This document shows, one piece after another, positions 1 to 64,000 of a stretch of DNA of 64,000 nt. How positions within the stretch are numbered: position 1 is the first letter of the stretch; every line of letters begins with the position of its first letter. The notes beneath the pieces were generated by a model. It was not told where the DNA came from, ran no database searches, and saw only the letters and a list, made by a program, of their open reading frames with translations. The stretch spans positions 1 through 64,000 of the forward strand of contig CDROCS010002607.1 of the NCBI GenBank assembly GCA_977020255.1. Reading direction: 5' to 3'. The stretch comes from Obrimoposthia wandeli. Its lineage: Eukaryota. Both the position numbers and the translations under genes were made by a program.

Positions 1-1219
1 GATAGAAAAAACAATAAAAAAATTAAAAAAATATTAAATAAAAATTACAAATTAAAATAATACTTCAACAATTTCCTTAATTGAAAAATAAATTAATTAA
101 AAAAGTTAATTTAATAATGTACTGTAAATTGAAATATTTCAACACTACCATATTCTAAAAATATATGCTTACACTACAAAAAAAAATATTCTTCATTTAG
201 TTTGTTATTATCACAAAACTCAATTAGTCGTCTTAAAAGTTAAACATTTTTAAATTAAATTACATAAGTTAAAAACAACCAGAAAAATATTAAAAGTGTT
301 GTCTGAGTCGATAATAATAGCTAAATTGATATTTTAATATTATTTTTATACAATCATAGCACCTTAATTACTGTGTATCCATCTCAAGATGATTAATTAT
401 TTAAAATACATAAAACACTTTGAATAACCGTATTTGATTACACATAACCTCGATTTGTTTAAATTTTGTAATTTTTTTTATCCTAAAGAAGAAATATTCA
501 AAATTATTATGACAGTATTAACTAGTTCAGGAACGATGTATCGCACCATTATCCTCACATCATAAAGTTCTAAATGTTTTTATTAATATAAATTGCTCTA
601 AATTTTTATTTTTATTTGTAAATTCAATTCTTGATTAAAAAATTATAATTTTGAAAAATGTTTTTAATTTACAAATATTTCTGTAAATATGAATAACTTT
701 TAATTAGAGGCCTCACAATTTTAAATGTGAAACGTAAATTTTGACCTACTACATATAAATTTAATTTTTTAATTTTGGAATTTCTTTTATTTGAAATGTA
801 TATTAATTTTATGCTATTTTACAATTTTGTCAATTTGTGTTTTTCTTTCGGTAGATTTTTTTTACGGTTTGTAACTTTAATTTTAGATATCAAGTTGATC
901 ATTTGAGTAATTGTTGTATGAATTGTGGAACATTATTTCAGCACTAGTTTGATTTTTGCAGTGTTTGATTTTCCAGATTTGGTAACCGTTTACAACAAAC
1001 ATATTTGGATCAGCGATTTCTGGATAACAATTATAATACAGGTAAATTATCAATGTTGAGCTCTTCGATAAAATGTTATAAACACAATTAACCAATCAGA
1101 ATGAGGTATTAACAGAATATTCCGATTGGACAATTTCAATTTTGTTTATGTGACATTTATTTGTTTCAGAATATTTTAAATGGAAATTTGCGAATAAATT
1201 GATAATTGTGTAATAATTA

Positions 1220-1384
1220 ATGATTTGCTTTACCTCCATTTTGATATTTTTAATCTGTTTTCACACATACTTGGCGAGCGATGTTGGAGTAAATTTGGCA
1301 GATTTGGATGTGTCGGTGTTTGGAGGAATGGGAGGTCAAGCAACATTTGCTGTAACATTGAAGAATGATCCAGCTGCAACATTG
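1220..1384 (+). CDS. RPTP exon 1 with predicted signal peptide
   Basis: ATG at 1220; [19 protein letters not shown] has a hydrophobic core and a small residue before SDVG; donor GTAAAT at 1385, 34-nt intron, in-frame continuation at 1419. Confidence 0.7.
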
Positions 1385-4300
1385 GTAAATATTTTATATG
1401 CCGCCATTTTATTGATAGACCCTGAATTGTGGCGGCTGTGTGAGCGCGTCTGGATCCAGTGGGAGGTGTAATAGAAATGACTTCCTCAAGTTCAAGATCG
1501 ACATTGAGAAGAACGGAGCCACTTACTCCATATCGACTAATGCAACATGCAGCAGCAGAAGGAACACAGAGACAGTCACAGCTGTGGCCATTGATGCTGG
1601 AGTGAGGCAGGTCGCAGTGCAGTGGGCCTCGTCAGCCTCGAGATTCGTGGTGGTGCTCATGGACAGGTGAGAGAGCGGCACGGCCGTCCACAGACGTCCA
1701 GAGAGCCGTCATCGGTGTCTAGAAAGAGAAAGAGCGGCGAGAGAGGATGGAGGAGCTGAGCCACATCGACAGTCGACCAAATTGTGGCCTCGCTCCTCTC
1801 TGTGTCGATGATGCTCAGACCTGACTGAAGCTCGCTGTGTCCAGGTGGAGGGCCACGATCACGGAGACCCAAGGAAGAAGCCTCACTCTGCCCGGCCTGA
1901 CGGAGAAGACGCAGTACCGCGTGTGTGTGGCCTCCATCGATGCGGAGTGGCGCACCAGCAAGTACAACTGCGGCCTGACTCTCACCGACTTCTCTGCGAC
2001 TGGCCCTGTGACTCTGACAGCCGCCTCGGCCACCTCAGACACGAGCCTCACCGTCTCCTGGCAGCTGCCCCGCTACTCGCTCGATGTCCCGCAAGGCTAC
2101 ATCGTCCTCGTCCGCGCTCTCTCGAGCAAGCAGACAAAATGTGTGGTCATCTCCCTCGTGAGTCGCTCCTCCACCATCGGCATTTCCCACTGCAGCTTCC
2201 TCTTCTTCTTCCACCGCCACTGAGCGTCTATTGATGCTCTCTCACACACATCGATATCTCCATCGTGCAGGGATCTGATGACCTCCGAGCTGAGAATCCC
2301 TGCGGCACCGCCTCAAGAGAGTCCTGGACTGAGCTGCGACCTCTGAATATCCCAAATCTGCAACCGTACACAGAATATATCATCACAATTACACCTGTCA
2401 ATGGAGATAAACTGAGAAGAGGCGCTGCTACATCTGCGTGGACTCTGGAAGGAGGTGAGTGAGTGAGTGAGTGAGTGAGTGAGTGAGTGAGTGAGTGAGT
2501 GAGTGAGTGAATGTCATTTCATACAGAAAGTGGTCCAGTGCATAATCCCACTGTCGAGCCATCTGGTACCAAACTTTTGTATCTCTCCTACAAACCGCCT
2601 CAACATCCAAATGGAGTCATACGGGAATACATCGTGAAGGTCTCCACGAGAAGCAGGATTGTGTGCCCCGAGGTCAGTGTAGAATAAATTGCGACATTAA
2701 CTCCAGCTCAGACCCCACCACAGCCATCTCAATTTAGAACAAAAGAGACTCATAAGTACATTGAGTTGAAGCAGTGCACGCATTACACGATCGAGGTCAC
2801 CCCCGTGAACGGATGGAGGAACAATGGCGGACGCGGGAGATCAGCTTCCGTATCTTACCAGAACGGTGAGTGATTCAGTGATGTCATTTGGGTCCACTCG
2901 GGAGATGATTGGAGCCAGCCAACATATTCGGTCGCTCTTTCATTATTCCTTGGCCATCGACTTATGAAGTCATCGAGATGGTCTCATCAGCTGCACTTGG
3001 TCATCGAGATGGTCTCATCAGCTGCACTTGCTCATCGAGATAGTTCCACAAATAAACATAAAATCCAATATAATTTAGCAGGCTCCAACAATGTCTACCA
3101 TCTCTAATCTGTTCCTCAAGAATGATCTAACGGTTAGATTCTAACCTTACTGGAACTTACCAATGAGAAATAGGGCCTGACACGGGGTCATTCTTGTGTG
3201 GTCTTCAACTTGTTTGCACCGGTTGGTGGAGCGTGACCTGTTGCCTATATTGATCAGGGCAGCAATTTTTATTGAGGATCAGACTCTTCCCCGGTTAAGG
3301 CATTAATTATCCTCTGGACAAATTCAGAATTTAGGACAATAAATGTATTGAAGACAGCATTTCATCTGTACGCTGTCTTCGTGTCTCAAGTTATCGAGTG
3401 AGGGTGCCCTGTTCTAAACCACCTATAAATCACCAAGTCCACAACAACAACGATACATTTCTAAATACGACAGCATGTCACAGGAGTATGGAGTATTAAT
3501 TTAATTCCCTAAAAGTCCCTAGCAACGACATTGGGTTTCTAAAAATAGAAAATATGCAGATGAAATAGCCTCTCAGTCAATCAAATAGTCCCAAAATCTC
3601 TGCGCACAGAAACGATACTGCATAATACTAATATAGTATGAGATGAGATGGTTCAGTAGTACAATGTACGACTTGCATGTAGTGAGACCCGCGGTTCAAT
3701 TTCCAGTTGATGTGGCTAATTCTATTTGGTAACTGCGTGCACACAACAAACATGTGAAGAACTCACACATGGTCCTTAGATACTCTGTTTATATTCTGTT
3801 ATTTAGGGTTAAATAAGTAAACTTTAAATCAGAAAATTGTTCAAATTGAAGAGCCAAATTAAATACCATTTACCCCTCCCGTGCCAGACACCGCCACAGC
3901 GACTGTAAGGTCCGCCACACCACTCTCGTCCAATCTGATGAGGGTGCAGTTGGAGACATCGTCACAACTCGGCTGTGGGGTCACTGCACTGGCGGTGGTT
4001 GTAAAGGAAACATCCCCACAACAGCGCTGTCTCGGTGGAGCCATCATCAGCTCGCGATACTGCGCATCCCTGAACCAGGTGGGCCATGATGGAGCTTAGA
4101 GAAGACCGAGAATGAGGAATAATGCTCATCTATTGAATCACCACACTCTTCCTCTGCAGTGGGGAATAATGCTCATCTATTGAATCACCACACTCTTCCT
4201 CTGCAGTGGGGAATAATGCCCATCTATTGAATCACCACACTCTTCCTCTGCACCCATCTATTGAATCACCACACTCTTCCTCTGCAGTGATATGCGGATT

Positions 4301-7300
4301 TTACATAAATTTTCGAAAATATTGTGCTGGTGTGTAAGTTTGCTGTGATGTTGTGTATGATTGGAAGTGGGTGTGTGTCTGGGGTGTAGTGTAATCGCCC
4401 TAACATCGTCATTCGCTGTTTTTTCATTATGAGTGCTGATCATCACTGCGAGTCGGACGGTTGTATTATGCTGTCTGTTTTCTGTATTGAATTTTTATTT
4501 CAATACTCCGCCCAGGAGTACCACTGTCCTTTAAACCCTAAGTGAAATGTCATACATGTGCGTCTAATCCACTTACAATGGAGGAGCAGGTACTCCCATT
4601 TTTTTTTGTTACTGGGAATGAAATTGACAAATCTCAAAAGTGATTAAAGAAGACCACAGGAATCCATATTGACCCTGTCGGCATATCGTAGACAATCATT
4701 ATATTCTATCTCTAATTGTGCTGCATTGTCTCTCATTTGGTTGAGCTTGGTAAATACGGGATAAAAATAAACAAATTCTTATTCCCAGAGTGTCTCTGCC
4801 GAAGTCGACTGCATCTCCAACCTGGAGAGAAGAGCTGCTAAATCTCTAGGAAACCCTCAAGTCGTGCTTGTGCCGGCCCAATACCGCGGCTCCAGCTCAT
4901 ATTCTGTCACTGTGTTCGTCTTCTCCTACAACGTCTCTGTACCATCGACCGTCTTCCGCTTCACCCCACCGTCTTCCCTCGACAGCGGTGAGATTCCCCA
5001 TTCATATTCTCCAACGAGGTTATTCACTGTTGCGATTTTGGCCCTGGACTGTTTTGTCCTCGATTAGACTAAATGAATTAGAATCTCCACAGACTGCTTC
5101 ACCGACTGCGCATCTTCAACCTACGCCGGGATCAGATCTGCTACAGACAATGGCAGTTCCTGTGGCGTGTGGAAGAACAGCAGCAGTTACAGTTCACACG
5201 CACAGGGTCCGGTCTTGGAGAGTAATATCTGCATATTGACTAATGGAACAACTCGGCCATGGTGCCCTCTGGATGGTTCTGGATACGACTACTGCGATGT
5301 TCCTCGATGTTCTGATCTCAGTCCTGGTGAGTGTAGACCACAGACAAAACTGTCCCTGCATTACGAACTTGTGTGTCTGTCTCATTTGCAGCTGGGACTC
5401 AGAATTACCGGTATCTTTAAGGTAGCAGTAAGGTTTTAAATTTTGATTTTTTTGGTACTTTCATGGTTTTGAGATTTGAGTGTTCCTTGATGTAAAAATT
5501 ACCGTAGAATCTAATGCCAATGAGAAAACCACAAAACACCTCTCCCCTGTTGAGATATGGGACAGAGTGTCACATCTGGTAGGTGGGCGTGGCTCCAATG
5601 CAACGCCTTTGGGCTTTAGAAACGCATATTCATGCTTATTTAATTTCATTTCCAACGATGCAATTATTTTGTCGATGACTATAGTCTATTTTGAGACCAA
5701 ACTTCTGAGAAATGTCTTCATGGCAAGACTCAAAACAACAACGAGTGTTTGAAGAAGGTCATTTGGAATCATTGTTGAAAGGAAAGTTTGTTGGAAGACA
5801 AACATTATTGGAAGCTGTCTTCAGTAGTGTGTCAATGTTTAATGATGGCAATGAGTCTATCCTAAAACAATTGAATAAGCTTGGTATCAGGGATATGACT
5901 TTTACTGGAGATGCGGCCAAGTCTAGTGATAAGGAGAGACTAAACTTTGCAAAGAGAAATTCATCGGACCAAGGTAAGAAAACGGAGAAAGAGACTCAGA
6001 GCCATCAGAGAGGATTTACAGACACCAAACCCATGCAGAAGACGATGTGTATGAGAGTGGCGGACATTGAATGGGTTTTCTCATTTGTTTGCTGATTTTA
6101 TCAATTTCCTGTCTTCAGCACATCTATGATCTTTGGTACAGGAAATATCTGTAACTTATGAACCAATTGATATGAAATTTGGTTTACTTGTGCACAAGAG
6201 GACACCCGAGGAATCTGTGAAACGTTTTTCATGATAAGTACCAAATTATATTTTATGAAGAACTGCTGCACTTTTCCCGCAATGTTGCTTCATAGTTATC
6301 TTATATTATATCTGAAGAGTATTCTCTGGAAATTTGATTGAATTTGGTTGGAAAGTTTTACCACATGATTGTACCAAAATTTCACCTATTTTTTTACAAA
6401 ATGGTAACCATTTTGTGGTAATTTGCATAATTTATGCATATATAAGTTTTAAATGAACTTTTATTTTATGATCAACAAAATGGTATATTAGTTGTAGTTG
6501 CATCTTAGAAAGTGTGAAAAATGGTTTTATAACCTACTTGCTACCTTAATTTTGATAGTTGCAGACTTGAATTGCGGAGTCTCCACTGAGTTTGCCTCGT
6601 CTCTGTGCAGTGGTCAGCTGCGTGTCCGGCCTCACCGTCACCACACCGAATGCCACCTCCATCCGGGCAGAGTGGCAGCCTCCGAGCGGGGTCGAGGAGA
6701 GGTCTCTGGCCGGCTATCTTGTGCTGCTGCATGACTCCAGTCGGCTCTGTCTGCAGCACTCCCTCCAGATGAGGAGCCAGCAGGTAACTCCCGCCATCCA
6801 GACTGCTGCTGACTGCTCTGCCTTCTCCATGCAGACGTATTCTTCTCTCGGGATCCGGCTGCGCAACTTCTTCCTGTCGTGTCGCGACTTCTCATCTTCC
6901 TCTCCCCGGACATTGGAGCTGCGCAAGTTCCATCTCTTCTCGGGGCTCCACAAGGATCGATCCTACACCGTGCTCGTGGTGCCCATCATCGACATGAACA
7001 ATACTGGTTCTGTTTGGGCTGTCAATATCACAACTTTGCTCGCCAGTGAGTCGCTGACACAAGTCTCAGTCAGGCACACACACTCAGAATTGTCGAAGTG
7101 CACCCGATACATATTGACGAACTCACGTACACCTGCTCAAAATGAGTATTGCTGATAGCAATATGATTAGTCTCGCTGACTCGCAAGTTGGTACTTTTAC
7201 TGTCTGATGTTAATATAATTTTAGAACTAAATTAGATTATTGTACATGAAATAAACAAGAAAATGTGATTATTTTATTAAAATTATATATAAATAGACTC

Positions 7301-10300
7301 AGTCGCCAAAAAGGTTATCTTTGTCCAAACAGTGAAGAAAAAATCGCTTTATATGGTGTTATTGATTTCTGAAGACCTGGATTTAGGGTTGTATCAAATC
7401 CAATATCTTCACTATCCGTTGATTTGTTGTGAGCTCGCTTTGAACTGGCTCGTTTTTATTCAATTTATTTTTATATGTTAGTATTTTTATAAAATAATTC
7501 GGGCACTTTTGATTTTTCACTGCACTATTCAATTTTATAACCACACTTTAGTAAAAATTCACAGACAATGTTTCTCTGCCCTGTGGCTTTGTGACTGTAT
7601 CCCTACTAAGAAGGTAATTAAACAGTTTTTATAGCATTATTGAGCTATGATAAATGTTAAGATTTGGAATTTATGAAATTAATTGACTATTTATAGGAAA
7701 AAGATAAAACCTTGAATTAAAGTTTAAATAAAATAAATAGAATAAAAAATAATAAAATGAATTTCGACACAAATATCAAAAAAAAATTAGGGCCTTGAAG
7801 AGGTCATGTATGTTGCGCTGTGTGTGAATAAGTTTAATTAATTGTAAAAAGGGCCAAAAAAATAGAATAAGTCACAAGAAATCCAAAAAGTTGGAAATTA
7901 AGATTTGCAGAGAAAGAACACACGCTGGGAGCCAGAAACAGCCGACGCCACCCAGTATCCAGACTCGGAGCCCATTAGAGCGTGGAAAGAGAGCCAGCTG
8001 TTAATCCACGACGATCGTACTGAGAGCAAAGCCAGCCGTCATCAATATCAAAGTAAGCACTTAATTTAAGGGATTTTGAGAGTTAAACAATTTTACCTTT
8101 GCAGTACAGGAAGACGGGAAAATCGTATAAAGGCGACTAGAGCTCAAATTCTAATAAGAAACGCGACTGCAACAATTTCCATTTCAGTACAGGAAGACAG
8201 GAGAAAATCGTATAAAAGCGACTATAGCTCAAATTCCGATAAGAAACGCCCCCCCCCCTTGGGGTCACCGTAACTTGGCAAATGTTATCAAGGGGTCACT
8301 GCACCAGAAAGGTTGGGAACCGCTGGTATATGGTGTGACCGATTAGTTGACCGATTATGCTAGTGGAGAGGGGATAAACATCATTCCTCCTTGCAGGATC
8401 AGTGAATCTTTATCATGTGCTGATATTTCCAATTGCGGTGGTGACAGCGGCGGTTGTGTTGCTGACCTACTTCATCAAGGCAAAGTATGTAGAATGGAAT
8501 TTATCCCGTATGAGAGGGCTCATCTTACTCACAGGGGAACCTTCTCAACTGATAATCACAGATTAATTCGAAATATACCACATAAATGATTAATGTGTTT
8601 AGACACTCTAAGTACAGTTCTTATAAAAAGGTCATTAAGCAATAATAAGAAAGTGCCTTTTCAGAACTTTCAATATGAAGAAGTTTTATTTTGAAAAATG
8701 GACTTATTTAAAAAAAGATTTTTATTTGGCTTCAGGATAAATTTAATTTGAAATGGATAATTCTAAATTATTTTGGGAAAAAATTACAGCACAATATTTA
8801 TTTTATAATAAAACTTCTGTAAGAAACGTAACGGAATCAAAAGTAGAATTATTTATGCTGGGAGATTATCTACTCAACAATACATTTCTACAAAAATATA
8901 CACAATTAGAAATAACTTTCGATAATGATTATGACTATTAATAGCATTAGGAACATTTGTACAAATCTTTGGATCCTTAGCTGTCATATCCCATACCAAA
9001 ATGCCCACCTTCTACAGACGTACTCAAAATGGCAATAATGCAAATGGTAAGCGGCAAACAGTGCAAACTCAAGCACTGCTAAGTGCACAAAACTCATATT
9101 CTGGCCTCTAATTGTCCCGTGCCCACTTTCACGTCATTGCGTGATTCAGCAATGTTGTTTAACCCCGTTTACACAATGTTGTACTGTGAAATACAAATCT
9201 CAATGCATAATTAATACATTTAACTGAACAAGGGATGTCTAAGAATAATATTATGTGCATGTGTGCAATCATTTTCCAGAAGCTGTCAAGAACGATTTAA
9301 CAGCGGTACTCATTCGGTGGAAGAAAACATGGAAGTTGAAGAAATAGAAAACAAANNNNNNNNNNNNNNNNNNNNNNNNNNNNNNNNNNNNNNNNNNNNN
9401 NNNNNNNNNNNNNNNNNNNNNNNNNNNNNNNNNNNNNNNNNNNNNNNNNNNNNNNNNNNNNNNNNNNNNNNNNNNNNNNNNNNNNNNTGAGAGTGAGTGC
9501 ATATTTAGTTTATTTCAATTAATAGTTTTATAATTTAGCTGCAGCGGTCCTTCACCCACAGAAACGGCTACAGTTCCCACAATTGCAGATATGGAGTAAT
9601 TCCCGATCTATCAAGCCTCAATTAGAAATCCAATGATGATTTTGCTCGCTGCCTATTCGCCAAATTCATGCCCAATCCATGCAGATGTATGTAACCTTAT
9701 TATGGCAAAATTGCGCTCTATTTCACAAACAGCGATTCGCATATGAATATCTTGATCAGCTGGTGTTTTTCATAGCCCACTTCAAATTTCATGAAAGTGC
9801 ATAAAATATATGAAAATAAACGCCTCACAATTTCTTCCCGTGATGAATTCGTCAATTCCCCATTCTTTATTCAAGGTCATTACAGCAAAACGATCCCACT
9901 TGCTATTTCCCATACTAATTGGCGTGTATCTCAGCAGATTGACCGGCCTCTCATGTACACACACCCTCACGTATATGGATCGGAAATATTGTTGAAAATA
10001 AAATATTATTTCAAGGTCACTGAATAATTCAGAAGAATTTCGGTTACTAATTAAAATATTAAAAGACAATAATACATTGAATATCAACATGGCCCATACC
10101 ATAAATCCAAATGATCTGGGACGTTTATTTCTCCTTATGTTAGACTGGCCACACTTATGCCAGCAGTCACACGTGTCAGGTCCATTTATAGTGAAGATAT
10201 TTTCGTCACTAAACACGCCATTGCACCAATTAAATACATTACGATCCAAGCCTTCACTGCGTCTTCTCGTTTTCTTTTCATTTCAGGAGTGTCATTTTAT

Positions 10301-13300
10301 CATTTATAACTGCTTAATCTATATAACAAATAGGGAAATTTGGAATACAAATATCAAATTAATCTTGTTTAAATGCTCATAAATAGTTACAATTTCTAAC
10401 AGAACCAGTTTTAATAGAATTACCTCTTATATATTTGTCTATATTAATAAATTAGTTTTACTATTTTTTCAGTGTAAATAAATTTGAATCTAATAATATT
10501 ATTGATTTTGAAGTTTTAATTAAATATTACAACATTTTTTATTTAACTTATTTAAAATCAAATTTTTAAATAAATTCAATAGGAATATAATTTAAAATAT
10601 TACAAAATTCAAACAATATTTAATTTTTTTATTAATAATCTTTTTTTTATAGAATATATTTAGAAAATTTTAATTTTATAATTTTTAAAATTTTCTTTTT
10701 TAATATAATAGGACATTGTTCAGATAATGACACATACCGTATTGATGTTTTCTCCAACTTATTTCATTATTGTGCAATAATTTGTAATGTAAATTTGTAA
10801 ACATAATTATATAATATTTTAATCAAAGAATTGTTTGATGTAAAAATAAATCGTCTATTAAAATGTACAAGGGTAAACCCGAAACTGGGCACCTCTGAAT
10901 TTTAAAGTGTCCAAGGCGCTATAAATATTATATTTATCATTCAAACCTGCTCAATACCTAAAACCAACTGAGAAATTTTGAATTAAAATATCAACTTAAT
11001 CTTATTTAAATGCACTTAAAGAGTTTTAATAGATTCGTTGTTAATTTAATATTATTACCTGTAGAATTAAAATATTTAAGGTTGAAGGATTCCACTCCAG
11101 ATTATTCCTTTGTTAACTGAAGCAGAATTTTTGGAATGTTTCTTTATATTATGACTTTGGGACGAATTTGTTTTGTAGGAAGTAAACATATATGTCGATT
11201 GTGTTCTCACAGCAGCCTTCCTCCATTGGGGCAACCACATTTGTATAAACTTATTTTACATAAATCTATTTGTGAAATATATTCCTATTTTGCATTTTGC
11301 ATTTGTCCCCTACTAAGTTCAATGGTTATAAAAGATTGTATTTCAAGATCTGAACAGTATTTAACAATTAAAACTTTTTTTAGTTAAAAAAATATAAAAC
11401 AATCTTAAATATTTTTACTTGAAAAACTCGAATAATACCATCATGATAAATGATTTTAATTTTAGACCATCTGTCGAAAATTTGGAAAAGAAACCGAAAT
11501 ATGAAATGAGGTAAGCTGAAAAAAACTTTAAATTTTTAACGATAATCAAAAAGAACAAATGAGCTTAATAGTAATAACAATTAAATAAAATTTGTTAGAA
11601 CGATGATCGAGAATGTGGATGAGCTGAGGCAGAACAATTTTAATTTGATTTGCCTATAATATGCCTCTGGACAGGACTGCGTATATGGCAAATTTATTCA
11701 ATAATTTTTAATTAAATTTCCGTTCTGGATCTCAACAATACTTGGAAACGCACACAATTAAATCACAACCATTGTACAGCATGAAATGCTTTCCAGTCCA
11801 TCCAAACGTACTCAGATTGGCTTAAGCTATTCTATATAATATTTGAAGAACTTTTAAATGTTTCCCAGTTCTACAGTGTTATCCAGGAAATCATTCCAAA
11901 CTAAATGAAATTGTGGAACTATTGTTTTAATTGCCTAACATTAAGTTGCCCTCGCAAAAACAACGATGGAAACCCTGCTGATGATTTGCCAAGTGGGATT
12001 GTTGGTTTACTTTATTCGATTGGCAGAATTTAAACATCGGCTCATGGTGGATTAAAATGTAGATGACCTTTACGATTGGAATCTTTAGATGCGAATTTTG
12101 CACCGATCTTATTCTTTATCGTAATTATCATAAAAGTTACATAGTTTAAGACGAGCAGAATATTTCAATAAGAACGATACCGCCTATGTGACTCTGTTGC
12201 CCGGTTCAGAAAGCGAGCCAAGCAAATACAATTGTCGGACTATGGGAAGTTGTACCTGAAGATGTCTGCTCACAACAACGTCGCCATCTTTCAGGAATAT
12301 AAGGTGGGTCTTAAATATCCCCAATTTTCTTATTGCTCTTTGTATAATGTTTCAAATATTGTAGAAATGCAATTTAGTGTATCATCTACTGTATATGCAT
12401 GCCCAGAGAATAACTGACAATCCATGAAAGTGCAGACGATAAAACAGCTGGTAGACTCTTAGTTTAGCGTCTGAAAAATTATCTTACTTGTTTATCTTTG
12501 GGCCAGATATCAACCTCAAACTGAAGTTGTGCATGAAGCTAATGTTAATCGTAATACTGTGATGGATTGGGCAAGTTTTTTAAGAGACGCATGTGAGTAG
12601 CATTGAGGATAATCCAGTGGAATTCATAATTATTCGACAATGCTAATATTACAAAAAGTAGATAAATAATTGTTATTAAGTTTAATCTTTTTTTTTAAAT
12701 AAAATGAATATAAGTGAATATTTTAAAACTAATTAAAAAGAAATAGGGCTTATGGTTAAAATAAAATATAATTATATTTAAATACTATATTAAATAATTA
12801 TATATTTTAAAATAATTCGAGTATGTTTGCAAGAGTAATTGAATAAATGTATAATATTCTCAAAAACTGAATTATCACATGATATCGTCAGTCGAAGGTC
12901 AAGGACAAAAGAAGAAACAAAAACTATCAGTGGTGTGCTTTTGTTTAAATATAAATTTGAAATATGAACGTATTGACTAAACACGAAACTAATATGGGTA
13001 CCACGCTATTTCAATTTGTCAAGACACTGGAGCAGTACCAAATTGGAGAGAATATTGAAGATTTTATCGAAGATAACCAGAGATTATACGAATTAACGCA
13101 ACCGAAAGAAGTAAAGATGCAGCATATTTGGATACGGGCATTTTTATCTACAGAAGCAACAAAGAAATGTGACGCTCAAGAACCAAAGAAGACATGTTTT
13201 CAAAGAGAGAACAACGGTAGAAAAAGATTTGACAGCTTTATTGGAGTTTAAGAAGAAGTCGATGTTTGTGTCAGATTATTTTGAAAAAATTGACAAAGAA

Positions 13301-16300
13301 AACTTCAATATATTTATCATCAATAATTCTCTTAATGATTATGAGATGAAGAAAGACCTGAAACTGCAGAATATAGAAGATTAAGAAGCAATGAAAGCAA
13401 GACTCAAGATTAGAACAAAGAAGGAAAAAAATAATGACTGAATATACTAATTAATATTTAATAAATATTATAATGCAAAAATATCTACAAATCACGATTT
13501 TTATAAATATATAATTTTAGAAGATAAATTAATGTTTACTTTTAATAATTTAGTATGGTTTAATCATATTTTATTGGTATTCTTAATATATATAAATATA
13601 ATTTGATGTAGTCAAATCGCAAATACAAGGTGGCTTGAAACAAGATATATTTTGAATTCTGCTGTTTCACGGATTGGAGAATATTCAAACACAACCTCAA
13701 ACCAACATTTAATACGTTAATGAAAAATCTGTATGATATTTTTAATCGCAACAGAAAAATTGAACTGCAATTGCAAGTCACATATAACAAATCGTTTTCA
13801 ATAAACGATAAAAAGGAAATTGATTACATGTCTAGCGCAAAGTATTTTGAAACAACAAACAAAGAAAGTAAACAATGTTTCAGTATCTGAAGTTTATAAC
13901 TGCTTTTTTCTCGTTATTAGCAGGAAATTACCAAATGTAAATTTCTAGAAGGAAATAATCCCAAAGTTTACTCTTCAATTACATTCATATTAATTTCATA
14001 GTTTAATAATGTTTAGTTATTTATTTGATAAAAATTAGTTTCTGACAATTATAAATACATACTCGCTATTAAAAAGTTCTTAGTTGGGTTATCGGAGGAA
14101 ATTTCGAGCCACGATAGTTCAGTGTTTTAATGCGCGACTTCTAAACAGAGAGGCACCAGGTTCAATTTCCGGCCGTGACAACTAGTTTACTCTTGAATCT
14201 ACCAGTAATATTCAATTGACGAAGAATTTATGCTTAATGTTTGCTAAATATATTTATTAAAAGAGATAATCAGTAACAAACTATTCAAAAGTCTTGTTTT
14301 AAAATATTTCAAATGATTTGCTTGTTCCTGATTTTAAATAAGATTAATATAATTTGGAGAATATGAACATAAAATAAATTATTTTTAAAGTTAAAATATT
14401 TGTTTAGAAAATAAATGTTACTAAAATGAATTTGTATTTAAAAATATTTGAAAATTCTTATATGTTAACTTTAATTGTATTTATATGAAAAATTAATGCA
14501 ACCCACATACATAATTTTAGAAAATAATTCTTCAAAAACAAAATAAACAAAAATAATTTAATCGTTTATTTCGATTTTTACCATATATAAAAAATAAATT
14601 ATGAAAATGATATTTTACAAATATTTACCATTATTTACAATTGTTTATTTATATTTCCACAGTTCCCAGTTTCAAATATTCCTTTGCAAGACCAACCTTT
14701 GTTAAGAACCGATCATAGAGATTTTTATATCAAAACCCGAATTTCACACACATATTATGTATATTGTGACCCAACTAACAAGAAAGTTTTCAAAATGTGG
14801 AAATCAGAGTTTTATTATATTGAAAATTTTATTTATTTATCCTGAAACCATTTTAAAAATATGTGCTCCCCACTTTTGTTTAATATATATATTTAAACAT
14901 CTTTACTAACCAACAACGTTACTGCTTTAATTATTTTTATTTTATCATGGTTTTCAAATATTAAAATTCAGGAATCCCTTGGCAACGCAGCATTTAAACA
15001 ATAGTCTTTTGTACAAATTCTAGTATTTTGTTTGAGTTACATTTAAAGACTTCTGGGCGTTGTGTGTCTCGCAGAAACTCGTTAAAGAGTCTAGGGCCGA
15101 GGTGCTCACTCTCGGCCTGACCTCCAACATTGCCAAAGCTCCTGGAAACGCCAAAAAGAACCAATACATCAACATTGTACCGTGTGAGTTCATTTTCAGG
15201 GTAACCCTGTTTATCAACTTCAACTTCAACCTGGAAATCTCAACAGGAATACTCCATATATCTGTTGATTTTCTGTTGATTTATAAAATTGTAATGAGAA
15301 CATCAAATAACATCATCAAAATGGAAAATATTTAATCTGGAACCGGAGTCAATTTTATTGATCCAGCTAAATTAATTTTTGTAACCCTTTGACGCATGTT
15401 GTTCCATTTAGAGGACTCCAGTAATGAGACAAATATTTGATCGTTGGAAACGCTATCTTCATTATCGATTTTTTGGGCATTTAAAATATGATGTGTTTCA
15501 TCTTTCACAATTACAACGACGGACCTTTATTCGAAGGTATTACAATTTGACCATTTCTCATCTCCAAACATTCTATACACCTATTTATATTTGTTGATAT
15601 CTAAGTAAAACCTGTAGTGATGTGAGGATTTGATAGTTCTTTAAATAAAAGGTTTAATATTTTTTTCTCTCAGGATAATTAAAGATTGTCTTTGAAGTAG
15701 TTAAGCTTACGTAGACGTCAAGAGTGACCTTGCACAAATAGCTTATTTGTTGTCATTTCGCCAGCGTTATTTTGAATTTAACTTTGACCGAATAAATCTA
15801 AGGAATTACACAGATCCTCTGAGGGGAGTAAGAACCCATTTTTGAAACCGGTCTATCTTAGAAACTTGGCTCAAAATTCGGCCTATAGCTACTGAAAATC
15901 GAGCTATTGAGTTGTGATGTTCTCGGGATTCGTCGCCTTTGATTTCCCCATTTGACATCAAAATTATAACAGCATTTAAAAATGAAGTTTTACAATCATC
16001 GAAATTCTAAATAACCGCACCCAAAAAACCTTGAGCCATAATTCAAAATTTCCTAACCTACAATTAAAAACGTTATTTACAATGCAATCGTAGTTTACAG
16101 AAATAATCTAAAATAATAATAATTTAATAGTTTCTCAGAATTATAATAAATTATTTCAATTTTTTAGCCATGAAACGATCTTCAGAAATTAAGAGCGATT
16201 GAACTGGAAATGGAAACGGAAAGCTGGGACAGAACTAACTCTAATGATCAGAAGATTCTGAGACAAGCTAAAAGGTCTCGTAAAGCAATAAATAGAAAGA

Positions 16301-19300
16301 TGCTCTTAAGCATAGAAATGCGATCAAGAAGTGTTTCGGTCTCTATAAAATTAGCTAAAGAATTAGGATATGAATTTCTCAGGAGCACAATCTTGGTGCA
16401 CCAGATTCATGAAAAGAAATAATTTTTCGATTCGAACAAAACCACTTTCCCAACGACATTCTGAATTTTGTCATACGAAAATCTAGTGCATCTTTAATAT
16501 GGACGAAGTACCTAGATATGCCAGCTAATCGCACCATTGAACAGATTGAGCTAATTCAGTTCCAGTTTTGTACTCCTGTTCTTCAAGATTCAAGTTGCCA
16601 CCAATGGTAATTTTAAGATACCCAAAGAGCGAATGAATGGATGGACGAGAAATTAATGAGGGCATCCCAGGTCTTCCACACATCAACCTCAATGCTTGTC
16701 GTGATTCTGCGTGCCCATCACTAACTTCTTCACTTTCAATTTTACAGACTCTAAATTCCCAATAAATATTAAATAACAAACAGGCATTCAGAACAGACAT
16801 TCTTGTGCTAGTAGGGCAGTGAGAATGAATGAACCAGTTTTTATCGGAGAAATGGAGATAGAGCGATGTTCTAATAACTCCCCGGCGTCTGCAGACGACA
16901 GCAACCTCGTGACCATCAAGTCCGGTAAGAATTCCCAGCAGAACTACATCAACGCGAGCTTCATCCCATTCGTGTCGCCGGCGGGAGAACAGGGGACACG
17001 CGAGAGCAGCACCCCGGAGTACCTGGCCTGTCAGGGTCCCATCGAGGACAGCATCGACGATTTCTGGCAAATGATCTGGGAGCAGCAAGTCACCTGCATC
17101 GTCATGCTCACCAGGTCTGCCTCTTTCTGTCGTCTTTCTATCCCCACCAAATCACCAAATGGATCAGGGCGGGAAAGTTAATAAATATTCCTAAATATGT
17201 AACAAAAAATTCTGATAATATTTAAAAAGGGTTTTACGATTTTTTAAAAGCTTTTCTTTTGCTTACGCCGGTCAATACATTTTCTGGCACAATTTGTTTC
17301 AATATAGTTTAGCTAAATTTGCTGTGCTTCAGTTTAGCATCACTTTTCGTCTATTACATAAGATTTTTGAGACTTGAACTTTTGGATCTTTGCAGGAAAG
17401 TGCACTTTTATGCTCCTAATAGGAGAAATGAACATAAATGGAAACATAATTTAAAGCGTCGTTACGCAAAGTTGTAGGAGTGAATGCACATTAGCATGTA
17501 CGAATCAAGTGTGAAGATAGCAAATATGTCCAACACGTCTATTTACTGTGGCCTGTATCAATGTTCTCTTCTTTGTCAATCTTTGATGCACATCTATGGA
17601 ATGTCCCTCGTCAAATCCCACTGACCTTGGTAATGTTCTTCCGTTACTTGATTGTATTGACCAACACGTTCACTTTACTCCTCGCTCACACCACCCAGAT
17701 TATCTGTTGGAGCACAACAAACGTGATTGGATGAAAATTTGTGTTGGCACCGTGCTGGTAACGATGCTCGAAGTTGGTGGTGTTGATGTTATTGACCAGT
17801 AGAGTGAGATATGGATTGCTGCTGGAGTGGTTGAGTGGCTGCTGTTGCTGGCGATTGTCGGACTGGCAGTGGTCGTTGAATTTGATGTGCTTGTTTCTTC
17901 GTGATTGGATGATAAAGTTGTGTTGGCGCAGTGTTGCAACTTGAGGAATCGGTACTGGATGTTGCTGTAAGCTGAGGCTGGTTGGATTCTGATAGTTGTA
18001 GAGGCATTCAGATGTTGAGTTGTATTTATGAATGAAGTTACGACGAATGTGAATCAGTGGTGATGGAAATGATAACAGGTCAGTGTTGCAGCTGACGGAG
18101 GCCCCAGTCGCAGAGATTGCAGTTGCGATTTGGTGCTGTTATGCTGGATCGATAAGACTGGTTATTGCGAGCTGAATCGATACTTTTGTTGTCAGGGTTG
18201 TTTGTTTCGTGTTCGACGGTTGCGGTTTGTAGGTTGAAAGTTGAATATTTGAGAGACGATATTGGCGGGAATGGTGCATCTTCTTTGCTGCTGCCACCAA
18301 TGTTGTAGGAGGGTGTAGTTGAGGGACTGAGAAGTGAGAACTACCAGGTAGTCGCGATTTATTTCGTAATCTTCAAAACATTTCAATTTCAGAATAAAAA
18401 ACCGCAACTCATTAACACTCACATGACACATAAAGATGCGTGCCACAGCGTAAGATCTGGTAAATATTCATTTTATTTTCATTAAAAGTTAATTAAAATG
18501 CAAAATGCGTCGAGGTCTGCCGCAAGCCCGATCCGAAGTTGTGCCACAAACGAGATTATGCCGGCTGGTGCCATTGGGAACGAACGATTCGCACATGTCG
18601 ACTCATATTTGACACGCATGCAAGATAGCAAGCAATTGTTTGCTCGCTCGCCGTGGCTTACCGGGGACTACAGGGCCGTGTACAGCAGGGGTGAGCCAGC
18701 GCGCCTCAGATCGTAGGACGGGCACATTGACAACCGAGACTGGGAACTGAGGAACTGGGCAAGGGAGGAACTTGGGAAGCTCAATCTATCTCCCATAAGG
18801 CCAGGAATTATGGATTGTACCACTGAGGAGAAGATGGGGCTTGGTGAGTGCGCTAGTGAGGTGGTGCTGCTGTTGTTGGGAGTTGGGATCGTGCCACTTG
18901 CAAAATGAATTGTCTGAGACAGCAGGAACTGGGCAAGGGAGGAACTTGGGAAAGCTCAATCTATCTCCCATTAAGGCCAGGAATTATGGATTGTACCACT
19001 GAGGAGAAGATGGGGCTTGGTGAGTGCGCTAGTGAGGTGGTGCTGCTGTTGTTGGGAGTTGGGATCGTGCCACTTGCAAAATGAATTGTCTGAGACAGCA
19101 GGAACTGGGCAAGGGAGGAACTTGGGAAGCTCAATCTTTCTCCCATTAAGGCCAGGAATTATGGATTGTACCACTGAGGAGAAGATGGGGCTTGGTGAGT
19201 GCGCTAGTGAGGTGGTGCTGCTGTTGTTGGGAGTTGGGATCGTGCCACTTGCAAAATGAATTGTCTGAGACAGCAGGAACTGGGCAAGGGAGGAACTTGG

Positions 19301-22300
19301 GAAGCTCAATCTTTCTCCCATTAAGTTCAGGAATTCCTCCGAAAGATTCATGATCTCACCGGGATCGGAAGCTCCAGATCTAGTCATAGATATTATCCAC
19401 TCCTACAAAAGGTCGAGCCCATATCCCTCTTGCTGTTCTAGTTGCCCATGGCCAGGTTAGAGAACCTAGCTGGTTAGAGAGCCTAGCTGGTTAGAGAGCC
19501 TAGCTGGTTAGAGAGCCTAGCTGGTTAGAGAGCCTTGCTGGTTAGAGAGCCTAGCTGATTAGAGAGCCTAGCTGATTAGAGAGCCTAGCTGGTTAGAGAG
19601 CCTAGCTGGTTAGAGAGCCTTGCTGGTTAGAGAGCCTAGCTGGTTAGAGAGCCTAGCTGGTTAGAGAGCCTAGCTGATTAGAGAGCCTAGCTAGTTAGTA
19701 GGTGGATGTGTCCGGTCTTATCCACAACCCCCTCCCCCTACTGTCCTTTAAAACCGTGCATGTGAGTAGGTGGATGTGTCCGGTCTAATTCATTTCCTTG
19801 TTCCTGCATGTGTGTGGAGTGAAATTTCACTCCACACACATGCACGGTTTTAAAGGACAAGGGGGGAGGTCCCCCCTAACAATTTTTCGCGCCTATTGGC
19901 GCGACAAGCTCGGGACTGATATATGTCACAGACTAGCTTGGCGATGTACGAATGTCTCGCTCTCATATATGTCACAGACTAGCTTGGGTGATGGGCGAAT
20001 GTCTCGCTCTCGTGTATATCACTAACTACCTCGGGTGATGGGTGAAAGTCGACGGGTGTTGGATGGAAACACCCAACCGACCACCACCCACCCCTTCGGG
20101 GCGGGCTCTATTTTCACGAAAATAACAACGATGGGTGATGGGTGAAAGTCGACGGGTGAAAGTCGGTGGGCGTTAGGCTGGTGGTGGTTCACCACCAACA
20201 CCACACCACACCACACCACACCACACCACACCACACCACACCACACCACACCACACCACACCACACCACACCACACCACCACACCACACCACACCNNNNN
20301 NNNNNNNNNNNNNNNNNNNNNNNNNNNNNNNNNNNNNNNNNNNNNNNNNNNNNNNNNNNNNNNNNNNNNNNNNNNNNNNNNNNNNNNNNNNNNNNNNNNN
20401 NNNNNNNNNNNNNNNNNNNNNNNNNNNNNNNNNNNNNNNNNNNNNNNNNNNNNNNNNNNNNNNNNNNNNNNNNNNNNNNNNNNNNNNNNNNNNNNNNNNN
20501 NNNNNNNNNNNNNNNNNNNNNNNNNNNNNNNNNNNNNNNNNNNNNNNNNNNNNNNNNNNNNNNNNNNNNNNNNNNNNNNNNNNNNNNNNNNNNNNNNNNN
20601 NNNNNNNNNNNNNNNNNNNNNNNNNNNNNNNNNNNNNNNNNNNNNNNNNNNNNNNNNNNNNNNNNNNNNNNNNNNNNNNNNNNNNNNNNNNNNNNNNNNN
20701 NNNNNNNNNNNNNNNNNNNNNNNNNNNNNNNNNNNNNNNCCGCCCGGAACACTTTTTAACTTGTAAAAGTCTCCATCGAATTTGCTCGTGGCCAAATTAC
20801 GTTTTCTAGAATTCTTCTCAAACACAAAGTTTAGACTAAAGCTTATAGCACGATGCACTCCAAACTTTAAGTAGAATTGAAGAAGCCGCCAATAGTAATC
20901 CCGCCAAACTAGGTAGGTGAATACTCTCATACTGGTCGTACAATGCTAGAATTGACTCAAAATCAGCATACACCCTGAATTCCACGGGTATGCATTTTGC
21001 TCAATCTCTGAATTTTAAATCCTTATAGCGTATTTTCATCAGGATTCAGTGTACATAATGTCAGATGTTTACTGTAAGAGAGCTAAAATGCAAACATCTA
21101 TGACACCACTTACACCTTATCCTAACCGGTAAGGCTCCATTATCTAAATTTAGAAGACGATATAAATTGGGAATTGCAGCATAATGGAATTTATTATTCT
21201 GTTCCCTCACAACTACATCAACGCGAGCTTCATCCCATTCGTGTCGCCGGCGGGAGAACAGGGGACACGCGAGAGCAGCACCCCGGAGTACCTGGCCTGT
21301 CAGGGTCCCATCGAGGACAGCATCGACGATTTCTGGCACATGATCTGGGAGCAGCAAGTCACCTGCATCGTCATGCTCACCAGGTCTGCCTCTTTCTGTC
21401 GTCTTTCTATCCCCAACAAATCACCAAATGGATCAGGGCGGGAAAGTTAATTGAAATGTGTAAATGCTTCAACCAAAAATGGAACTTGGTACATCCGAAG
21501 TATCCTAAAATTGATGAAAAATTTATAAAACGACAATGGCAGCCGTTTGTTTATGGTTGTTTATTACAAATTCAAACAAAACGAAAAGCTGAACCATAGC
21601 AGCGGGAACCATGGCAACATTTGGATATCGGGAGAGATGATTATGTGTTCAATACAATGAACGTACGGCATCGTTTTTTCTCCGTAATCTAGAGTCTCAC
21701 ACAATGCGCAGCAATATTCACCTTCTCGGCATTTTTTGGGATAAACATTTTGGCGCGGATATGGAAACCAACAACATTATTAATATCAGACAAAATGAGA
21801 AATTAAATATACAATGTGAACAATTACTCAGCTTATACTTTCCTCTGAATCACTTTTCTTTCCATCTCCTTCCAATGTCGCAGATCGAGAAGTCGGCAAT
21901 TTGTTAGTCTCGTCAGTCTTAAGGTGCCTGCTAGAATCGCTGTGTCCATCAGCCCGATGCCGTTTGTACAGCGAAATTGTCTGCTAAGGCAGCAGTGGAC
22001 GATCCCCATGACCAAGGACGCTCTAATCCCATAAACACCAATTGTATTTCTTCCCATATTCGACCAGATATTTACCTTGACTTGAAATTGTAATTTTGAA
22101 AGAAGTGTGCTATCTTTATCTCAATTGCAGCATGATGTGAACAAACGATGTTCTTCGCGAGTTTTCTTGGTTTTGAAATAATTGTGAAAGTCAGTTTTTA
22201 TTTTAGAAAGCCGCTATTGAGTGTTCCTCAAACAAGACATCTTTAAATTGCCGATCAACATTGAATATCCCCAAAATGGCGACGACTGCCAGGCTTACTC

Positions 22301-25300
22301 ACACGGAACTTAGGGTCACTCAGTGCATTACCCAAAACTTTCATGTTTAGTCAGTGTCACTCATTTATTTTCGTCACAATGAATCTTTCCGATTCTCTTG
22401 GTGTGGTTCTTGGGCATTGGGTTTTGTAGGTGCTACTCTACTTTAAGCAACTTCACCATTGTCACAGGGTTGAATGTGAATATATATGCGATTATCTGTT
22501 GAGCCGCTCGATAAACAACGACATACGTGCAGTTAAACACGCTGTTCTTCATTGCTTCCTGAAAACTGCATTCGTCGCTCTGTTGTCAGATGTCTCATAA
22601 AACATGGGGGCTTCTTTAGATGCAGTCGCGCTCATTTTCATATATTACCCAGACATCGATTTGTATGCTAAAGTCTACACAGTGAAATTATCTACACAAC
22701 TCGTGCAAAGATCCAATTGTCTTGCATTCACATGAGAGCTCGAGTTTATTGCAATGTTTCTTCTCAGAGAAAGATGCGATTTTTATTCTGGTTGTCTAAC
22801 AACGATTAATAGACTTTACAAATCATATAATATTACTTTTTAAAAAACATTGTTTTTGTTGAAAAATTAGAAATGATTGAACCATAAAGCCTAGTTAAAT
22901 TGAAACGTATTGAATTTACAAAGGAAAAGTGTTTGTACTGTGGGCTATATATTCATAAAATATCAGTAAAAGCCTTGCAAAGCTCAAGTCAGACCCCCAC
23001 GCATTTGTGTGTATATGTAGGTTAATTAAGTTAAATGGATCTTTTTAGTCAAGTTACCGTACTAGCAGCTGTATTAAGAGGTAGAAGTATAAGAATTAAT
23101 CAGAATATACCATTTTACATAAAAAGATTTTAAAAATAAAAACTTTTAAATAAAAAAAGGTAAGGGGTATTTTCTTTCTTTGACCTAAGCACTTCGTAAA
23201 TTCCAACTATTGGATAAACAATTCATAACCGGATATCCTTCAGTAGAGCTCGAAAAACTTGGCGTAAACAATGGTCGACGTTGCAACATGCTAAATTACC
23301 ACATCTAGACGAACTTACCCTAATTATACAATGCAGCGGCGATAGATATGGTCGACAATTATGCAAACTTTATAAATAAAACACAGGAATGCTATCCAGA
23401 CGATATTGTTGCTACATCCGTACAAGTTGTCATATGCCGATGTTGTAGTGACAACGGATAGATTGTTGTGATCTACTACTCGACTTGAACTCCTTCATTC
23501 CCATTTATGTAGCCAAGGGAATTTGCTTCCAAGTTTTTGAAACTGTAGATACTCATCTTCCTTTCCTTCGAAGATCCACTACCTACTTCTTTATCTCGAC
23601 TTCCAATTCAGTTCAGTAACTATTCTTTTTTCTCGGGTCCTTTAATGGTTGTCCTTCATTCAACATTTCCTTATGTTTCCCCATCCTTGAAATCTGCTCT
23701 CCCCACCATTTTATATTTATGTTGTCTTAACTTCAGCAAGTCTTACCATTTCCAGCTTCCTGCTCTGTATAACATTGTCTGGTCGTTTATTATCCATATG
23801 GCTGTGAAACGGGACTGATAATTCATATGTTATTTTGAAATAACTTCAATGATTAAATTAATAAAAATCCTTTTTAGAAAAGATGATATTTTGTTATTGC
23901 GCGTTATATATCGTATCAGCAAGTCACAAACACAAAATTTTAGGGTATTACAAATGTTGTAAGGAAAAAATATAACATTTCTCTCAAGTGTGGAAATAAT
24001 TTTATTATTTTACAATCTTATTGAACTATTTTCCATTGATGCATTTAACAAATCCAAACTGTGGCAAGAGTTCATTTATCTTCATCGTATTACTTGTAGA
24101 AATACCAACTTACAATTTTTTCTACGTTGAAAAAAGCTGTTCCATCTAAATCCAGTTAGATATTTTCGTTATTGATTAATAATACAGAAAAACTCCATAA
24201 TTTGATCTCTGCTTGAACCTACTTCTGAAATGTTTTAATATGGTAACTACGCTCTCTAATTTATTCCTTTTTATAAATAAAAATTAAAGAGAATAATGCA
24301 AGATCTAAAATTTAAAGACATGTAAAATTATAAAGTTATCATTAATAAATTGTTTTGTTGTTTTGGATATTTTAGGCGGACAATTTTTTTTAAAATTTAT
24401 TAATATATTGTGTATGGTATATAATTCATTCAAAAAGAAATACATGTTACCATAGTAAAAGAATAAATTAAGAAAATCGAGAAACAAATTGAAAAAATGA
24501 GAATTTTTTTCTACATCATCAGTAAATACCCCTTGGAAATATAGAAATAAGTCCCTAAAGTCAAAGAGAGGTCAAAGTTCAAAACAGACAAAATAAGGGC
24601 TGTCATTATCGAGGGATATATTGACTACTTCAATGGGAAAGGTATAAAAGAAGGGCTGTCATTATCGAGGGATATGTTGACTACTGCAATGGGAAAGGTA
24701 CAAAAGAAGGGCTGTCATTATCGAGATATGTTGACTACTTCAATGGGAAAGGTACAAAAGAAGGGCTGTCAATATCGAGGGATATGTTGACTACTTCAAT
24801 AGGAAAGGTACAAAAGAAGGGCTGTCATTATCGAGAGATATGTTGACTTCTTCAATGGGAAAGGTACAAAAGAAGGGCTGTCATTATCGAGAGGTATGTT
24901 GACTTCTTCAATGGGAAAGGTACAAAAGAAGGGCTGTCTTTATCGAGGGATATGTTGACTTCTTCAATGGGAAAAGTACAAATGAAGGGCTGTCATTATC
25001 GAGGGATATGTTGACTACTTCAATAGGAAAGGTACAAAAGAAGGGCTGTCATTATCGAGGGATATGTTGACTACTTCAATGGGAAAGGTGAAAAAAAAGG
25101 GCTGACATTATCGAGGGATATGTTGACTTCTTCAATGGGAAAGGTACAAAAGAAGGGCTGTCATTATCGAGGGATATGTTAGTAGGTGGATGTGTCCGGT
25201 CTAATCCACACCCCCTCCCCCATTGTTCTTTAAAACCGTGCATGTGTGTGGAGTGAAATTTCGTGTAGGTGTGTGGAGTGAAATTTCACTCCACACACAT

Positions 25301-28300
25301 GCACGGTTTTAAAGGACAAGGGGGGAGTACCCCCCCCTAAAAAAAGAAGGGTTCGGGACCGACATTGGTCACAGACTAGTCCTGCGATGTACGGATATCT
25401 CGTTCTCATATAGGTCACAGACTAGCTTGGCGATGTACGGATGTATCGCTCTCACACCACACCACACCACATCACGCCACACCACGCNNNNNNNNNNNNN
25501 NNNNNNNNNNNNNNNNNNNNNNNNNNNNNNNNNNNNNNNNNNNNNNNNNNNNNNNNNNNNNNNNNNNNNNNNNNNNNNNNNNNNNNNNNNNNNNNNNNNN
25601 NNNNNNNNNNNNNNNNNNNNNNNNNNNNNNNNNNNNNNNNNNCCCTCCACCCGCCCTTTCGGGCGGGCTCTATTCTCACGAAAATAACTACAAAACATGC
25701 GCTACAGTATCACTTTACCTCTCACAACTACAAATGTAAACGACCCGAGTCATACCCTAACATACACCACCCGCCCCTTCGGGGCGGGCTTCATTTTTGA
25801 TCTATAGGCACAAAAAAAACATTACAAAAATTATTTGTCGGCTCCTCGGATATAAAATTCGTTCTTATTGTAAGTAAAATTTGGAACTGCCTTTTCTATT
25901 TTCTGTTTAAGATATTGAAAATCAGGTTTTTGAATACCTGATAGATAGTAGCTGAACTTTCTTCTTTCAATTGTCACAGGATTTACTAAAGCAATCAGTT
26001 GAGCCTTCTTCAAGAATCTGACTTTGTATTTGAAATATTGTTTCACTTCTTCATACATATCCTTAACCGATTCTTCAAACATTTCTTCGTCATCGCTTAA
26101 TACCCGTTGGCTATCGTCCATCGTTGATAATTGTCTTTGATATGAATGCATTTACTGTGATTTGTCTTCCAATGGCGCATTCTTTTATACTAATTTCTAA
26201 CAAAATATATCATCCAATTATAATAGGTTTGCAAGATAATTACAAGAAACGTGCAATAAAAAAGCAGGTTCAGACATATATAAAGAAGATTTTACAGAAT
26301 ACAATTTCAGTCTAATGAAACTCGTAAATTATAAAGGTAGAACAGAAGATGATGTTTCGTACTTACCATTCAATGAATGGAAGCCGAGACAATATGTAGA
26401 AAAGTTTGACAATTTCACAGTTGTTATTTTTCCTACAGGTTAGTTTTTTATTTTATTTTTATATTGAATTCTTTAGGAAATTGTCGTGTTATGGGATGCA
26501 AAATACCAATGCTTGGGTTCAATTTACCATTTGGAATTCAAATCACTGCAATACAATCAATCACGATTTCGGCTAATCTCGGGAAACAGATAAATCTTTT
26601 TAAAACTGCAGATAAAATAAAAGAAGAATGCATGTTTGAACCAGAAATTTTTCCTGCTCTCAGTTATTTGAAGTTTAAACCGCTATGTGTAAATATATTT
26701 TCCAGTGGTAAAGTTATGATATTGGGATTGAAAAATTGTGATTATCCAGACATAGTTGATTTGATTTTAGAAAATATATCTTATTACATCTTGTTATCTT
26801 TTTTCTATAAACAAACCCCGTTTAAACTTATTGTTTCAAATGAATAATACTATAAATAGAGACAATGAAGTGGATCGGCTTGCCGATGAAATATTTTCTG
26901 GAAAAATTAGGGGTAAAGAAATTTTATCAGAATTAAAAAATAATGATATAACAAGAGATAACATTCAAATATTGGTTAGATCACACGTTATTCGAGAATT
27001 TAGAAATCGTACACAAATAAATAAAATTATAGCCAAATATTCATTAATTAATTTTTGTATTTCATCTACAATAGCTCTAACATTGTACATTTCAATAAGG
27101 AAACTTCTATGATAATATAAACAATATTAAAAATGAAAGAGTATATGCAATGGAGCTGAATAATAATGCTGTATTTCAAATAGTTGGCCCAAGTGGAAGT
27201 GGAAAGACACATTTCGTCTGTAAATTGTTGCAAAATGAATCTCTTTTCAAATCTAGTTTCAAAAATATTTATTGGCATCATGGTGGAGGAGGGAAAGGGT
27301 TAACCAAAACAGAAGTTTGCAAGTTGAAGGGTATAAGATTTATTGAAGGATTTGATGCAAATTGGTGTGAAAGATTGAAAAAAGAAGATGTAATAATAAT
27401 TGATGATTTGTATGAGGAGGATAACAAGGAATCGGACTTAATAATTTATTTACAAAGATTGCAAGACATCGTGAAGTTACAGTTATATTTATCACTCAAA
27501 ATCTGTTTCACCAAGGAGGTCACCATAGAACAAGAAATCTTAATGTACATTACTTAGTTTTATTTAAAAATCCTAGAGATCATACAGTTGTTGATTTTGT
27601 GGCCAGACAGGCATTTCCTCTAAATAAGAACTTTCTAGTTGATTCATTCCACGATGCTGCTAAACAAGCACATGGGTATATATTTATTGACTTTACACAA
27701 GCTTGCCCAGATGATTTACGTGTTTTAACAGACATATTTAATTCTAAGGGAGTAACTGTTTATAAACAAATAGAAAACAATTATAAAAAATAAATTCGCA
27801 ATGCCTTTTACAAAGTTGATACTAAAACGTAAAGTAAAATCTAAGAAATCATAAAAAAGAATCATTAAGAAAAAAGAAGTGAAAAAATTAATCAAATCTG
27901 TAGTTAAAAATAAAAAAAACTTAAATGGCTTCGAATATAACAATATTTAAATTGAACCTCTTTTATTAAAATGAAGAAAATACAAAGAAGCATACCCTAT
28001 TTTAAAGCTTTAGTCAAAGCCTCTTCTAATAAGAGAATGATTATTCTTAAAGCATTTCCATCTTTTGTTGTAGATGATTTATTGGAAGTTTTGTATAATA
28101 TAGTTTTGGGTCGAGTAAAAGTTGAAAATCGGAAAAATATATTAAAGAAATATAGAAAAACTCTTCTAGATATTGCTAATGTAAAAAGTAAAAAAAGGAA
28201 ACGAAATATTATTCTTAAACAGAATGGTGGTTTCATAGGGGCTGTTATTCCAGTTGTTGCTTCAATTATCAGTAGTATTATATACACGTTCATAAACAAT

Positions 28301-31300
28301 TATTTCTAAAATCAGCTAAAGATATGGGTGCTAGCCCTTCTTTACCTGAACTTAAATTTTCTTTCTATTCAAATTGTTGTAATGGAGAAGATATGGTTCA
28401 ATCCAAAAGATCCAATTGGCTACACAGGAGTTTCAAAATTAGCAAAAAGAACAAAACAAAATTACAAGAAAACGCAGAAATGGCTGAGTGACCAGTTAGC
28501 CTACAGTCTGAACAAGCCGATGAGAAGAAGGTTTCCAACTAGAGCTTACAAAACCAGCGGTCCTAATAATTTATGGCAAATGGATTTGATGGATATGATC
28601 CCATATTCTTCCATTAATAAGGGATATCGATATATTTTAACATGTATTGATGTATTTAGCAGGTTTGCTCGTGCAATTCCAGTTAAAGCAAAGTCTTCAA
28701 TAGCTATGCTTGAAGCCATTAAAGAAATATTAAAAGAGGACATTCCACAAAATGTGCAAACTGATTTAGGAAACGAATTTTATAATAAGCTAGTTCAATC
28801 ATTATTTAAATAAAATAATATAAATCATTACTCTGTGTTTTCACAATACAAAGCAGCAGTAGTAGAAAGATTTAATCGTACTCTAAGAGATCGAATAAAA
28901 AAGTATTTCACAAAAGAAGGAAATAAAAAATGGATCCAAGTTTTACCTAAAATAATACATGCATATAATCACTCTGAACATAGAGAACAATTAGGGAATG
29001 AGACCTGTTGATGTTACTAATAAAAACTCTATGGACATTTGGATGAACAGGAATAAAAAAGATAAAATTAAAAAAGCTAAATATAAGAAAAACGAATATG
29101 TTCGAATTTCGAAAATTAGCTCTACTCCATTTATTAAAAACTTTGATCAGAATTGGAGCGATGAAATATTTTGTAAAAGTAAAATTGATCAAAAGAGTAA
29201 TCCAATAATGAATACTATTAAAGATGCTGACATTAATATCGTTCACGGTAAATTTTACGAGCAAGAACTACAAGTAATATCAAATAAACCTATCGTTTTC
29301 CGTATTCAAAAAATATTAAAATCTAAGGGTACAGGTAAACATAAACAATACTTTGTTAAATGGCATGGTTATTCAGACCCAACTTGGATATCAGCATCTA
29401 ATATAATATGAATTCTATGTATATGGTTTTACCAAGTAACGGATGTCCGAAGACTCAACCAGATAATGACGTTAGTAGCTTTATTATCGATTGGGAAAAT
29501 TCTATAAATCTCCAAGGAGAATGGGAAGCGGCTTTAACAGAATTTTCCTTTTATTATTCTCCAATTACTATCAAAAAAAACTCACATATTTCGTTTACAA
29601 AAGAAGTTGATCATGAAAAAACAACTGAAGTTGTGATCGGGTTTGATAGTAAAGGACAATTCTATTACAATTGTATAGATAAAGAAGTGAAAGTAATATT
29701 TGAAAATAACAAAGTCAGATTTAAAAATCGATTAAAATTTCTTCAAGTTATTAAAATTAATTTTGAATCTAAAAAAGAAGCTCTTCAATTCAGTTTTGAT
29801 AGTGAACAAACAGTAGCTCGTAATAAACGGGATATTATCTCATCTAATTCGGTTAGAAATGTTCCTGGTAGAGTAGCAAAAGTGTTGTTACTTGAAACGA
29901 GACCAAAGACTGTAGTGGAACTGAAAACGTTTTCAAAAGATTATAAAATAGATAGTGAAGTGAATTTCTATAAATTAATACAGAAGGAATGTAGTGAATA
30001 TTTGGATATATGTGAAACATTAAATGGTAAATTAACGTTTACAGTAAAGAGCAATATAAAACGAGTTTCATTTGATGATAAACTCGCTAAAAACCTTGGT
30101 TTAAACAGAAATACCTTTGAAACCCATACAATAAAAACCATAAAAGCTAAAAATAAGGCAAAACTTTTAAATGCTGTTAATCATTTATATATTTATACTA
30201 ATTTAATAGAACCAACGCTTGTAGGAGGACAGCGAGTTCCACTTTTGAGAACAATATGGATATCTAAAAATGAAACTAGAGATGGGGACGCTGTCGGTAT
30301 GTGTATAGATCAACCAATGTATCTTCCAGTTTCTCTCTTTTCTATAAACAATATTGAAGTAAATATTAGAGATGATTCCGGACAACTAAAAGATTTCACG
30401 TACGGGGCCAAGACAAGTTTAACAATACATTTAAGAAAACAAAATGGCGAATCCAGCAATAATTGAAGCTTATAGTCAAAGCCAACAAGGTGGAGAATTA
30501 CCATATTTTGTTGGTAAACAATACGGATCTGGCTGGCTTAGAACATTAGGTAGATTTGCCTTTCCTATTTTAAAGAGACTCGGGCGATTTATATCAAAAT
30601 TAGGAAAGGATTACCTTTCATCTAATGACAATAAACTAATACCAACTTTTAAGAAGCATGCGCTTGATGAACTTGATAATGTTTTACCTGAAGTTGCTAA
30701 TTTGATTAGAAAACGTAAATCAAATAAAAGCCAAGGAGGTAGTGGATTTAAAAGTAAAATGAAGCTAAAAATTAATATAAACAAACGTAAGAAAGTTGAA
30801 GGAACAATGATTGCAAAATGAGTTGCGCCAAAACTGAATTATGTATTTTTGATAAACCGCTTCCACAAGTAGTTGTAGATAATGCTTCCTTTGAAGAAAT
30901 ATTCCTTGTTAACTCAGTTTCAGGAACCACTTTAACCGATTTAGAATTTAATATTAATTTTTCCAATAGCGAGTATTTAGATTTGAATGATACTTTGCTT
31001 TATGTTCAAATAAAAGTATTAAATCGGGATGGTACTAATTTAGATGAAAATGCCGATGTAACACCTGTAAATTATCTATTTAATTCTTTATTTAATGATG
31101 CCATTATTACTCTTAATAATGTCAAAATTGAAGGTGGAAATTCTTCCTATGCTCATAAAGCTTTGATTGAAAGTCTTTTGAATTATAGTACTGATACTCA
31201 AAATACTAATTTGGCAACCATTGGTTATGATAAAACTGATGCAACTCACAAAGAATGGATTGCAGGTTCTAAAGCTTACGAAATGTGTGGGTCTTTGAAA

Positions 31301-34300
31301 TTGAATTTCTTTGAACAACCGAAATATTTAATTCCCGGTGTTAATGTACATCTTCGTTTGAAACGTAATAAATGGAATTTTTCTTTGATAAGCACGGACA
31401 TTCTAAAACCTAGACTTGATATTTTGGATGCAAAATTGTATGTTCGAAGAGTTAAAACCGAGCAATCAGTTTTAATGGCACATAATATAGGAATGGAAAA
31501 AAACAATGCTTGTTATCCTATTAGAGAAACTAAACTTATATCTTATTCTTTAGGTACGGGTACACAAGCTTTTAATAAGGATCAAATTTTTGGTGATGTA
31601 AGATTACCGAAATTCATTTTAATTTCTTTTCAAAAAACTGCAAATTTCTAGGAAATTATACGACAGATGCAACTCAATTTGACAATCTTAATTTTGGTTC
31701 AGTGACACTTTCAAGAAATACTGATTATCGTGAAACATATGAAACAGATTTCGAAGGTAACGCTTATGCTTTGGCTTATACCCAATCTATTATTCGAAAT
31801 TTGGGTCAACTAGATAAAAATATAAACAATGGTATTTCTTTCACTGATTTTAAAAACAGCTGCCCGTTCTTCACATTTGTTTTGGCACCAGACTTTGATA
31901 TAAACCAATGCCAACTACCAAAGGATGGAAATTTACGACTAGAAATTAAGTTCAATGCAGCTTTGACAAATCCTACTACGGTGCTTATTTACGGAGTATT
32001 TGATTCGGAAATACAAATCAATAAAAACAGAACTGTCATATTATAGAATGGAGTAAGACATATTTTAAATTTATATTTATTAATTTTTATTTAGTTCAAA
32101 ACAAGTAAAAGAATCAGCAGAGAAGGTCCTGGGTGATAAATTCAATGGAGTTTATCCTATTGATATGATTCCATTTTTTCAATCTGGAGGTTACATTATC
32201 AATACTCATACTTCGAATTTACCAGGAGAACATTGGATAGCTATTTATGTTAGAGAGTGGACAATACATGTATTTGATCCACTTGCAATGTATTATCCAC
32301 ACAAACTTGTTTCAACTATTCAAAAAGGACGAAGAAGAGTATTTTACAACAAGATACAATATCAGGATCCTGCGACGAGAAACTGTGGACATTTATGTAT
32401 TCTATGGTTATCGTTGCAAAACGATTAGTGTGTTATAAAAATAAAAAATTTAAATGTTTTATTTTGAATTATTTTTTAAATCTCTAAAAATTTAAGGGTA
32501 AAATAATAAAATACATAAGACAATTTTTTTAATACATTTATTAATCACAACATCACAATGAGATATGTCAGCAAAGATAAGGCATAATAAATAAGGTCCA
32601 TCCTAAAAAAGTATTGAAATAACAAATAAGTTAGAGTCTAGGTGCCATAGGGATCTAAAATTTTAAAAATCTAAACTAAAAAAATCAAAAAATGAAAACC
32701 GTTTAAATTCTGAAGTGTCCATAAGCCAGGCTAGCGTTCTTTTCTACCCAAAAGCGCTTGTCGTCATTACTACTCAACGCGATTTTGGTTGATTTATGGG
32801 AATACAGTTGATGGGCTCTTGAAATAAATCTAGTTTGCTCAACGCTTTCAATACACCCAGTATCATAAACTTTCCGGTAGGCCTCATGTGTAAGATTGTT
32901 TCTTCCCACACCCTTTGCTCTCATTGAACATGTATTATTAGATGCATGTAAACTGTAGCATTTAGGGCGTAGGAAAATACAATCATCATACGAAACCTGT
33001 CCCTCGCTTTCATCCTTAAATATCCCGATAATGTCCTTTAAACTCATAGAGTGTAGAGGATGGTTAGCGGGATATTTATGGGTATCTAGTAAGTTGTCCC
33101 TAAACATTGCTGGTAATAATTGATTATTTAAACTAACATTCCTACATTCTAAAAAGAAAGAGTCAGTGTCCCCAGCTGCGATTTTAATCTCACAATTAAA
33201 TTCTTGTCGGTATTTCTCCAATTCTATGTATTGAAGCTCATACATTCTGAGTTTAGAAATGTCTAAAACCGTTTGACCTATATATCTCGGTCGATCGAGA
33301 CAAATACTCTGTTTTCCTAATAACACTGCTACCAAGTCATCTGCAATTGTAAAACTACGCTTGAAGTTGTACTTGCTAGTATATGTTATTAGTTTACGCT
33401 CATCATTGCAAAACCGTAGACAAATACGTTTCCGCAAGTCCTCTACAGTTTTTCCAAAGAGACTATTACTTTTTAACTTGTAAAAATCTCGATCGAATTT
33501 GCTAGTGGCCAAATTACGTTTTCTTGAATTCTTCTCAATATAGTCTTTAAACACAAAGTTTTGACTGAAGCTTATAGCACGATGAATTCGAGTAACTTTC
33601 GCTCCCAACTTTATGTAGAATTGATGAAGCCGCCAATGCACAACATAATTCAACTTGTCTTTATGGGTTAACAATAATTTCTTAACCTTTGAATTAGGTG
33701 GGTATTGATGAACAGGCGCTACTGGAAGATCATCTAATTTATCATGCACATTGGGAGGGATTTTTATGTCCACCTCAACCAAATAGCCTACGTCGGATGA
33801 AACTGTATCAACAGTAGCCAAATCTGTCATTAACTTATTCAACTTATCCACATCATAAACCAATTTAAAGTTGGCATGAGGTAGAGGTTGAGTAAGCGCC
33901 CACCCATACAAATTATTAATATCGATGTACAGAATCTCCGTGGATTAATTTTTGACAACATGATGTTTGTTGACAAAAGTCATTCCACCGCGTATACCAT
34001 AATCATACATTTGATACATCGCGGGATCTTGCAGTAACTCGATATTAATTTTAAGAGTTTTTATTGCTGTTGCCCATGAAAGACCAGGTAAACTAAAGAA
34101 ATGCATGGGATCTAGCCCATCTTCTGCTAAAGACTTTACACGAAAGGACTCAAAAACATCAGCTAAAAGATAAATGTCTAACTTCATATAATAAAGCATA
34201 TATTCGAGAAGATTTGACAATTATTCACCCAAAATGTACGGGCCTCATTATAGTCTTGAAGACTTACACCCTCAAATTCAGTTATGGGTGGGATTTCAGT

Positions 34301-37300
34301 TGTATTTTCTAAATCTGTGAAAGTTTTCGCAAATTTATACGGAAAAATCCCCTTATCGTTAACCGAAGCTGGGAACACTGACTGTGTAATTGGCCATGCA
34401 TTTAAAGATGCCGTTAAATTTTTTAAAAACCCGCTCAAAAACTGCAGAGAATCTATGAATCTTAAACTGCAGAATTTAGTATATGCAGTAAAAGATAAAT
34501 ATTTCTCTGAAATTTGAGGTATACATGAAATTTCCCAAGAGCTTAATGTACCCAACGCGTATTTAAGTATATGATGCAAATCATATCCTTTGAGGTTATG
34601 AAACACGATGGGAATGCGTGGTTTTTTAGGGAGACGACGGCCAAGGTTACAAAGGTTGCACGCCGCTCCCAAGTATCGCCCCGTAACATGATCGTGATCT
34701 CTGACTAACTTAGACTGGGTTCCACACAAATAACATAATCTACAAGAATTAAAATTAACCCAGTCTATGCCTGTCATGATCATTGCTTGATGAGCATTGA
34801 GATCATACCACGGTTTGACAATTGTTGTTCCTAATTCCTCTAATTTTAACATAAAATCTAAAATACAATTTGGACAATAAAATTTATGATACTAGGTAAT
34901 ATTGGGGCCTAAGAATAGTAGTCCTGCCGAAGCCGGTAGGTGAATACTCTCATACTGGTCGTGCAATGCTAAAATTGACTCAAAATCTGCATACACTCTG
35001 AATTCCACGGGTATGCATTTTGCCCAATCCCTGAATTTTAAATCCTTATCCTTAGGCATGCTATATAGCGTATTGTCATCAGGATTCAGTGAACATAATG
35101 TCAGATGTTTGTTGTAAGAGAGCTCGGATCGGAACCCATGCAAACATCTATGACACCACTTACACCTTATCCTAACCGGTAAGGCTCCATTATCTAAATT
35201 TAGAAGACGATCTAAACTGGGAATTGCAGCATAATGGAATTTATTATTATGTTCGAGCAAAATTAAGTTGACCTGAGTCCCCTCATTTTTGCTTCTATAA
35301 ATTACATTTACAAAAGGATTTTTAAAAATTTCTTTTGATCTGTTACATTTACTGGGATATCAGTATTATATTTGTTTTATTTATTTATCTATTTTATTTA
35401 TTTATTTATCAAACATTTATTAATGTGAATGCAATCAATTTCTCAAAGGCCCCATAGGGGCCTCTTCTACTTTACGTAGGTCCGGGTCTCAATATGCTGC
35501 TGGTCCTCGGTAGCAGTAACAGTAGCTGCTTGGGGTCTCGGTTTCGTTATTGGAACTTTGAGTAGGTCCGCGTACTTTTTCAGTACTATTACGTCATCGT
35601 CGGGTACAGTTTTGGGCCCCTCGGCAGTCTCGATTGTAGCGGGGCCACCTTTTCGGCCATTACCCGTAACCGACCGCAGGTCGGTTTTCGGGTACGATTT
35701 CTCCTCCTGTCCATGTCGAGAACAAAGCTAACATCGTGAATTCTAACTAGAGTCCATCCACTACTTAACTCGCTATAATTAGCAATTTTTTCATCCAGGT
35801 TTCTTCCAATTTCAGTTACAAAATTATCATAAAAAACAGTTGCTTTATGTGAAATTACCCAAGTTTTAGTTTCCTCATTGACATTTTTAAACTGCACTGT
35901 TACGCAAAATTGAACCTTAGCCTGTCCTAATTTAGTCACTTCTGATTTTAAAAGATTTTCAATATTTGAATCTACACCTACGTTTAATAAAATTTCATTT
36001 CCTAATGGCACCTTAACTATAACATATTTATTATTTAGGTGATACTCTATAGTAGCACCGTTTTCTCTACGTTTTTTTGGTGGGACCTTATTAAGAAATT
36101 GGCCTCGCCTCTTTCTTCCGTTTGTCGCTGACAAACCTCCCCCTAATTGAACGGGAAGACAACTATTTATATTAATAGTTGACACAATCGCAGCTGAGGT
36201 TGAAGGTGCTGCCATTGGACATGCTGCCGATGTTGAGGCAATCGCAGCTGGTGTAGACGATGCTGCTGGAATAGATGCTGCCGCAGATGTAGAGGCTGCA
36301 TTTGAAGCTGACCTTGCCGATGAAGAAGCGGCTGTTGTAGAGGTTAGTGCTGCTGAAATAAATATAATAAAAAATAAATATATTTTTAAAAATTACCTCT
36401 AAGGCGTGCTAACATCGATGGGGGAGGAATAGCTGTCCTATCAGATGACGGCTGTATCATGGTACTTCCTGAATAAAAAATAAAAAATATATAATAAAAA
36501 TAAAATATATAATTTAAAAATAATAATAAAAAATACCTAATGAAGGCAATCCAAGTTGAGCTGGAATGAAGTCCTCTTCATTGACGAAATCCATCCAGCT
36601 GTCGTCCGACATGTCGACGAAATCGGATTCCTCGATGGTCTCCAACCACGAGTTATCGCTCCACTGCTCTATCTCGAAATCTGACTGGTATATGTCATTC
36701 ATCCACTCATTGTTAGACATTTGAGTGGATGGGTCAGAATCAGGAGCCGGGAGACCAATTGCAGGACCGTAAAAGGGTTGATCAACTGCAACTGGAATTG
36801 GAGGTGGAGCGACCTGTGAATCGCGCACCAATTGGACGATATCCCTCTTCTTGTTGATGGCCGTGAAACACGATAGATGAGCTCGATGTTCACTGAAGAA
36901 GTCTCGAAACTCCTTCTCCTCCATTGTTCTGCAGAAGGGGCAGACGAAGAACAGAACACCTTGAGACTTTGTCCGGTAGTATGCAGACATTGTCTCCATG
37001 CAGGTCTCTCCTCCATGTGGAGTCGAAGCACCACAATACGCAGGGAATAGGTTACAAGTAATCTGAAATAATAAATATTAATAAGGAAATAATAAAAATA
37101 AATTCTTACCATAGGCATTATTTCAAATTGTCGGGGATTTAAATGAAAAAAGTGTTTGCTTATATACTAAAATTTATGCACACATGCTCTTTTCCTATTG
37201 GATTAAAAAATTGAGAAGGTTTGTTTATCTGTTAAATGGTCGAAAAAAATATTTTTTTATTCCTCCAATCAAAATATTTAATTGTAATTGAATGAAAATT

Positions 37301-40300
37301 ATGAATTAGAAGAATTGTTTATCTACATGTCAAGTAATAATAAGAAAGACTTAGACATTTTTTATATGCGCAATGGTCACCATGATTACGATATGGACAG
37401 AAAATATTTCTTGGAATTTTTAATAGATGATCACGTGAAATATTTAAAGTATTCAACCTCAATTTAGGAAAATATTTTTTTAAAGTCATATATTTTTTGC
37501 CATCCATGTCATCTAAAACATAAAAAATTCCATTTTCAATTTCAAAATTAAATTTAATAGTATCGAAAATACATATTTCACAAAAAGCCTTATGTCCTTC
37601 TTTCCATTTTAATAAATGGAAATATTTAGTTAGATATAAATTAGTAAATTTTTTCTTATAATCTAAACTTTTAAATGGGATATCTATATGAAATATGAAA
37701 TGCAAAGGATGAAAAACGTCGCATACATCCATAATACATAATTCTTTTATAATATAATCCCCATTTTTGTTAATGAAAGCCTCAAAATCTATGATATATT
37801 CCTGCATAATTATCTAAATTTGTAGCAAATCCCGTTGTTTATAACGAAGTACTTTCATGTTAAGATTGGAATATTTTGTCAATTCTCCTATGTAACATAA
37901 TCAATAAAGACAAAATAATAATCAAAAATTTATTTTTTTGTAGAAGGACCCTCTTCCGGTTTAATCTGGAGGATTCTCTTTCTTGCTGCTCGCCGAACAT
38001 CCTCCATCTCTTCTCTTCTTTTTTCATCCACCTTCCTTTTTTCCAATTCGATCTTCTTATTCCACTCCACGATTCGACGGCGTTCTGCTAGCCTCCTATC
38101 CTGTATCTCCACCCGATGATTCCACTCTGTCGCGACAGCAGTATACAAATTTTGATTGAGGACCCTCTTTCTTAAGTCCCCTTTCTTCTCATTTATTCTT
38201 ATGTTTGCTTCAATCTTCGTCACCAGACTCTTCATTTTAATGAATTCCATTTTTTAATTATGAAAAGGTTAATAAATTTGAACCTATATATATAAATTAA
38301 AGATATTTTTTAATCCAATTAAATGATATATTTTTATTTATCAAATGAGAGTTTAATAAATCTATAACTTATCATTGTAAATAAACTTAAAGATAGTATT
38401 TCTAAATTTTAAAAAAAAATATTAAGAAGAAAACATATGAAACTAATTTTTATAAATTATATATTTAAACAATTTTACGAAGTCATCATTGGGATCATCC
38501 GGGTCGTAATCCCTCCGACTAAGTATTATAGGAGAAAGCGGTACTGGTTCCTTCTTCTTTGGCCGGCCCGGTTTCTTTTTCGGTTTCACCGGTTGCTGTA
38601 CAGCAATTGTCCTTCCCTCAGGTTTTGGCAATAGTTGCCGCAACTTTTTGGGAGGAGGTGCAGCCGATGTTGATGGTTCCGACGTAGAAGTCCACTTCCG
38701 TGGAGCTTTCTTCTGTTTCTCCTCCTTCTCACGCTGAAGCTGGCGTGAGACGGCATCCTGTTGCCCATGCGAATCTGGAAGCATTGCCGGTGAATCCAGT
38801 TCCGCCCGGAATTCATCCAATCCAGCGTCATCCCAGGCCCTCTTCAAGTTTTGGCTGGTTGTTGGACGAGTAGAAGCAGTCTCCTGCAGGCGTCGTTGAC
38901 TTGAGGGCGGACTTATCTCGATCGGCGAGACTGGGATCCTCTCATATAAGATTGGTCCGTCGTCCACTGGAGATTGGAGAATCTCCTGCTGACCAATCAC
39001 CGTCTCAGAATAATGACCAATTGAGGTTTTACATTTTCTCGAGCGTCTTGTCTTCTTCACCTCTGCCCTCTTCGTCCGTTTCCGCGAGAAAGGAGTAACT
39101 TCTCCCCAAGTCTCCTCAAATATCTGGACGGATTCCTGCAAAATATTAATAAAATTTAAACATATAAATAATTTACCTCAATGATGGGCAGGTTAGCCTG
39201 TTTCCACAACTTGGCCTTCTTCCGCGTGAGGGTTTTGACCCGATGGCGTTGCGGTTTCTTAACTGCCGCTTGCTTCCTATCCACCGGTTGAATAGACGTT
39301 GCCTCTTCGTGAATATTCTCCATCTATATGAATTATTAAATTTAATATCTAAATAATTTACCTTAAAATTATCTGGAGACGCTAGGTATCGGAGCTGACT
39401 CCTTGGCAGCTCCTGGCTGCATTGACTCGCCAAGTACTGCGGTTCAATTAGCCTCTCCACCATGGTCACTGACGGTGCCAAATCCAGTTGAAGTTTCTGA
39501 AAATGAAATTAAAAAAACATTTAAAATAAATGATGTCTAACCTCATTCGTCGGTTTTATTCTCCTAACAGGAGATTTTGGCCTTTTGAATGGTTCAGGCA
39601 TTGTATTATCTGCTTTCGGAGTAGCAGAGGGAGTGCGACCATCCCAATCGTCGGTGAACAGGTGCCACTCGTCCTCGTCCAATTCTGCTACCATCGACTC
39701 GTTGGCTTCAGGGGCTCCGATACTTGGCTGTATCCAGTCGTCGATGAATGGAGTCAAGTCCTCCTCCCAATCCGAAGGTACATCATCGGTGAACAGCTCC
39801 TCGTCTGAGTCTGGTGTGAGGACTTTCTCCGGTTGAGACAGCGGGATCAATTTCCAGGTGCATGTGATTGCCGCCTCAAAATTGTCGAAGAGATTGGATC
39901 TCCCTGCTGCTACTGCTGAAGTTGCCGGACGATTGGGTTTTGTGTTTTGTCTGGGAGTACAGTCTTCCCAATTCTCAATCGAATCCTGACTAGTCAGATC
40001 GATATATTGGGATCTCTGTACCCAACCTCTCACGTCCATTGGTTCTTCTCTTGGAGTTGAGCTGGCCAATGAGGCTTCCAACAGGTTCGTTCTTGCTGCT
40101 GCTTCTCCTTCGCTCACCACCGATGACTCTTGACTATCTAAGTCAATGTATTGCGACGGTGGTGGCGTTCGCTGCTGCACTGGAGAGAGATCCCCATAGA
40201 GTTGAACCTCCGTCTCTTCGTCTAGGTCAACGTTGTTGTAGAATGGCATAGTTGATTTATGAAAAATAATGAACGGAGGTGTCTTTATATACACAAACAT

Positions 40301-43300
40301 CTTACTAACCCTCTTTTATTGTCCAATGAGAGCCTCTTATTCAAATAATTTTTGTAATGTTTTTTTTGTGCCTGTAGATCAAAAATGAAGCCTGCCCCTA
40401 AGGGGCGGGTGGTGTATGTTAGTGTATGACACGGGTCGTTTACATTTGTAGTTGTGAGAGGTAAAGTGATACTGTAGCGCATGTTTTGTAGTTATTTTCG
40501 TGAGAATAGAGCCCGCCCGAAGGGGCGGGTGGAGGGTGGAGTGTTTCGGTGGTGTGGTGTGGCGTGGTGTGGCGTGGTGTGGTATGGCGTGGTGTGGCGT
40601 GGTGTGGTGTGGTGTGGTGTGGTGTGGTGTGGTGTGGTGTGGTGTGGCGTGGTGTGGTGTGAGAGCGAGACATCCGTACATCGCCAAGCTAGTCTGTGAC
40701 CTATATGAAAGCGAGATATCCGTACATCGCCAAGCTAGTCTGTGACCTATATGAGAACGAGATATCCGTACATCGCAGGACTAGTCTGTGACCAATGTCG
40801 GTCCCGTACCCCCCTTGTCCTTTAAAACCGTGCATGTGTGTAGAGTGAAATTTCACTCCACACACCTACACGAAATTTCACTCCACACACATGCACGGTT
40901 TTAAAGGACAAGGGGGAAGGGGGTGTGGATTAGACCGGACACATCCACCTACTTATGTTGACTACTTCAATGGGTAAGGTACAAAAGAAGGGCTGTCATT
41001 ATCGAGGGATATGTTGACTACTTCAATGGGAAAGGTACAAAAGAAGGGCTGACATTATCGAGGTATATGTTGACTTCTTCAATAGGAAAAGTACAAAAGA
41101 AGGGCTGTCATTATCGAGGGATATGTTGACTTCTTCAATTGGAAATCTACAAAAGAAGGGCTGTCATTATCGAGGGATATGTTGACTTCTTCAATGGATA
41201 AGGTACAAAAGAAGGGCTGTCATTATCGAGAGATATGTTGACTACTTCAATGGGAAACGCCCCTGACTTTTAAAATTATTCTTTTATTAGCTTGAAGTCG
41301 TCATTGCCTTAACACATTTATAGGAAGACTATATTAGCAATTTTATATGTAAATTTGAAAATATTGACATCATCAATTTTCTCTAAAAGAGCACCACCGA
41401 ATTTTTTTGTGTGCAGCATAGATAATCTCTGTGATAAAGATAAAGTTTCATTGGCTGTCTCCTGTCCCCTTTGCCAAGAGTACGTTTATGCTCCCAGGTG
41501 TGTGGAAGACGAGAAGTTCAAGTGCCTGCAATACTGGCCGGATGAAATCAATGGCTATGCCAAGTTCGGGTCTAAGAAGGAGCTCAAAGTCACTATGACG
41601 TCAGAAAGATCTCTCGAGAGCCACATTGAACGCGGTCTTCGTGTACTCCACAAGGTAGTTGAATCAGCTGTTGATTTTTACATATTAAATGGCAAAATTA
41701 GAATGTATAAGACGCCATAGTCGCAGCACCGCAACATCGTCAGACATCTTTGAAGTAGTCGCTAAATTCCGGATTATTCTGATTTTCGTAGTCACATTTT
41801 AGGAGAAGAAGTGTCACTTGATAAATTGTCTTTTGGGAAAGCCATAGGTATGGGGAACAAAACCACGTTGCCCCAAACATTCATAGGATTATTTAATCTC
41901 AAGTTAAAATTCTTATGAAAAATGCCAAAGTTTTGAAAAGGTATAAAAGATCAAGACATATTTTAACAATTTCAGAATTTCGTAAGCAGACTGATAACCT
42001 GATGATCTTCTGATTTGAGATGTACTCTTGTTCTCTTACGCGAATGAAAACGCATCAAACATGACATATTCTTCTTTTATATAGTGATGTTTTGTCTGTA
42101 ACGTTTCATAATATTTTTAAGATCAACAAATTAACAAAAATTTTATTATTATTGTTGTAAAATTAAGAAGATAGTACAAGAGTTTGAATTATGCAAAAAT
42201 ATATAAATATTAAAACAACAATACATATACAAACAAGGATTATTTCATCACACCTTCCCCCTTTTCTTCTTTACTGTCTGAATCGAATTGGTTTCTGCCT
42301 CTGTCTTCTAGGATGTTTCTTTTGCGATTGTTCAATCTCGTCTTCTGTTATCAGATCCGGAAGTTCCACAGATTGGGATATTATAGAAGTGGGTGTTTCT
42401 GATTCTGGTGTATTTTCCCCTTCATTTCTTTTAATATGTACCATATTTCTCTCCACTACTTTTTATCTCCAATTCTTTCTAATTGATAAGAGTGTTTCCA
42501 TAACATTTTAAAACTTTATACTGCCCTTCATATCTGGGTTGATCAATTCCTTTAATACCAGGCAGTATTCTCATCATTACCATTTCTCCTTTCTTTAATT
42601 CGTTTGCACATTTCATTTTCTTTGGTACAAATAACTTTGTCTCTTCTCAAGTCATTTTATGAACTTCACTTAATCTCTTCCTAAGTTCGTTTATATACTC
42701 ATTAGCGTTGTTTATTTTCCTTAGTTGCTCATTTTTTGTTTGGAATATAGATTTCATTTTTGCATCCAAGTATTATTTCAAATGGAGATAAACCCGTAAC
42801 TATGTTAGCTGTCATTCTCAAACCCAATTCGACTGTTGGTATAGCTTCTTCCCAATCACATCTTCTAGATTGTGACGTAGCAAATATAATGTCCTTAGCT
42901 GTACCAAATAGCATTTCGATTATTCGATCACCTTGAGGATAGTAGGGTGCGCTTCGTGATTTTCTAATTTCAAACATGGGACAAAATTCATACATTTATT
43001 CATTTTCAAATGATTTCCCTCGATCCGAGTGTATTTTATCAGGGATACCGAAACAACTCATCCATCTTTCGAAGAGATATTTACATATACAAGAAATATA
43101 CAAGCTGACAGAACAAGAAAAAATAGAACATAGAGACTATTGGGTGTATGTATGCATGTATGTCTGAATACTTACAAGAAATACAAGGTATATACACAAG
43201 GATAGAGAAAATAGAGACTATTGGGTGTGTGTATGCATGTATTACTGAATACTTACAAGAAATATACAAAACTTTAATTATTATTAATCATTACATCTCT

Positions 43301-46300
43301 ATATTTTACAATTCGAATAGATATTGTTTATCATAATAACAACTATATTATGTTCTAAAAGTATTGATGTATTGAGAAAATTAATGATATGATCAGGAAA
43401 TTTACAATATTTAGATGATTCTAAAGACTAAATTAATGATATGTCCATGAAATCTATGATATTTAGGACGTTCTAAGGAAGAAATTATGTGAGATTTAGT
43501 AATATTTATTAGCATTGCTTGGAAGTTTTCAGTTGATTGAATAAATGTAGGGAACAGCATACATTGATAGAGTGTGTATAAGAAAATTGACTATAGTAAT
43601 ATTATATGTCTGTGTGTATATGTGTGTATGTGTGTGTGTGTGAATACTTACAAAAATTTACAAGTTGAGAGAACATATGAGAGAACTATATGTTCTATAT
43701 CATGTTCTAAAAGTATTGATGTATTCAGGAAATTAATGATATGTTCAGAAAATTTACAATATTTAGATTCTTCTAGAAGAGAAACAGGGAAATTTCGTGG
43801 AAGTTGAATGGTTTAAGGAGGAAAATAACGTGGAAGTTAGGATAATTCCATGGTAGTAAGGAAAATCTAGTGGAAGTTAGGGAAATCTTGCAGTAGTTAG
43901 GGAAATCTCATGGAAGTTGAGTGGTTTAAGGAGGAAAATAACGGGCAAGTTATGGAAATCTCATGAAAGTTGAGTGGTTTAAGGATGAAAATAACGTGGA
44001 AGTTAGGGAAAAATCATGGAAGTTGAGTGGTTTCAGGAGGAAAATATCATAAAAGTTAGCATAATCCCATGATAGTTGAGGAAATCTCATGGTAGTTATG
44101 GAAATCTTCCAGTAGTTAGGGAATTCTCATGGAAGTTGAGAGGTTTAAGGAGGAAAATAACGTGGTAGTTACGATAATCTCATGGATGTTAAGAGGTTTA
44201 AGAGGAAAAAATATAACAAGTATTAATGTTTAAGGAAAGAATAGCATATAATCAGACCAATATCAAGCCTACCTCTTTCATTAAAGCATTCATAGATGGA
44301 TGTTTTTTAAATAACAGACATAATTTAACGTTACTTATACATCAATGTTGATTGATTGAAATATTTTACCTTGCAGTTGTTTAAAATATTATACGTTGTA
44401 GTTGTTTAACTTTAAACATTTTGTTGTAAAAACTAAAATATTAAGACTTTTGAGTTAGATAATCAGGTTAGGCTGTAAAGGAAAACATTGGAAATTTTAT
44501 AAGAATGAATCTAATAATCAATAAATCGAGACATATCCATATCTTCTAACATCTCTATCATAAATTTTCTTTCAAAAACTTTCATCCCTAACTTTCAGAG
44601 AAATTACCAAATACCATAAATTCATATATTTCCATACATATTGATTATTGAAAAACTGAACTGATCAATATTATCAACATCTAATCTCACTATTATCAAC
44701 CATCATAAAGTGGTTGATAATAGGAATAAATATTTTTCTAATGTGTCTTTGAGATTTAGACTATAAAATGGAATAATATAGTTAAATATAGAGAAGACTT
44801 AGATGTTTTGATTATCATACAAGCTCGCATACAAAGAATCTTATACCAAAATTATCGATAATACACATATTTCATCTATATAATAACACATGTTGTAAAT
44901 CCTAATAAAACCTTAACAATAATTCATCATAACTATTTTATTGTTTAATCTATTCTATCAAGTAGCTACTGATTATTGAATCTAGGGGCTAGGTTTAATA
45001 TTTCTAAAGATAGCATAGTTTCTCACCATTTTATTAATATATTACTATTCATTACTAACGTTTCATAAATCATCTAATTCAATAAATATCAATATTCACA
45101 TCAATATATCCTTAACTTTCGAACTTCTTATAAAATATTAATAAATATAAAGGATAAAATACGTACCTTTATTAGTTAATTCCATAGAGTCCAAACAGAA
45201 GTCACTAAACCACAGGGTGCAATCTTGTATATTCCATTGTAATTCGGTTGGGTAGACATTGATCCATTGATATTTCAAAAAATGACATCATAATATTGGA
45301 TTTTTCTTCTTGAGTTTCCATGAATAATATGATGACGTTGCTATAAATCAGCTTACATGTTTATTTAAATATATCTTTGTTTATATAAAACTGAGACTCA
45401 GATTAACCAATAAGAATAGATGATACAATGTTACTAAAAATATATTATTTTATAGGGTTAAGAAGAGGAAAATCTCATGGTGGTTAAGTTGTTTATGGAG
45501 AGTTGCTGAACATATTTATATTTGCATATAATATATGTAAAGATGTCCATGTTCTGATTGGTTGATGCAATTATTGACTAAATATTGCAAGCTTCTAATT
45601 GGATAACAAGAACAAGGGAAGTAGGTGCATGTGTACATGTATAAATTTGGACATAAATTTGTAAGATAAAACATCAATATTTATTATAAATTTCTATAAC
45701 ATTATACATCCTTCGTAATCTTCCATATAGGTTTTAAACTTCAATCACATTTGGTCATAAATCCTTGAATCATTATGAATAGAGTCCATTTTCCATTTTT
45801 CATATCCTTTTCAACATTCCAATAATCTGCAAAAATACCTTCATCAGCTCTCACCAATATAGAATTTCTATGGATTTTATATCCAATATCCAATTGTTGC
45901 ATGAGTTCATTCAATTGTATAACATCTTCTTCATAGATATATCTGATGATATAGTCAAACTTGATTTTCGTTACATTGACATGATTGGAGAAGTGGTATG
46001 TTATAGGATTTTCAAGTAAATACATATCCCATCCGAATTTATGATAAGGATCTTGAAATTTCGGTTTCTTCAATTTGATGACATCATTGAAGATATCTAA
46101 TTGTTGAATAAAATCCATAGACTGTTTCTTGCTTCTTTTCTTCAATGCAATGGAATTGATCCTCTTCACTGATATTGCTATCTTCTTCTCGATGTTTATC
46201 AATATTGTGATCAGAAATAATGTCTGAATTGTTTATATTCTATCTAACCTCACATGATTGGTTGAGGATTTGTTTGGTTGTATTCCTGAATGCATGTTAT

Positions 46301-49300
46301 TATTACTCATTTTGTTTATATCTCGTGTGAGTTCTATATAAGGATATATGAATAAGACATAATGAAACTCTCAAATTATAAAGCACCCTAACCCTAACCA
46401 CGCCCATATCCCTAACCCTAAGCCATACCCTAAATATTTCAATCAATCAACATTGATGTATAAGTGCCACATCTACCTACTTTACGTCTTAAACATTCTT
46501 TGCAATTTGTCACAGTCAGTCTAATTTCAAAATTCATGTTCGGCCAGTAATAATTTTGAGCTGTGACCTCTTTTGTTTTTGATATGCATATATGCCCATA
46601 CATCATATGGGCTTGTCTTATGACTTCTAATCGTCTAGTGATCTTCTTCTGTTTTTCCAAACATGAGAATGTCATCAAGATAAATGAGGCATTCTTTCCA
46701 ATCTTCTTCCTTGAGAATTAACTTCATCGCTCTTTGAAACGTTGCTGGAGCCGCTGCAAGACGCATGGGCATTCTTCAAAATTCCCAATGCCCTATTCTA
46801 TTGCTGAAAGCTGTTTGCTCAAAATCATCTTTAGATAAAGAAATGTTATAATATCTTGCGGCAAGATCAATGGCGCTAAAATATTTGGATCCGCGAAGTG
46901 CATCAAACAACTGCTGAGATTCTGGTATAGGAAAAGTAGGTATCTTTGTTTTATTATTTAATCTTCTAAAATCCATCGTTAACCGAATTTCTCCGTTTTT
47001 CTTCGGCACTTCTACAATTGGAGCATTCCATTCCGATACACTGAAATAAGCTCATCTACATTTTCCTGAACCGCAATGGCATTCGTCTAATATTTTCCCT
47101 TATCGGGTTCGAGTCTTTCAGTTCAATTTTATGTTCAATTACTGATGTCAGACCAATATCACATTCTGAAATGCTGAATATATCACTAAATTCTTCAATC
47201 AGCTTCACAACAATTCTGTTATTCTGCTCATCTATACACTTTGGTGCACATAAGATCCATTTATAAATTGTTTTTGAAGGATGTTTTTGCATTGCTTTTA
47301 TAAATGACATGATTAAGGGGTAAATAATCTACATTTCATGTCCAGAGGAATTAAAACAACATTATTAATAACATTTATTCATTTTTTTAAATTAATGTGA
47401 GTCTGCATTTCGGTAGTGCATCATAATGAGTCGTGAGTCCTCAGTATGCTCTCCGATTCGCACAGATACGTAGATTAAATATATTCGCTACATTTGACTT
47501 TTCTCGGTTAACATAAACTTCAAATTTTCTGGCTTGCAGATTGCTGTTTTGCTCCATATCAAATAAGTCTGCAGCTAATTTCCTTCACAATTAAATCTTT
47601 TTTTGAAAGGAAAAGATGTAAATTCCACAATTTCTTTAATTCATTTCTCAGTACTACTTGAAGCATATTTGGAAAATGGTTCAGTTTCTTCTATCAACAA
47701 AATAAATTTGGTGCATTGAATCATCTAGTTTTATTTTACCTTGTAATTCTAAATTTAAATGGCTTACTGTAAATGCTAAGTCACTAAGCCAGGTATTTAT
47801 TTTTTTCATTAAGAAATTCTATTATTTCAGGCATCCAAATCGTTGCATTTACCTCTACTTAGCCATCTTACATCAGTATGCAATAATTCAGACTGACCTT
47901 CATTTTTAGTTGAAAGCAAAAACTTATTGAATTAACTTTCAAACGCGACGTCCATTACTTCTTTGTATTTAGTCTCTTGCTGGAGCTCAGTGGTAACTTA
48001 ATTCATCGTCATTTCGACATAGAGCTATGATCATTGCAGCTGGGTTGTTATTGAAACTAATTTAAAAAGAGGTACTTTCTTATCATTAAGCAGACTTTTA
48101 AACCCGTCTACACCTTAGTCCTTTCTTTCAAAGAAATCATATTCTTCTTTAGATGTAAAATCTTCAAAACTAAACGAATGAAAACAAGTAACTTGCAGTA
48201 TCACTTATATATGTCGATTCATCACATTGAAGAGAAAAACAAGAGCATCTGTTAATATCATTTTGTAACTGCAAATTTCCAATCTTTCGTCGCATCACTG
48301 TGTTTCCAGTTGTAGATCTTGAATTGCAGCAGTAATTTCGAAAATCATTAAAAAGGGAATCCGAGATTTCCAAGAACATTTCCTTTACAAATTCACCAAC
48401 AGAAAATGGTCTACACTTTTTCGCTAATAGATAGCTTACTTTGAAGGATGCAGTTGTTACTGCTTGTGACTTCAATATTGGCTCTTGAAAATATTTGTTG
48501 ATTTGTTAATTGAGTTTTAAGATCCCGAACTTTACGTTAATTTGGTGGATAATCTGTTTGATACTTGTTATGTAAAGATAAGAAATGTCTCTCCAAATTT
48601 TTTTAGCAATGGCTATCGAGCTAAGACATATTAAGCAGCAACATTTATCATTCACCATCGTAAAAAAATAGTTAATTTCATTCTTCATTGAAATGATATG
48701 TTTTCGATTTTGGTTTGCTATCCATGTTCATAAATAGGTATACTAAAATGCAAAATATACGACTTAATAATAGGCATGTAATAAAAGTCAGTAACAATAT
48801 AAATTACAATTAATACCTGGTGTAGGTTTAGCCGATAAAACGAAATAGCTAATCATACTTAATAGTTGCGAATAATTAAATTATTATTTTAAATAATGCT
48901 TATAAATATTTAATTAAGATTTAAATAATTTTATTTAAAATATATCTCTTATATACTTGCACAATTAATTTAAAGAACACTAATATTTCATTAATACTTA
49001 CAAATGAAACAATCCGCAAGAGAAATTGACTGTAGCGTACAAACACTAACTTCAGAATGAAAATTTAACACTATATTCTGCAAAATTAGATTCCAAGAAT
49101 TAATCCTAATGGCATGCAATTTAAATGTTATTATTTTAATAGTCATAAATTTCTCAGAAGTGTAAATACAAGTCAATTTTAAACGCACTGTATTTCAGAT
49201 TTATTAAATAAACATCATTTATATACGTTTTTATATGTATTGTATAAGTTTTTATCATAAGCCGAAGTATTATGCTGATTTTGTAATATCCCAATTCAAA

Positions 49301-49660
49301 TAAATTTTCAATAAAAATACCAAAGTGGGTATGCCAGAAATCGTCTCCTCCCTAAAGCCAAGCGCCGGCTGGTCGCCGTAGTACTTTCTTTAGAAAAGTG
49401 GATGAATATGGGAATTGCTGCGATTTATTGCAGGAATTAGCCGTTGACATACACTCTAGTTATGATGGTGATCAATGGTGTAAAAACTGGCGACTAACCC
49501 CTCGTCATGGGTTCGAACTGACGATTAACTGCCATTTATAATTAGACGTGCTTATGGTGAAAGGTCAACAATGCTGCTAGAACCTTCTTTCTTGAAGACG
49601 AAAGTGGTGTGTTTGTGGTTTGGTGTGGAATGTTGGTCTAATAAAGACCGGTCACCTTGT

Positions 49661-49706
<46 letters not shown>

Positions 49707-52700
49707 ATCAGCGCAAGCTAATGACTTGCACTTACTAGGGATTCCTCGTTCATGTGGAAAAATTGCAATCCACAATTCCTGATACGACAGTGTTTCAGCA
49801 GGTTACCCGGCCATTTCTAGCTAGGATTGAATACTCGCTGATACTGCCATTGTAGCGCGCGTGCGGCCCCGGACATCTAAGGGCATCACAGACCTGTTAT
49901 TGCTCCATCTCATTTGGCTAAAGGCCATTGATTCCTCTAAGAAGTCAGTTTGTGCTACTTATCACACAAATACTATTTAGCAGGTTAGAATCTCGTTCGT
50001 TATCGGAATTAACCAGACAAATCACTCCACCAACTAAGAACGGCCATGCACCACCACCCACTGAATAGATTCTATACCATGGGTCTTTCTACAAAACCTC
50101 TCAATATGACCATTTCTTTTACAACTATTACAATATAACGGTTTCGTACACTCTCTTGATGAGTGTTTTTCACTATTACAGTTCCATCATTTAAAAGTAG
50201 ACGTTTTTTACTTTTATTATTTAAATTATAATAAGCATATTTCTTAATATTATTTTTAATTAAACTATTAATACTAACCGTGAGAGTGTATACTTGATTC
50301 TTCAGCTCTGCGATGTCTGCTTTCAATTCCTTCGCATAATCCAGTTCTGTCATTCTATAAACTAGTGACGCTTGGTCTTTAGAGCGCTCTATTTCTTTTT
50401 TACCAACTCGTACGCTTCTTCGAGTGTCTTCAGTTGCAGCATCTTTAATGCCTTCTGACATTTTTCGCATATATTTTTATCAGATGGTACACATTGTTTA
50501 GTACCAATCTAACTTTAATAAACAGTACGAATGACTGTGGATTCCGCTAAATAATTAGTTAAAAACGTTTGGGAACAAGGCCTTGCCCAAGGCGACTTCA
50601 AATTTGACTAACCATATTTGTGGCTATCGCGATTTGCAATTGCTACAAAACTGTCCCCTCGTCTCAAGACATGCATATGATAGGATATATCGGGGCTACA
50701 GTTGAAGATAACGGCAAACAACTTTGAGAGAAGTGAGAATCGTTGTAGAGAATAAATTTCAGAGGTTGCCGTGTAGAATAATGGAAATATTACGCAAGAA
50801 ATACAATTAGAAAGCAACTCTGCTTGTCATCTTATTTTATGTTTCATTGACAAGTACTGTTCAAGCTAGTGTGAAAGAAATACATGGTGAGGTGGTGCAT
50901 TTAACTTGTTAATTTGAAGATATTTAAAGGGTCTTACGGAGATGGGTATGAAACCCCATTTGTCAAAATAAGGAAAACTGAATCTCAATTCCGGACGGAT
51001 CTAAGACTACCCGTCATCAATCATGCAGTTATAGATATTTATAACATTGCAATGATGTAGAATTTGTGAAATTATAAAAGAGGATCTGTACCACAAATCG
51101 TCTTAAAAGATTAAAACTCCAGATGGGAAATTTATCTTCTTTCTTAAATTGTAAAAATGTAAATATTCCTGACAAAAATACAAGTGGAAAACACTGGAAA
51201 CAATTATGGAAATTATTTATTATTGGTCTGACAGACATTACAAATTTGTTTTTTATAAAATTACATTCTGTAATGATATTGGGATTATTCATGCTTAATG
51301 GTGACACGAAAAAGTGTTTGTGTAGGATCGTCAATGGTCCGAAATAATTTATTCCAACTATCAACATCAAACAATTATTTTCAGGAAGACACTCGCGCCT
51401 GCCAAAGATCTGAAGTAAATGATAATTGGTTCAGAAATAAAAACAACAATATTTTAATTTTGCCTCCTCAAAGTTCAAAGCTTAATTGGATTGAAAATGT
51501 GTGGAGCGCAGAAGCACAAAAATATATGAACGAAATAAATCAATCAAAATTGGAACGAAGAAGGAAATTTTGCAGTCCTGGAAAAACTTGGATCCTGGAT
51601 ACAGCAAAATATTATATCTATGGACATTAGGATAAATTGTATTTAAATATAAAGTTTTATTTTAGTATTTGTATTTTGTACAAAGTTTTCTACTTTACAT
51701 GAGCTCTATAACTTAAGAATCCGAATATGTACAAACCTTAAAAATGTAAAGCAATTGAACTAATTAGAATAAAAAACATATCTGACAATATAAAAATGTT
51801 TATTAATATGTCATTTTAAAATAAATGTAAAAGTTGTATTAGCTATGTTTATTTGCATTTGTTCTAAGAATATCGGTGTAGTTTCATATCGCAGACCACG
51901 AAGACAGAGCGCGATATTGTGCAATTGCACGTGCATACCTGGCCTGACCACTCAGCTCCGAATCTCGAGTTCTTCGACAAGCTCCTCTTCAGAGTCCACC
52001 AGTTAACGGCTGCGTCTGCGATCAACCCCTTCATGATCCACTGCGGGTATATATACATATGCTAAAACTTTGGTAACATACACACCGGATAATGATGGTA
52101 ATCTTATTAAATTCATATTATAACAAATTTTGGATAAAATAAATAATTGTTTTTCATGATAGATCCATATTTGTTTTGAGCACTGCAAAACAGTGGATGA
52201 AGCAAATCTACCATTATTAAGAAGCAAACGAGTTATGAGATTAACAACTTTTATGCAAGATGGGGCTACACCTCACACAGCAAACATGGCAAAATAATAC
52301 TGGTCACACGAGTTCGGGAGAAGAGGGATTGGAACTTGATTTCACGAGTTTTGGCTAGCCAGATCACCAGATTCAAATCGTTGTTATTTCTGGTTATGGG
52401 GGACTTGAGCTCAAAGCTGTTATTCAAATGAAAGAGCAGGTCAGAAATGACCCTCAAGTACTTCAATGTTTAGAAGCGTGGAAGAATTGATGTTTTAAAT
52501 GAGAATTCAGTGAAGAACATGGTGAATGTTTCCGTCGAGGTACTGCGGGAATGAAAAGACACAGTCAAGGGAAATATAATTGCAATATGATGGCTGATTA
52601 CTGCTGGAGTTCAGAGCGAGATATTTCCCAATCAAACTACACAGACGATCAAAATGGAAATATTTCCTAATTAAAATGTTTGACTTCTAGAAATATGTAG

Positions 52701-55072
52701 CGAGAAAATTAGATGTGATAAAGATTTAACAGTGGTTTTATTCGATTCTTGTAATACTTTGTTGACAGAATTTAATTGACAGTTGTTTTTGTTGTTGGAA
52801 CAAATGTGCAGTGCTTTGGTTTGTGCTGTTTCTTCTCGCTTAAAATTGTATTGTAGTATTATTTGTATTTTAGATTATATTTAAACTATTCTGTGTGTGT
52901 CGGTGATAATGACCTTGTTCCATTTGTTGCCCAATCAGCGCTGGGGTTGGCAGGACTGGCACTCTGATCTGCATCGACCGCATCATCAAGCAGCTGATCA
53001 GGGGTGGTCAAGATATCAACATATACGACACTGTCATGGCCTTGCGACGGCACCGGAACTTCATGGTCCAACGAAAGGTCAGATCAAACATTGTCCCATT
53101 TGGCAGAGAGGGAATTATAATGTCCCCACAGCTTTGGTCAGGCTCACCTTCCTCTTTCCCCTGAAGCTAAATGAAGTTCCCCATCCCATAATGGCTCTAA
53201 CAACCATTTGAGCTAAATGAAGGAAGTTTATTTAGTTAATACACTTTTCAAATTTGGGTATTTTAAGATTAAATATTTTTGAAGCAGGGTTGTGCACTAC
53301 TAGACAGCATTTTTCACTATTTAGTAATTTAAAGTTATTTTAATACAGGTTCAATCAAAGTGTGTCGGATTATTCTGAAGTTTGATAACTTTAAATTGTT
53401 AGTTGCAATTTTAATTTTCTTGGTTTCATTTTTCAATTTTGTATATTAAGAGAAAAATTATATCCAATTTTGGTACGAGAGTGGAAGATTATGAATAAAA
53501 TAGAAACAATCAATAAGAAAGAAAGAACAGGCTCCGTGTGTGTTGAATGGAGAGATTGTGGTCGTCTAAAAGTTTCCCCATCTTAGAACAATGTCACAAA
53601 AGTTAAAGCGACAACAACCCTTATTTGTCACCTCGTCGATCATCTGCACAATTGAACTCAACACAATCACGAAATCAGCACACACCACATAAAGGGGGTA
53701 AGTAATAACCAGTTATACAAGATTAATCCATCCGTTAAAGGAGACGATTTAGACAAAAGGAAAGAATTTTGTGAAAGCTTCGCAGTGATTTTTGATGAAT
53801 ATTTCCTGAGTGACGAATCGATTTTTAACTAAGACTATAAATGTCAATTTAATTCTAAAATTTCATTTTGGCAATTCCGAATGTCAAAATATGTAGGATG
53901 GTTCAAATGGATCTCAGAGAAATTAAAGGAAAATATTGTCAAAATGAGAACATTGAAAAAGCCTGCAAATGTTTGCTTAGACGTAGCAAGTTTTGTCTTG
54001 AGGCAGTTATTTGACATTATTTGACAGTTCATTGTAATGCTGTTTTCGAAGACGCAACTTTATTTTAGAATGGGTTGTGATAGATCAGAGCCTTTGTGTA
54101 AGTTACGGGAAACTATAATAAGGTTCTCTCTGTACTGAATTTGTGGTTATATCCGTGGAAAACTAATTGTAAGAACGAAATTCATGATTTGCCAGGAAAG
54201 TATATTCAAATATTAAAATTCATATTTCCGAATGTAAACTCTCCCACAATGTCATTTCTTTACTATTCGTAAATTGAAATAACTCGACTGTGCATGTTAG
54301 AATTGTGCCTCCAGATCAATAATTAAAAATAAATGAATATAACCGTATGTGGGGTCTTGAGAGATCCCAAGATAACAGCTGTAGAATTTGGGAGTTTCAG
54401 AATCATCGTGTGGTAATGGAGAAGGGGTCAACGTACCAAATGTCCATGTTTAAGTTGGCTTCAGCAAAGATCGTCTTATTGGACCTTTCTTAGATGAGCA
54501 AGATGAGCAAAGGTCACCTTGTGCTGTTGCAGGGATGATTATCTTCTGTGGCGGTACGTGAGAGACCAGCTATTTCCATCGCCGCGGCCACTCTGCGAGA
54601 GTAGAAGTCGCGAATATAGACGGGTTGGGAGAAATGAAGATATTCGATATCCTGAGTCAGGCGATTTCGAGTCTTCTATAAAGATGCCATTTGTGGATTG
54701 TGCATCCTGTTGAAGACCATAAAAATTAAAATAACCATTTATATTTGTTGTCATTTTCTATTCTGGTGTGGTATATTTATTAGAGGAAAGGTTGTTCTCA
54801 TTTAAATTGCCTAAGCTATTAAACACCCTCCTGCATATCGCTGTGTGTCATATAAATTGAGAGCCACAGTTGTTGGATGTAGGTTTATGTCTTTTGTATT
54901 TGAGGGTTTACAGCAGCCGGGAATCTCACAGCTGGCCACAATGTGGGCAATTATATCATCTTTTGTGTGGTTGTATCTGACTTCTCTTTTCTGATCCAGG
55001 CCCAGTACATCTTCATCCATGAGTACATCGACTATTTCTTGACGAAACACATGAAGCAGGACGACCAAGAAG
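1220..55072 (+). CDS. Multi-exon receptor-type protein tyrosine phosphatase (signal peptide, FN3 repeats, kringle, FN3, TM, single visible PTP domain); 3' end unresolved
   Basis: Manually assembled GT-AG exons with consistent phases: 1220-1384, 1419-1666, 1845-2157, 2271-2454, 2527-2672, 2712-2865, 3888-4078, 4789-4987, 5093-5326, 6611-6783, 6835-7045, 8397-8484, probably 9018-9046, [juxtamembrane exons unresolved], 15049-15183, 16895-17114, 41498-41654, 51895-52046, 52939-53077, 55000-55072. PTP motifs in order: [74 protein letters not shown]. Confidence 0.88.
1845..4987 (+). CDS. RPTP extracellular fibronectin type III exons
   Basis: FN3-type motifs: [80 protein letters not shown]; canonical splice sites with matching phases. 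Confidence 0.8.
2455..2510 (+). repeat. (GTGA)14 microsatellite at an intron 5' end
   Basis: Read directly; begins at the splice donor. Confidence 0.95.
2969..3043. repeat. 31-bp tandem repeat, about 2.4 copies
   Basis: Unit gtcatcgagatggtctcatcagctgcacttg. Confidence 0.85.
3640..3712 (+). mobile_element. tRNA-derived SINE head or tRNA pseudogene
   Basis: A-box-like TGGTTCAGTAG and B-box-like GGTTCAATTTCC at tRNA spacing; aligns by eye to 14108-14180; stems do not pair. Confidence 0.5.
4116..4289. repeat. 47-bp tandem repeat, about 3.7 copies
   Basis: Unit ggaataatgctcatctattgaatcaccacactcttcctctgcagtgg at 4116, 4163, 4210, plus a partial copy. Confidence 0.9.
5093..5326 (+). CDS. RPTP exon encoding a kringle domain
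   Basis: Phase 1-1 exon of 234 nt: [27 protein letters not shown]...LESNIC...RPWC...YDYCDVPRC, matching kringle spacing (C..Y.G...T.SG..C..W, N.C, PWC, YC.VP.C). Confidence 0.8.
5700..6095 (+). mobile_element. DNA transposase C-terminal relic (Mutator-like type)
   Basis: Degenerate TQN.NE....IW....[22 protein letters not shown]...LGI pattern; frameshifted. Confidence 0.4.
6611..7045 (+). CDS. RPTP membrane-proximal FN3 exons (6611-6783, 6835-7045)
   Basis: [16 protein letters not shown] and [16 protein letters not shown] motifs; 51-nt GT-AG intron at 6784-6834. Confidence 0.8.
8102..8325. repeat. About 64-bp direct repeat pair followed by a hAT-like terminal motif
   Basis: cagtacaggaagac..aatcgtataaa..gctcaaatt..aagaaacgc at 8102 and 8186; aaaggttgggaaccgctg at 8308-8325 resembles a Charlie/hAT TIR end; partner TIR not found. 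Confidence 0.45.
8397..8484 (+). CDS. RPTP transmembrane exon
   Basis: Acceptor cctccttgcag; translation [20 protein letters not shown] followed by KAK; phase-compatible with the upstream exon; donor GTATGT. Confidence 0.75.
9782..10249 (-). mobile_element. Tc1/mariner transposase relic
   Basis: W..VFSDE..F..NGPD....W....R....FMVW pattern typical of Tc1 DDE domains; degenerate. Confidence 0.6.
12440..12640 (+). mobile_element. Possible Merlin/IS1595-like transposase relic
   Basis: Short degenerate NTVMDW.SF.RD.C segment only. Confidence 0.25.
12964..13384 (+). mobile_element. Possible retrotransposon gag relic
   Basis: Two overlapping helical-looking ORFs (IEDFIED..., DYFEKI) in AT-rich intron; no diagnostic motif. 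Confidence 0.25.
14108..14180 (+). mobile_element. tRNA-derived SINE head or tRNA pseudogene
   Basis: GCCACGATAGTTCAGTG...GGTTCAATTTCCGGCCGTGACA; partial acceptor stem, A/B boxes, unpaired anticodon arm. Confidence 0.55.
15049..17114 (+). CDS. PTP domain exons 15049-15183 and 16895-17114
   Basis: [11 protein letters not shown] splices in phase to [44 protein letters not shown]. Confidence 0.9.
16200..16520 (+). mobile_element. pogo/Tigger-like transposase relic
   Basis: CENP-B-type WC.RFMKRNN.S.R segment followed by NMDEVP across frameshifts. Confidence 0.55.
18750..19327. repeat. About 175-bp tandem repeat, about 3.3 copies
   Basis: Near-identical units starting cagcaggaactgggcaaggg at 18920, 19096, 19271, plus a first unit from about 18750. 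Confidence 0.95.
19455..19696. repeat. 17-bp tandem repeat, about 14 copies
   Basis: Unit gagcctagctggttaga; ends directly at the Polinton terminus at 19697. Confidence 0.95.
19697..21205. mobile_element. Internally deleted Polinton derivative (TIR, (CACCA)n, gap, two pPolB fragments)
   Basis: AGTAGGTGGATGTGTCCGG terminus at 19697 and again at 19765; 46-bp-repeat remnants; N gap 20296-20740; 20750-21205 matches polB segments at about 33465-33640 and 34915-35255. Confidence 0.85.
21206..21450 (+). pseudogene. Partial duplicate of PTP exon 16895-17114 plus start of its intron
   Basis: 21211-21450 matches 16942-17181 with two visible substitutions (caa/cac, cacc/caac); donor retained, native acceptor lost. 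Confidence 0.9.
24597..25180. repeat. 56-bp satellite, left part (about 10.5 units)
   Basis: Unit gggctgtcattatcgagggatatgttgactacttcaatgggaaaggtacaaaagaa. Confidence 0.95.
25181..25837 (+). repeat. Left TIR of Polinton copy 1
   Basis: Reverse complement of 40342-40953; includes a subterminal palindrome, two 46-bp repeats, (CACCA)n and an N gap at 25488-25642. Confidence 0.93.
25831..26151 (-). pseudogene. 3'-truncated copy of the 158-aa Polinton hypothetical protein
   Basis: Matches 60873-61349 up to RGAD, then runs into the TIR. Confidence 0.85.
26315..26847 (+). CDS. TBP (TATA-binding protein)-like protein, 164 aa, join(26315-26438,26477-26847)
   Basis: Spliced ORF gives two TBP-like repeats: [16 protein letters not shown] and [33 protein letters not shown], compared with TBP consensus LIFSSGK.V.TGAK and YEPE.FPGL; 38-nt GT-AG intron. 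Confidence 0.8.
26831..27112 (+). CDS. Polinton hypothetical protein with C-terminal hydrophobic segment
   Basis: 93-aa ORF conserved at 62132-62413; ends [23 protein letters not shown]. Confidence 0.6.
   Translation: MFQMNNTINRDNEVDRLADEIFSGKIRGKEILSELKNNDITRDNIQILVRSHVIREFRNRTQINKIIAKYSLINFCISSTIALTLYISIRKLL
27150..27793 (+). pseudogene. Packaging ATPase (A32/FtsK-HerA type), frameshifted
   Basis: Walker A GPSGSGKT, Walker B IIIDD; 1-nt deletion at about 27440 relative to the intact copy 62451-63098. Confidence 0.9.
27801..27950 (+). pseudogene. Lysine-rich micro-ORF (about 49 aa) with internal stop
   Basis: [38 protein letters not shown]...; homolog starting at 63106 has its stop at a different codon. 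Confidence 0.45.
27971..28309 (+). CDS. Conserved Polinton small basic protein (PW-like)
   Basis: Basic helical ORF ending [17 protein letters not shown], a glycine-pair plus hydrophobic tail recognised from Maverick PW proteins; homolog at 63278-63607. Confidence 0.65.
   Translation: MKKIQRSIPYFKALVKASSNKRMIILKAFPSFVVDDLLEVLYNIVLGRVKVENRKNILKKYRKTLLDIANVKSKKRKRNIILKQNGGFIGAVIPVVASIISSIIYTFINNYF
28324..28491 (+). CDS. Candidate overprinted lipidated ORF (MGASPS..CC), 55 aa here and 72 aa in copy 2
   Basis: ATG 58 nt upstream of the integrase ATG in another frame; homolog at 63636-63854. Confidence 0.4.
   Translation: MGASPSLPELKFSFYSNCCNGEDMVQSKRSNWLHRSFKISKKNKTKLQENAEMAE
28382..29411 (+). 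pseudogene. Polinton retroviral-like integrase with C-terminal chromodomain, disrupted
   Basis: [14 protein letters not shown] and [12 protein letters not shown] motifs; YFVKWHGY chromodomain; TAA at 28811-28813 and a frameshift near 28990. Confidence 0.92.
29408..30466 (+). CDS. Minor capsid (penton-like) protein
   Basis: LPSN..., [28 protein letters not shown] and P.YLPV motifs typical of Maverick pentons; intact 352 aa. Confidence 0.85.
   Translation: MNSMYMVLPSNGCPKTQPDNDVSSFIIDWENSINLQGEWEAALTEFSFYYSPITIKKNSHISFTKEVDHEKTTEVVIGFDSKGQFYYNCIDKEVKVIFENNKVRFKNRLKFLQVIKINFESKKEALQFSFDSEQTVARNKRDIISSNSVRNVPGRVAKVLLLETRPKTVVELKTFSKDYKIDSEVNFYKLIQKECSEYLDICETLNGKLTFTVKSNIKRVSFDDKLAKNLGLNRNTFETHTIKTIKAKNKAKLLNAVNHLYIYTNLIEPTLVGGQRVPLLRTIWISKNETRDGDAVGMCIDQPMYLPVSLFSINNIEVNIRDDSGQLKDFTYGAKTSLTIHLRKQNGESSNN
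30444..30821 (+). CDS. Conserved Polinton PZ-like protein with amphipathic helix
   Basis: [34 protein letters not shown]; position between minor and major capsid genes. Confidence 0.65.
   Translation: MANPAIIEAYSQSQQGGELPYFVGKQYGSGWLRTLGRFAFPILKRLGRFISKLGKDYLSSNDNKLIPTFKKHALDELDNVLPEVANLIRKRKSNKSQGGSGFKSKMKLKININKRKKVEGTMIAK
30818..32046 (+). pseudogene. Major capsid (hexon-like double jelly-roll) protein, single frameshift
   Basis: [22 protein letters not shown] and [12 protein letters not shown] motifs; a 1-nt shift at about 31648 rejoins ORF 31702-32046. Confidence 0.88.
32048..32428 (+). CDS. Adenain-like cysteine protease, 112 aa, join(32048-32052,32095-32428)
   Basis: GEHW, FDP, QYQ and CG catalytic motifs; removing a 42-nt GTAAGA..TTTAG intron restores [17 protein letters not shown]. 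Confidence 0.85.
32703..37118 (-). pseudogene. Protein-primed DNA polymerase B locus with spliced N-terminal extension, disrupted
   Basis: YADFES, HNH-like [48 protein letters not shown]; stops at 34892 and 33945, frameshifts near 34225 and 35325; 5' exons 37118-37110, 37062-36537, 36468-36397, 36352 onward. Confidence 0.9.
37319..37807 (-). CDS. Putative DEDD/RNase H-fold exonuclease-like accessory protein
   Basis: N-terminal IIDFEAF..Y.IKEL motif and C-terminal C..H..HC cluster; intact 162 aa. Confidence 0.45.
   Translation of the reverse strand: MQEYIIDFEAFINKNGDYIIKELCIMDVCDVFHPLHFIFHIDIPFKSLDYKKKFTNLYLTKYFHLLKWKEGHKAFCEICIFDTIKFNFEIENGIFYVLDDMDGKKYMTLKKYFPKLRLNTLNISRDHLLKIPRNIFCPYRNHGDHCAYKKCLSLSYYYLTCR
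37930..38250 (-). CDS. Charged coiled-coil hypothetical protein
   Basis: Intact 106-aa ORF with upstream TATA; diverged homolog at 57348-57683. Confidence 0.65.
   Translation of the reverse strand: MEFIKMKSLVTKIEANIRINEKKGDLRKRVLNQNLYTAVATEWNHRVEIQDRRLAERRRIVEWNKKIELEKRKVDEKRREEMEDVRRAARKRILQIKPEEGPSTKK
38443..40249 (-). CDS. Multi-exon low-complexity acidic/basic protein, about 555-560 aa
   Basis: Exons 40249-39542, 39496-39362, 39323-39177, 39135 onward join in phase 0 through 45, 38 and 41-nt AT-rich GT-AG introns; a possible fifth 36-nt intron at 38478-38443. Confidence 0.72.
40283..40291 (-). promoter_or_regulatory. TATA box of the right-end gene
   Basis: TATATAAAG on the minus strand, 34 nt upstream of ATG 40249. 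Confidence 0.55.
40342..40953 (-). repeat. Right TIR of Polinton copy 1
   Basis: Inverted match to 25181-25837; three 46-bp repeats and a (TGGTG)n tract. Confidence 0.93.
40954..41257. repeat. 56-bp satellite, right part (about 5.5 units)
   Basis: Resumes in register at tatgttgactac after the Polinton. Confidence 0.95.
41498..41654 (+). CDS. PTP domain exon
   Basis: Phase-2 acceptor ctcccag; [16 protein letters not shown] continues IVMLT from exon 16895-17114. Confidence 0.9.
43790..44215. repeat. Degenerate purine-rich tandem repeat
   Basis: Recurrent ggaaatctcatggaagttgagtggtttaaggaggaaaataacg modules. Confidence 0.8.
45741..46202 (-). pseudogene. Diverged homolog of the Polinton 158/134-aa protein family
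   Basis: [25 protein letters not shown] and, past a TGA, KPIWKI align with [31 protein letters not shown]. Confidence 0.65.
46386..46433. repeat. Degenerate interstitial (CCCTAA)n telomere-like tract
   Basis: Five CCCTAA hexamers in 48 nt. Confidence 0.7.
47390..48720 (-). mobile_element. hAT (SPIN/Charlie, GTF2IRD2-like) transposase relic
   Basis: YFF....[44 protein letters not shown] and STYLCES fragments. Confidence 0.8.
49661..50066 (-). rRNA. 18S rRNA internal fragment (about 400 nt, 3' major domain), non-functional copy
   Basis: Universal motifs in reverse orientation (gacgggcggtgtgtacaaagggcagggacg, ggacatctaagggcatcacagacctg, ccatgcaccaccaccca); homology stops abruptly at both ends. 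Confidence 0.92.
50960..51560 (+). mobile_element. Tc1-like transposase relic
   Basis: YFQED..CQ.S...WF....[18 protein letters not shown], compared with the Tc1 consensus FQQDNAP.H..WP.QSPDLNPIENVW. Confidence 0.7.
51895..55072 (+). CDS. PTP domain exons 51895-52046, 52939-53077, 55000-55072
   Basis: WPDHSAP loop; HC-G/AGVGRTG P-loop split by a phase-2 intron; MVQRK/AQYIFIH Q-loop. Confidence 0.9.
52170..52520 (+). mobile_element. mariner-like transposase relic
   Basis: [11 protein letters not shown] and W.ARSPD...FWLWG. Confidence 0.7.
53740..54730 (+). mobile_element. Further mariner-like fragments
   Basis: KRKEFCE..FLSDES, LIGPF and DY.LW.Y pieces; highly degraded. Confidence 0.4.
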
Positions 55073-56299
55073 GTAAGTAACTGAGGTGCCCATTCCGAAC
55101 AAAACATCAAGGAGTCATAAGATCATTTAACTCCTAAAGAAATGATGAAAAAATATTTCAGGGCTCATAAGAATCCCATTTTGTAGCAGTTTTAATTTAT
55201 CCGCAGTAACCCTCAGATCTAAAATTGACTACCCCGATAAATGATGATGTCCTAAAGTTATCATACTACCTCAAAGTCCGGGTAGGAGGGAGATAGAAAG
55301 ACATTTGCCCTGCAATCAATCTCCTAGTGCATAAATGAGTGTACTCTCAATATCGGGTAGTACTCTCATTTCTGGACAATGACTCGCACCACTCTGAACA
55401 GTTCTTAATTTCCATAGTGAATCTTCATTACAGTTCAGGTACGCCTTATGTATAAATCGCTTATTTAATTGTTCCATATAATCATTTTCGGGACTTGGAT
55501 TACCTTTCACGAGTTTCCTCTGAAGTGTTCTTTTCCTTAATTCTGATCATTTTGTGAACTTTTTATCTAAAATTTAATACATTGAAATTTGCATTGAAAG
55601 TTATTTTTTAACAATTAAACTTGGAAACTTTTGGAAAAACTCTAAAGAAACTCTATAACCGTTAAGCTTATTTTAAAAATGGAATTATTTTCATTTGTGA
55701 ATCATCACAACGAAAAAAGCAAACTGGGGGTTTATTGCGGGGTCGGGGAGGGAATTCGGTTGACTAGACCATCTAAATTTGGGACCTCACTAATGTTCCC
55801 ATGTTGAAAAATGTTTATTCCCTCGACCCTTTCAGAACCGCTCTATTTCAATGACGATCATGACCGAGAAGAGCACTGACCCAGTTTACATTGTCTGCAC
55901 CAAACCATTGATTGCTCTTCATATGCTCAATTTGTCCCTTCTGATTTTTCTGCCTCGGAGAAATTCCTAATTTTCGAGATTTTTGAGAATTATTTCATGA
56001 ATCTGAAACTTTTACTGGAGATTTTATATTTACAAAACATTTTTATAACAATTAAACTTTTTGATTTTATTATCTTATTCGGTCTCTTTCCCAACATTCC
56101 ATTTTGACTTGAATAAAACACAACAGTCTCGTTAGTATTTCCCATAGTTTTGAGAACTTTTAGTTACCTAATAACTAATTAGTACATTATTCTTGTTGCT
56201 CTTAATGGATCTTCTCATATTTAATTTGTTAAAATGTTTGCTCACTATATTTGTTGCCTTGAATGTACATAATCACAAATAAATAATTGGTACATACTG

Positions 56300-56635
56300 T
56301 GTTATGTCAATACGAATAGGAAGAAGTGATCCCGGGAATCTTATAGTAGTGGTTTCAAAGGTCATTGATGGAAGTTATGAAATTGCTACATCTAGTGGTC
56401 ATTTAAAGAGCCGTTTTAGAAGAAATGTAACAATAGACTGATTGAGCTTGAAGATGTACCTGGAAATGTCATTTCTTTGAGATCGGCTGTAAAAGAGCAG
56501 TCGAAAATGGATGGCCAAGGGTACATTAAATGCTTTTGCAAGGGAGAATGTGTTACAAGACGATGTAAATGTGTAAAAATGAATTTAAACTGCAATGCAA
56601 GATGTCATAATTCACTTATCTGTAGAAATAAATAA
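56300..56635 (+). mobile_element. 3' end of a Ginger2/KRBA2-like integrase relic
   Basis: GRSDPGNLIVVV...ISLRSAVKEQS..GQGYIKCFCKGECVTRRCKCVKMNLNCNARCHNSLICRNK-stop Cys-rich tail. Confidence 0.65.
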
Positions 56636-57347
56636 ATTAATATTTGTTCTTATTTTTTAAGACATTGGATATTAAAGATTCAAATTATAAATTAATAAAT
56701 ATTTATAAAAAGCTATTGTATCATTAAAATGAAATACTTTTTATTTTAAAAATTAAATATTTATAGTTATAAATTAAAATTTATAATTTAAATTCTCGTA
56801 TCTAATTAATTTATAAAAATAAGTAGAAATATTAATTAAAAGAATGTTAAAAAAATAGTTATAAAACAGATATAAATTATTTATTTGTGGTTATGTACAT
56901 TCAACTATTTTTCCCGTTGAATGTATACATTCAATGTTTTAACCGTTAAACAATAAATTAAATTTAAAAAATGTTTTTAAAACGAGTTGAAATATGAAAT
57001 GTTAAAGTAATTCGAAACCTTGAAGAGGTCATAAAATAAGTTTTTAAGGAAGATGAAAATGTGAAAAAGAGCCGAGAAAGATAATTACGAAAAGATAGTT
57101 TTAAAAATGTTGGTAGGCAAGGTGATGTGACTAGTGAGGTGAAAGACCCCGAAGGGATATATAATTACACATGGCAGATGGTAATTATGTCATATTGATA
57201 CTTAGTCTAATAAATTTAAATATTAATAAGAAAAACATACACTACTTACGAAAAATAATAATATAAAATTTAATAATTCATCTAGTAATATTTAAAGATT
57301 CATTACATAGTTAAAAGACAAAAGACAGCAATTTTAAAAACAAATAT

Positions 57348-57683
57348 TTATTGTTTAGTAGAAGGCTCTTCTTCATTTTGATAGTGTAGGGTCCTTTTCT
57401 CCACCTCGTGTTGCATACCCTGTATCATCAGTTCCGTTCTTCTAGCTCTGCGTTTTTCTTCCATCTTCACCTTCCTTCTTTCTACCAATTCCCTGTTTTC
57501 TAATTCAAACTTCTTGTTCCACTCCTGGATACTTCTTGTTTCAGCTTCTCATTCCACTATGTTCTGACGGTCTCATACAAATTACGATTTAAAACTTGCT
57601 TGTGCAGATTTCTTTTCCTTAAATTATTTTATATTTTTTCTCTATCCGTACCAAAATTTTCTTCATTTCTGGAAATTCCCTTT
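57348..57683 (-). pseudogene. Solo degraded homolog of Polinton ORF 37930-38250
   Basis: VLNRNLYETV.T*WN, EWNKKFELE, EEKRR and EEPSTK match [24 protein letters not shown] and EGPSTK. Confidence 0.7.
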
Positions 57684-58009
57684 TATAAAAAATGAAATGA
57701 AACTTTAAAAATTCTCTTTTATAGTCTTATCTGTCTAATTGATTTTATTGATGCCTTAAAACACATTTTTGTTTACAATGGTAAATAAAATGTATTTGAT
57801 AAAGTTTAGTAAATTATATACATATGTACATATTTTGATGAGTATTTAAATGAAATTAGAAATGCATTTTTTCATCAGTAGATAGTTAGATACTTTTAGA
57901 AGTAAGTAGCTAAAGTTCTAAAAAATACTTTTCTATACAACCTTTTAAGACCCTAAAAAACTCTAGCAAAAACTTAGAGTCCCTCCCCTTCCTTTCTTAT
58001 GTAGCCCTA

Positions 58010-58891
58010 ATGAGGACTTGTTTGTGCATGCATGCGAAGGACTCACTGCCAGTCTTTATGTGGCAGTATGAGTGGTTGGCCATTTGAGAACAACCAATGA
58101 AACCCGGATCTCTTCTACTTCAAGAAACTCCTGGAACATCAACCTTTATGCGAGATAGCACTTTTCTGCTAGAAAGTGCTTCGTGCCGTTCAGGAGCTGC
58201 TTCAAAAAAAATGTCTCTCTTGTATTCCATTTTATAAATAATGAATTGAAACTTAAAATATTCTCTTATTTTATGATGGCTTTCTTCGAAAAATTGAATG
58301 CTTCGTCGAGTTCTTGAGACCAGGAGAATTTGTTTTTCGGACTAAGGAATGGTCTGAAAGAAGCCATAATGTCTCTTAGTTGAGCATAATTGCTCACCTG
58401 GATCACCAGGCCAAATCAGCTACGAATGTCTGTAGTCGATATTGGTGTTGGGAAGTACCTAATTGCATCGAATAATTTCGGCAGTGGCTCGATAAATGAC
58501 TGTTTTCCAAGTGTCACTGAGTATACGGTGAGCGAGATGGAGGGGAGATTCAGTGGTGAATGATTCTCGTGTGCAGTGTCGATTGAAGGGTGAGATCAAC
58601 GGTTCTCCGAGGGGTACCATCGTGTTTCCGCATGACTACCATCCTATGGCACCAGGTTGGAGGCTCACCATAAAGAACTCGTTTGATGACTCCGAGGGCT
58701 TCGTCACGGAGTAAGTCTTGATGTACCTTTTCTTGCCAATGCACTGGAATCGATGCCGCAGTGTGACAGATACGAGGGATGGCAGGTTCATTTAAATGTA
58801 TTTCCATTGTTGGTAATGGCTGGTGTGGGCAGATGTTGAAAGTGGATGACGAGTATCGGTCTAATAGCCACTGGTGGCTCCTGTGCCACAT
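58010..58891 (-). mobile_element. Ty3/gypsy reverse transcriptase relic
   Basis: IPVHWQEKVHQDLLRDEALGVI..WCHRMVV.RKHDG.PRRTVDL and FPTP.STTDIRS*FGL fragments. Confidence 0.75.
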
Positions 58892-60334
58892 CCGTCGTTC
58901 ATTGCTCTGATTGCAGCGTTAGTAATATATATTTTTGCACATATATTTTTTTGTTTGTGCTTCTCATAGTTACAAAGTTTTTTTTGGCAAGAAGCCGAGT
59001 GATAGCAGTGATGCATGTGATAAAAATAGGCGGTGGTTTGACTGCTCACGTAGATCATGGTACGGCACGAGATGGTGTGGTCTTGAGGGTCAAAGTCTTC
59101 GAGTACACCAAAGAAAGCTCCGTCTATATGGATTTTCTATGTGGAATATTTCTAAAACCGTCTATTTAAGTTTTCAGTGTCCAGGTGCTAGCATTTGTTC
59201 AGGAACTACAATTATCTTGTCATTTCTAACATAGTATATTTAACATCCCTTGCATATATTTGGGTAGCATGTTGAACGTCTTTTGTGCTAATGTTGGGGT
59301 TTTTATTTGAAACTAGATCCTTGTATGGAGGCCCCCAACGTGAGTTCTATAGCAATAGGGCTTACAGATGTATGTGGCCTATTTAGGTTTTATTCTATTT
59401 AATTTAGTCTCAAGTCTGAAGGTTTTTTGAGCTAATGTGGTGCGAGATGTGTACAGAGTTGTGTGTACAAGCTACTGAAGGGGTTCCCTTATTGTAGTGC
59501 GATGTGTGGAGGGTTTCTTATTGTCCTAATCCTATGTAGGTTGATCGATCGACTCTACTTGATGTGTAGGAAATATATTTATTTACGCTTGACTAAAAAT
59601 TGCGAAACTGACAATAATTTGTCCTTAACTAAAAGATCTTTCAACTACAATAATTTGTCCGGCTGCACTTGCCTCTACAAGGTTAAACAAGGATGACCCT
59701 GGCCTAGAGTATTGATTTTAAGTCTCATAGTAATTTAAAGATTCGAATTATACGTTCCGTAGTTATTATTTTCCTATTTAACTTCAATTGGTCAATATCA
59801 AATTCAGGCAATCTATTTTTTCAATGAGTCTACTTCAAATAGATATAATGTGTTTAATGTTTCTTTTCACTGAATTTTTTAAAATTGATATAATATGTTT
59901 ACTTTTCAATGAGTCAAAAGTAGGTGGATGTGTCCGGTCTAATCCACACCCTCCCCTTGTCCTTTAAAACCGTGTAGGTGTGTGGAGTGAAATTTCGTGC
60001 AGGTGTGTTGAGTGAAATTTCGTGTATGTGTGTCTCCATTCCACCCAAAGGGGGGAAGGAAGGGGTACTCCCCCACCATATTTGTTAAACTTTTACCATG
60101 AATCTCAAAAGTGGTTAGAGAAGACCACGAGAATCCATATTAACCCCGACGGCTTTTCGCAGACGAGATTTCAAATATTACTACTATTTTTAAGAAACAT
60201 TTTAGATTAATAAATTACTACATGTTAAATATCTATGTCAGTTTTAGAATTTAGAGGAGAAAAATCAGTCAGATCTATATAATTTAGAGGAGCAAAAACA
60301 AAATACGAGACAAAATTATTTTTCAAAATATTTA

Positions 60335-60739
60335 TTAAACATAAAACAACATATTGGCTTCACTCAAAGTCCAGAGAGGCTGCATTTTCCCGTCATCAGC
60401 AAAATATCCATTCAGACGTATTGAGATATTCCATAGTTCTTCATCTAGAATTGGAGCAATCAAATATCCTAGATCATCTTTAAAATCCAGACTGGGATCA
60501 GTTTCAAGCTCGAAACAATTTCCTTCATATACATAATCAGGAATGTAAAATCCCAAAATATTTTTCAGTTGATCAAAATCAGTTGTTGTTAAAATTTCGA
60601 TGAGATATTTTTTCTCCACTTTTGATATTTTTACAGAATTCATAATTCGTATAATTTGATGCCTCTTTAATATATTACATAGTTTTCCTTTTGAAATTCT
60701 TTCTGGATAATAAACATTTGCTACACATCTCTTATCCAT
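60335..60739 (-). CDS. Polinton hypothetical protein paralog B (about 134 aa from MDKRC)
   Basis: Colinear similarity to 60873-61349. Confidence 0.65.
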   Translation of the reverse strand: MDKRCVANVYYPERISKGKLCNILKRHQIIRIMNSVKISKVEKKYLIEILTTTDFDQLKNILGFYIPDYVYEGNCFELETDPSLDFKDDLGYLIAPILDEELWNISIRLNGYFADDGKMQPLWTLSEANMLFYV

Positions 60740-60872
60740 TCTAAAATAAGGAAACTGATTAAAAACAATGTTTATAAAAAATACACATAAGATACAAATA
60801 AGATACAAATAAAACTGATTATTAAATGAAAGAAACATAGTAAAACCGATTACAATTTATTATACACAAAAG

Positions 60873-61349
60873 TTAAAACATATAAATATGAGCACGTTCA
60901 ATTTTCCACATAGGCAACTTTGTTCCCATTTCATCTTTCTTGTAACCATAAAGTCGAATTGTTAGAGTCCATTGCTTCTTTTTCGGAAACGCATCAATAT
61001 CAACATATCTTCTATAGTCATCTAGAAATGCTTCATCGGCTCCTCGGATATAAAATTCGTTCTTATTGAAAGTAAAATTCGGAACTGCCTTTTCTATTTT
61101 CTGTTTAAGATATTGAAAATCAGGTTTTTGAATACCTGATAGATAGTAGCTGAACTTTCTTCTTTCAATTGTCACAGGATTTACTAAAGCAATCAGTTGA
61201 GCCTTCTTCAAGAATCTGACTTTGTATTTGAAATATTGTTTCACTTCTTCATACATATCCTTATCCGATTCTTCAAACATTTCTTCGTCATCGCTTAATA
61301 CCCGTTGGCTATCATCCATTGTTGATAATTGTCTTTGATATGAATGCAT
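60873..61349 (-). CDS. Polinton hypothetical protein paralog A (158 aa)
   Basis: Intact ORF with upstream TATAAAAAG; truncated homolog in copy 1. Confidence 0.75.
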   Translation of the reverse strand: MHSYQRQLSTMDDSQRVLSDDEEMFEESDKDMYEEVKQYFKYKVRFLKKAQLIALVNPVTIERRKFSYYLSGIQKPDFQYLKQKIEKAVPNFTFNKNEFYIRGADEAFLDDYRRYVDIDAFPKKKQWTLTIRLYGYKKDEMGTKLPMWKIERAHIYMF

Positions 61350-61571
61350 TTACTGTGATTTGTCCTCCAATGGCGCATTCTTTTATACTAATTTCTAACG
61401 AAGACTTTCATTCAAAAAGAATTTCATTGGTTAATATAACTAAAGCATTGAATTTGATTAGACTAAATCTATATTAAAAATCAAAATTGATTGGAAGAAA
61501 TATATCATCCAATTATAACAGGTTTGCAAGATAATTACAAGAAACGTGCAATAAAAAAGCAGGTTCAGACA

Positions 61572-61606
61572 TATATAAAAAAGATTTTACAGAATACAAT
61601 TTCAGT
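61572..61606 (+). promoter_or_regulatory. TATA box plus TCAGT initiator of the TBP-like gene
   Basis: TATATAAAAA at 61572 and TCAGT at 61602, ATG at 61610; same layout at 26277, 26307 and 26315. Confidence 0.6.
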
Positions 61607-61609
61607 CTA

Positions 61610-62148
61610 ATGAAACTCGTAAATATAAATTATAAAGGTAGAACAGAAGATGATGTTTCGTACTTACCATTCAATGAATGGAAGCCGAGACAATATGTAG
61701 AAAAGTTTGACAATTTCACAGTTGTTATTTTTCCTACAGGTTAGTTTTTTATTTTATTTTTATATTGAATTCTTTAGGAAATTGTCGTGTTATGGGATGC
61801 AAAATACCAATGCTTGGGTTCAATTTACCATTTGGAATTCGAATCACTGCAATACAATCAATCACGATTTCGGCTAATCTCGGGAAACAGATAAATCTTT
61901 TTAAAACTGCAGAGAAAATGAAAGAAGAATGCATGTTTGAACCAGAAAATTTTCCTGCTCTCAGTTATTTGAAGTTTAAACCGCTATGTGTAAATATATT
62001 TTCCAGTGGTAAAGTTATGATATTGGGATTGAAAAATTTTGATTATCCAGACATAGTTGATTTGATTTTAGAAAATATATCTTATTACATCTTGTTATCT
62101 TTTTTCTATAAACAAACCCCGTTTAAACTTATTGTTTCAAATGAATAA
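61610..62148 (+). CDS. TBP-like protein, 166 aa, join(61610-61739,61778-62148)
   Basis: Same 38-nt intron and open spliced frame as copy 1; N-terminus MKLVNINYKG. Confidence 0.8.
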
Positions 62149-62413
62149 TACTATAAATAGAGACAATGAAGTGGATCGGCTTGCCGATGAAATATTTTCT
62201 GGAAAAATTAGGGGTAAAGAAATTTTATCAGAATTAAAAAATAATGATATAACAAGAGTTAACATTGAAATATTGGTTAGATCACACGTTATTCGAGAAT
62301 TTAGAAATCGTACACAAATAAATAAAATTATAGCCAAATATTCATTAATTAATTTTTGTATTTCATCTACAATAGCTCTAACATTGTACATTTCAATAAG
62401 GAAACTTCTATGA
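62132..62413 (+). CDS. Hypothetical protein with C-terminal hydrophobic segment
   Basis: Near-identical to 26831-27112. Confidence 0.6.
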   Translation: MFQMNNTINRDNEVDRLADEIFSGKIRGKEILSELKNNDITRVNIEILVRSHVIREFRNRTQINKIIAKYSLINFCISSTIALTLYISIRKLL

Positions 62414-62450
62414 TAATATAAACAATATTAAAAATGAAAGAGTATATGCA

Positions 62451-63098
62451 ATGGAGCTAAATAATAATGCTGTATTTCAAATAGTTGGCCCAAGTGGAAG
62501 TGGAAAGACGCATTTCGTCTGTAAATTGTTGCAAAATGAATCTTTTTTCAAATCTAGTTTCAAAAATATTTATTGGCTTCATGGTGGAGGAGGGGAAAGC
62601 GGGTTAACCAAAACAGAAGTTTGCAAGTTGAAGGGTATAAAATTTATTGAAGGATTTGATGCAAATTGGTGTGAAAGATTGAAAAAAGAAGATGTAATAA
62701 TAATTGATGATTTGTATGAGGAGGCTAACAAGGAATCGGACTTTAATAATTTATTTACAAAGATTGCAAGACATCGTGAAGTTACAGTTATATTTATCAC
62801 TCAAAATCTGTTTCACCAAGGAGGTCACCATAGAACAAGAAATCTTAATGTACATTACTTAGTTTTATTTAAAAATCCTAGAGATCAAACAGTTGTTGAT
62901 TTTGTGGCCAGACAGGCATTTCCTCAAAATAAGAACTTTCTAGTTGATTCATTCCACGATGCTGCTAAACAAGCACATGGGTATATATCTATTGACTTTA
63001 CACAAGCTTGCCCAGATGATTTACGTGTTTTAACAGACATATTTAATTCTAAGGGAGTAACTGTTAATAAACAAATAGAGAACAATTATAAAAAATAA
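62451..63098 (+). CDS. Packaging ATPase, intact (215 aa)
   Basis: [20 protein letters not shown] and FKNPRD motifs. Confidence 0.92.
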   Translation: MELNNNAVFQIVGPSGSGKTHFVCKLLQNESFFKSSFKNIYWLHGGGGESGLTKTEVCKLKGIKFIEGFDANWCERLKKEDVIIIDDLYEEANKESDFNNLFTKIARHREVTVIFITQNLFHQGGHHRTRNLNVHYLVLFKNPRDQTVVDFVARQAFPQNKNFLVDSFHDAAKQAHGYISIDFTQACPDDLRVLTDIFNSKGVTVNKQIENNYKK

Positions 63099-63277
63099 AT
63101 TCGCAATGTCTTTTACAAAGTTGATAGTAAAACGTAAATTAAAATCTAAGAAATCAAAAAAAAGAATCATTAATAAAAAAGAAGTGTAAAAATTAATCAA
63201 ATCTGTAGATAAAAATAAAAAAAAACTTAAATGGCTTCGAATATAAACAATATTTAAATTGAACCTTTTTTATTAAA

Positions 63278-63607
63278 ATGAAGAAAATACAAAGAAGCAT
63301 ACCCTATTTTAAAGCTTTAGTCAAAGCCTCTTCTAATAAGAGAATGATTATTTTTAAAGCATTTCCATCCTTTGTTGTAGATGATTTATTGGAAGTTTTA
63401 TATAACATAGTTTTGGGTCGAGTAAAAGTTGGAAATCGGAAAAATATATTAAAGAAATATAGAAAAACTCTTCTAAATATTGCTAATGTAAAATGTAAAA
63501 AAAGGAAACGAAATATTATTCTTAAACATAATGGTGGTTTCATAGGGGCTGTTATTCCAGTTGTTGCTTCAATTATCAGTAGTATTATAGCTGCGACACG
63601 TTCATAA
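63278..63607 (+). CDS. PW-like small basic protein
   Basis: Homolog of 27971-28309; [11 protein letters not shown] tail. Confidence 0.65.
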   Translation: MKKIQRSIPYFKALVKASSNKRMIIFKAFPSFVVDDLLEVLYNIVLGRVKVGNRKNILKKYRKTLLNIANVKCKKRKRNIILKHNGGFIGAVIPVVASIISSIIAATRS

Positions 63608-63635
63608 ACAATTATTTCTAAAATCAGCTAAAGAT

Positions 63636-63854
63636 ATGGGTGCTAGCCCTTCTTTACCTAAACTTAAATTTTCTTTTTATTCAAATTGTTGTAATGGAGA
63701 AGATATAGTTCAATCCAAAAGATCCAATTATCTACACAGGAGTTTCAAAATTAGCAAAAACAAAAAAACAAAATTACAAGAAAACGTAGAAATGGCTGAG
63801 CGACCAGTTAGCCTACAGTCTGAACAAGCCGATGAGAAGAAGGTTTCCAACTAG
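63636..63854 (+). CDS. Candidate overprinted lipidated ORF (72 aa)
   Basis: MGASPS..SNCCNG; remains open where the integrase frame has stops. Confidence 0.45.
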   Translation: MGASPSLPKLKFSFYSNCCNGEDIVQSKRSNYLHRSFKISKNKKTKLQENVEMAERPVSLQSEQADEKKVSN

Positions 63855-64000
63855 AGCTTACAAAACCAACGGTCCTAATAATTTATGGCAAATGGATTTG
63901 ATGGAGATAATCCCATATTCTTCCATTAATAAAGTATTGATGTTTTTAGCAGGTTTGCTCGTGCAATTCCAGTTAAAGCAAAGTCTTCAATAGCTATGCT
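63694..64000 (+). pseudogene. Integrase 5' part, disrupted
   Basis: TGG to TAG at codon 5, CAG to TAG, and an approximately 22-nt deletion relative to copy 1. Confidence 0.88.

Follow-up and report, generated by a model that had tools for sequence, protein, structure and literature searches.

How do animal Mavericks (Polintons) switch on their capsid genes, and do they need a helper virus to do so, as virophages do? This open question is raised by a 64,000-nucleotide stretch of the genome of Obrimoposthia wandeli (the window), in which a Maverick carries a gene for a small protein resembling the TATA-binding protein (TBP). The locus poses three narrower questions: what this gene is, whether its copies still work in this genome, and which DNA its product might recognize.

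The element and its TBP-like gene

The element is a Maverick/Polinton by its ends, its 6-bp target-site duplication and its core genes (Table 1). The terminal arms are 88-97% complementary and end in AGTAG/CTACT. The DNA polymerase (PolB; PF03175, E = 1.2e-7) and the integrase (PF00665, E = 4.5e-10) were both matched in broken frames, and the Pox_A32 match (E = 1.2e-6) is in copy 2. In copy 1, the ATPase, integrase, capsid and polymerase genes that neighbour the TBP-like gene are all split. The capsid candidates are conserved ORFs of fitting size and place that gave no Pfam or NCBIfam match, and the scanned window ORFs yielded no RNA polymerase gene. A search of the genome gave 636 candidates, of which 40 matches were scored, at 96-100% identity. 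The inverted ends, the 6-bp duplication and a polymerase module facing a virion/integrase module are common to this element and the vertebrate Mavericks of PMC8097293; those have eight intronless core genes, and the main text of that paper contains neither the word TBP nor the word TATA.

Table 1. Features of the Maverick and its second copy, in window positions
Feature	Position	Strand	Remarks
Target-site duplication, left	25175..25180	+	6 bp; same hexamer at 40954-40959
Complete Maverick/Polinton copy (family A)	25181..40953	.	15.8 kb; ends 5'-AG...CT-3'; inserted in 56-bp satellite
Left terminal inverted repeat	25181..25837	.	right arm 40342-40953; part of sequence reads N
Conventional TATA box TATATAAA	26277..26284	+	38 nt before TBP-like start; inferred early promoter
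TBP-like exon 1 (copy 1)	26315..26438	+	ATG at 26315; 41 codons, up to GT at 26439; shortened repeat 1 up to F116-equivalent turn; 6-nt in-frame deletion
TBP-like intron (copy 1)	26439..26476	+	38-nt GT..AG, phase 1; AG at 26476; predicted spliced
TBP-like exon 2 (copy 1)	26477..26847	+	frame resumes and ends at 26847; repeat 1 end, short linker, full repeat 2; tail overlaps next promoter box
TATAAACA box	26806..26813	+	before small ORF at 26842
TATAAACA box	27116..27123	+	34 nt before packaging ATPase
A32-like packaging ATPase	27150..27793	+	frameshifted in copy 1
TATAAACA box	27761..27768	+	before short basic ORF starting near 27801
Basic core-like protein	27972..28309	+	weak Adeno_PX match, E 0.02
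One-off box CATAAACA	28291..28298	+	before integrase region
rve integrase with chromodomain	28310..29411	+	broken
Second one-off box	29340-29347		precedes putative minor capsid
Putative minor capsid protein	29408..30466	+	position and similarity to L044; no Pfam match
TATAAACA box	30343..30350	+	within putative minor capsid frame; 101 nt before small ORF at 30444
TATAAACA box	30776..30783	+	42 nt before putative major capsid gene
Putative major capsid protein	30818..32046	+	two frames; assigned from size and position, without a Pfam match
Adenain-like protease	32084..32428	+	weak Peptidase_C5, E 0.036
Protein-primed family B DNA polymerase	32703..36392	-	several frames
Conserved 160-aa ORF	37319..37807	-	exonuclease-like by eye only; inverted relative to relatives
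TATAAACA box of exonuclease-like ORF	37836-37843	-	on minus strand, with its gene
Second family A copy	59919..64000	+	runs off window
TBP-like gene copy 2	61610..62148	+	intron 61740-61777

A sequence-only reading of the window had described a spliced gene of the TBP family, carried by a Polinton and outside the standard core set. Our analysis agrees with it on the coordinates, the 38-nt intron and the product lengths (164 aa in copy 1 and 166 aa in copy 2, with an X placed at the exon junction), and homology supports the splice at the place that it named. Exon 2 matches PF00352 with E = 1.3e-11 in copy 1 and 3.8e-12 in copy 2 (44.6 and 46.3 bits), both above the curated cut-off of 22.9 bits. 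Exon 1 alone gave no TBP match in a Pfam profile scan, and the protein is far below the NCBIfam cut-offs. The motifs quoted in that reading were found, although the first-strand motif belongs to copy 2, copy 1 having lost 6 nt there, and FEPEIFPAL reads FEPENFPAL in copy 2. Both window copies have a lesion at a position that is conserved in the family. Exon 1 of copy 1 is 124 nt long, compared with 130 nt in the other 30 of the 31 genomic copies, through a 6-nt in-frame deletion in the conserved first strand, and the changed motif of copy 2 carries a polar residue at a position that is L or I in 118 of 119 relatives.

The 38-nt intron is predicted to be spliced by the host. Seven full-length database homologs are continuous across the junction, one of them with the same residues on either side, and exon 1 shares 64% identity with the beginning of P0006. 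In the more distant L048 (52% protein identity) this site holds a GT..AG intron of a different sequence, 40 nt long, and the GT..AG ends are kept in 28 of the 31 genomic copies. Introns in the TBP genes of the host itself measure 47 and 48 nt and lie at other positions. Among the 29 close metagenome loci one has the intron, in a locus search that was biased to intronless genes by having one of its two patterns span the junction. Family A and L048 both fall in an open fork, which bears on a single origin of the intron. In the relatives, accessory genes are preceded by intron-like stretches. In four runs of unrecorded type, none of the 15 joints listed, with 88 others outside the list, spans the intron, a result with no bearing on expression.

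A family of compact Polinton TBPs

At E <= 1e-5 an alignment search found 686 proteins, some of which may be cellular TBPs. The best 120 of the 686 are all compact (136-213 aa), and a representative library gave 60 clusters at E <= 1e-30. All 35 PDB sequences that were matched are TBPs or TBP fusions, and the intronless L044 matches PF00352 in two stretches (E = 4.9e-18, 65.2 bits). A fit to the TBP family had been expected from the letters of the window, and the PF00352 match over its cut-off and an hhalign probability of 99.5 both bear this out. Twelve of the 29 close metagenome loci have further matches, to the ATPase, putative capsid or exonuclease-like genes of the window, the rest being short contigs, and L044 carries a nearly whole, intact module. 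By these profile and alignment matches, the TBP-like genes form a wide family of ~150-aa Polinton TBPs.

A quick tree with 60 rows, rooted at the midpoint only, puts 11 Maverick rows and 13 database rows on one side of a branch with 99% SH-aLRT support and 15 host, protist, archaeal and IMG/VR rows on the opposite side. The phylogeny that had been proposed for this gene thus places the Maverick TBPs apart from host, archaeal and one IMG/VR TBP. A TBP scan of IMG/VR yielded a single TBP, of canonical type (L031). Apart from the gene of the element, the host genome contains at least four genes of the TBP family, and a second family of elements in the same genome (family B) has an intronless TBP-like homolog. 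Because the family is split from the host TBPs in the tree, we take the gene, on this phylogenetic evidence, to be an old gene of the element and not a recent capture from this host.

Between elements the family is under purifying selection. In 11 of 13 pairs of diverged elements dN/dS is 0.13-0.35; of the remaining two pairs, a near-identical one has a dN/dS of 1.14 and the other has no synonymous change. Selection on the TBP gene within the genome was considered and rejected, since the copies decay neutrally (pN/pS 1.03 in exon 1 and 0.86 in the exon 2 core of the 31 genomic copies). The sequence-only reading had regarded an intact gene amid broken neighbours as special and had suggested a dN/dS comparison across genomic copies. 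This part of it does not stand: the comparison gives neutral decay with no within-genome selection, the whole frame and both splice sites are kept in 7 of the 31 copies, and both copies in the window have their lesion. Exon 1 is intact in 30 of 31 copies, the exon 2 core in 26 of 31 and the ATPase in 14 of 28, figures that are biased in the TBP gene's favor because 30 of the loci were chosen by likeness to it. Because of that choice, and because the gene is short, its intactness is no sign of host selection, and the ATPase pN/pS of 0.30 among genomic copies cannot be fairly contrasted with that of the TBP gene. Pairwise identities of TBP and ATPase in 8 elements were not correlated (rho 0.26, p 0.19). 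We conclude that the window copies of the TBP-like gene are probably decaying insertions and not working genes.

These results bear on whether the gene could be a recently captured or domesticated host TBP copy that is held intact by host selection. The presence of an intron and the open frame of both window copies would fit such a history. We consider it most improbable, given the position of the family apart from host TBPs, the different positions of the short host introns, the neutral decay of the copies and the intronless homolog in family B.

To compare residues, we aligned 119 of the 124 family proteins, dropping five without the first motif. Yeast numbering was set on L061 and agrees with PMC1636458 and with Table 1 of PMC12529657, within the parts of those papers covered here. 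Three of the four DNA-intercalating phenylalanines are kept (F116 in 119 of the 119 relatives, F190 in 118, F207 in 119), as is P191 (109). The acidic C-terminal stirrup, which contacts TFIIB in TBP, is conserved throughout (E/D186 and E188, 119/119 each). At the F99 register the 119 relatives have no conserved phenylalanine. The changes on the DNA face are V122R, T124M, V203C and L205N (119 relatives each), I194R (118), and N159S and V161T/S (117 each). Positions 194, 203 and 205 coincide with the three positions of the yeast altered-specificity mutant TBPm3, which accepts TGTA. Against a simple reading of this pattern, position 194 is S, N or T, not the near-invariant R, in every one of the 31 family A copies, and yet the family keeps the same promoter box. 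We read the first Asn of the first strand (118/119) as N69 and the second (119/119) as lying at V71, by analogy with repeat 2, and V71N was kept off the firm list of changes.

The common two-repeat layout links the family by alignment to cellular TBP (PF00352; yeast 1rm1/1ytb, human 29vf_O, archaeal 1mp9), with which it shares F116/F190/F207, P191, N69 and the acidic 186/188 stirrup. In contrast to cellular TBP, the Maverick protein is ~150 aa long (core median 150), has no N-terminal tail, lacks F99, and has a shortened repeat 1 and seven near-invariant DNA-face changes. The family thus departs from two hallmarks of a canonical TBP, the four intercalating phenylalanines and the hydrophobic DNA face with N69 and N159. 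Repeat 1 is ~10 residues shorter before F116 and 13 residues shorter after G125 (median 21 versus 34), and the gap after G125 presumably falls where the second helix lies in cellular TBP. Repeat 1 was assigned by motif register and by global hhalign with low confidence in the first columns, and the best Pfam and PDB stretches cover repeat 2 only. Sequence profiles suggest a two-repeat saddle fold in which repeat 2 is clear and repeat 1 is shortened.

A box upstream of virion-class genes

The word TATAAACA, which came to light upstream of virion-module genes, is a single position away from a TATA box. It occurs 54 times, compared with 16.7 expected, in 78,624 bases from 18 loci (the window and 17 of the 29 metagenome loci, 12 near-duplicates being dropped). 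It is the top 8-mer outside simple runs and the sole clearly enriched one of the 16 TATAAANN words. Shuffle tests gave 17 versus 6.2 for the window and 10 versus 1.9 for L044, and none of the shuffles reached either count.

Where there is a downstream gene, TATAAACA lies 25-60 nt before the ATG in 22 of 49 cases (background 3.6%) and never closer than 25 nt. The same spacing was found for 5 of 24 TATAAATA, 0 of 32 AATAAATA and 0 of 7 AATAAACA. In a tally that counts two family B copies as separate rows, a box lies at most 150 nt upstream of the ATPase (8/8), the major capsid gene (6/6), the small ORF before it (7/7), the core gene (6/7) and the exonuclease-like gene (6/7). The count for integrase and for minor capsid is 3/7, rising to 6/7 for each when one-off variants are included. 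No exact box was found within the same distance of the protease (0/5), PolB (0/3, with uncertain starts) or the TBP gene (0/19), and no reverse-oriented box precedes a virion-class gene. The box of the core-like protein has lost one base in copy 1 and is complete in copy 2 (63242-63249). In the family A element, the box moved with the exonuclease-like gene onto the minus strand.

Many boxes lie near a stop codon and some overlap it, the genome is compact, and TATAAA resembles AATAAA. It could be supposed, then, that TATAAACA signals the 3' end or the polyadenylation of the upstream gene and that the TBP-like protein has an unrelated role, for example at the element ends. However, several boxes are 43-103 nt before the stop of the gene that contains them and 35-45 or ~100 nt from the next ATG. 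This spacing, which AATAAACA and AATAAATA lack, and the inversion of the box along with its gene make a polyadenylation signal quite improbable.

A distant Polinton-like family in the same genome (family D) provides a control without TBP. It has ATPase, pX-like, integrase and weak protease matches, and it is represented by 8 decayed copies of one lineage, 74-93% identical, with a polymerase that has no Pfam confirmation. Two TBP profiles run on 16 stretches found no TBP gene in family D; their sole match fell within an inserted family A element. Capsid and ATPase queries against IMG/VR brought up no relatives, and hence no close TBP-less control came from that source. In 63,575 aligned bases of family D, TATAAACA was seen 10 times, compared with 14.7 expected, and in window DNA outside both copies 5 times, compared with 5.1. 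The corresponding values are 8 and 2.0 for family A, 9 and 2.4 for family B, and 10 and 2.5 for L044. The box is enriched ~fourfold in the TBP-bearing elements and not in family D, which fits a tie between the box and the TBP gene. Since the capsid and packaging genes share a box and a related element without TBP shows no enrichment of it, the element likely carries its own promoter-reading factor.

It is also conceivable that a host factor (TBP, a paralogue or a Forkhead protein) reads the box, and that the mini-TBP acts as a decoy or repressor, titrating TFIIB or blocking early promoters or those of the host. The number of TBP-family genes in the host and the single difference between TATAAACA and a TATA box would allow this, and a Forkhead site resembles ATAAACA. 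An invariant TFIIB stirrup beside a heavily changed DNA face and a lost F99 also suits a decoy. However, the box keeps strictly to the strand of its gene and to a TATA-like distance, only 2 of the virion-class genes have GTAAACA before them, counting both strands, and the TBP-less family in the same host shows no enrichment. The near-invariant new residues of the DNA face would, moreover, be needless for a decoy. We therefore judge this alternative unlikely, but worth serious attention. The sequence-only reading had left the choice between a basal factor of the element's own and a decoy. The matching promoter box and the TBP-less control favor the basal factor, and the decoy is kept as its rival.

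A proposed late switch and its relation to other viral TBPs

Based on the box and the residues of the family, we think it rather probable that the mini-TBP binds TATAAACA and recruits host TFIIB and polymerase II for the late virion and integrase genes. The binding, the recruitment of TFIIB, the timing and the escape from host regulators, as we infer them, would proceed as follows. The TBP-like gene, being always without the box, would be expressed early from a standard promoter of host type, and its transcript would then be spliced by the host. Bound to the TATAAACA boxes of the element, the product would recruit TFIIB and RNA polymerase II of the host, turning on the capsid, packaging and integrase genes late. 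Repeat 1 of TBP contacts the 3' half of the box, where the C might be read by the polar DNA face of the mini-TBP and chiefly by its invariant Arg at V122. The retained acidic stirrup would bind TFIIB. The second helix of repeat 1 is, we assume, the docking site for TFIIA, Mot1, TAF1 and Brf1, and the loss of ~13 residues there could remove the docking surface for host regulators. The Atlas recognition value of 2029 is below the Atlas mark of 2300 and was counted against this explanation.

Many large DNA viruses have their own RNA polymerase. Virus-borne TBP homologs with a proposed role in viral transcription are pB263R of ASFV (PMC5825884) and those of mirusvirus-like elements (PMC10675990). 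In the portions of these papers covered here, both carriers are large viruses, in contrast to the window element, with no RNA polymerase gene among its scanned ORFs. Endogenous virophages have promoter motifs that implicate giant-virus partners, according to the part of PMC8547959 used here, and by the same token the box and the mini-TBP might serve the polymerase of a co-infecting large DNA virus. The Atlas neighbour cluster at 0.95, mostly Nucleocytoviricota, offers a lead only in this direction. However, the TBP gene has a GT..AG intron in two diverged elements, and such introns, with the intron-like stretches before the relatives' accessory genes, indicate nuclear polymerase II and the spliceosome. 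The family also lies on one side of the 99% branch, apart from the one IMG/VR TBP included. Dependence on a viral polymerase is thus improbable, and we return to host polymerase II as the enzyme that the mini-TBP would recruit.

A close parallel is the TBP mimic of beta- and gammaherpesviruses, which serves late promoters with a non-standard box (TATTWAA) and uses host polymerase II (PMC12529657). In the sections of that paper covered here, ORF24 of KSHV is a 752-aa protein of a six-protein complex, with four phenylalanines, all of them required, with polar residues at V122, V161 and L205, and without the acidic TFIIB residues. Judged from its sequence, the Maverick protein would likewise be a viral TBP-fold factor with a polar DNA face. 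Unlike ORF24 as so described, the Maverick protein is a bare core that keeps the acidic residues and has lost F99. It is not one of the herpesvirus vTBPs (ORF24/UL87/BcRF1), which are large proteins with an N-terminal domain for polymerase II and a C-terminal domain for DNA, but it likely operates in their manner.

A TBP-like gene in this neighbourhood has appeared in print before. The Fig. 5 legend of Starrett et al. 2021 (PMC8502044) labels one in a virus with an adintovirus-like PolB. These MELD viruses (PMC8502044; preprint 10.1101/697771) are likewise mid-size viruses from the Polinton neighbourhood. A TBP-like gene is present there as a legend label, and the text, in the parts covered here, holds no named element and no analysis of family, residues, promoter or intron; one supplement of PMC8502044 (~4 million characters, possibly incomplete) does not contain TBP. 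In the open literature, with subscription papers, Repbase and figures mostly outside the search, that legend was the only hit for Polinton, Maverick or adintovirus with TBP or TATA, and no description of the family or the box was found. None of the open papers found on TATAAACA and promoters deals with these elements, judging by titles, and none was found on how host TBP treats C at position 7. The suggestion of the sequence-only reading that the system is undescribed thus has to be qualified by the legend label, which may concern this family; apart from the label, that literature gave no account of the family or the box.

Taken as a whole, the evidence allows us to propose, tentatively, a one-protein late switch in a widespread lineage of animal Polintons: a TBP of ~150 residues that would have lost its surface for host regulators and gained a new DNA code for TATAAACA. 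The finding supplies a candidate factor and a candidate 8-bp target, testable by one binding and one reporter assay, and the box can be used to locate gene starts in these elements. If the proposal is true, a single small protein lets a 15-kb element reprogramme the basal machinery, whereas herpesviruses use six, and this would be the smallest viral pre-initiation system known. The protein would be a natural altered-specificity TBP, part of a naturally orthogonal TBP-promoter pair and a tool for studies of TBP-DNA recognition. It would also be evidence that these Mavericks have an autonomous early/late cycle that runs without a helper virus.

TBP-like genes in the Mavericks of the source genome

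The TBP-like gene of family B, a second Maverick family of the genome, has no intron and is 52% identical to that of family A, the family of the window's element. It lies immediately upstream of the ATPase gene and back to back with PolB, and the non-standard TATA-like 8-bp boxes of the family A type are also present in family B. Many copies of family B retain PolB frames of more than 1,200 aa, and the family therefore looks young. In the stretches of the genome examined, neither a TBP match nor box enrichment was found in the distant Polinton-like family D, and T/A-rich stretches lie upstream of its genes.

Features located in the window, the source genome (G000) and related loci
Feature	Location	Detail
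Non-autonomous short piece	window 19694-21204	Maverick end and polymerase fragments
56-bp tandem satellite	window 24588-25180, 40954-41365	flanks the element on both sides
Family B TBP-like gene	L106:8787-9257, L108:9001-9465, L112:8437-8862	G000
Family D	L102:5701-10000, L103:1-8100	G000; distant Polinton-like
Ubiquitin-conjugating-enzyme ORF	L044:225-722	E 1.7e-12; near TBP gene
RING-finger ORF	L048:1665-2168	E 1.8e-6; near TBP gene
Accessory genes with upstream intron-like stretch	L033, L035, L037, L041, L045, L048, L060	
Host TBP-family genes	L076, L077, L078/L081, L079, L080	

Surroundings of the TBP gene and its wider relatives

Among 19 TBP genes of related elements (L032-L056), 14 are preceded by an initiator-like TCATWA word, mostly 7-17 nt from the ATG, and 8 by a TATAWAWR box. 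GT..AG intron-like stretches of 40-50 nt precede small accessory genes adjoining the TBP gene, one of which is a Cys/His-rich ORF of 105 aa.

In the tree, the Maverick group adjoins a broader group of divergent compact TBPs (database proteins P0259-P0402) that retain the Arg-x-Met-Gly signature of repeat 1. About 13 of 150 hits begin at the Met of this signature, the pattern that would be expected of second exons. The host has two canonical-like TBP genes, arranged back to back and with introns of 47 and 48 nt, as well as one spliced divergent paralogue and two further divergent paralogues that are intronless and encode ~210 aa.

Insertion setting and element load

The window's Maverick is inserted in the interior of the 56-bp tandem satellite. 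Nested Mavericks crowd the stretches of the genome examined, and a first look at the whole genome gave 19,768 candidates for PF00352 and 24,442 for PF03175, numbers that are not copy numbers. Based on this crowding and these candidate numbers, we suggest that Mavericks may account for a substantial part of the O. wandeli genome.

Follow-up and report, generated by a model that had tools for sequence, protein, structure and literature searches.

Does the Polinton in the window, the 64,000-nucleotide stretch of Obrimoposthia wandeli DNA analysed here, carry genuine spliceosomal introns? Polinton core genes have been described as intronless for vertebrate and nematode elements (PMC8097293; bioRxiv 2022.07.12.499685), a description that this element does not fit. 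Intronless core genes are not defining for Polintons, and an element with introns is therefore a variant of the group.

The element is a decayed Polinton/Maverick of a high-copy family, with thousands of copies in the host genome (Table 1). It lies in a 56-bp satellite within an intron of a host receptor tyrosine phosphatase gene, where the same 6-mer stands at 25175-25180 and 40954-40959, one extra relative to the uninterrupted satellite unit. Besides this duplication and terminal inverted repeats with AG...CT ends, it has a protein-primed DNA polymerase B (PF03175, E 1.2e-7) and an rve integrase (PF00665, E 4.5e-10), both broken here, a packaging ATPase with P-loop matches (including a weak one to PF04665, E 0.007) and an adenain-like protease (PF00770, weak at E 0.036; 1,474 protease relatives). 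The two capsid genes, for which a double or single jelly-roll is the criterion, had no Pfam match and are putatively assigned from size, order and conservation; the putative major capsid protein is a single 420-430 aa frame in loci L217 and L219. In all these features the element resembles the Polintons/Mavericks of animals (adintoviruses, Eupolintoviridae), but it differs from them in its split protease and polymerase genes and in a TBP-like gene, which is part of every family examined. No introns were found in the ATPase, integrase and capsid genes.

Table 1. Features of the Polinton copy and its modelled genes (positions in the window).
Feature	Position	Strand	Details
Polinton/Maverick copy	25181..40953	.	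15.8 kb; AG...CT termini, long terminal inverted repeats, 6-bp target duplication
Left terminal inverted repeat	25181..25837	+	partly N
TBP-like gene exon 1	26315..26438	+	41 codons + 1 nt; aligns with N-termini of uninterrupted homologues
Intron, 38 nt	26439..26476	+	phase 1, within glycine codon of first IFxSG-type motif
TBP-like gene exon 2	26477..26847	+	PF00352, E 1.3e-11
Packaging ATPase	27099..27793	+	frameshift near 27425 in this copy
rve integrase with chromodomain	28385..29411	+	broken near 28813 and 29000
Putative minor capsid protein	29402..30466	+	no Pfam match; name assigned from location and from being conserved in every family
Putative major capsid protein	30818..32046	+	frameshift near 31620; name inferred from Polinton gene order; no Pfam match
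Protease exon 1	32048..32052	+	start codon + 2 nt; one base past capsid stop codon
Intron, 42 nt	32053..32094	+	phase 2 of codon 2; GT..AG; site shared with five other lineages
Adenain-like cysteine protease exon 2	32095..32428	+	PF00770 weak, E 0.036; homologues
Protein-primed DNA polymerase B, exon 4 and body	32703..36352	-	endonuclease VII/HNH insertion
Foreign patch, 345 nt	35375..35719	.	absent at site in 28/29 other copies; one has part
Intron, 44 nt	36353..36396	-	phase 1; 40, 41, 44 nt in copies
Polymerase exon 3	36397..36468	-	72 nt
Intron, 68 nt	36469..36536	-	phase 1; 68, 74, 75, 76 nt in copies
Polymerase exon 2	36537..37062	-	CxxC-bearing and acidic part
Intron, 47 nt	37063..37109	-	phase 0, after codon 3
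Polymerase exon 1	37110..37118	-	three codons
Possible ninth intron, 36 nt	38443..38478	-	3' end of right-end gene
Right-end gene, four exons	38479..40249	-	exons 40249-39542, 39496-39362, 39323-39177, 39135 onward; about 550 codons
Intron, 41 nt	39136..39176	-	phase 0
Intron, 38 nt	39324..39361	-	phase 0
Intron, 45 nt	39497..39541	-	phase 0; 43, 44, 45 nt in copies
Right terminal inverted repeat	40342..40953	-	

A first-pass annotation had listed nine AT-rich GT-AG segments whose removal was said to restore reading frames. For all nine, coordinates, lengths and GT..AG ends were correct (AT 82-96%), and frames were restored for eight. Each segment has the GT donor, YAG acceptor and T-rich 3' end of major-class (U2) introns; five also have TTAAT 14-19 nt from the 3' end, a weak signal in AT-rich DNA. 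All 12 modelled exons are free of stops in the predicted frame. The predicted phase agreed with an open frame in every one of the eight downstream exons (the single open frame in seven, one of two in the other), with a rough chance of (1/3)^7 x 2/3 = 3e-4, a figure softened because the boundaries had been picked with the frames in view. A precise insert relative to homologues, or a conserved position with a diverged interior, was seen for two of the nine (TBP-like and protease), and the evidence for the other seven is indirect.

The segments are shown by these comparisons to behave as non-coding inserts, with kept GT/AG ends and phases that match the frames. Homologue alignment, a position conserved across divergent lineages and codon-position bias bear out the annotation's central claim, and at the level of sequence we take eight of the nine to be confirmed introns. 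Very probably, then, this animal-associated Polinton lineage carries genuine short GT-AG spliceosomal introns as part of the replicating element, rather than as post-insertion damage. For expression its genes would depend on host RNA polymerase II in the nucleus and then on the host spliceosome. The intron sites lie at the protease start, in the polymerase 5' extension and in two accessory, regulatory-looking genes. Packaging limits on a 15-20 kb genome may hold the introns at the smallest size that the host machinery can process, and a role in mRNA processing or export may explain why the start-proximal ones (protease, polymerase) persist.

The strongest evidence for predicted introns is the recurrence of the protease intron in six lineages. 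These share 44-68% protein identity, and two of them are represented by unrelated metagenome contigs; all have the site after ATG + 2 nt, an ATG-RA-GTRAG left edge, an AG right edge and a matching phase, with unrelated interiors of 35-43 nt. The ends are intact in 10 of 11 DNA-checked copies from the six lineages, the eleventh having a changed acceptor, as in family F3b. For two other families, the start-donor...acceptor pattern had 2,470 exact genomic matches, as compared with 0 for the control. After splicing, the glycine of the conserved motif would be residue 20, the commonest position among 151 homologues (88 at residues 18-22), so the N-terminus is family-typical, as had been proposed; in the unspliced frame, the first methionine falls past this conserved N-terminal motif. 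Together the six lineages show that the predicted intron predates their split. A protease tree of 7 DNA-checked rows and 40 of the 151 homologues (P0009-P0049 without P0014, which is identical to L217) is weak: support is 84/82 for the group that unites all the intron-bearing rows, and P0023, which has an ordinary start, falls in it too. Metagenome locus L220 (31% identity) had no protease segment of this kind, locus L218 ends inside the segment, and the stretch analysed for family F4 is without the protease. An IMG/VR scan with the protease gave 7 weak 21-residue matches, which were left out of the analysis.

Could the protease intron be more than a passive passenger? If it were retained, translation would stop 1 nt past the donor, leaving a frame of two codons directly past the stop codon of the capsid gene; in all six lineages the protease start overlaps that stop or lies 1-3 nt behind it, and the intron has been kept across the full range of identities. 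This arrangement would suit a regulated switch that holds back the protease until splicing is permitted late in the virus cycle, a refinement compatible with our main reading. We hold such a switch to be unlikely, since a GTRA donor in phase 2 brings the early stop automatically, the donors are strong consensus sites of a kind that suggests constitutive splicing, and many relatives have an ordinary uninterrupted start. Equally speculative is a wider picture of a widespread, mis-annotated clade of TBP-carrying animal polintoviruses with a miniature adenovirus-like splicing programme. There, the ancestral protease intron, two bases in, would be a regulated gate on capsid maturation (the two-codon frame when retained, full protease when spliced), and start-proximal and linker introns would tune the polymerase and a SIM-bearing early regulator.

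The intron of the TBP-like gene is an exact insert relative to all eight uninterrupted homologues. All five F2/F3 copies have it at the same site and phase, with unrelated sequence and lengths (36, 36, 39, 43 and 43 nt) in different frames, and it is absent from all five copies of other families (F1, F4, F5 and F6). The alignments show this putative intron to be common to two families and missing from others. Inheritance from host TBP was ruled out, as both located host copies read through the equivalent motif without an intron. The same observations bear on whether the introns arrived with host genes captured from DNA, as in nematode Maverick cargo. Intron-bearing cargo genes are known (bioRxiv 2022.07.12.499685), and the TBP-like and right-end genes are accessory; an origin as cargo is nonetheless improbable, because the protease and polymerase are core viral genes, and because the TBP-like intron is missing from host TBP, from the eight homologues and from three lineages within the genome. 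This counter-evidence leaves aside the right-end gene, for which no homologue was found.

The polymerase gene would begin on a three-codon micro-exon, and the adenovirus polymerase and terminal protein genes may likewise start with a three-codon exon. In family F1, the homologue of exon 2 lies in one open frame with the polymerase. The 68-nt intron class was tried as a subfamily marker and rejected; because it has 0 diagnostic linked sites and is no tighter than the rest (2.25% within vs. 2.03% between), the length change may reflect recurrent slippage rather than inheritance through active lineages. The intact relative L219 had no PF03175 or OTU match and matched PF02945 (E 2.5e-5). The Beta adintovirus / pPolB2 group has a divergent PolB far from PF03175, an N-terminal OTU domain and, in some members, an HNH insertion.

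The right-end gene product is acidic, then basic, with what we take to be two SIM-like motifs and an NLS/AT-hook-like motif. It had no Pfam family and no match among other families in the matches listed; its best score in Atlas (0.79) is a lead only. For the five introns in the polymerase linker and the right-end gene there was no close homologue without interruption to align, and they were assigned from frame, composition and copy variation. At the end of this gene, the segment 38478-38443 keeps its GT..AG and 36-nt length in 29 of 29 copies; a stop follows after 11 codons if it is read through and after 6 if it is skipped, which makes it a possible ninth intron.

Motif counts taken by themselves would fit another account, in which the segments space out separate small ORFs, as AT-rich DNA with a poly(A) signal or promoter, and translation of the protease begins at an internal methionine. 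The element is AT-rich, and its 23 donor positions that pass the GT..AG/AT filter do not exceed chance (shuffles: mean 10-16, 95th percentile 16-24); gene callers also used internal starts for the relatives P0009, P0011, P0014 and P0021. An internal start here, however, would lose the conserved N-terminal protease motif, the phase-matched edges recur in six lineages around unrelated interiors, and the TBP segment divides one glycine codon of a conserved motif; spacers are thus very improbable. In the GC-richer arm (35720-40300), six of the ten AT islands are named segments and the remaining four lie between genes or at gene ends. Further GT..AG candidates, such as 37572-37513, 35352-35295, 34892-34858 and 30176-30209, were rejected, as relatives align through them without a matching gap.

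Comparison of GT/AG ends across other copies, a check that the first-pass annotation had proposed, found splice ends intact in 250 of 256 observations, which is weakly informative within a family because copies are 95-99% identical. Substitutions common to several copies fall at third codon positions in 62 of 130 cases (p 5e-4), as compared with 207 of 572 private ones (Fisher p 0.01), and shared length changes are frame-shifting in 3 of 3 cases in 363 intron bases but in 1 of 4 in 3,886 exon bases. That the segments were gained after integration (as introners or some other kind of small mobile DNA) or arose by decay, as in dinoflagellate Polinton-like elements, is the least probable reading and largely refuted. 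In its favour, this copy shows heavy decay and a foreign patch, 1 of 36 intron pairs is alike at p 0.003 and PMC12166617 gives secondary introner insertion as the rule. Against it, the segment position is the same in essentially all copies (both flanks were present in 256 of 261 observations, none lacking the segment), 2 of 36 pairs at p<0.05 is about chance and falls short of introner-type similarity, and the protease intron is also carried by two metagenome contigs with long open frames in their core genes.

The introns had also been called host-sized and adapted to host splicing, which holds in part. The match in size is with the shortest intron class of the host, AT-rich and 42-48 nt long, which has the same donor types as the element (5 examples), and the surrounding phosphatase gene has candidates at 1385-1418 (34 nt), 2673-2711 (39 nt) and 6784-6834 (51 nt), with the frame checked by eye for the 39-nt one only. 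Most sampled host introns are longer, however: all 15 measured between chaperonin profile pieces span 69-854 nt. The metagenome contigs have the same protease intron at 37-40 nt, so the viral clade itself may account for the short size. Likewise, that plain ORF calling badly fragments the gene content is true of four genes and was demonstrated for database protein P0014, but fragmentation of core genes in this copy is mostly decay: the breaks in the ATPase, integrase, major capsid protein and polymerase body (near 33945, 34200 and 34892 in the last) are stops, frameshifts and the foreign patch, not introns.

Among known systems, dinoflagellate introner-bearing eupolintoviral proviruses also have spliceosomal-type introns inside Polinton-like elements, but these are reported to be young, transposon-derived insertions, about 90% consistent with post-integration gain and mostly outside coding regions (PMC12166617), whereas the introns of the present element are fixed in its family, have unrelated sequences and in one case are common to several lineages. 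Polinton-like viruses with an intron beside the capsid gene region carry self-splicing group I introns of 309-376 nt (PMC12220804), unlike the 35-75 nt GT-AG introns here. Adenoviruses, which are Polinton relatives relying on host splicing (PMC7070027), are likewise nuclear DNA viruses with a protein-primed polymerase, adenain protease and dependence on the spliceosome, but they have long alternative splicing from few promoters, as opposed to cellular-style introns of 36-75 nt.

Surveys of Polintons have taken introns to be absent. One large survey chose a prokaryotic gene caller on the grounds that endogenous viruses 'do not contain introns' (PMC10120064); in another, a copy had to be intronless to count as intact (PMC8097293). 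Were the protease and polymerase of a clade to start on micro-exons, the clade would score as degraded or receive wrong N-termini; the database protein P0014 shows this, and 7 of the 12 scorable closest matches suggest it. Within one genome some families have the TBP-like intron and others lack it, which would make it a case of an intron gained or lost by a lineage of DNA viruses. Conserved introns would imply nuclear, spliceosome-dependent expression under selection, and their exact junctions would separate true element mRNA from read-through or DNA, giving a handle on whether animal Polintons express virion genes.

The main element is bounded by inverted repeats, ends in AG...CT termini and is flanked by a 6-bp target duplication; it lies in a 56-bp satellite within an intron of a host gene carrying fibronectin-III, kringle and tyrosine-phosphatase domains. 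It encodes a TBP-like protein, an ATPase, an rve integrase with a chromodomain, an adenain-like protease, two putative capsid proteins and a protein-primed polymerase B into which an endonuclease VII domain is inserted. Its family is abundant, with 3,711 first-look candidates in the 1.35-Gb genome, and the 40 that were scored showed 96–98% identity. Together, the domains of the host gene and the size of the genome suggest that the host is an animal. Because this copy is decayed, with stops and frameshifts in the ATPase, integrase, putative major capsid gene and polymerase body, frame restoration by segment removal had to be separated from decay.

Features of the window, with observations on each
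Feature	Coordinates	Observation
Main Polinton/Maverick element	25181-40953	
TBP-like intron	26439-26476	
Protease intron	32053-32094	
Candidate intron	36396-36353	
Candidate intron	36536-36469	68-nt form
Candidate intron	37109-37063	
Candidate intron	39176-39136	
Candidate intron	39361-39324	
Candidate intron	39541-39497	
Ninth segment, 3' end of right-end gene	38478-38443	possible intron of that gene
Right-end gene (minus)	38479-40249	~550 codons, four exons; acidic then basic
164-codon gene	37319-37813	kept in F1, F5, F6, L217, L218 (37–46% identity)
Endonuclease VII/HNH domain in polymerase	34187-34891	also at L219:6586-10026
GC-richer, foreign patch	35375-35719	replaces a 288-nt polymerase segment
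Second copy of main family	59919-64000	96% identical; TBP-like intron present
~1 kb in left arm of second copy	60021-61036	173-codon ORF and end of a 158-codon ORF; absent from main copy
Old, shrunken Polinton fragment	19697-21451	75–86% identity
Host phosphatase exon	16939-17182	

All nine segments lie where the first-pass annotation placed them, with GT..AG ends and AT contents of 82–96%. When exons were translated one by one and phases carried over by arithmetic, the predicted frame was stop-free in 12/12 exons, and it was the single open frame in seven of eight downstream exons. A GT..AG motif scan was less informative than the frames and not discriminating by itself (23 donor positions passed vs. 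shuffled means of 10–16 and 95th percentiles of 16–24); six of the ten AT islands in the GC-richer arm were named segments, the remaining four lying between genes or at gene ends. Across main-family copies (29 per segment, from searches that favoured window-like copies), both flanks were present in 256 of 261 observations; of these 256, 250 kept GT..AG and 0 lacked the segment. With copies 95–99% identical, such retention would by itself be weak evidence.

Indels common to at least two copies were frame-shifting in 3/3 cases in 363 intron bases vs. 1/4 in 3,886 exon bases; private indels were largely frame-shifting in introns (11/13) and exons (34/42) alike, as expected from post-insertion decay. 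Shared substitutions fell at third positions of the modelled frames in 62 of 130 cases (p = 5e-4), and private ones proportionally less often (207/572; Fisher p = 0.01). Thus, the modelled frames were under selection. The 68-nt form of the intron at 36536-36469 had 0 linked sites, which rules it out as a subfamily marker; it may reflect recurrent slippage, counting against an inherited length. Two introns of the right-end gene, 39361-39324 and 39176-39136, have their first 12 bases in common (p = 0.003 vs. shuffles; 1 of 36 pairs), possibly through local duplication. The introns are inserts without coding function whose ends and phases are conserved, and two of them, in the TBP-like and protease genes, keep their position in divergent lineages; on sequence evidence, eight are well supported and these two strongly so.

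Exon 1 of the protease is a start codon plus two bases, immediately after the stop of a putative capsid gene. The same arrangement, with interiors of 35–43 nt and intact ends, was found in 10 of 11 copies checked at the DNA level (the acceptor is changed in the eleventh). Six lineages have the intron: the main family, three groups of other Polinton families in this genome (F1/F5, F2/F3 and F6) and the metagenome contig loci L217 and L219, with exon 2 identities of 44–68% among them. In both contig loci, the ATPase, integrase and putative capsid frames are open over long stretches, and L219 has an open 1,148-codon polymerase stretch as well, which excludes the intron as a product of decay. The start-donor...acceptor pattern of two other families gave 2,470 exact genome matches vs. 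0 for the reversed control.

The claim that this intron restores the family-typical N-terminus was borne out. In the spliced model, the motif glycine is residue 20, its commonest position among 151 relatives (18–22 in 88; 17 lack the motif), and the first methionine of the unspliced frame comes only after the conserved motif. Truncated or padded N-termini occurred in 7 of 12 scorable proteins among the 13 closest database hits vs. 24/121 further down; for P0014, which equals L217, the DNA identifies the intron as the cause. In a tree of 47 protease rows, the seven intron-bearing rows fell within one group (support 84/82), together with six odd-start proteins and the ordinary-start database protease P0023. 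This group is weakly supported, and a single ancient gain of the intron is possible. Retention leads to a stop 1 nt past the donor; since this is automatic with a phase-2 GTRA donor, retention is unlikely to serve as a gate on capsid maturation.

For the TBP-like gene, eight uninterrupted homologues (46–54% identity) align to exons 1 and 2 with exactly one glycine, the split codon, between them. A genome search with one of these homologues gave 27,701 first-look candidates, of which 150 were scored, and revealed further Polinton families; 10 copies of these were fetched for comparison. In F2/F3, whose exon 2 is 57% identical to that of the main family, 5/5 copies carry a GT..AG segment of unrelated sequence that interrupts this codon in the same phase (36, 36, 39, 43 and 43 nt). 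The segment is absent from F1, F4, F5 and F6 (5/5 copies). Inheritance from host TBP at that site is excluded, because no intron interrupts the corresponding motif in two host TBP genes. These two genes lie ~1.2 kb apart in opposite orientation on one contig, and the host has another split TBP-like gene as well as two TBP-related genes that lack introns (L208-L216). At least four divergent Polinton lineages (loci L058-L107) are extremely abundant in the genome (a protease query gave 23,796 first-look candidates, besides the 27,701 for the TBP-like query), all with the TBP-like gene ahead of the ATPase; polymerase gene position differs among lineages, and copies nest inside one another.

In F1, the counterpart of polymerase exon 2 and the polymerase itself lie in a single open frame of 519 codons; by this comparison, the two linker introns are required to join exon 2 to the polymerase in the main family, and are family-specific. 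Near the polymerase 5′ end, AT-rich GT..AG segments number one in F1/F5 (54–57 nt), two in F2 (3/3 copies) and three in L219 (read by eye, two by separate comparison too), with none clear in F4 and F6; these positions cannot be aligned, and the segments are at most putative homologues. The foreign patch is absent from its site in 28/29 other copies, and part of it is also inserted there in another copy, L028. The right-end gene has no family match and carries what we take to be two SIM-like motifs and one NLS/AT-hook-like motif; its features suggest a disordered nuclear regulator. The 164-codon gene has no Pfam match, and its N-terminal DFE motif is reminiscent of DEDD exonucleases. As PMC10748475 describes the endonuclease VII/HNH insertion as confined to nematode and oomycete pPolB2, this host may extend its range. 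In the old fragment, the polymerase piece directly abuts a second copy of the host phosphatase exon, 98.8% identical to it, possibly by host-exon capture or local rearrangement.

Chaperonin profile pieces at eight host loci gave 16 junctions, comprising 15 introns of 69–854 nt and one frameshift; short in-frame introns of 43, 42, 48 or 54 nt were hidden inside pieces, and the two host TBP genes have introns of 47 and 48 nt (by eye). The description of the element's introns as 'host-sized' thus holds for the host's shortest class and donor types, but not for the typical host intron (15/16 junctions at 69–854 nt, a small sample). Relatives from other sources have introns as short as those of the main element. 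Besides ordinary intron-bearing genes, the host has ~20 intronless, divergent Cpn60/TCP-1-like copies (~550 codons) on different contigs, an expansion perhaps carried by a mobile element.

In the accessible portions of earlier work, intact vertebrate Mavericks lack introns (PMC8097293, which describes this as consistent with Kapitonov and Jurka, 2006), core genes are intronless and cargo genes have introns (bioRxiv 2022.07.12.499685), endogenous viruses 'do not contain introns' (PMC10120064) and endogenous mavirus-like elements lack them (PMC8547959). The corresponding portions of PMC8502044 and PMC10748475 do not mention spliceosomal introns in these elements; PMC12220804 concerns group I introns and PMC12166617 introners. 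In the portions consulted (including PMC5718144), fixed spliceosomal introns were nowhere reported for the core genes of animal Polintons; multi-exon annotations may exist in Repbase, the 2024 review, supplements, Pritham (2007) or Kapitonov and Jurka (2006).

The element belongs to the Polinton/Maverick group, as a variant with introns. Its genes would be transcribed in the nucleus and spliced by the host machinery, with intron size kept small by limits on genome length, and start-proximal introns may be retained for mRNA processing.
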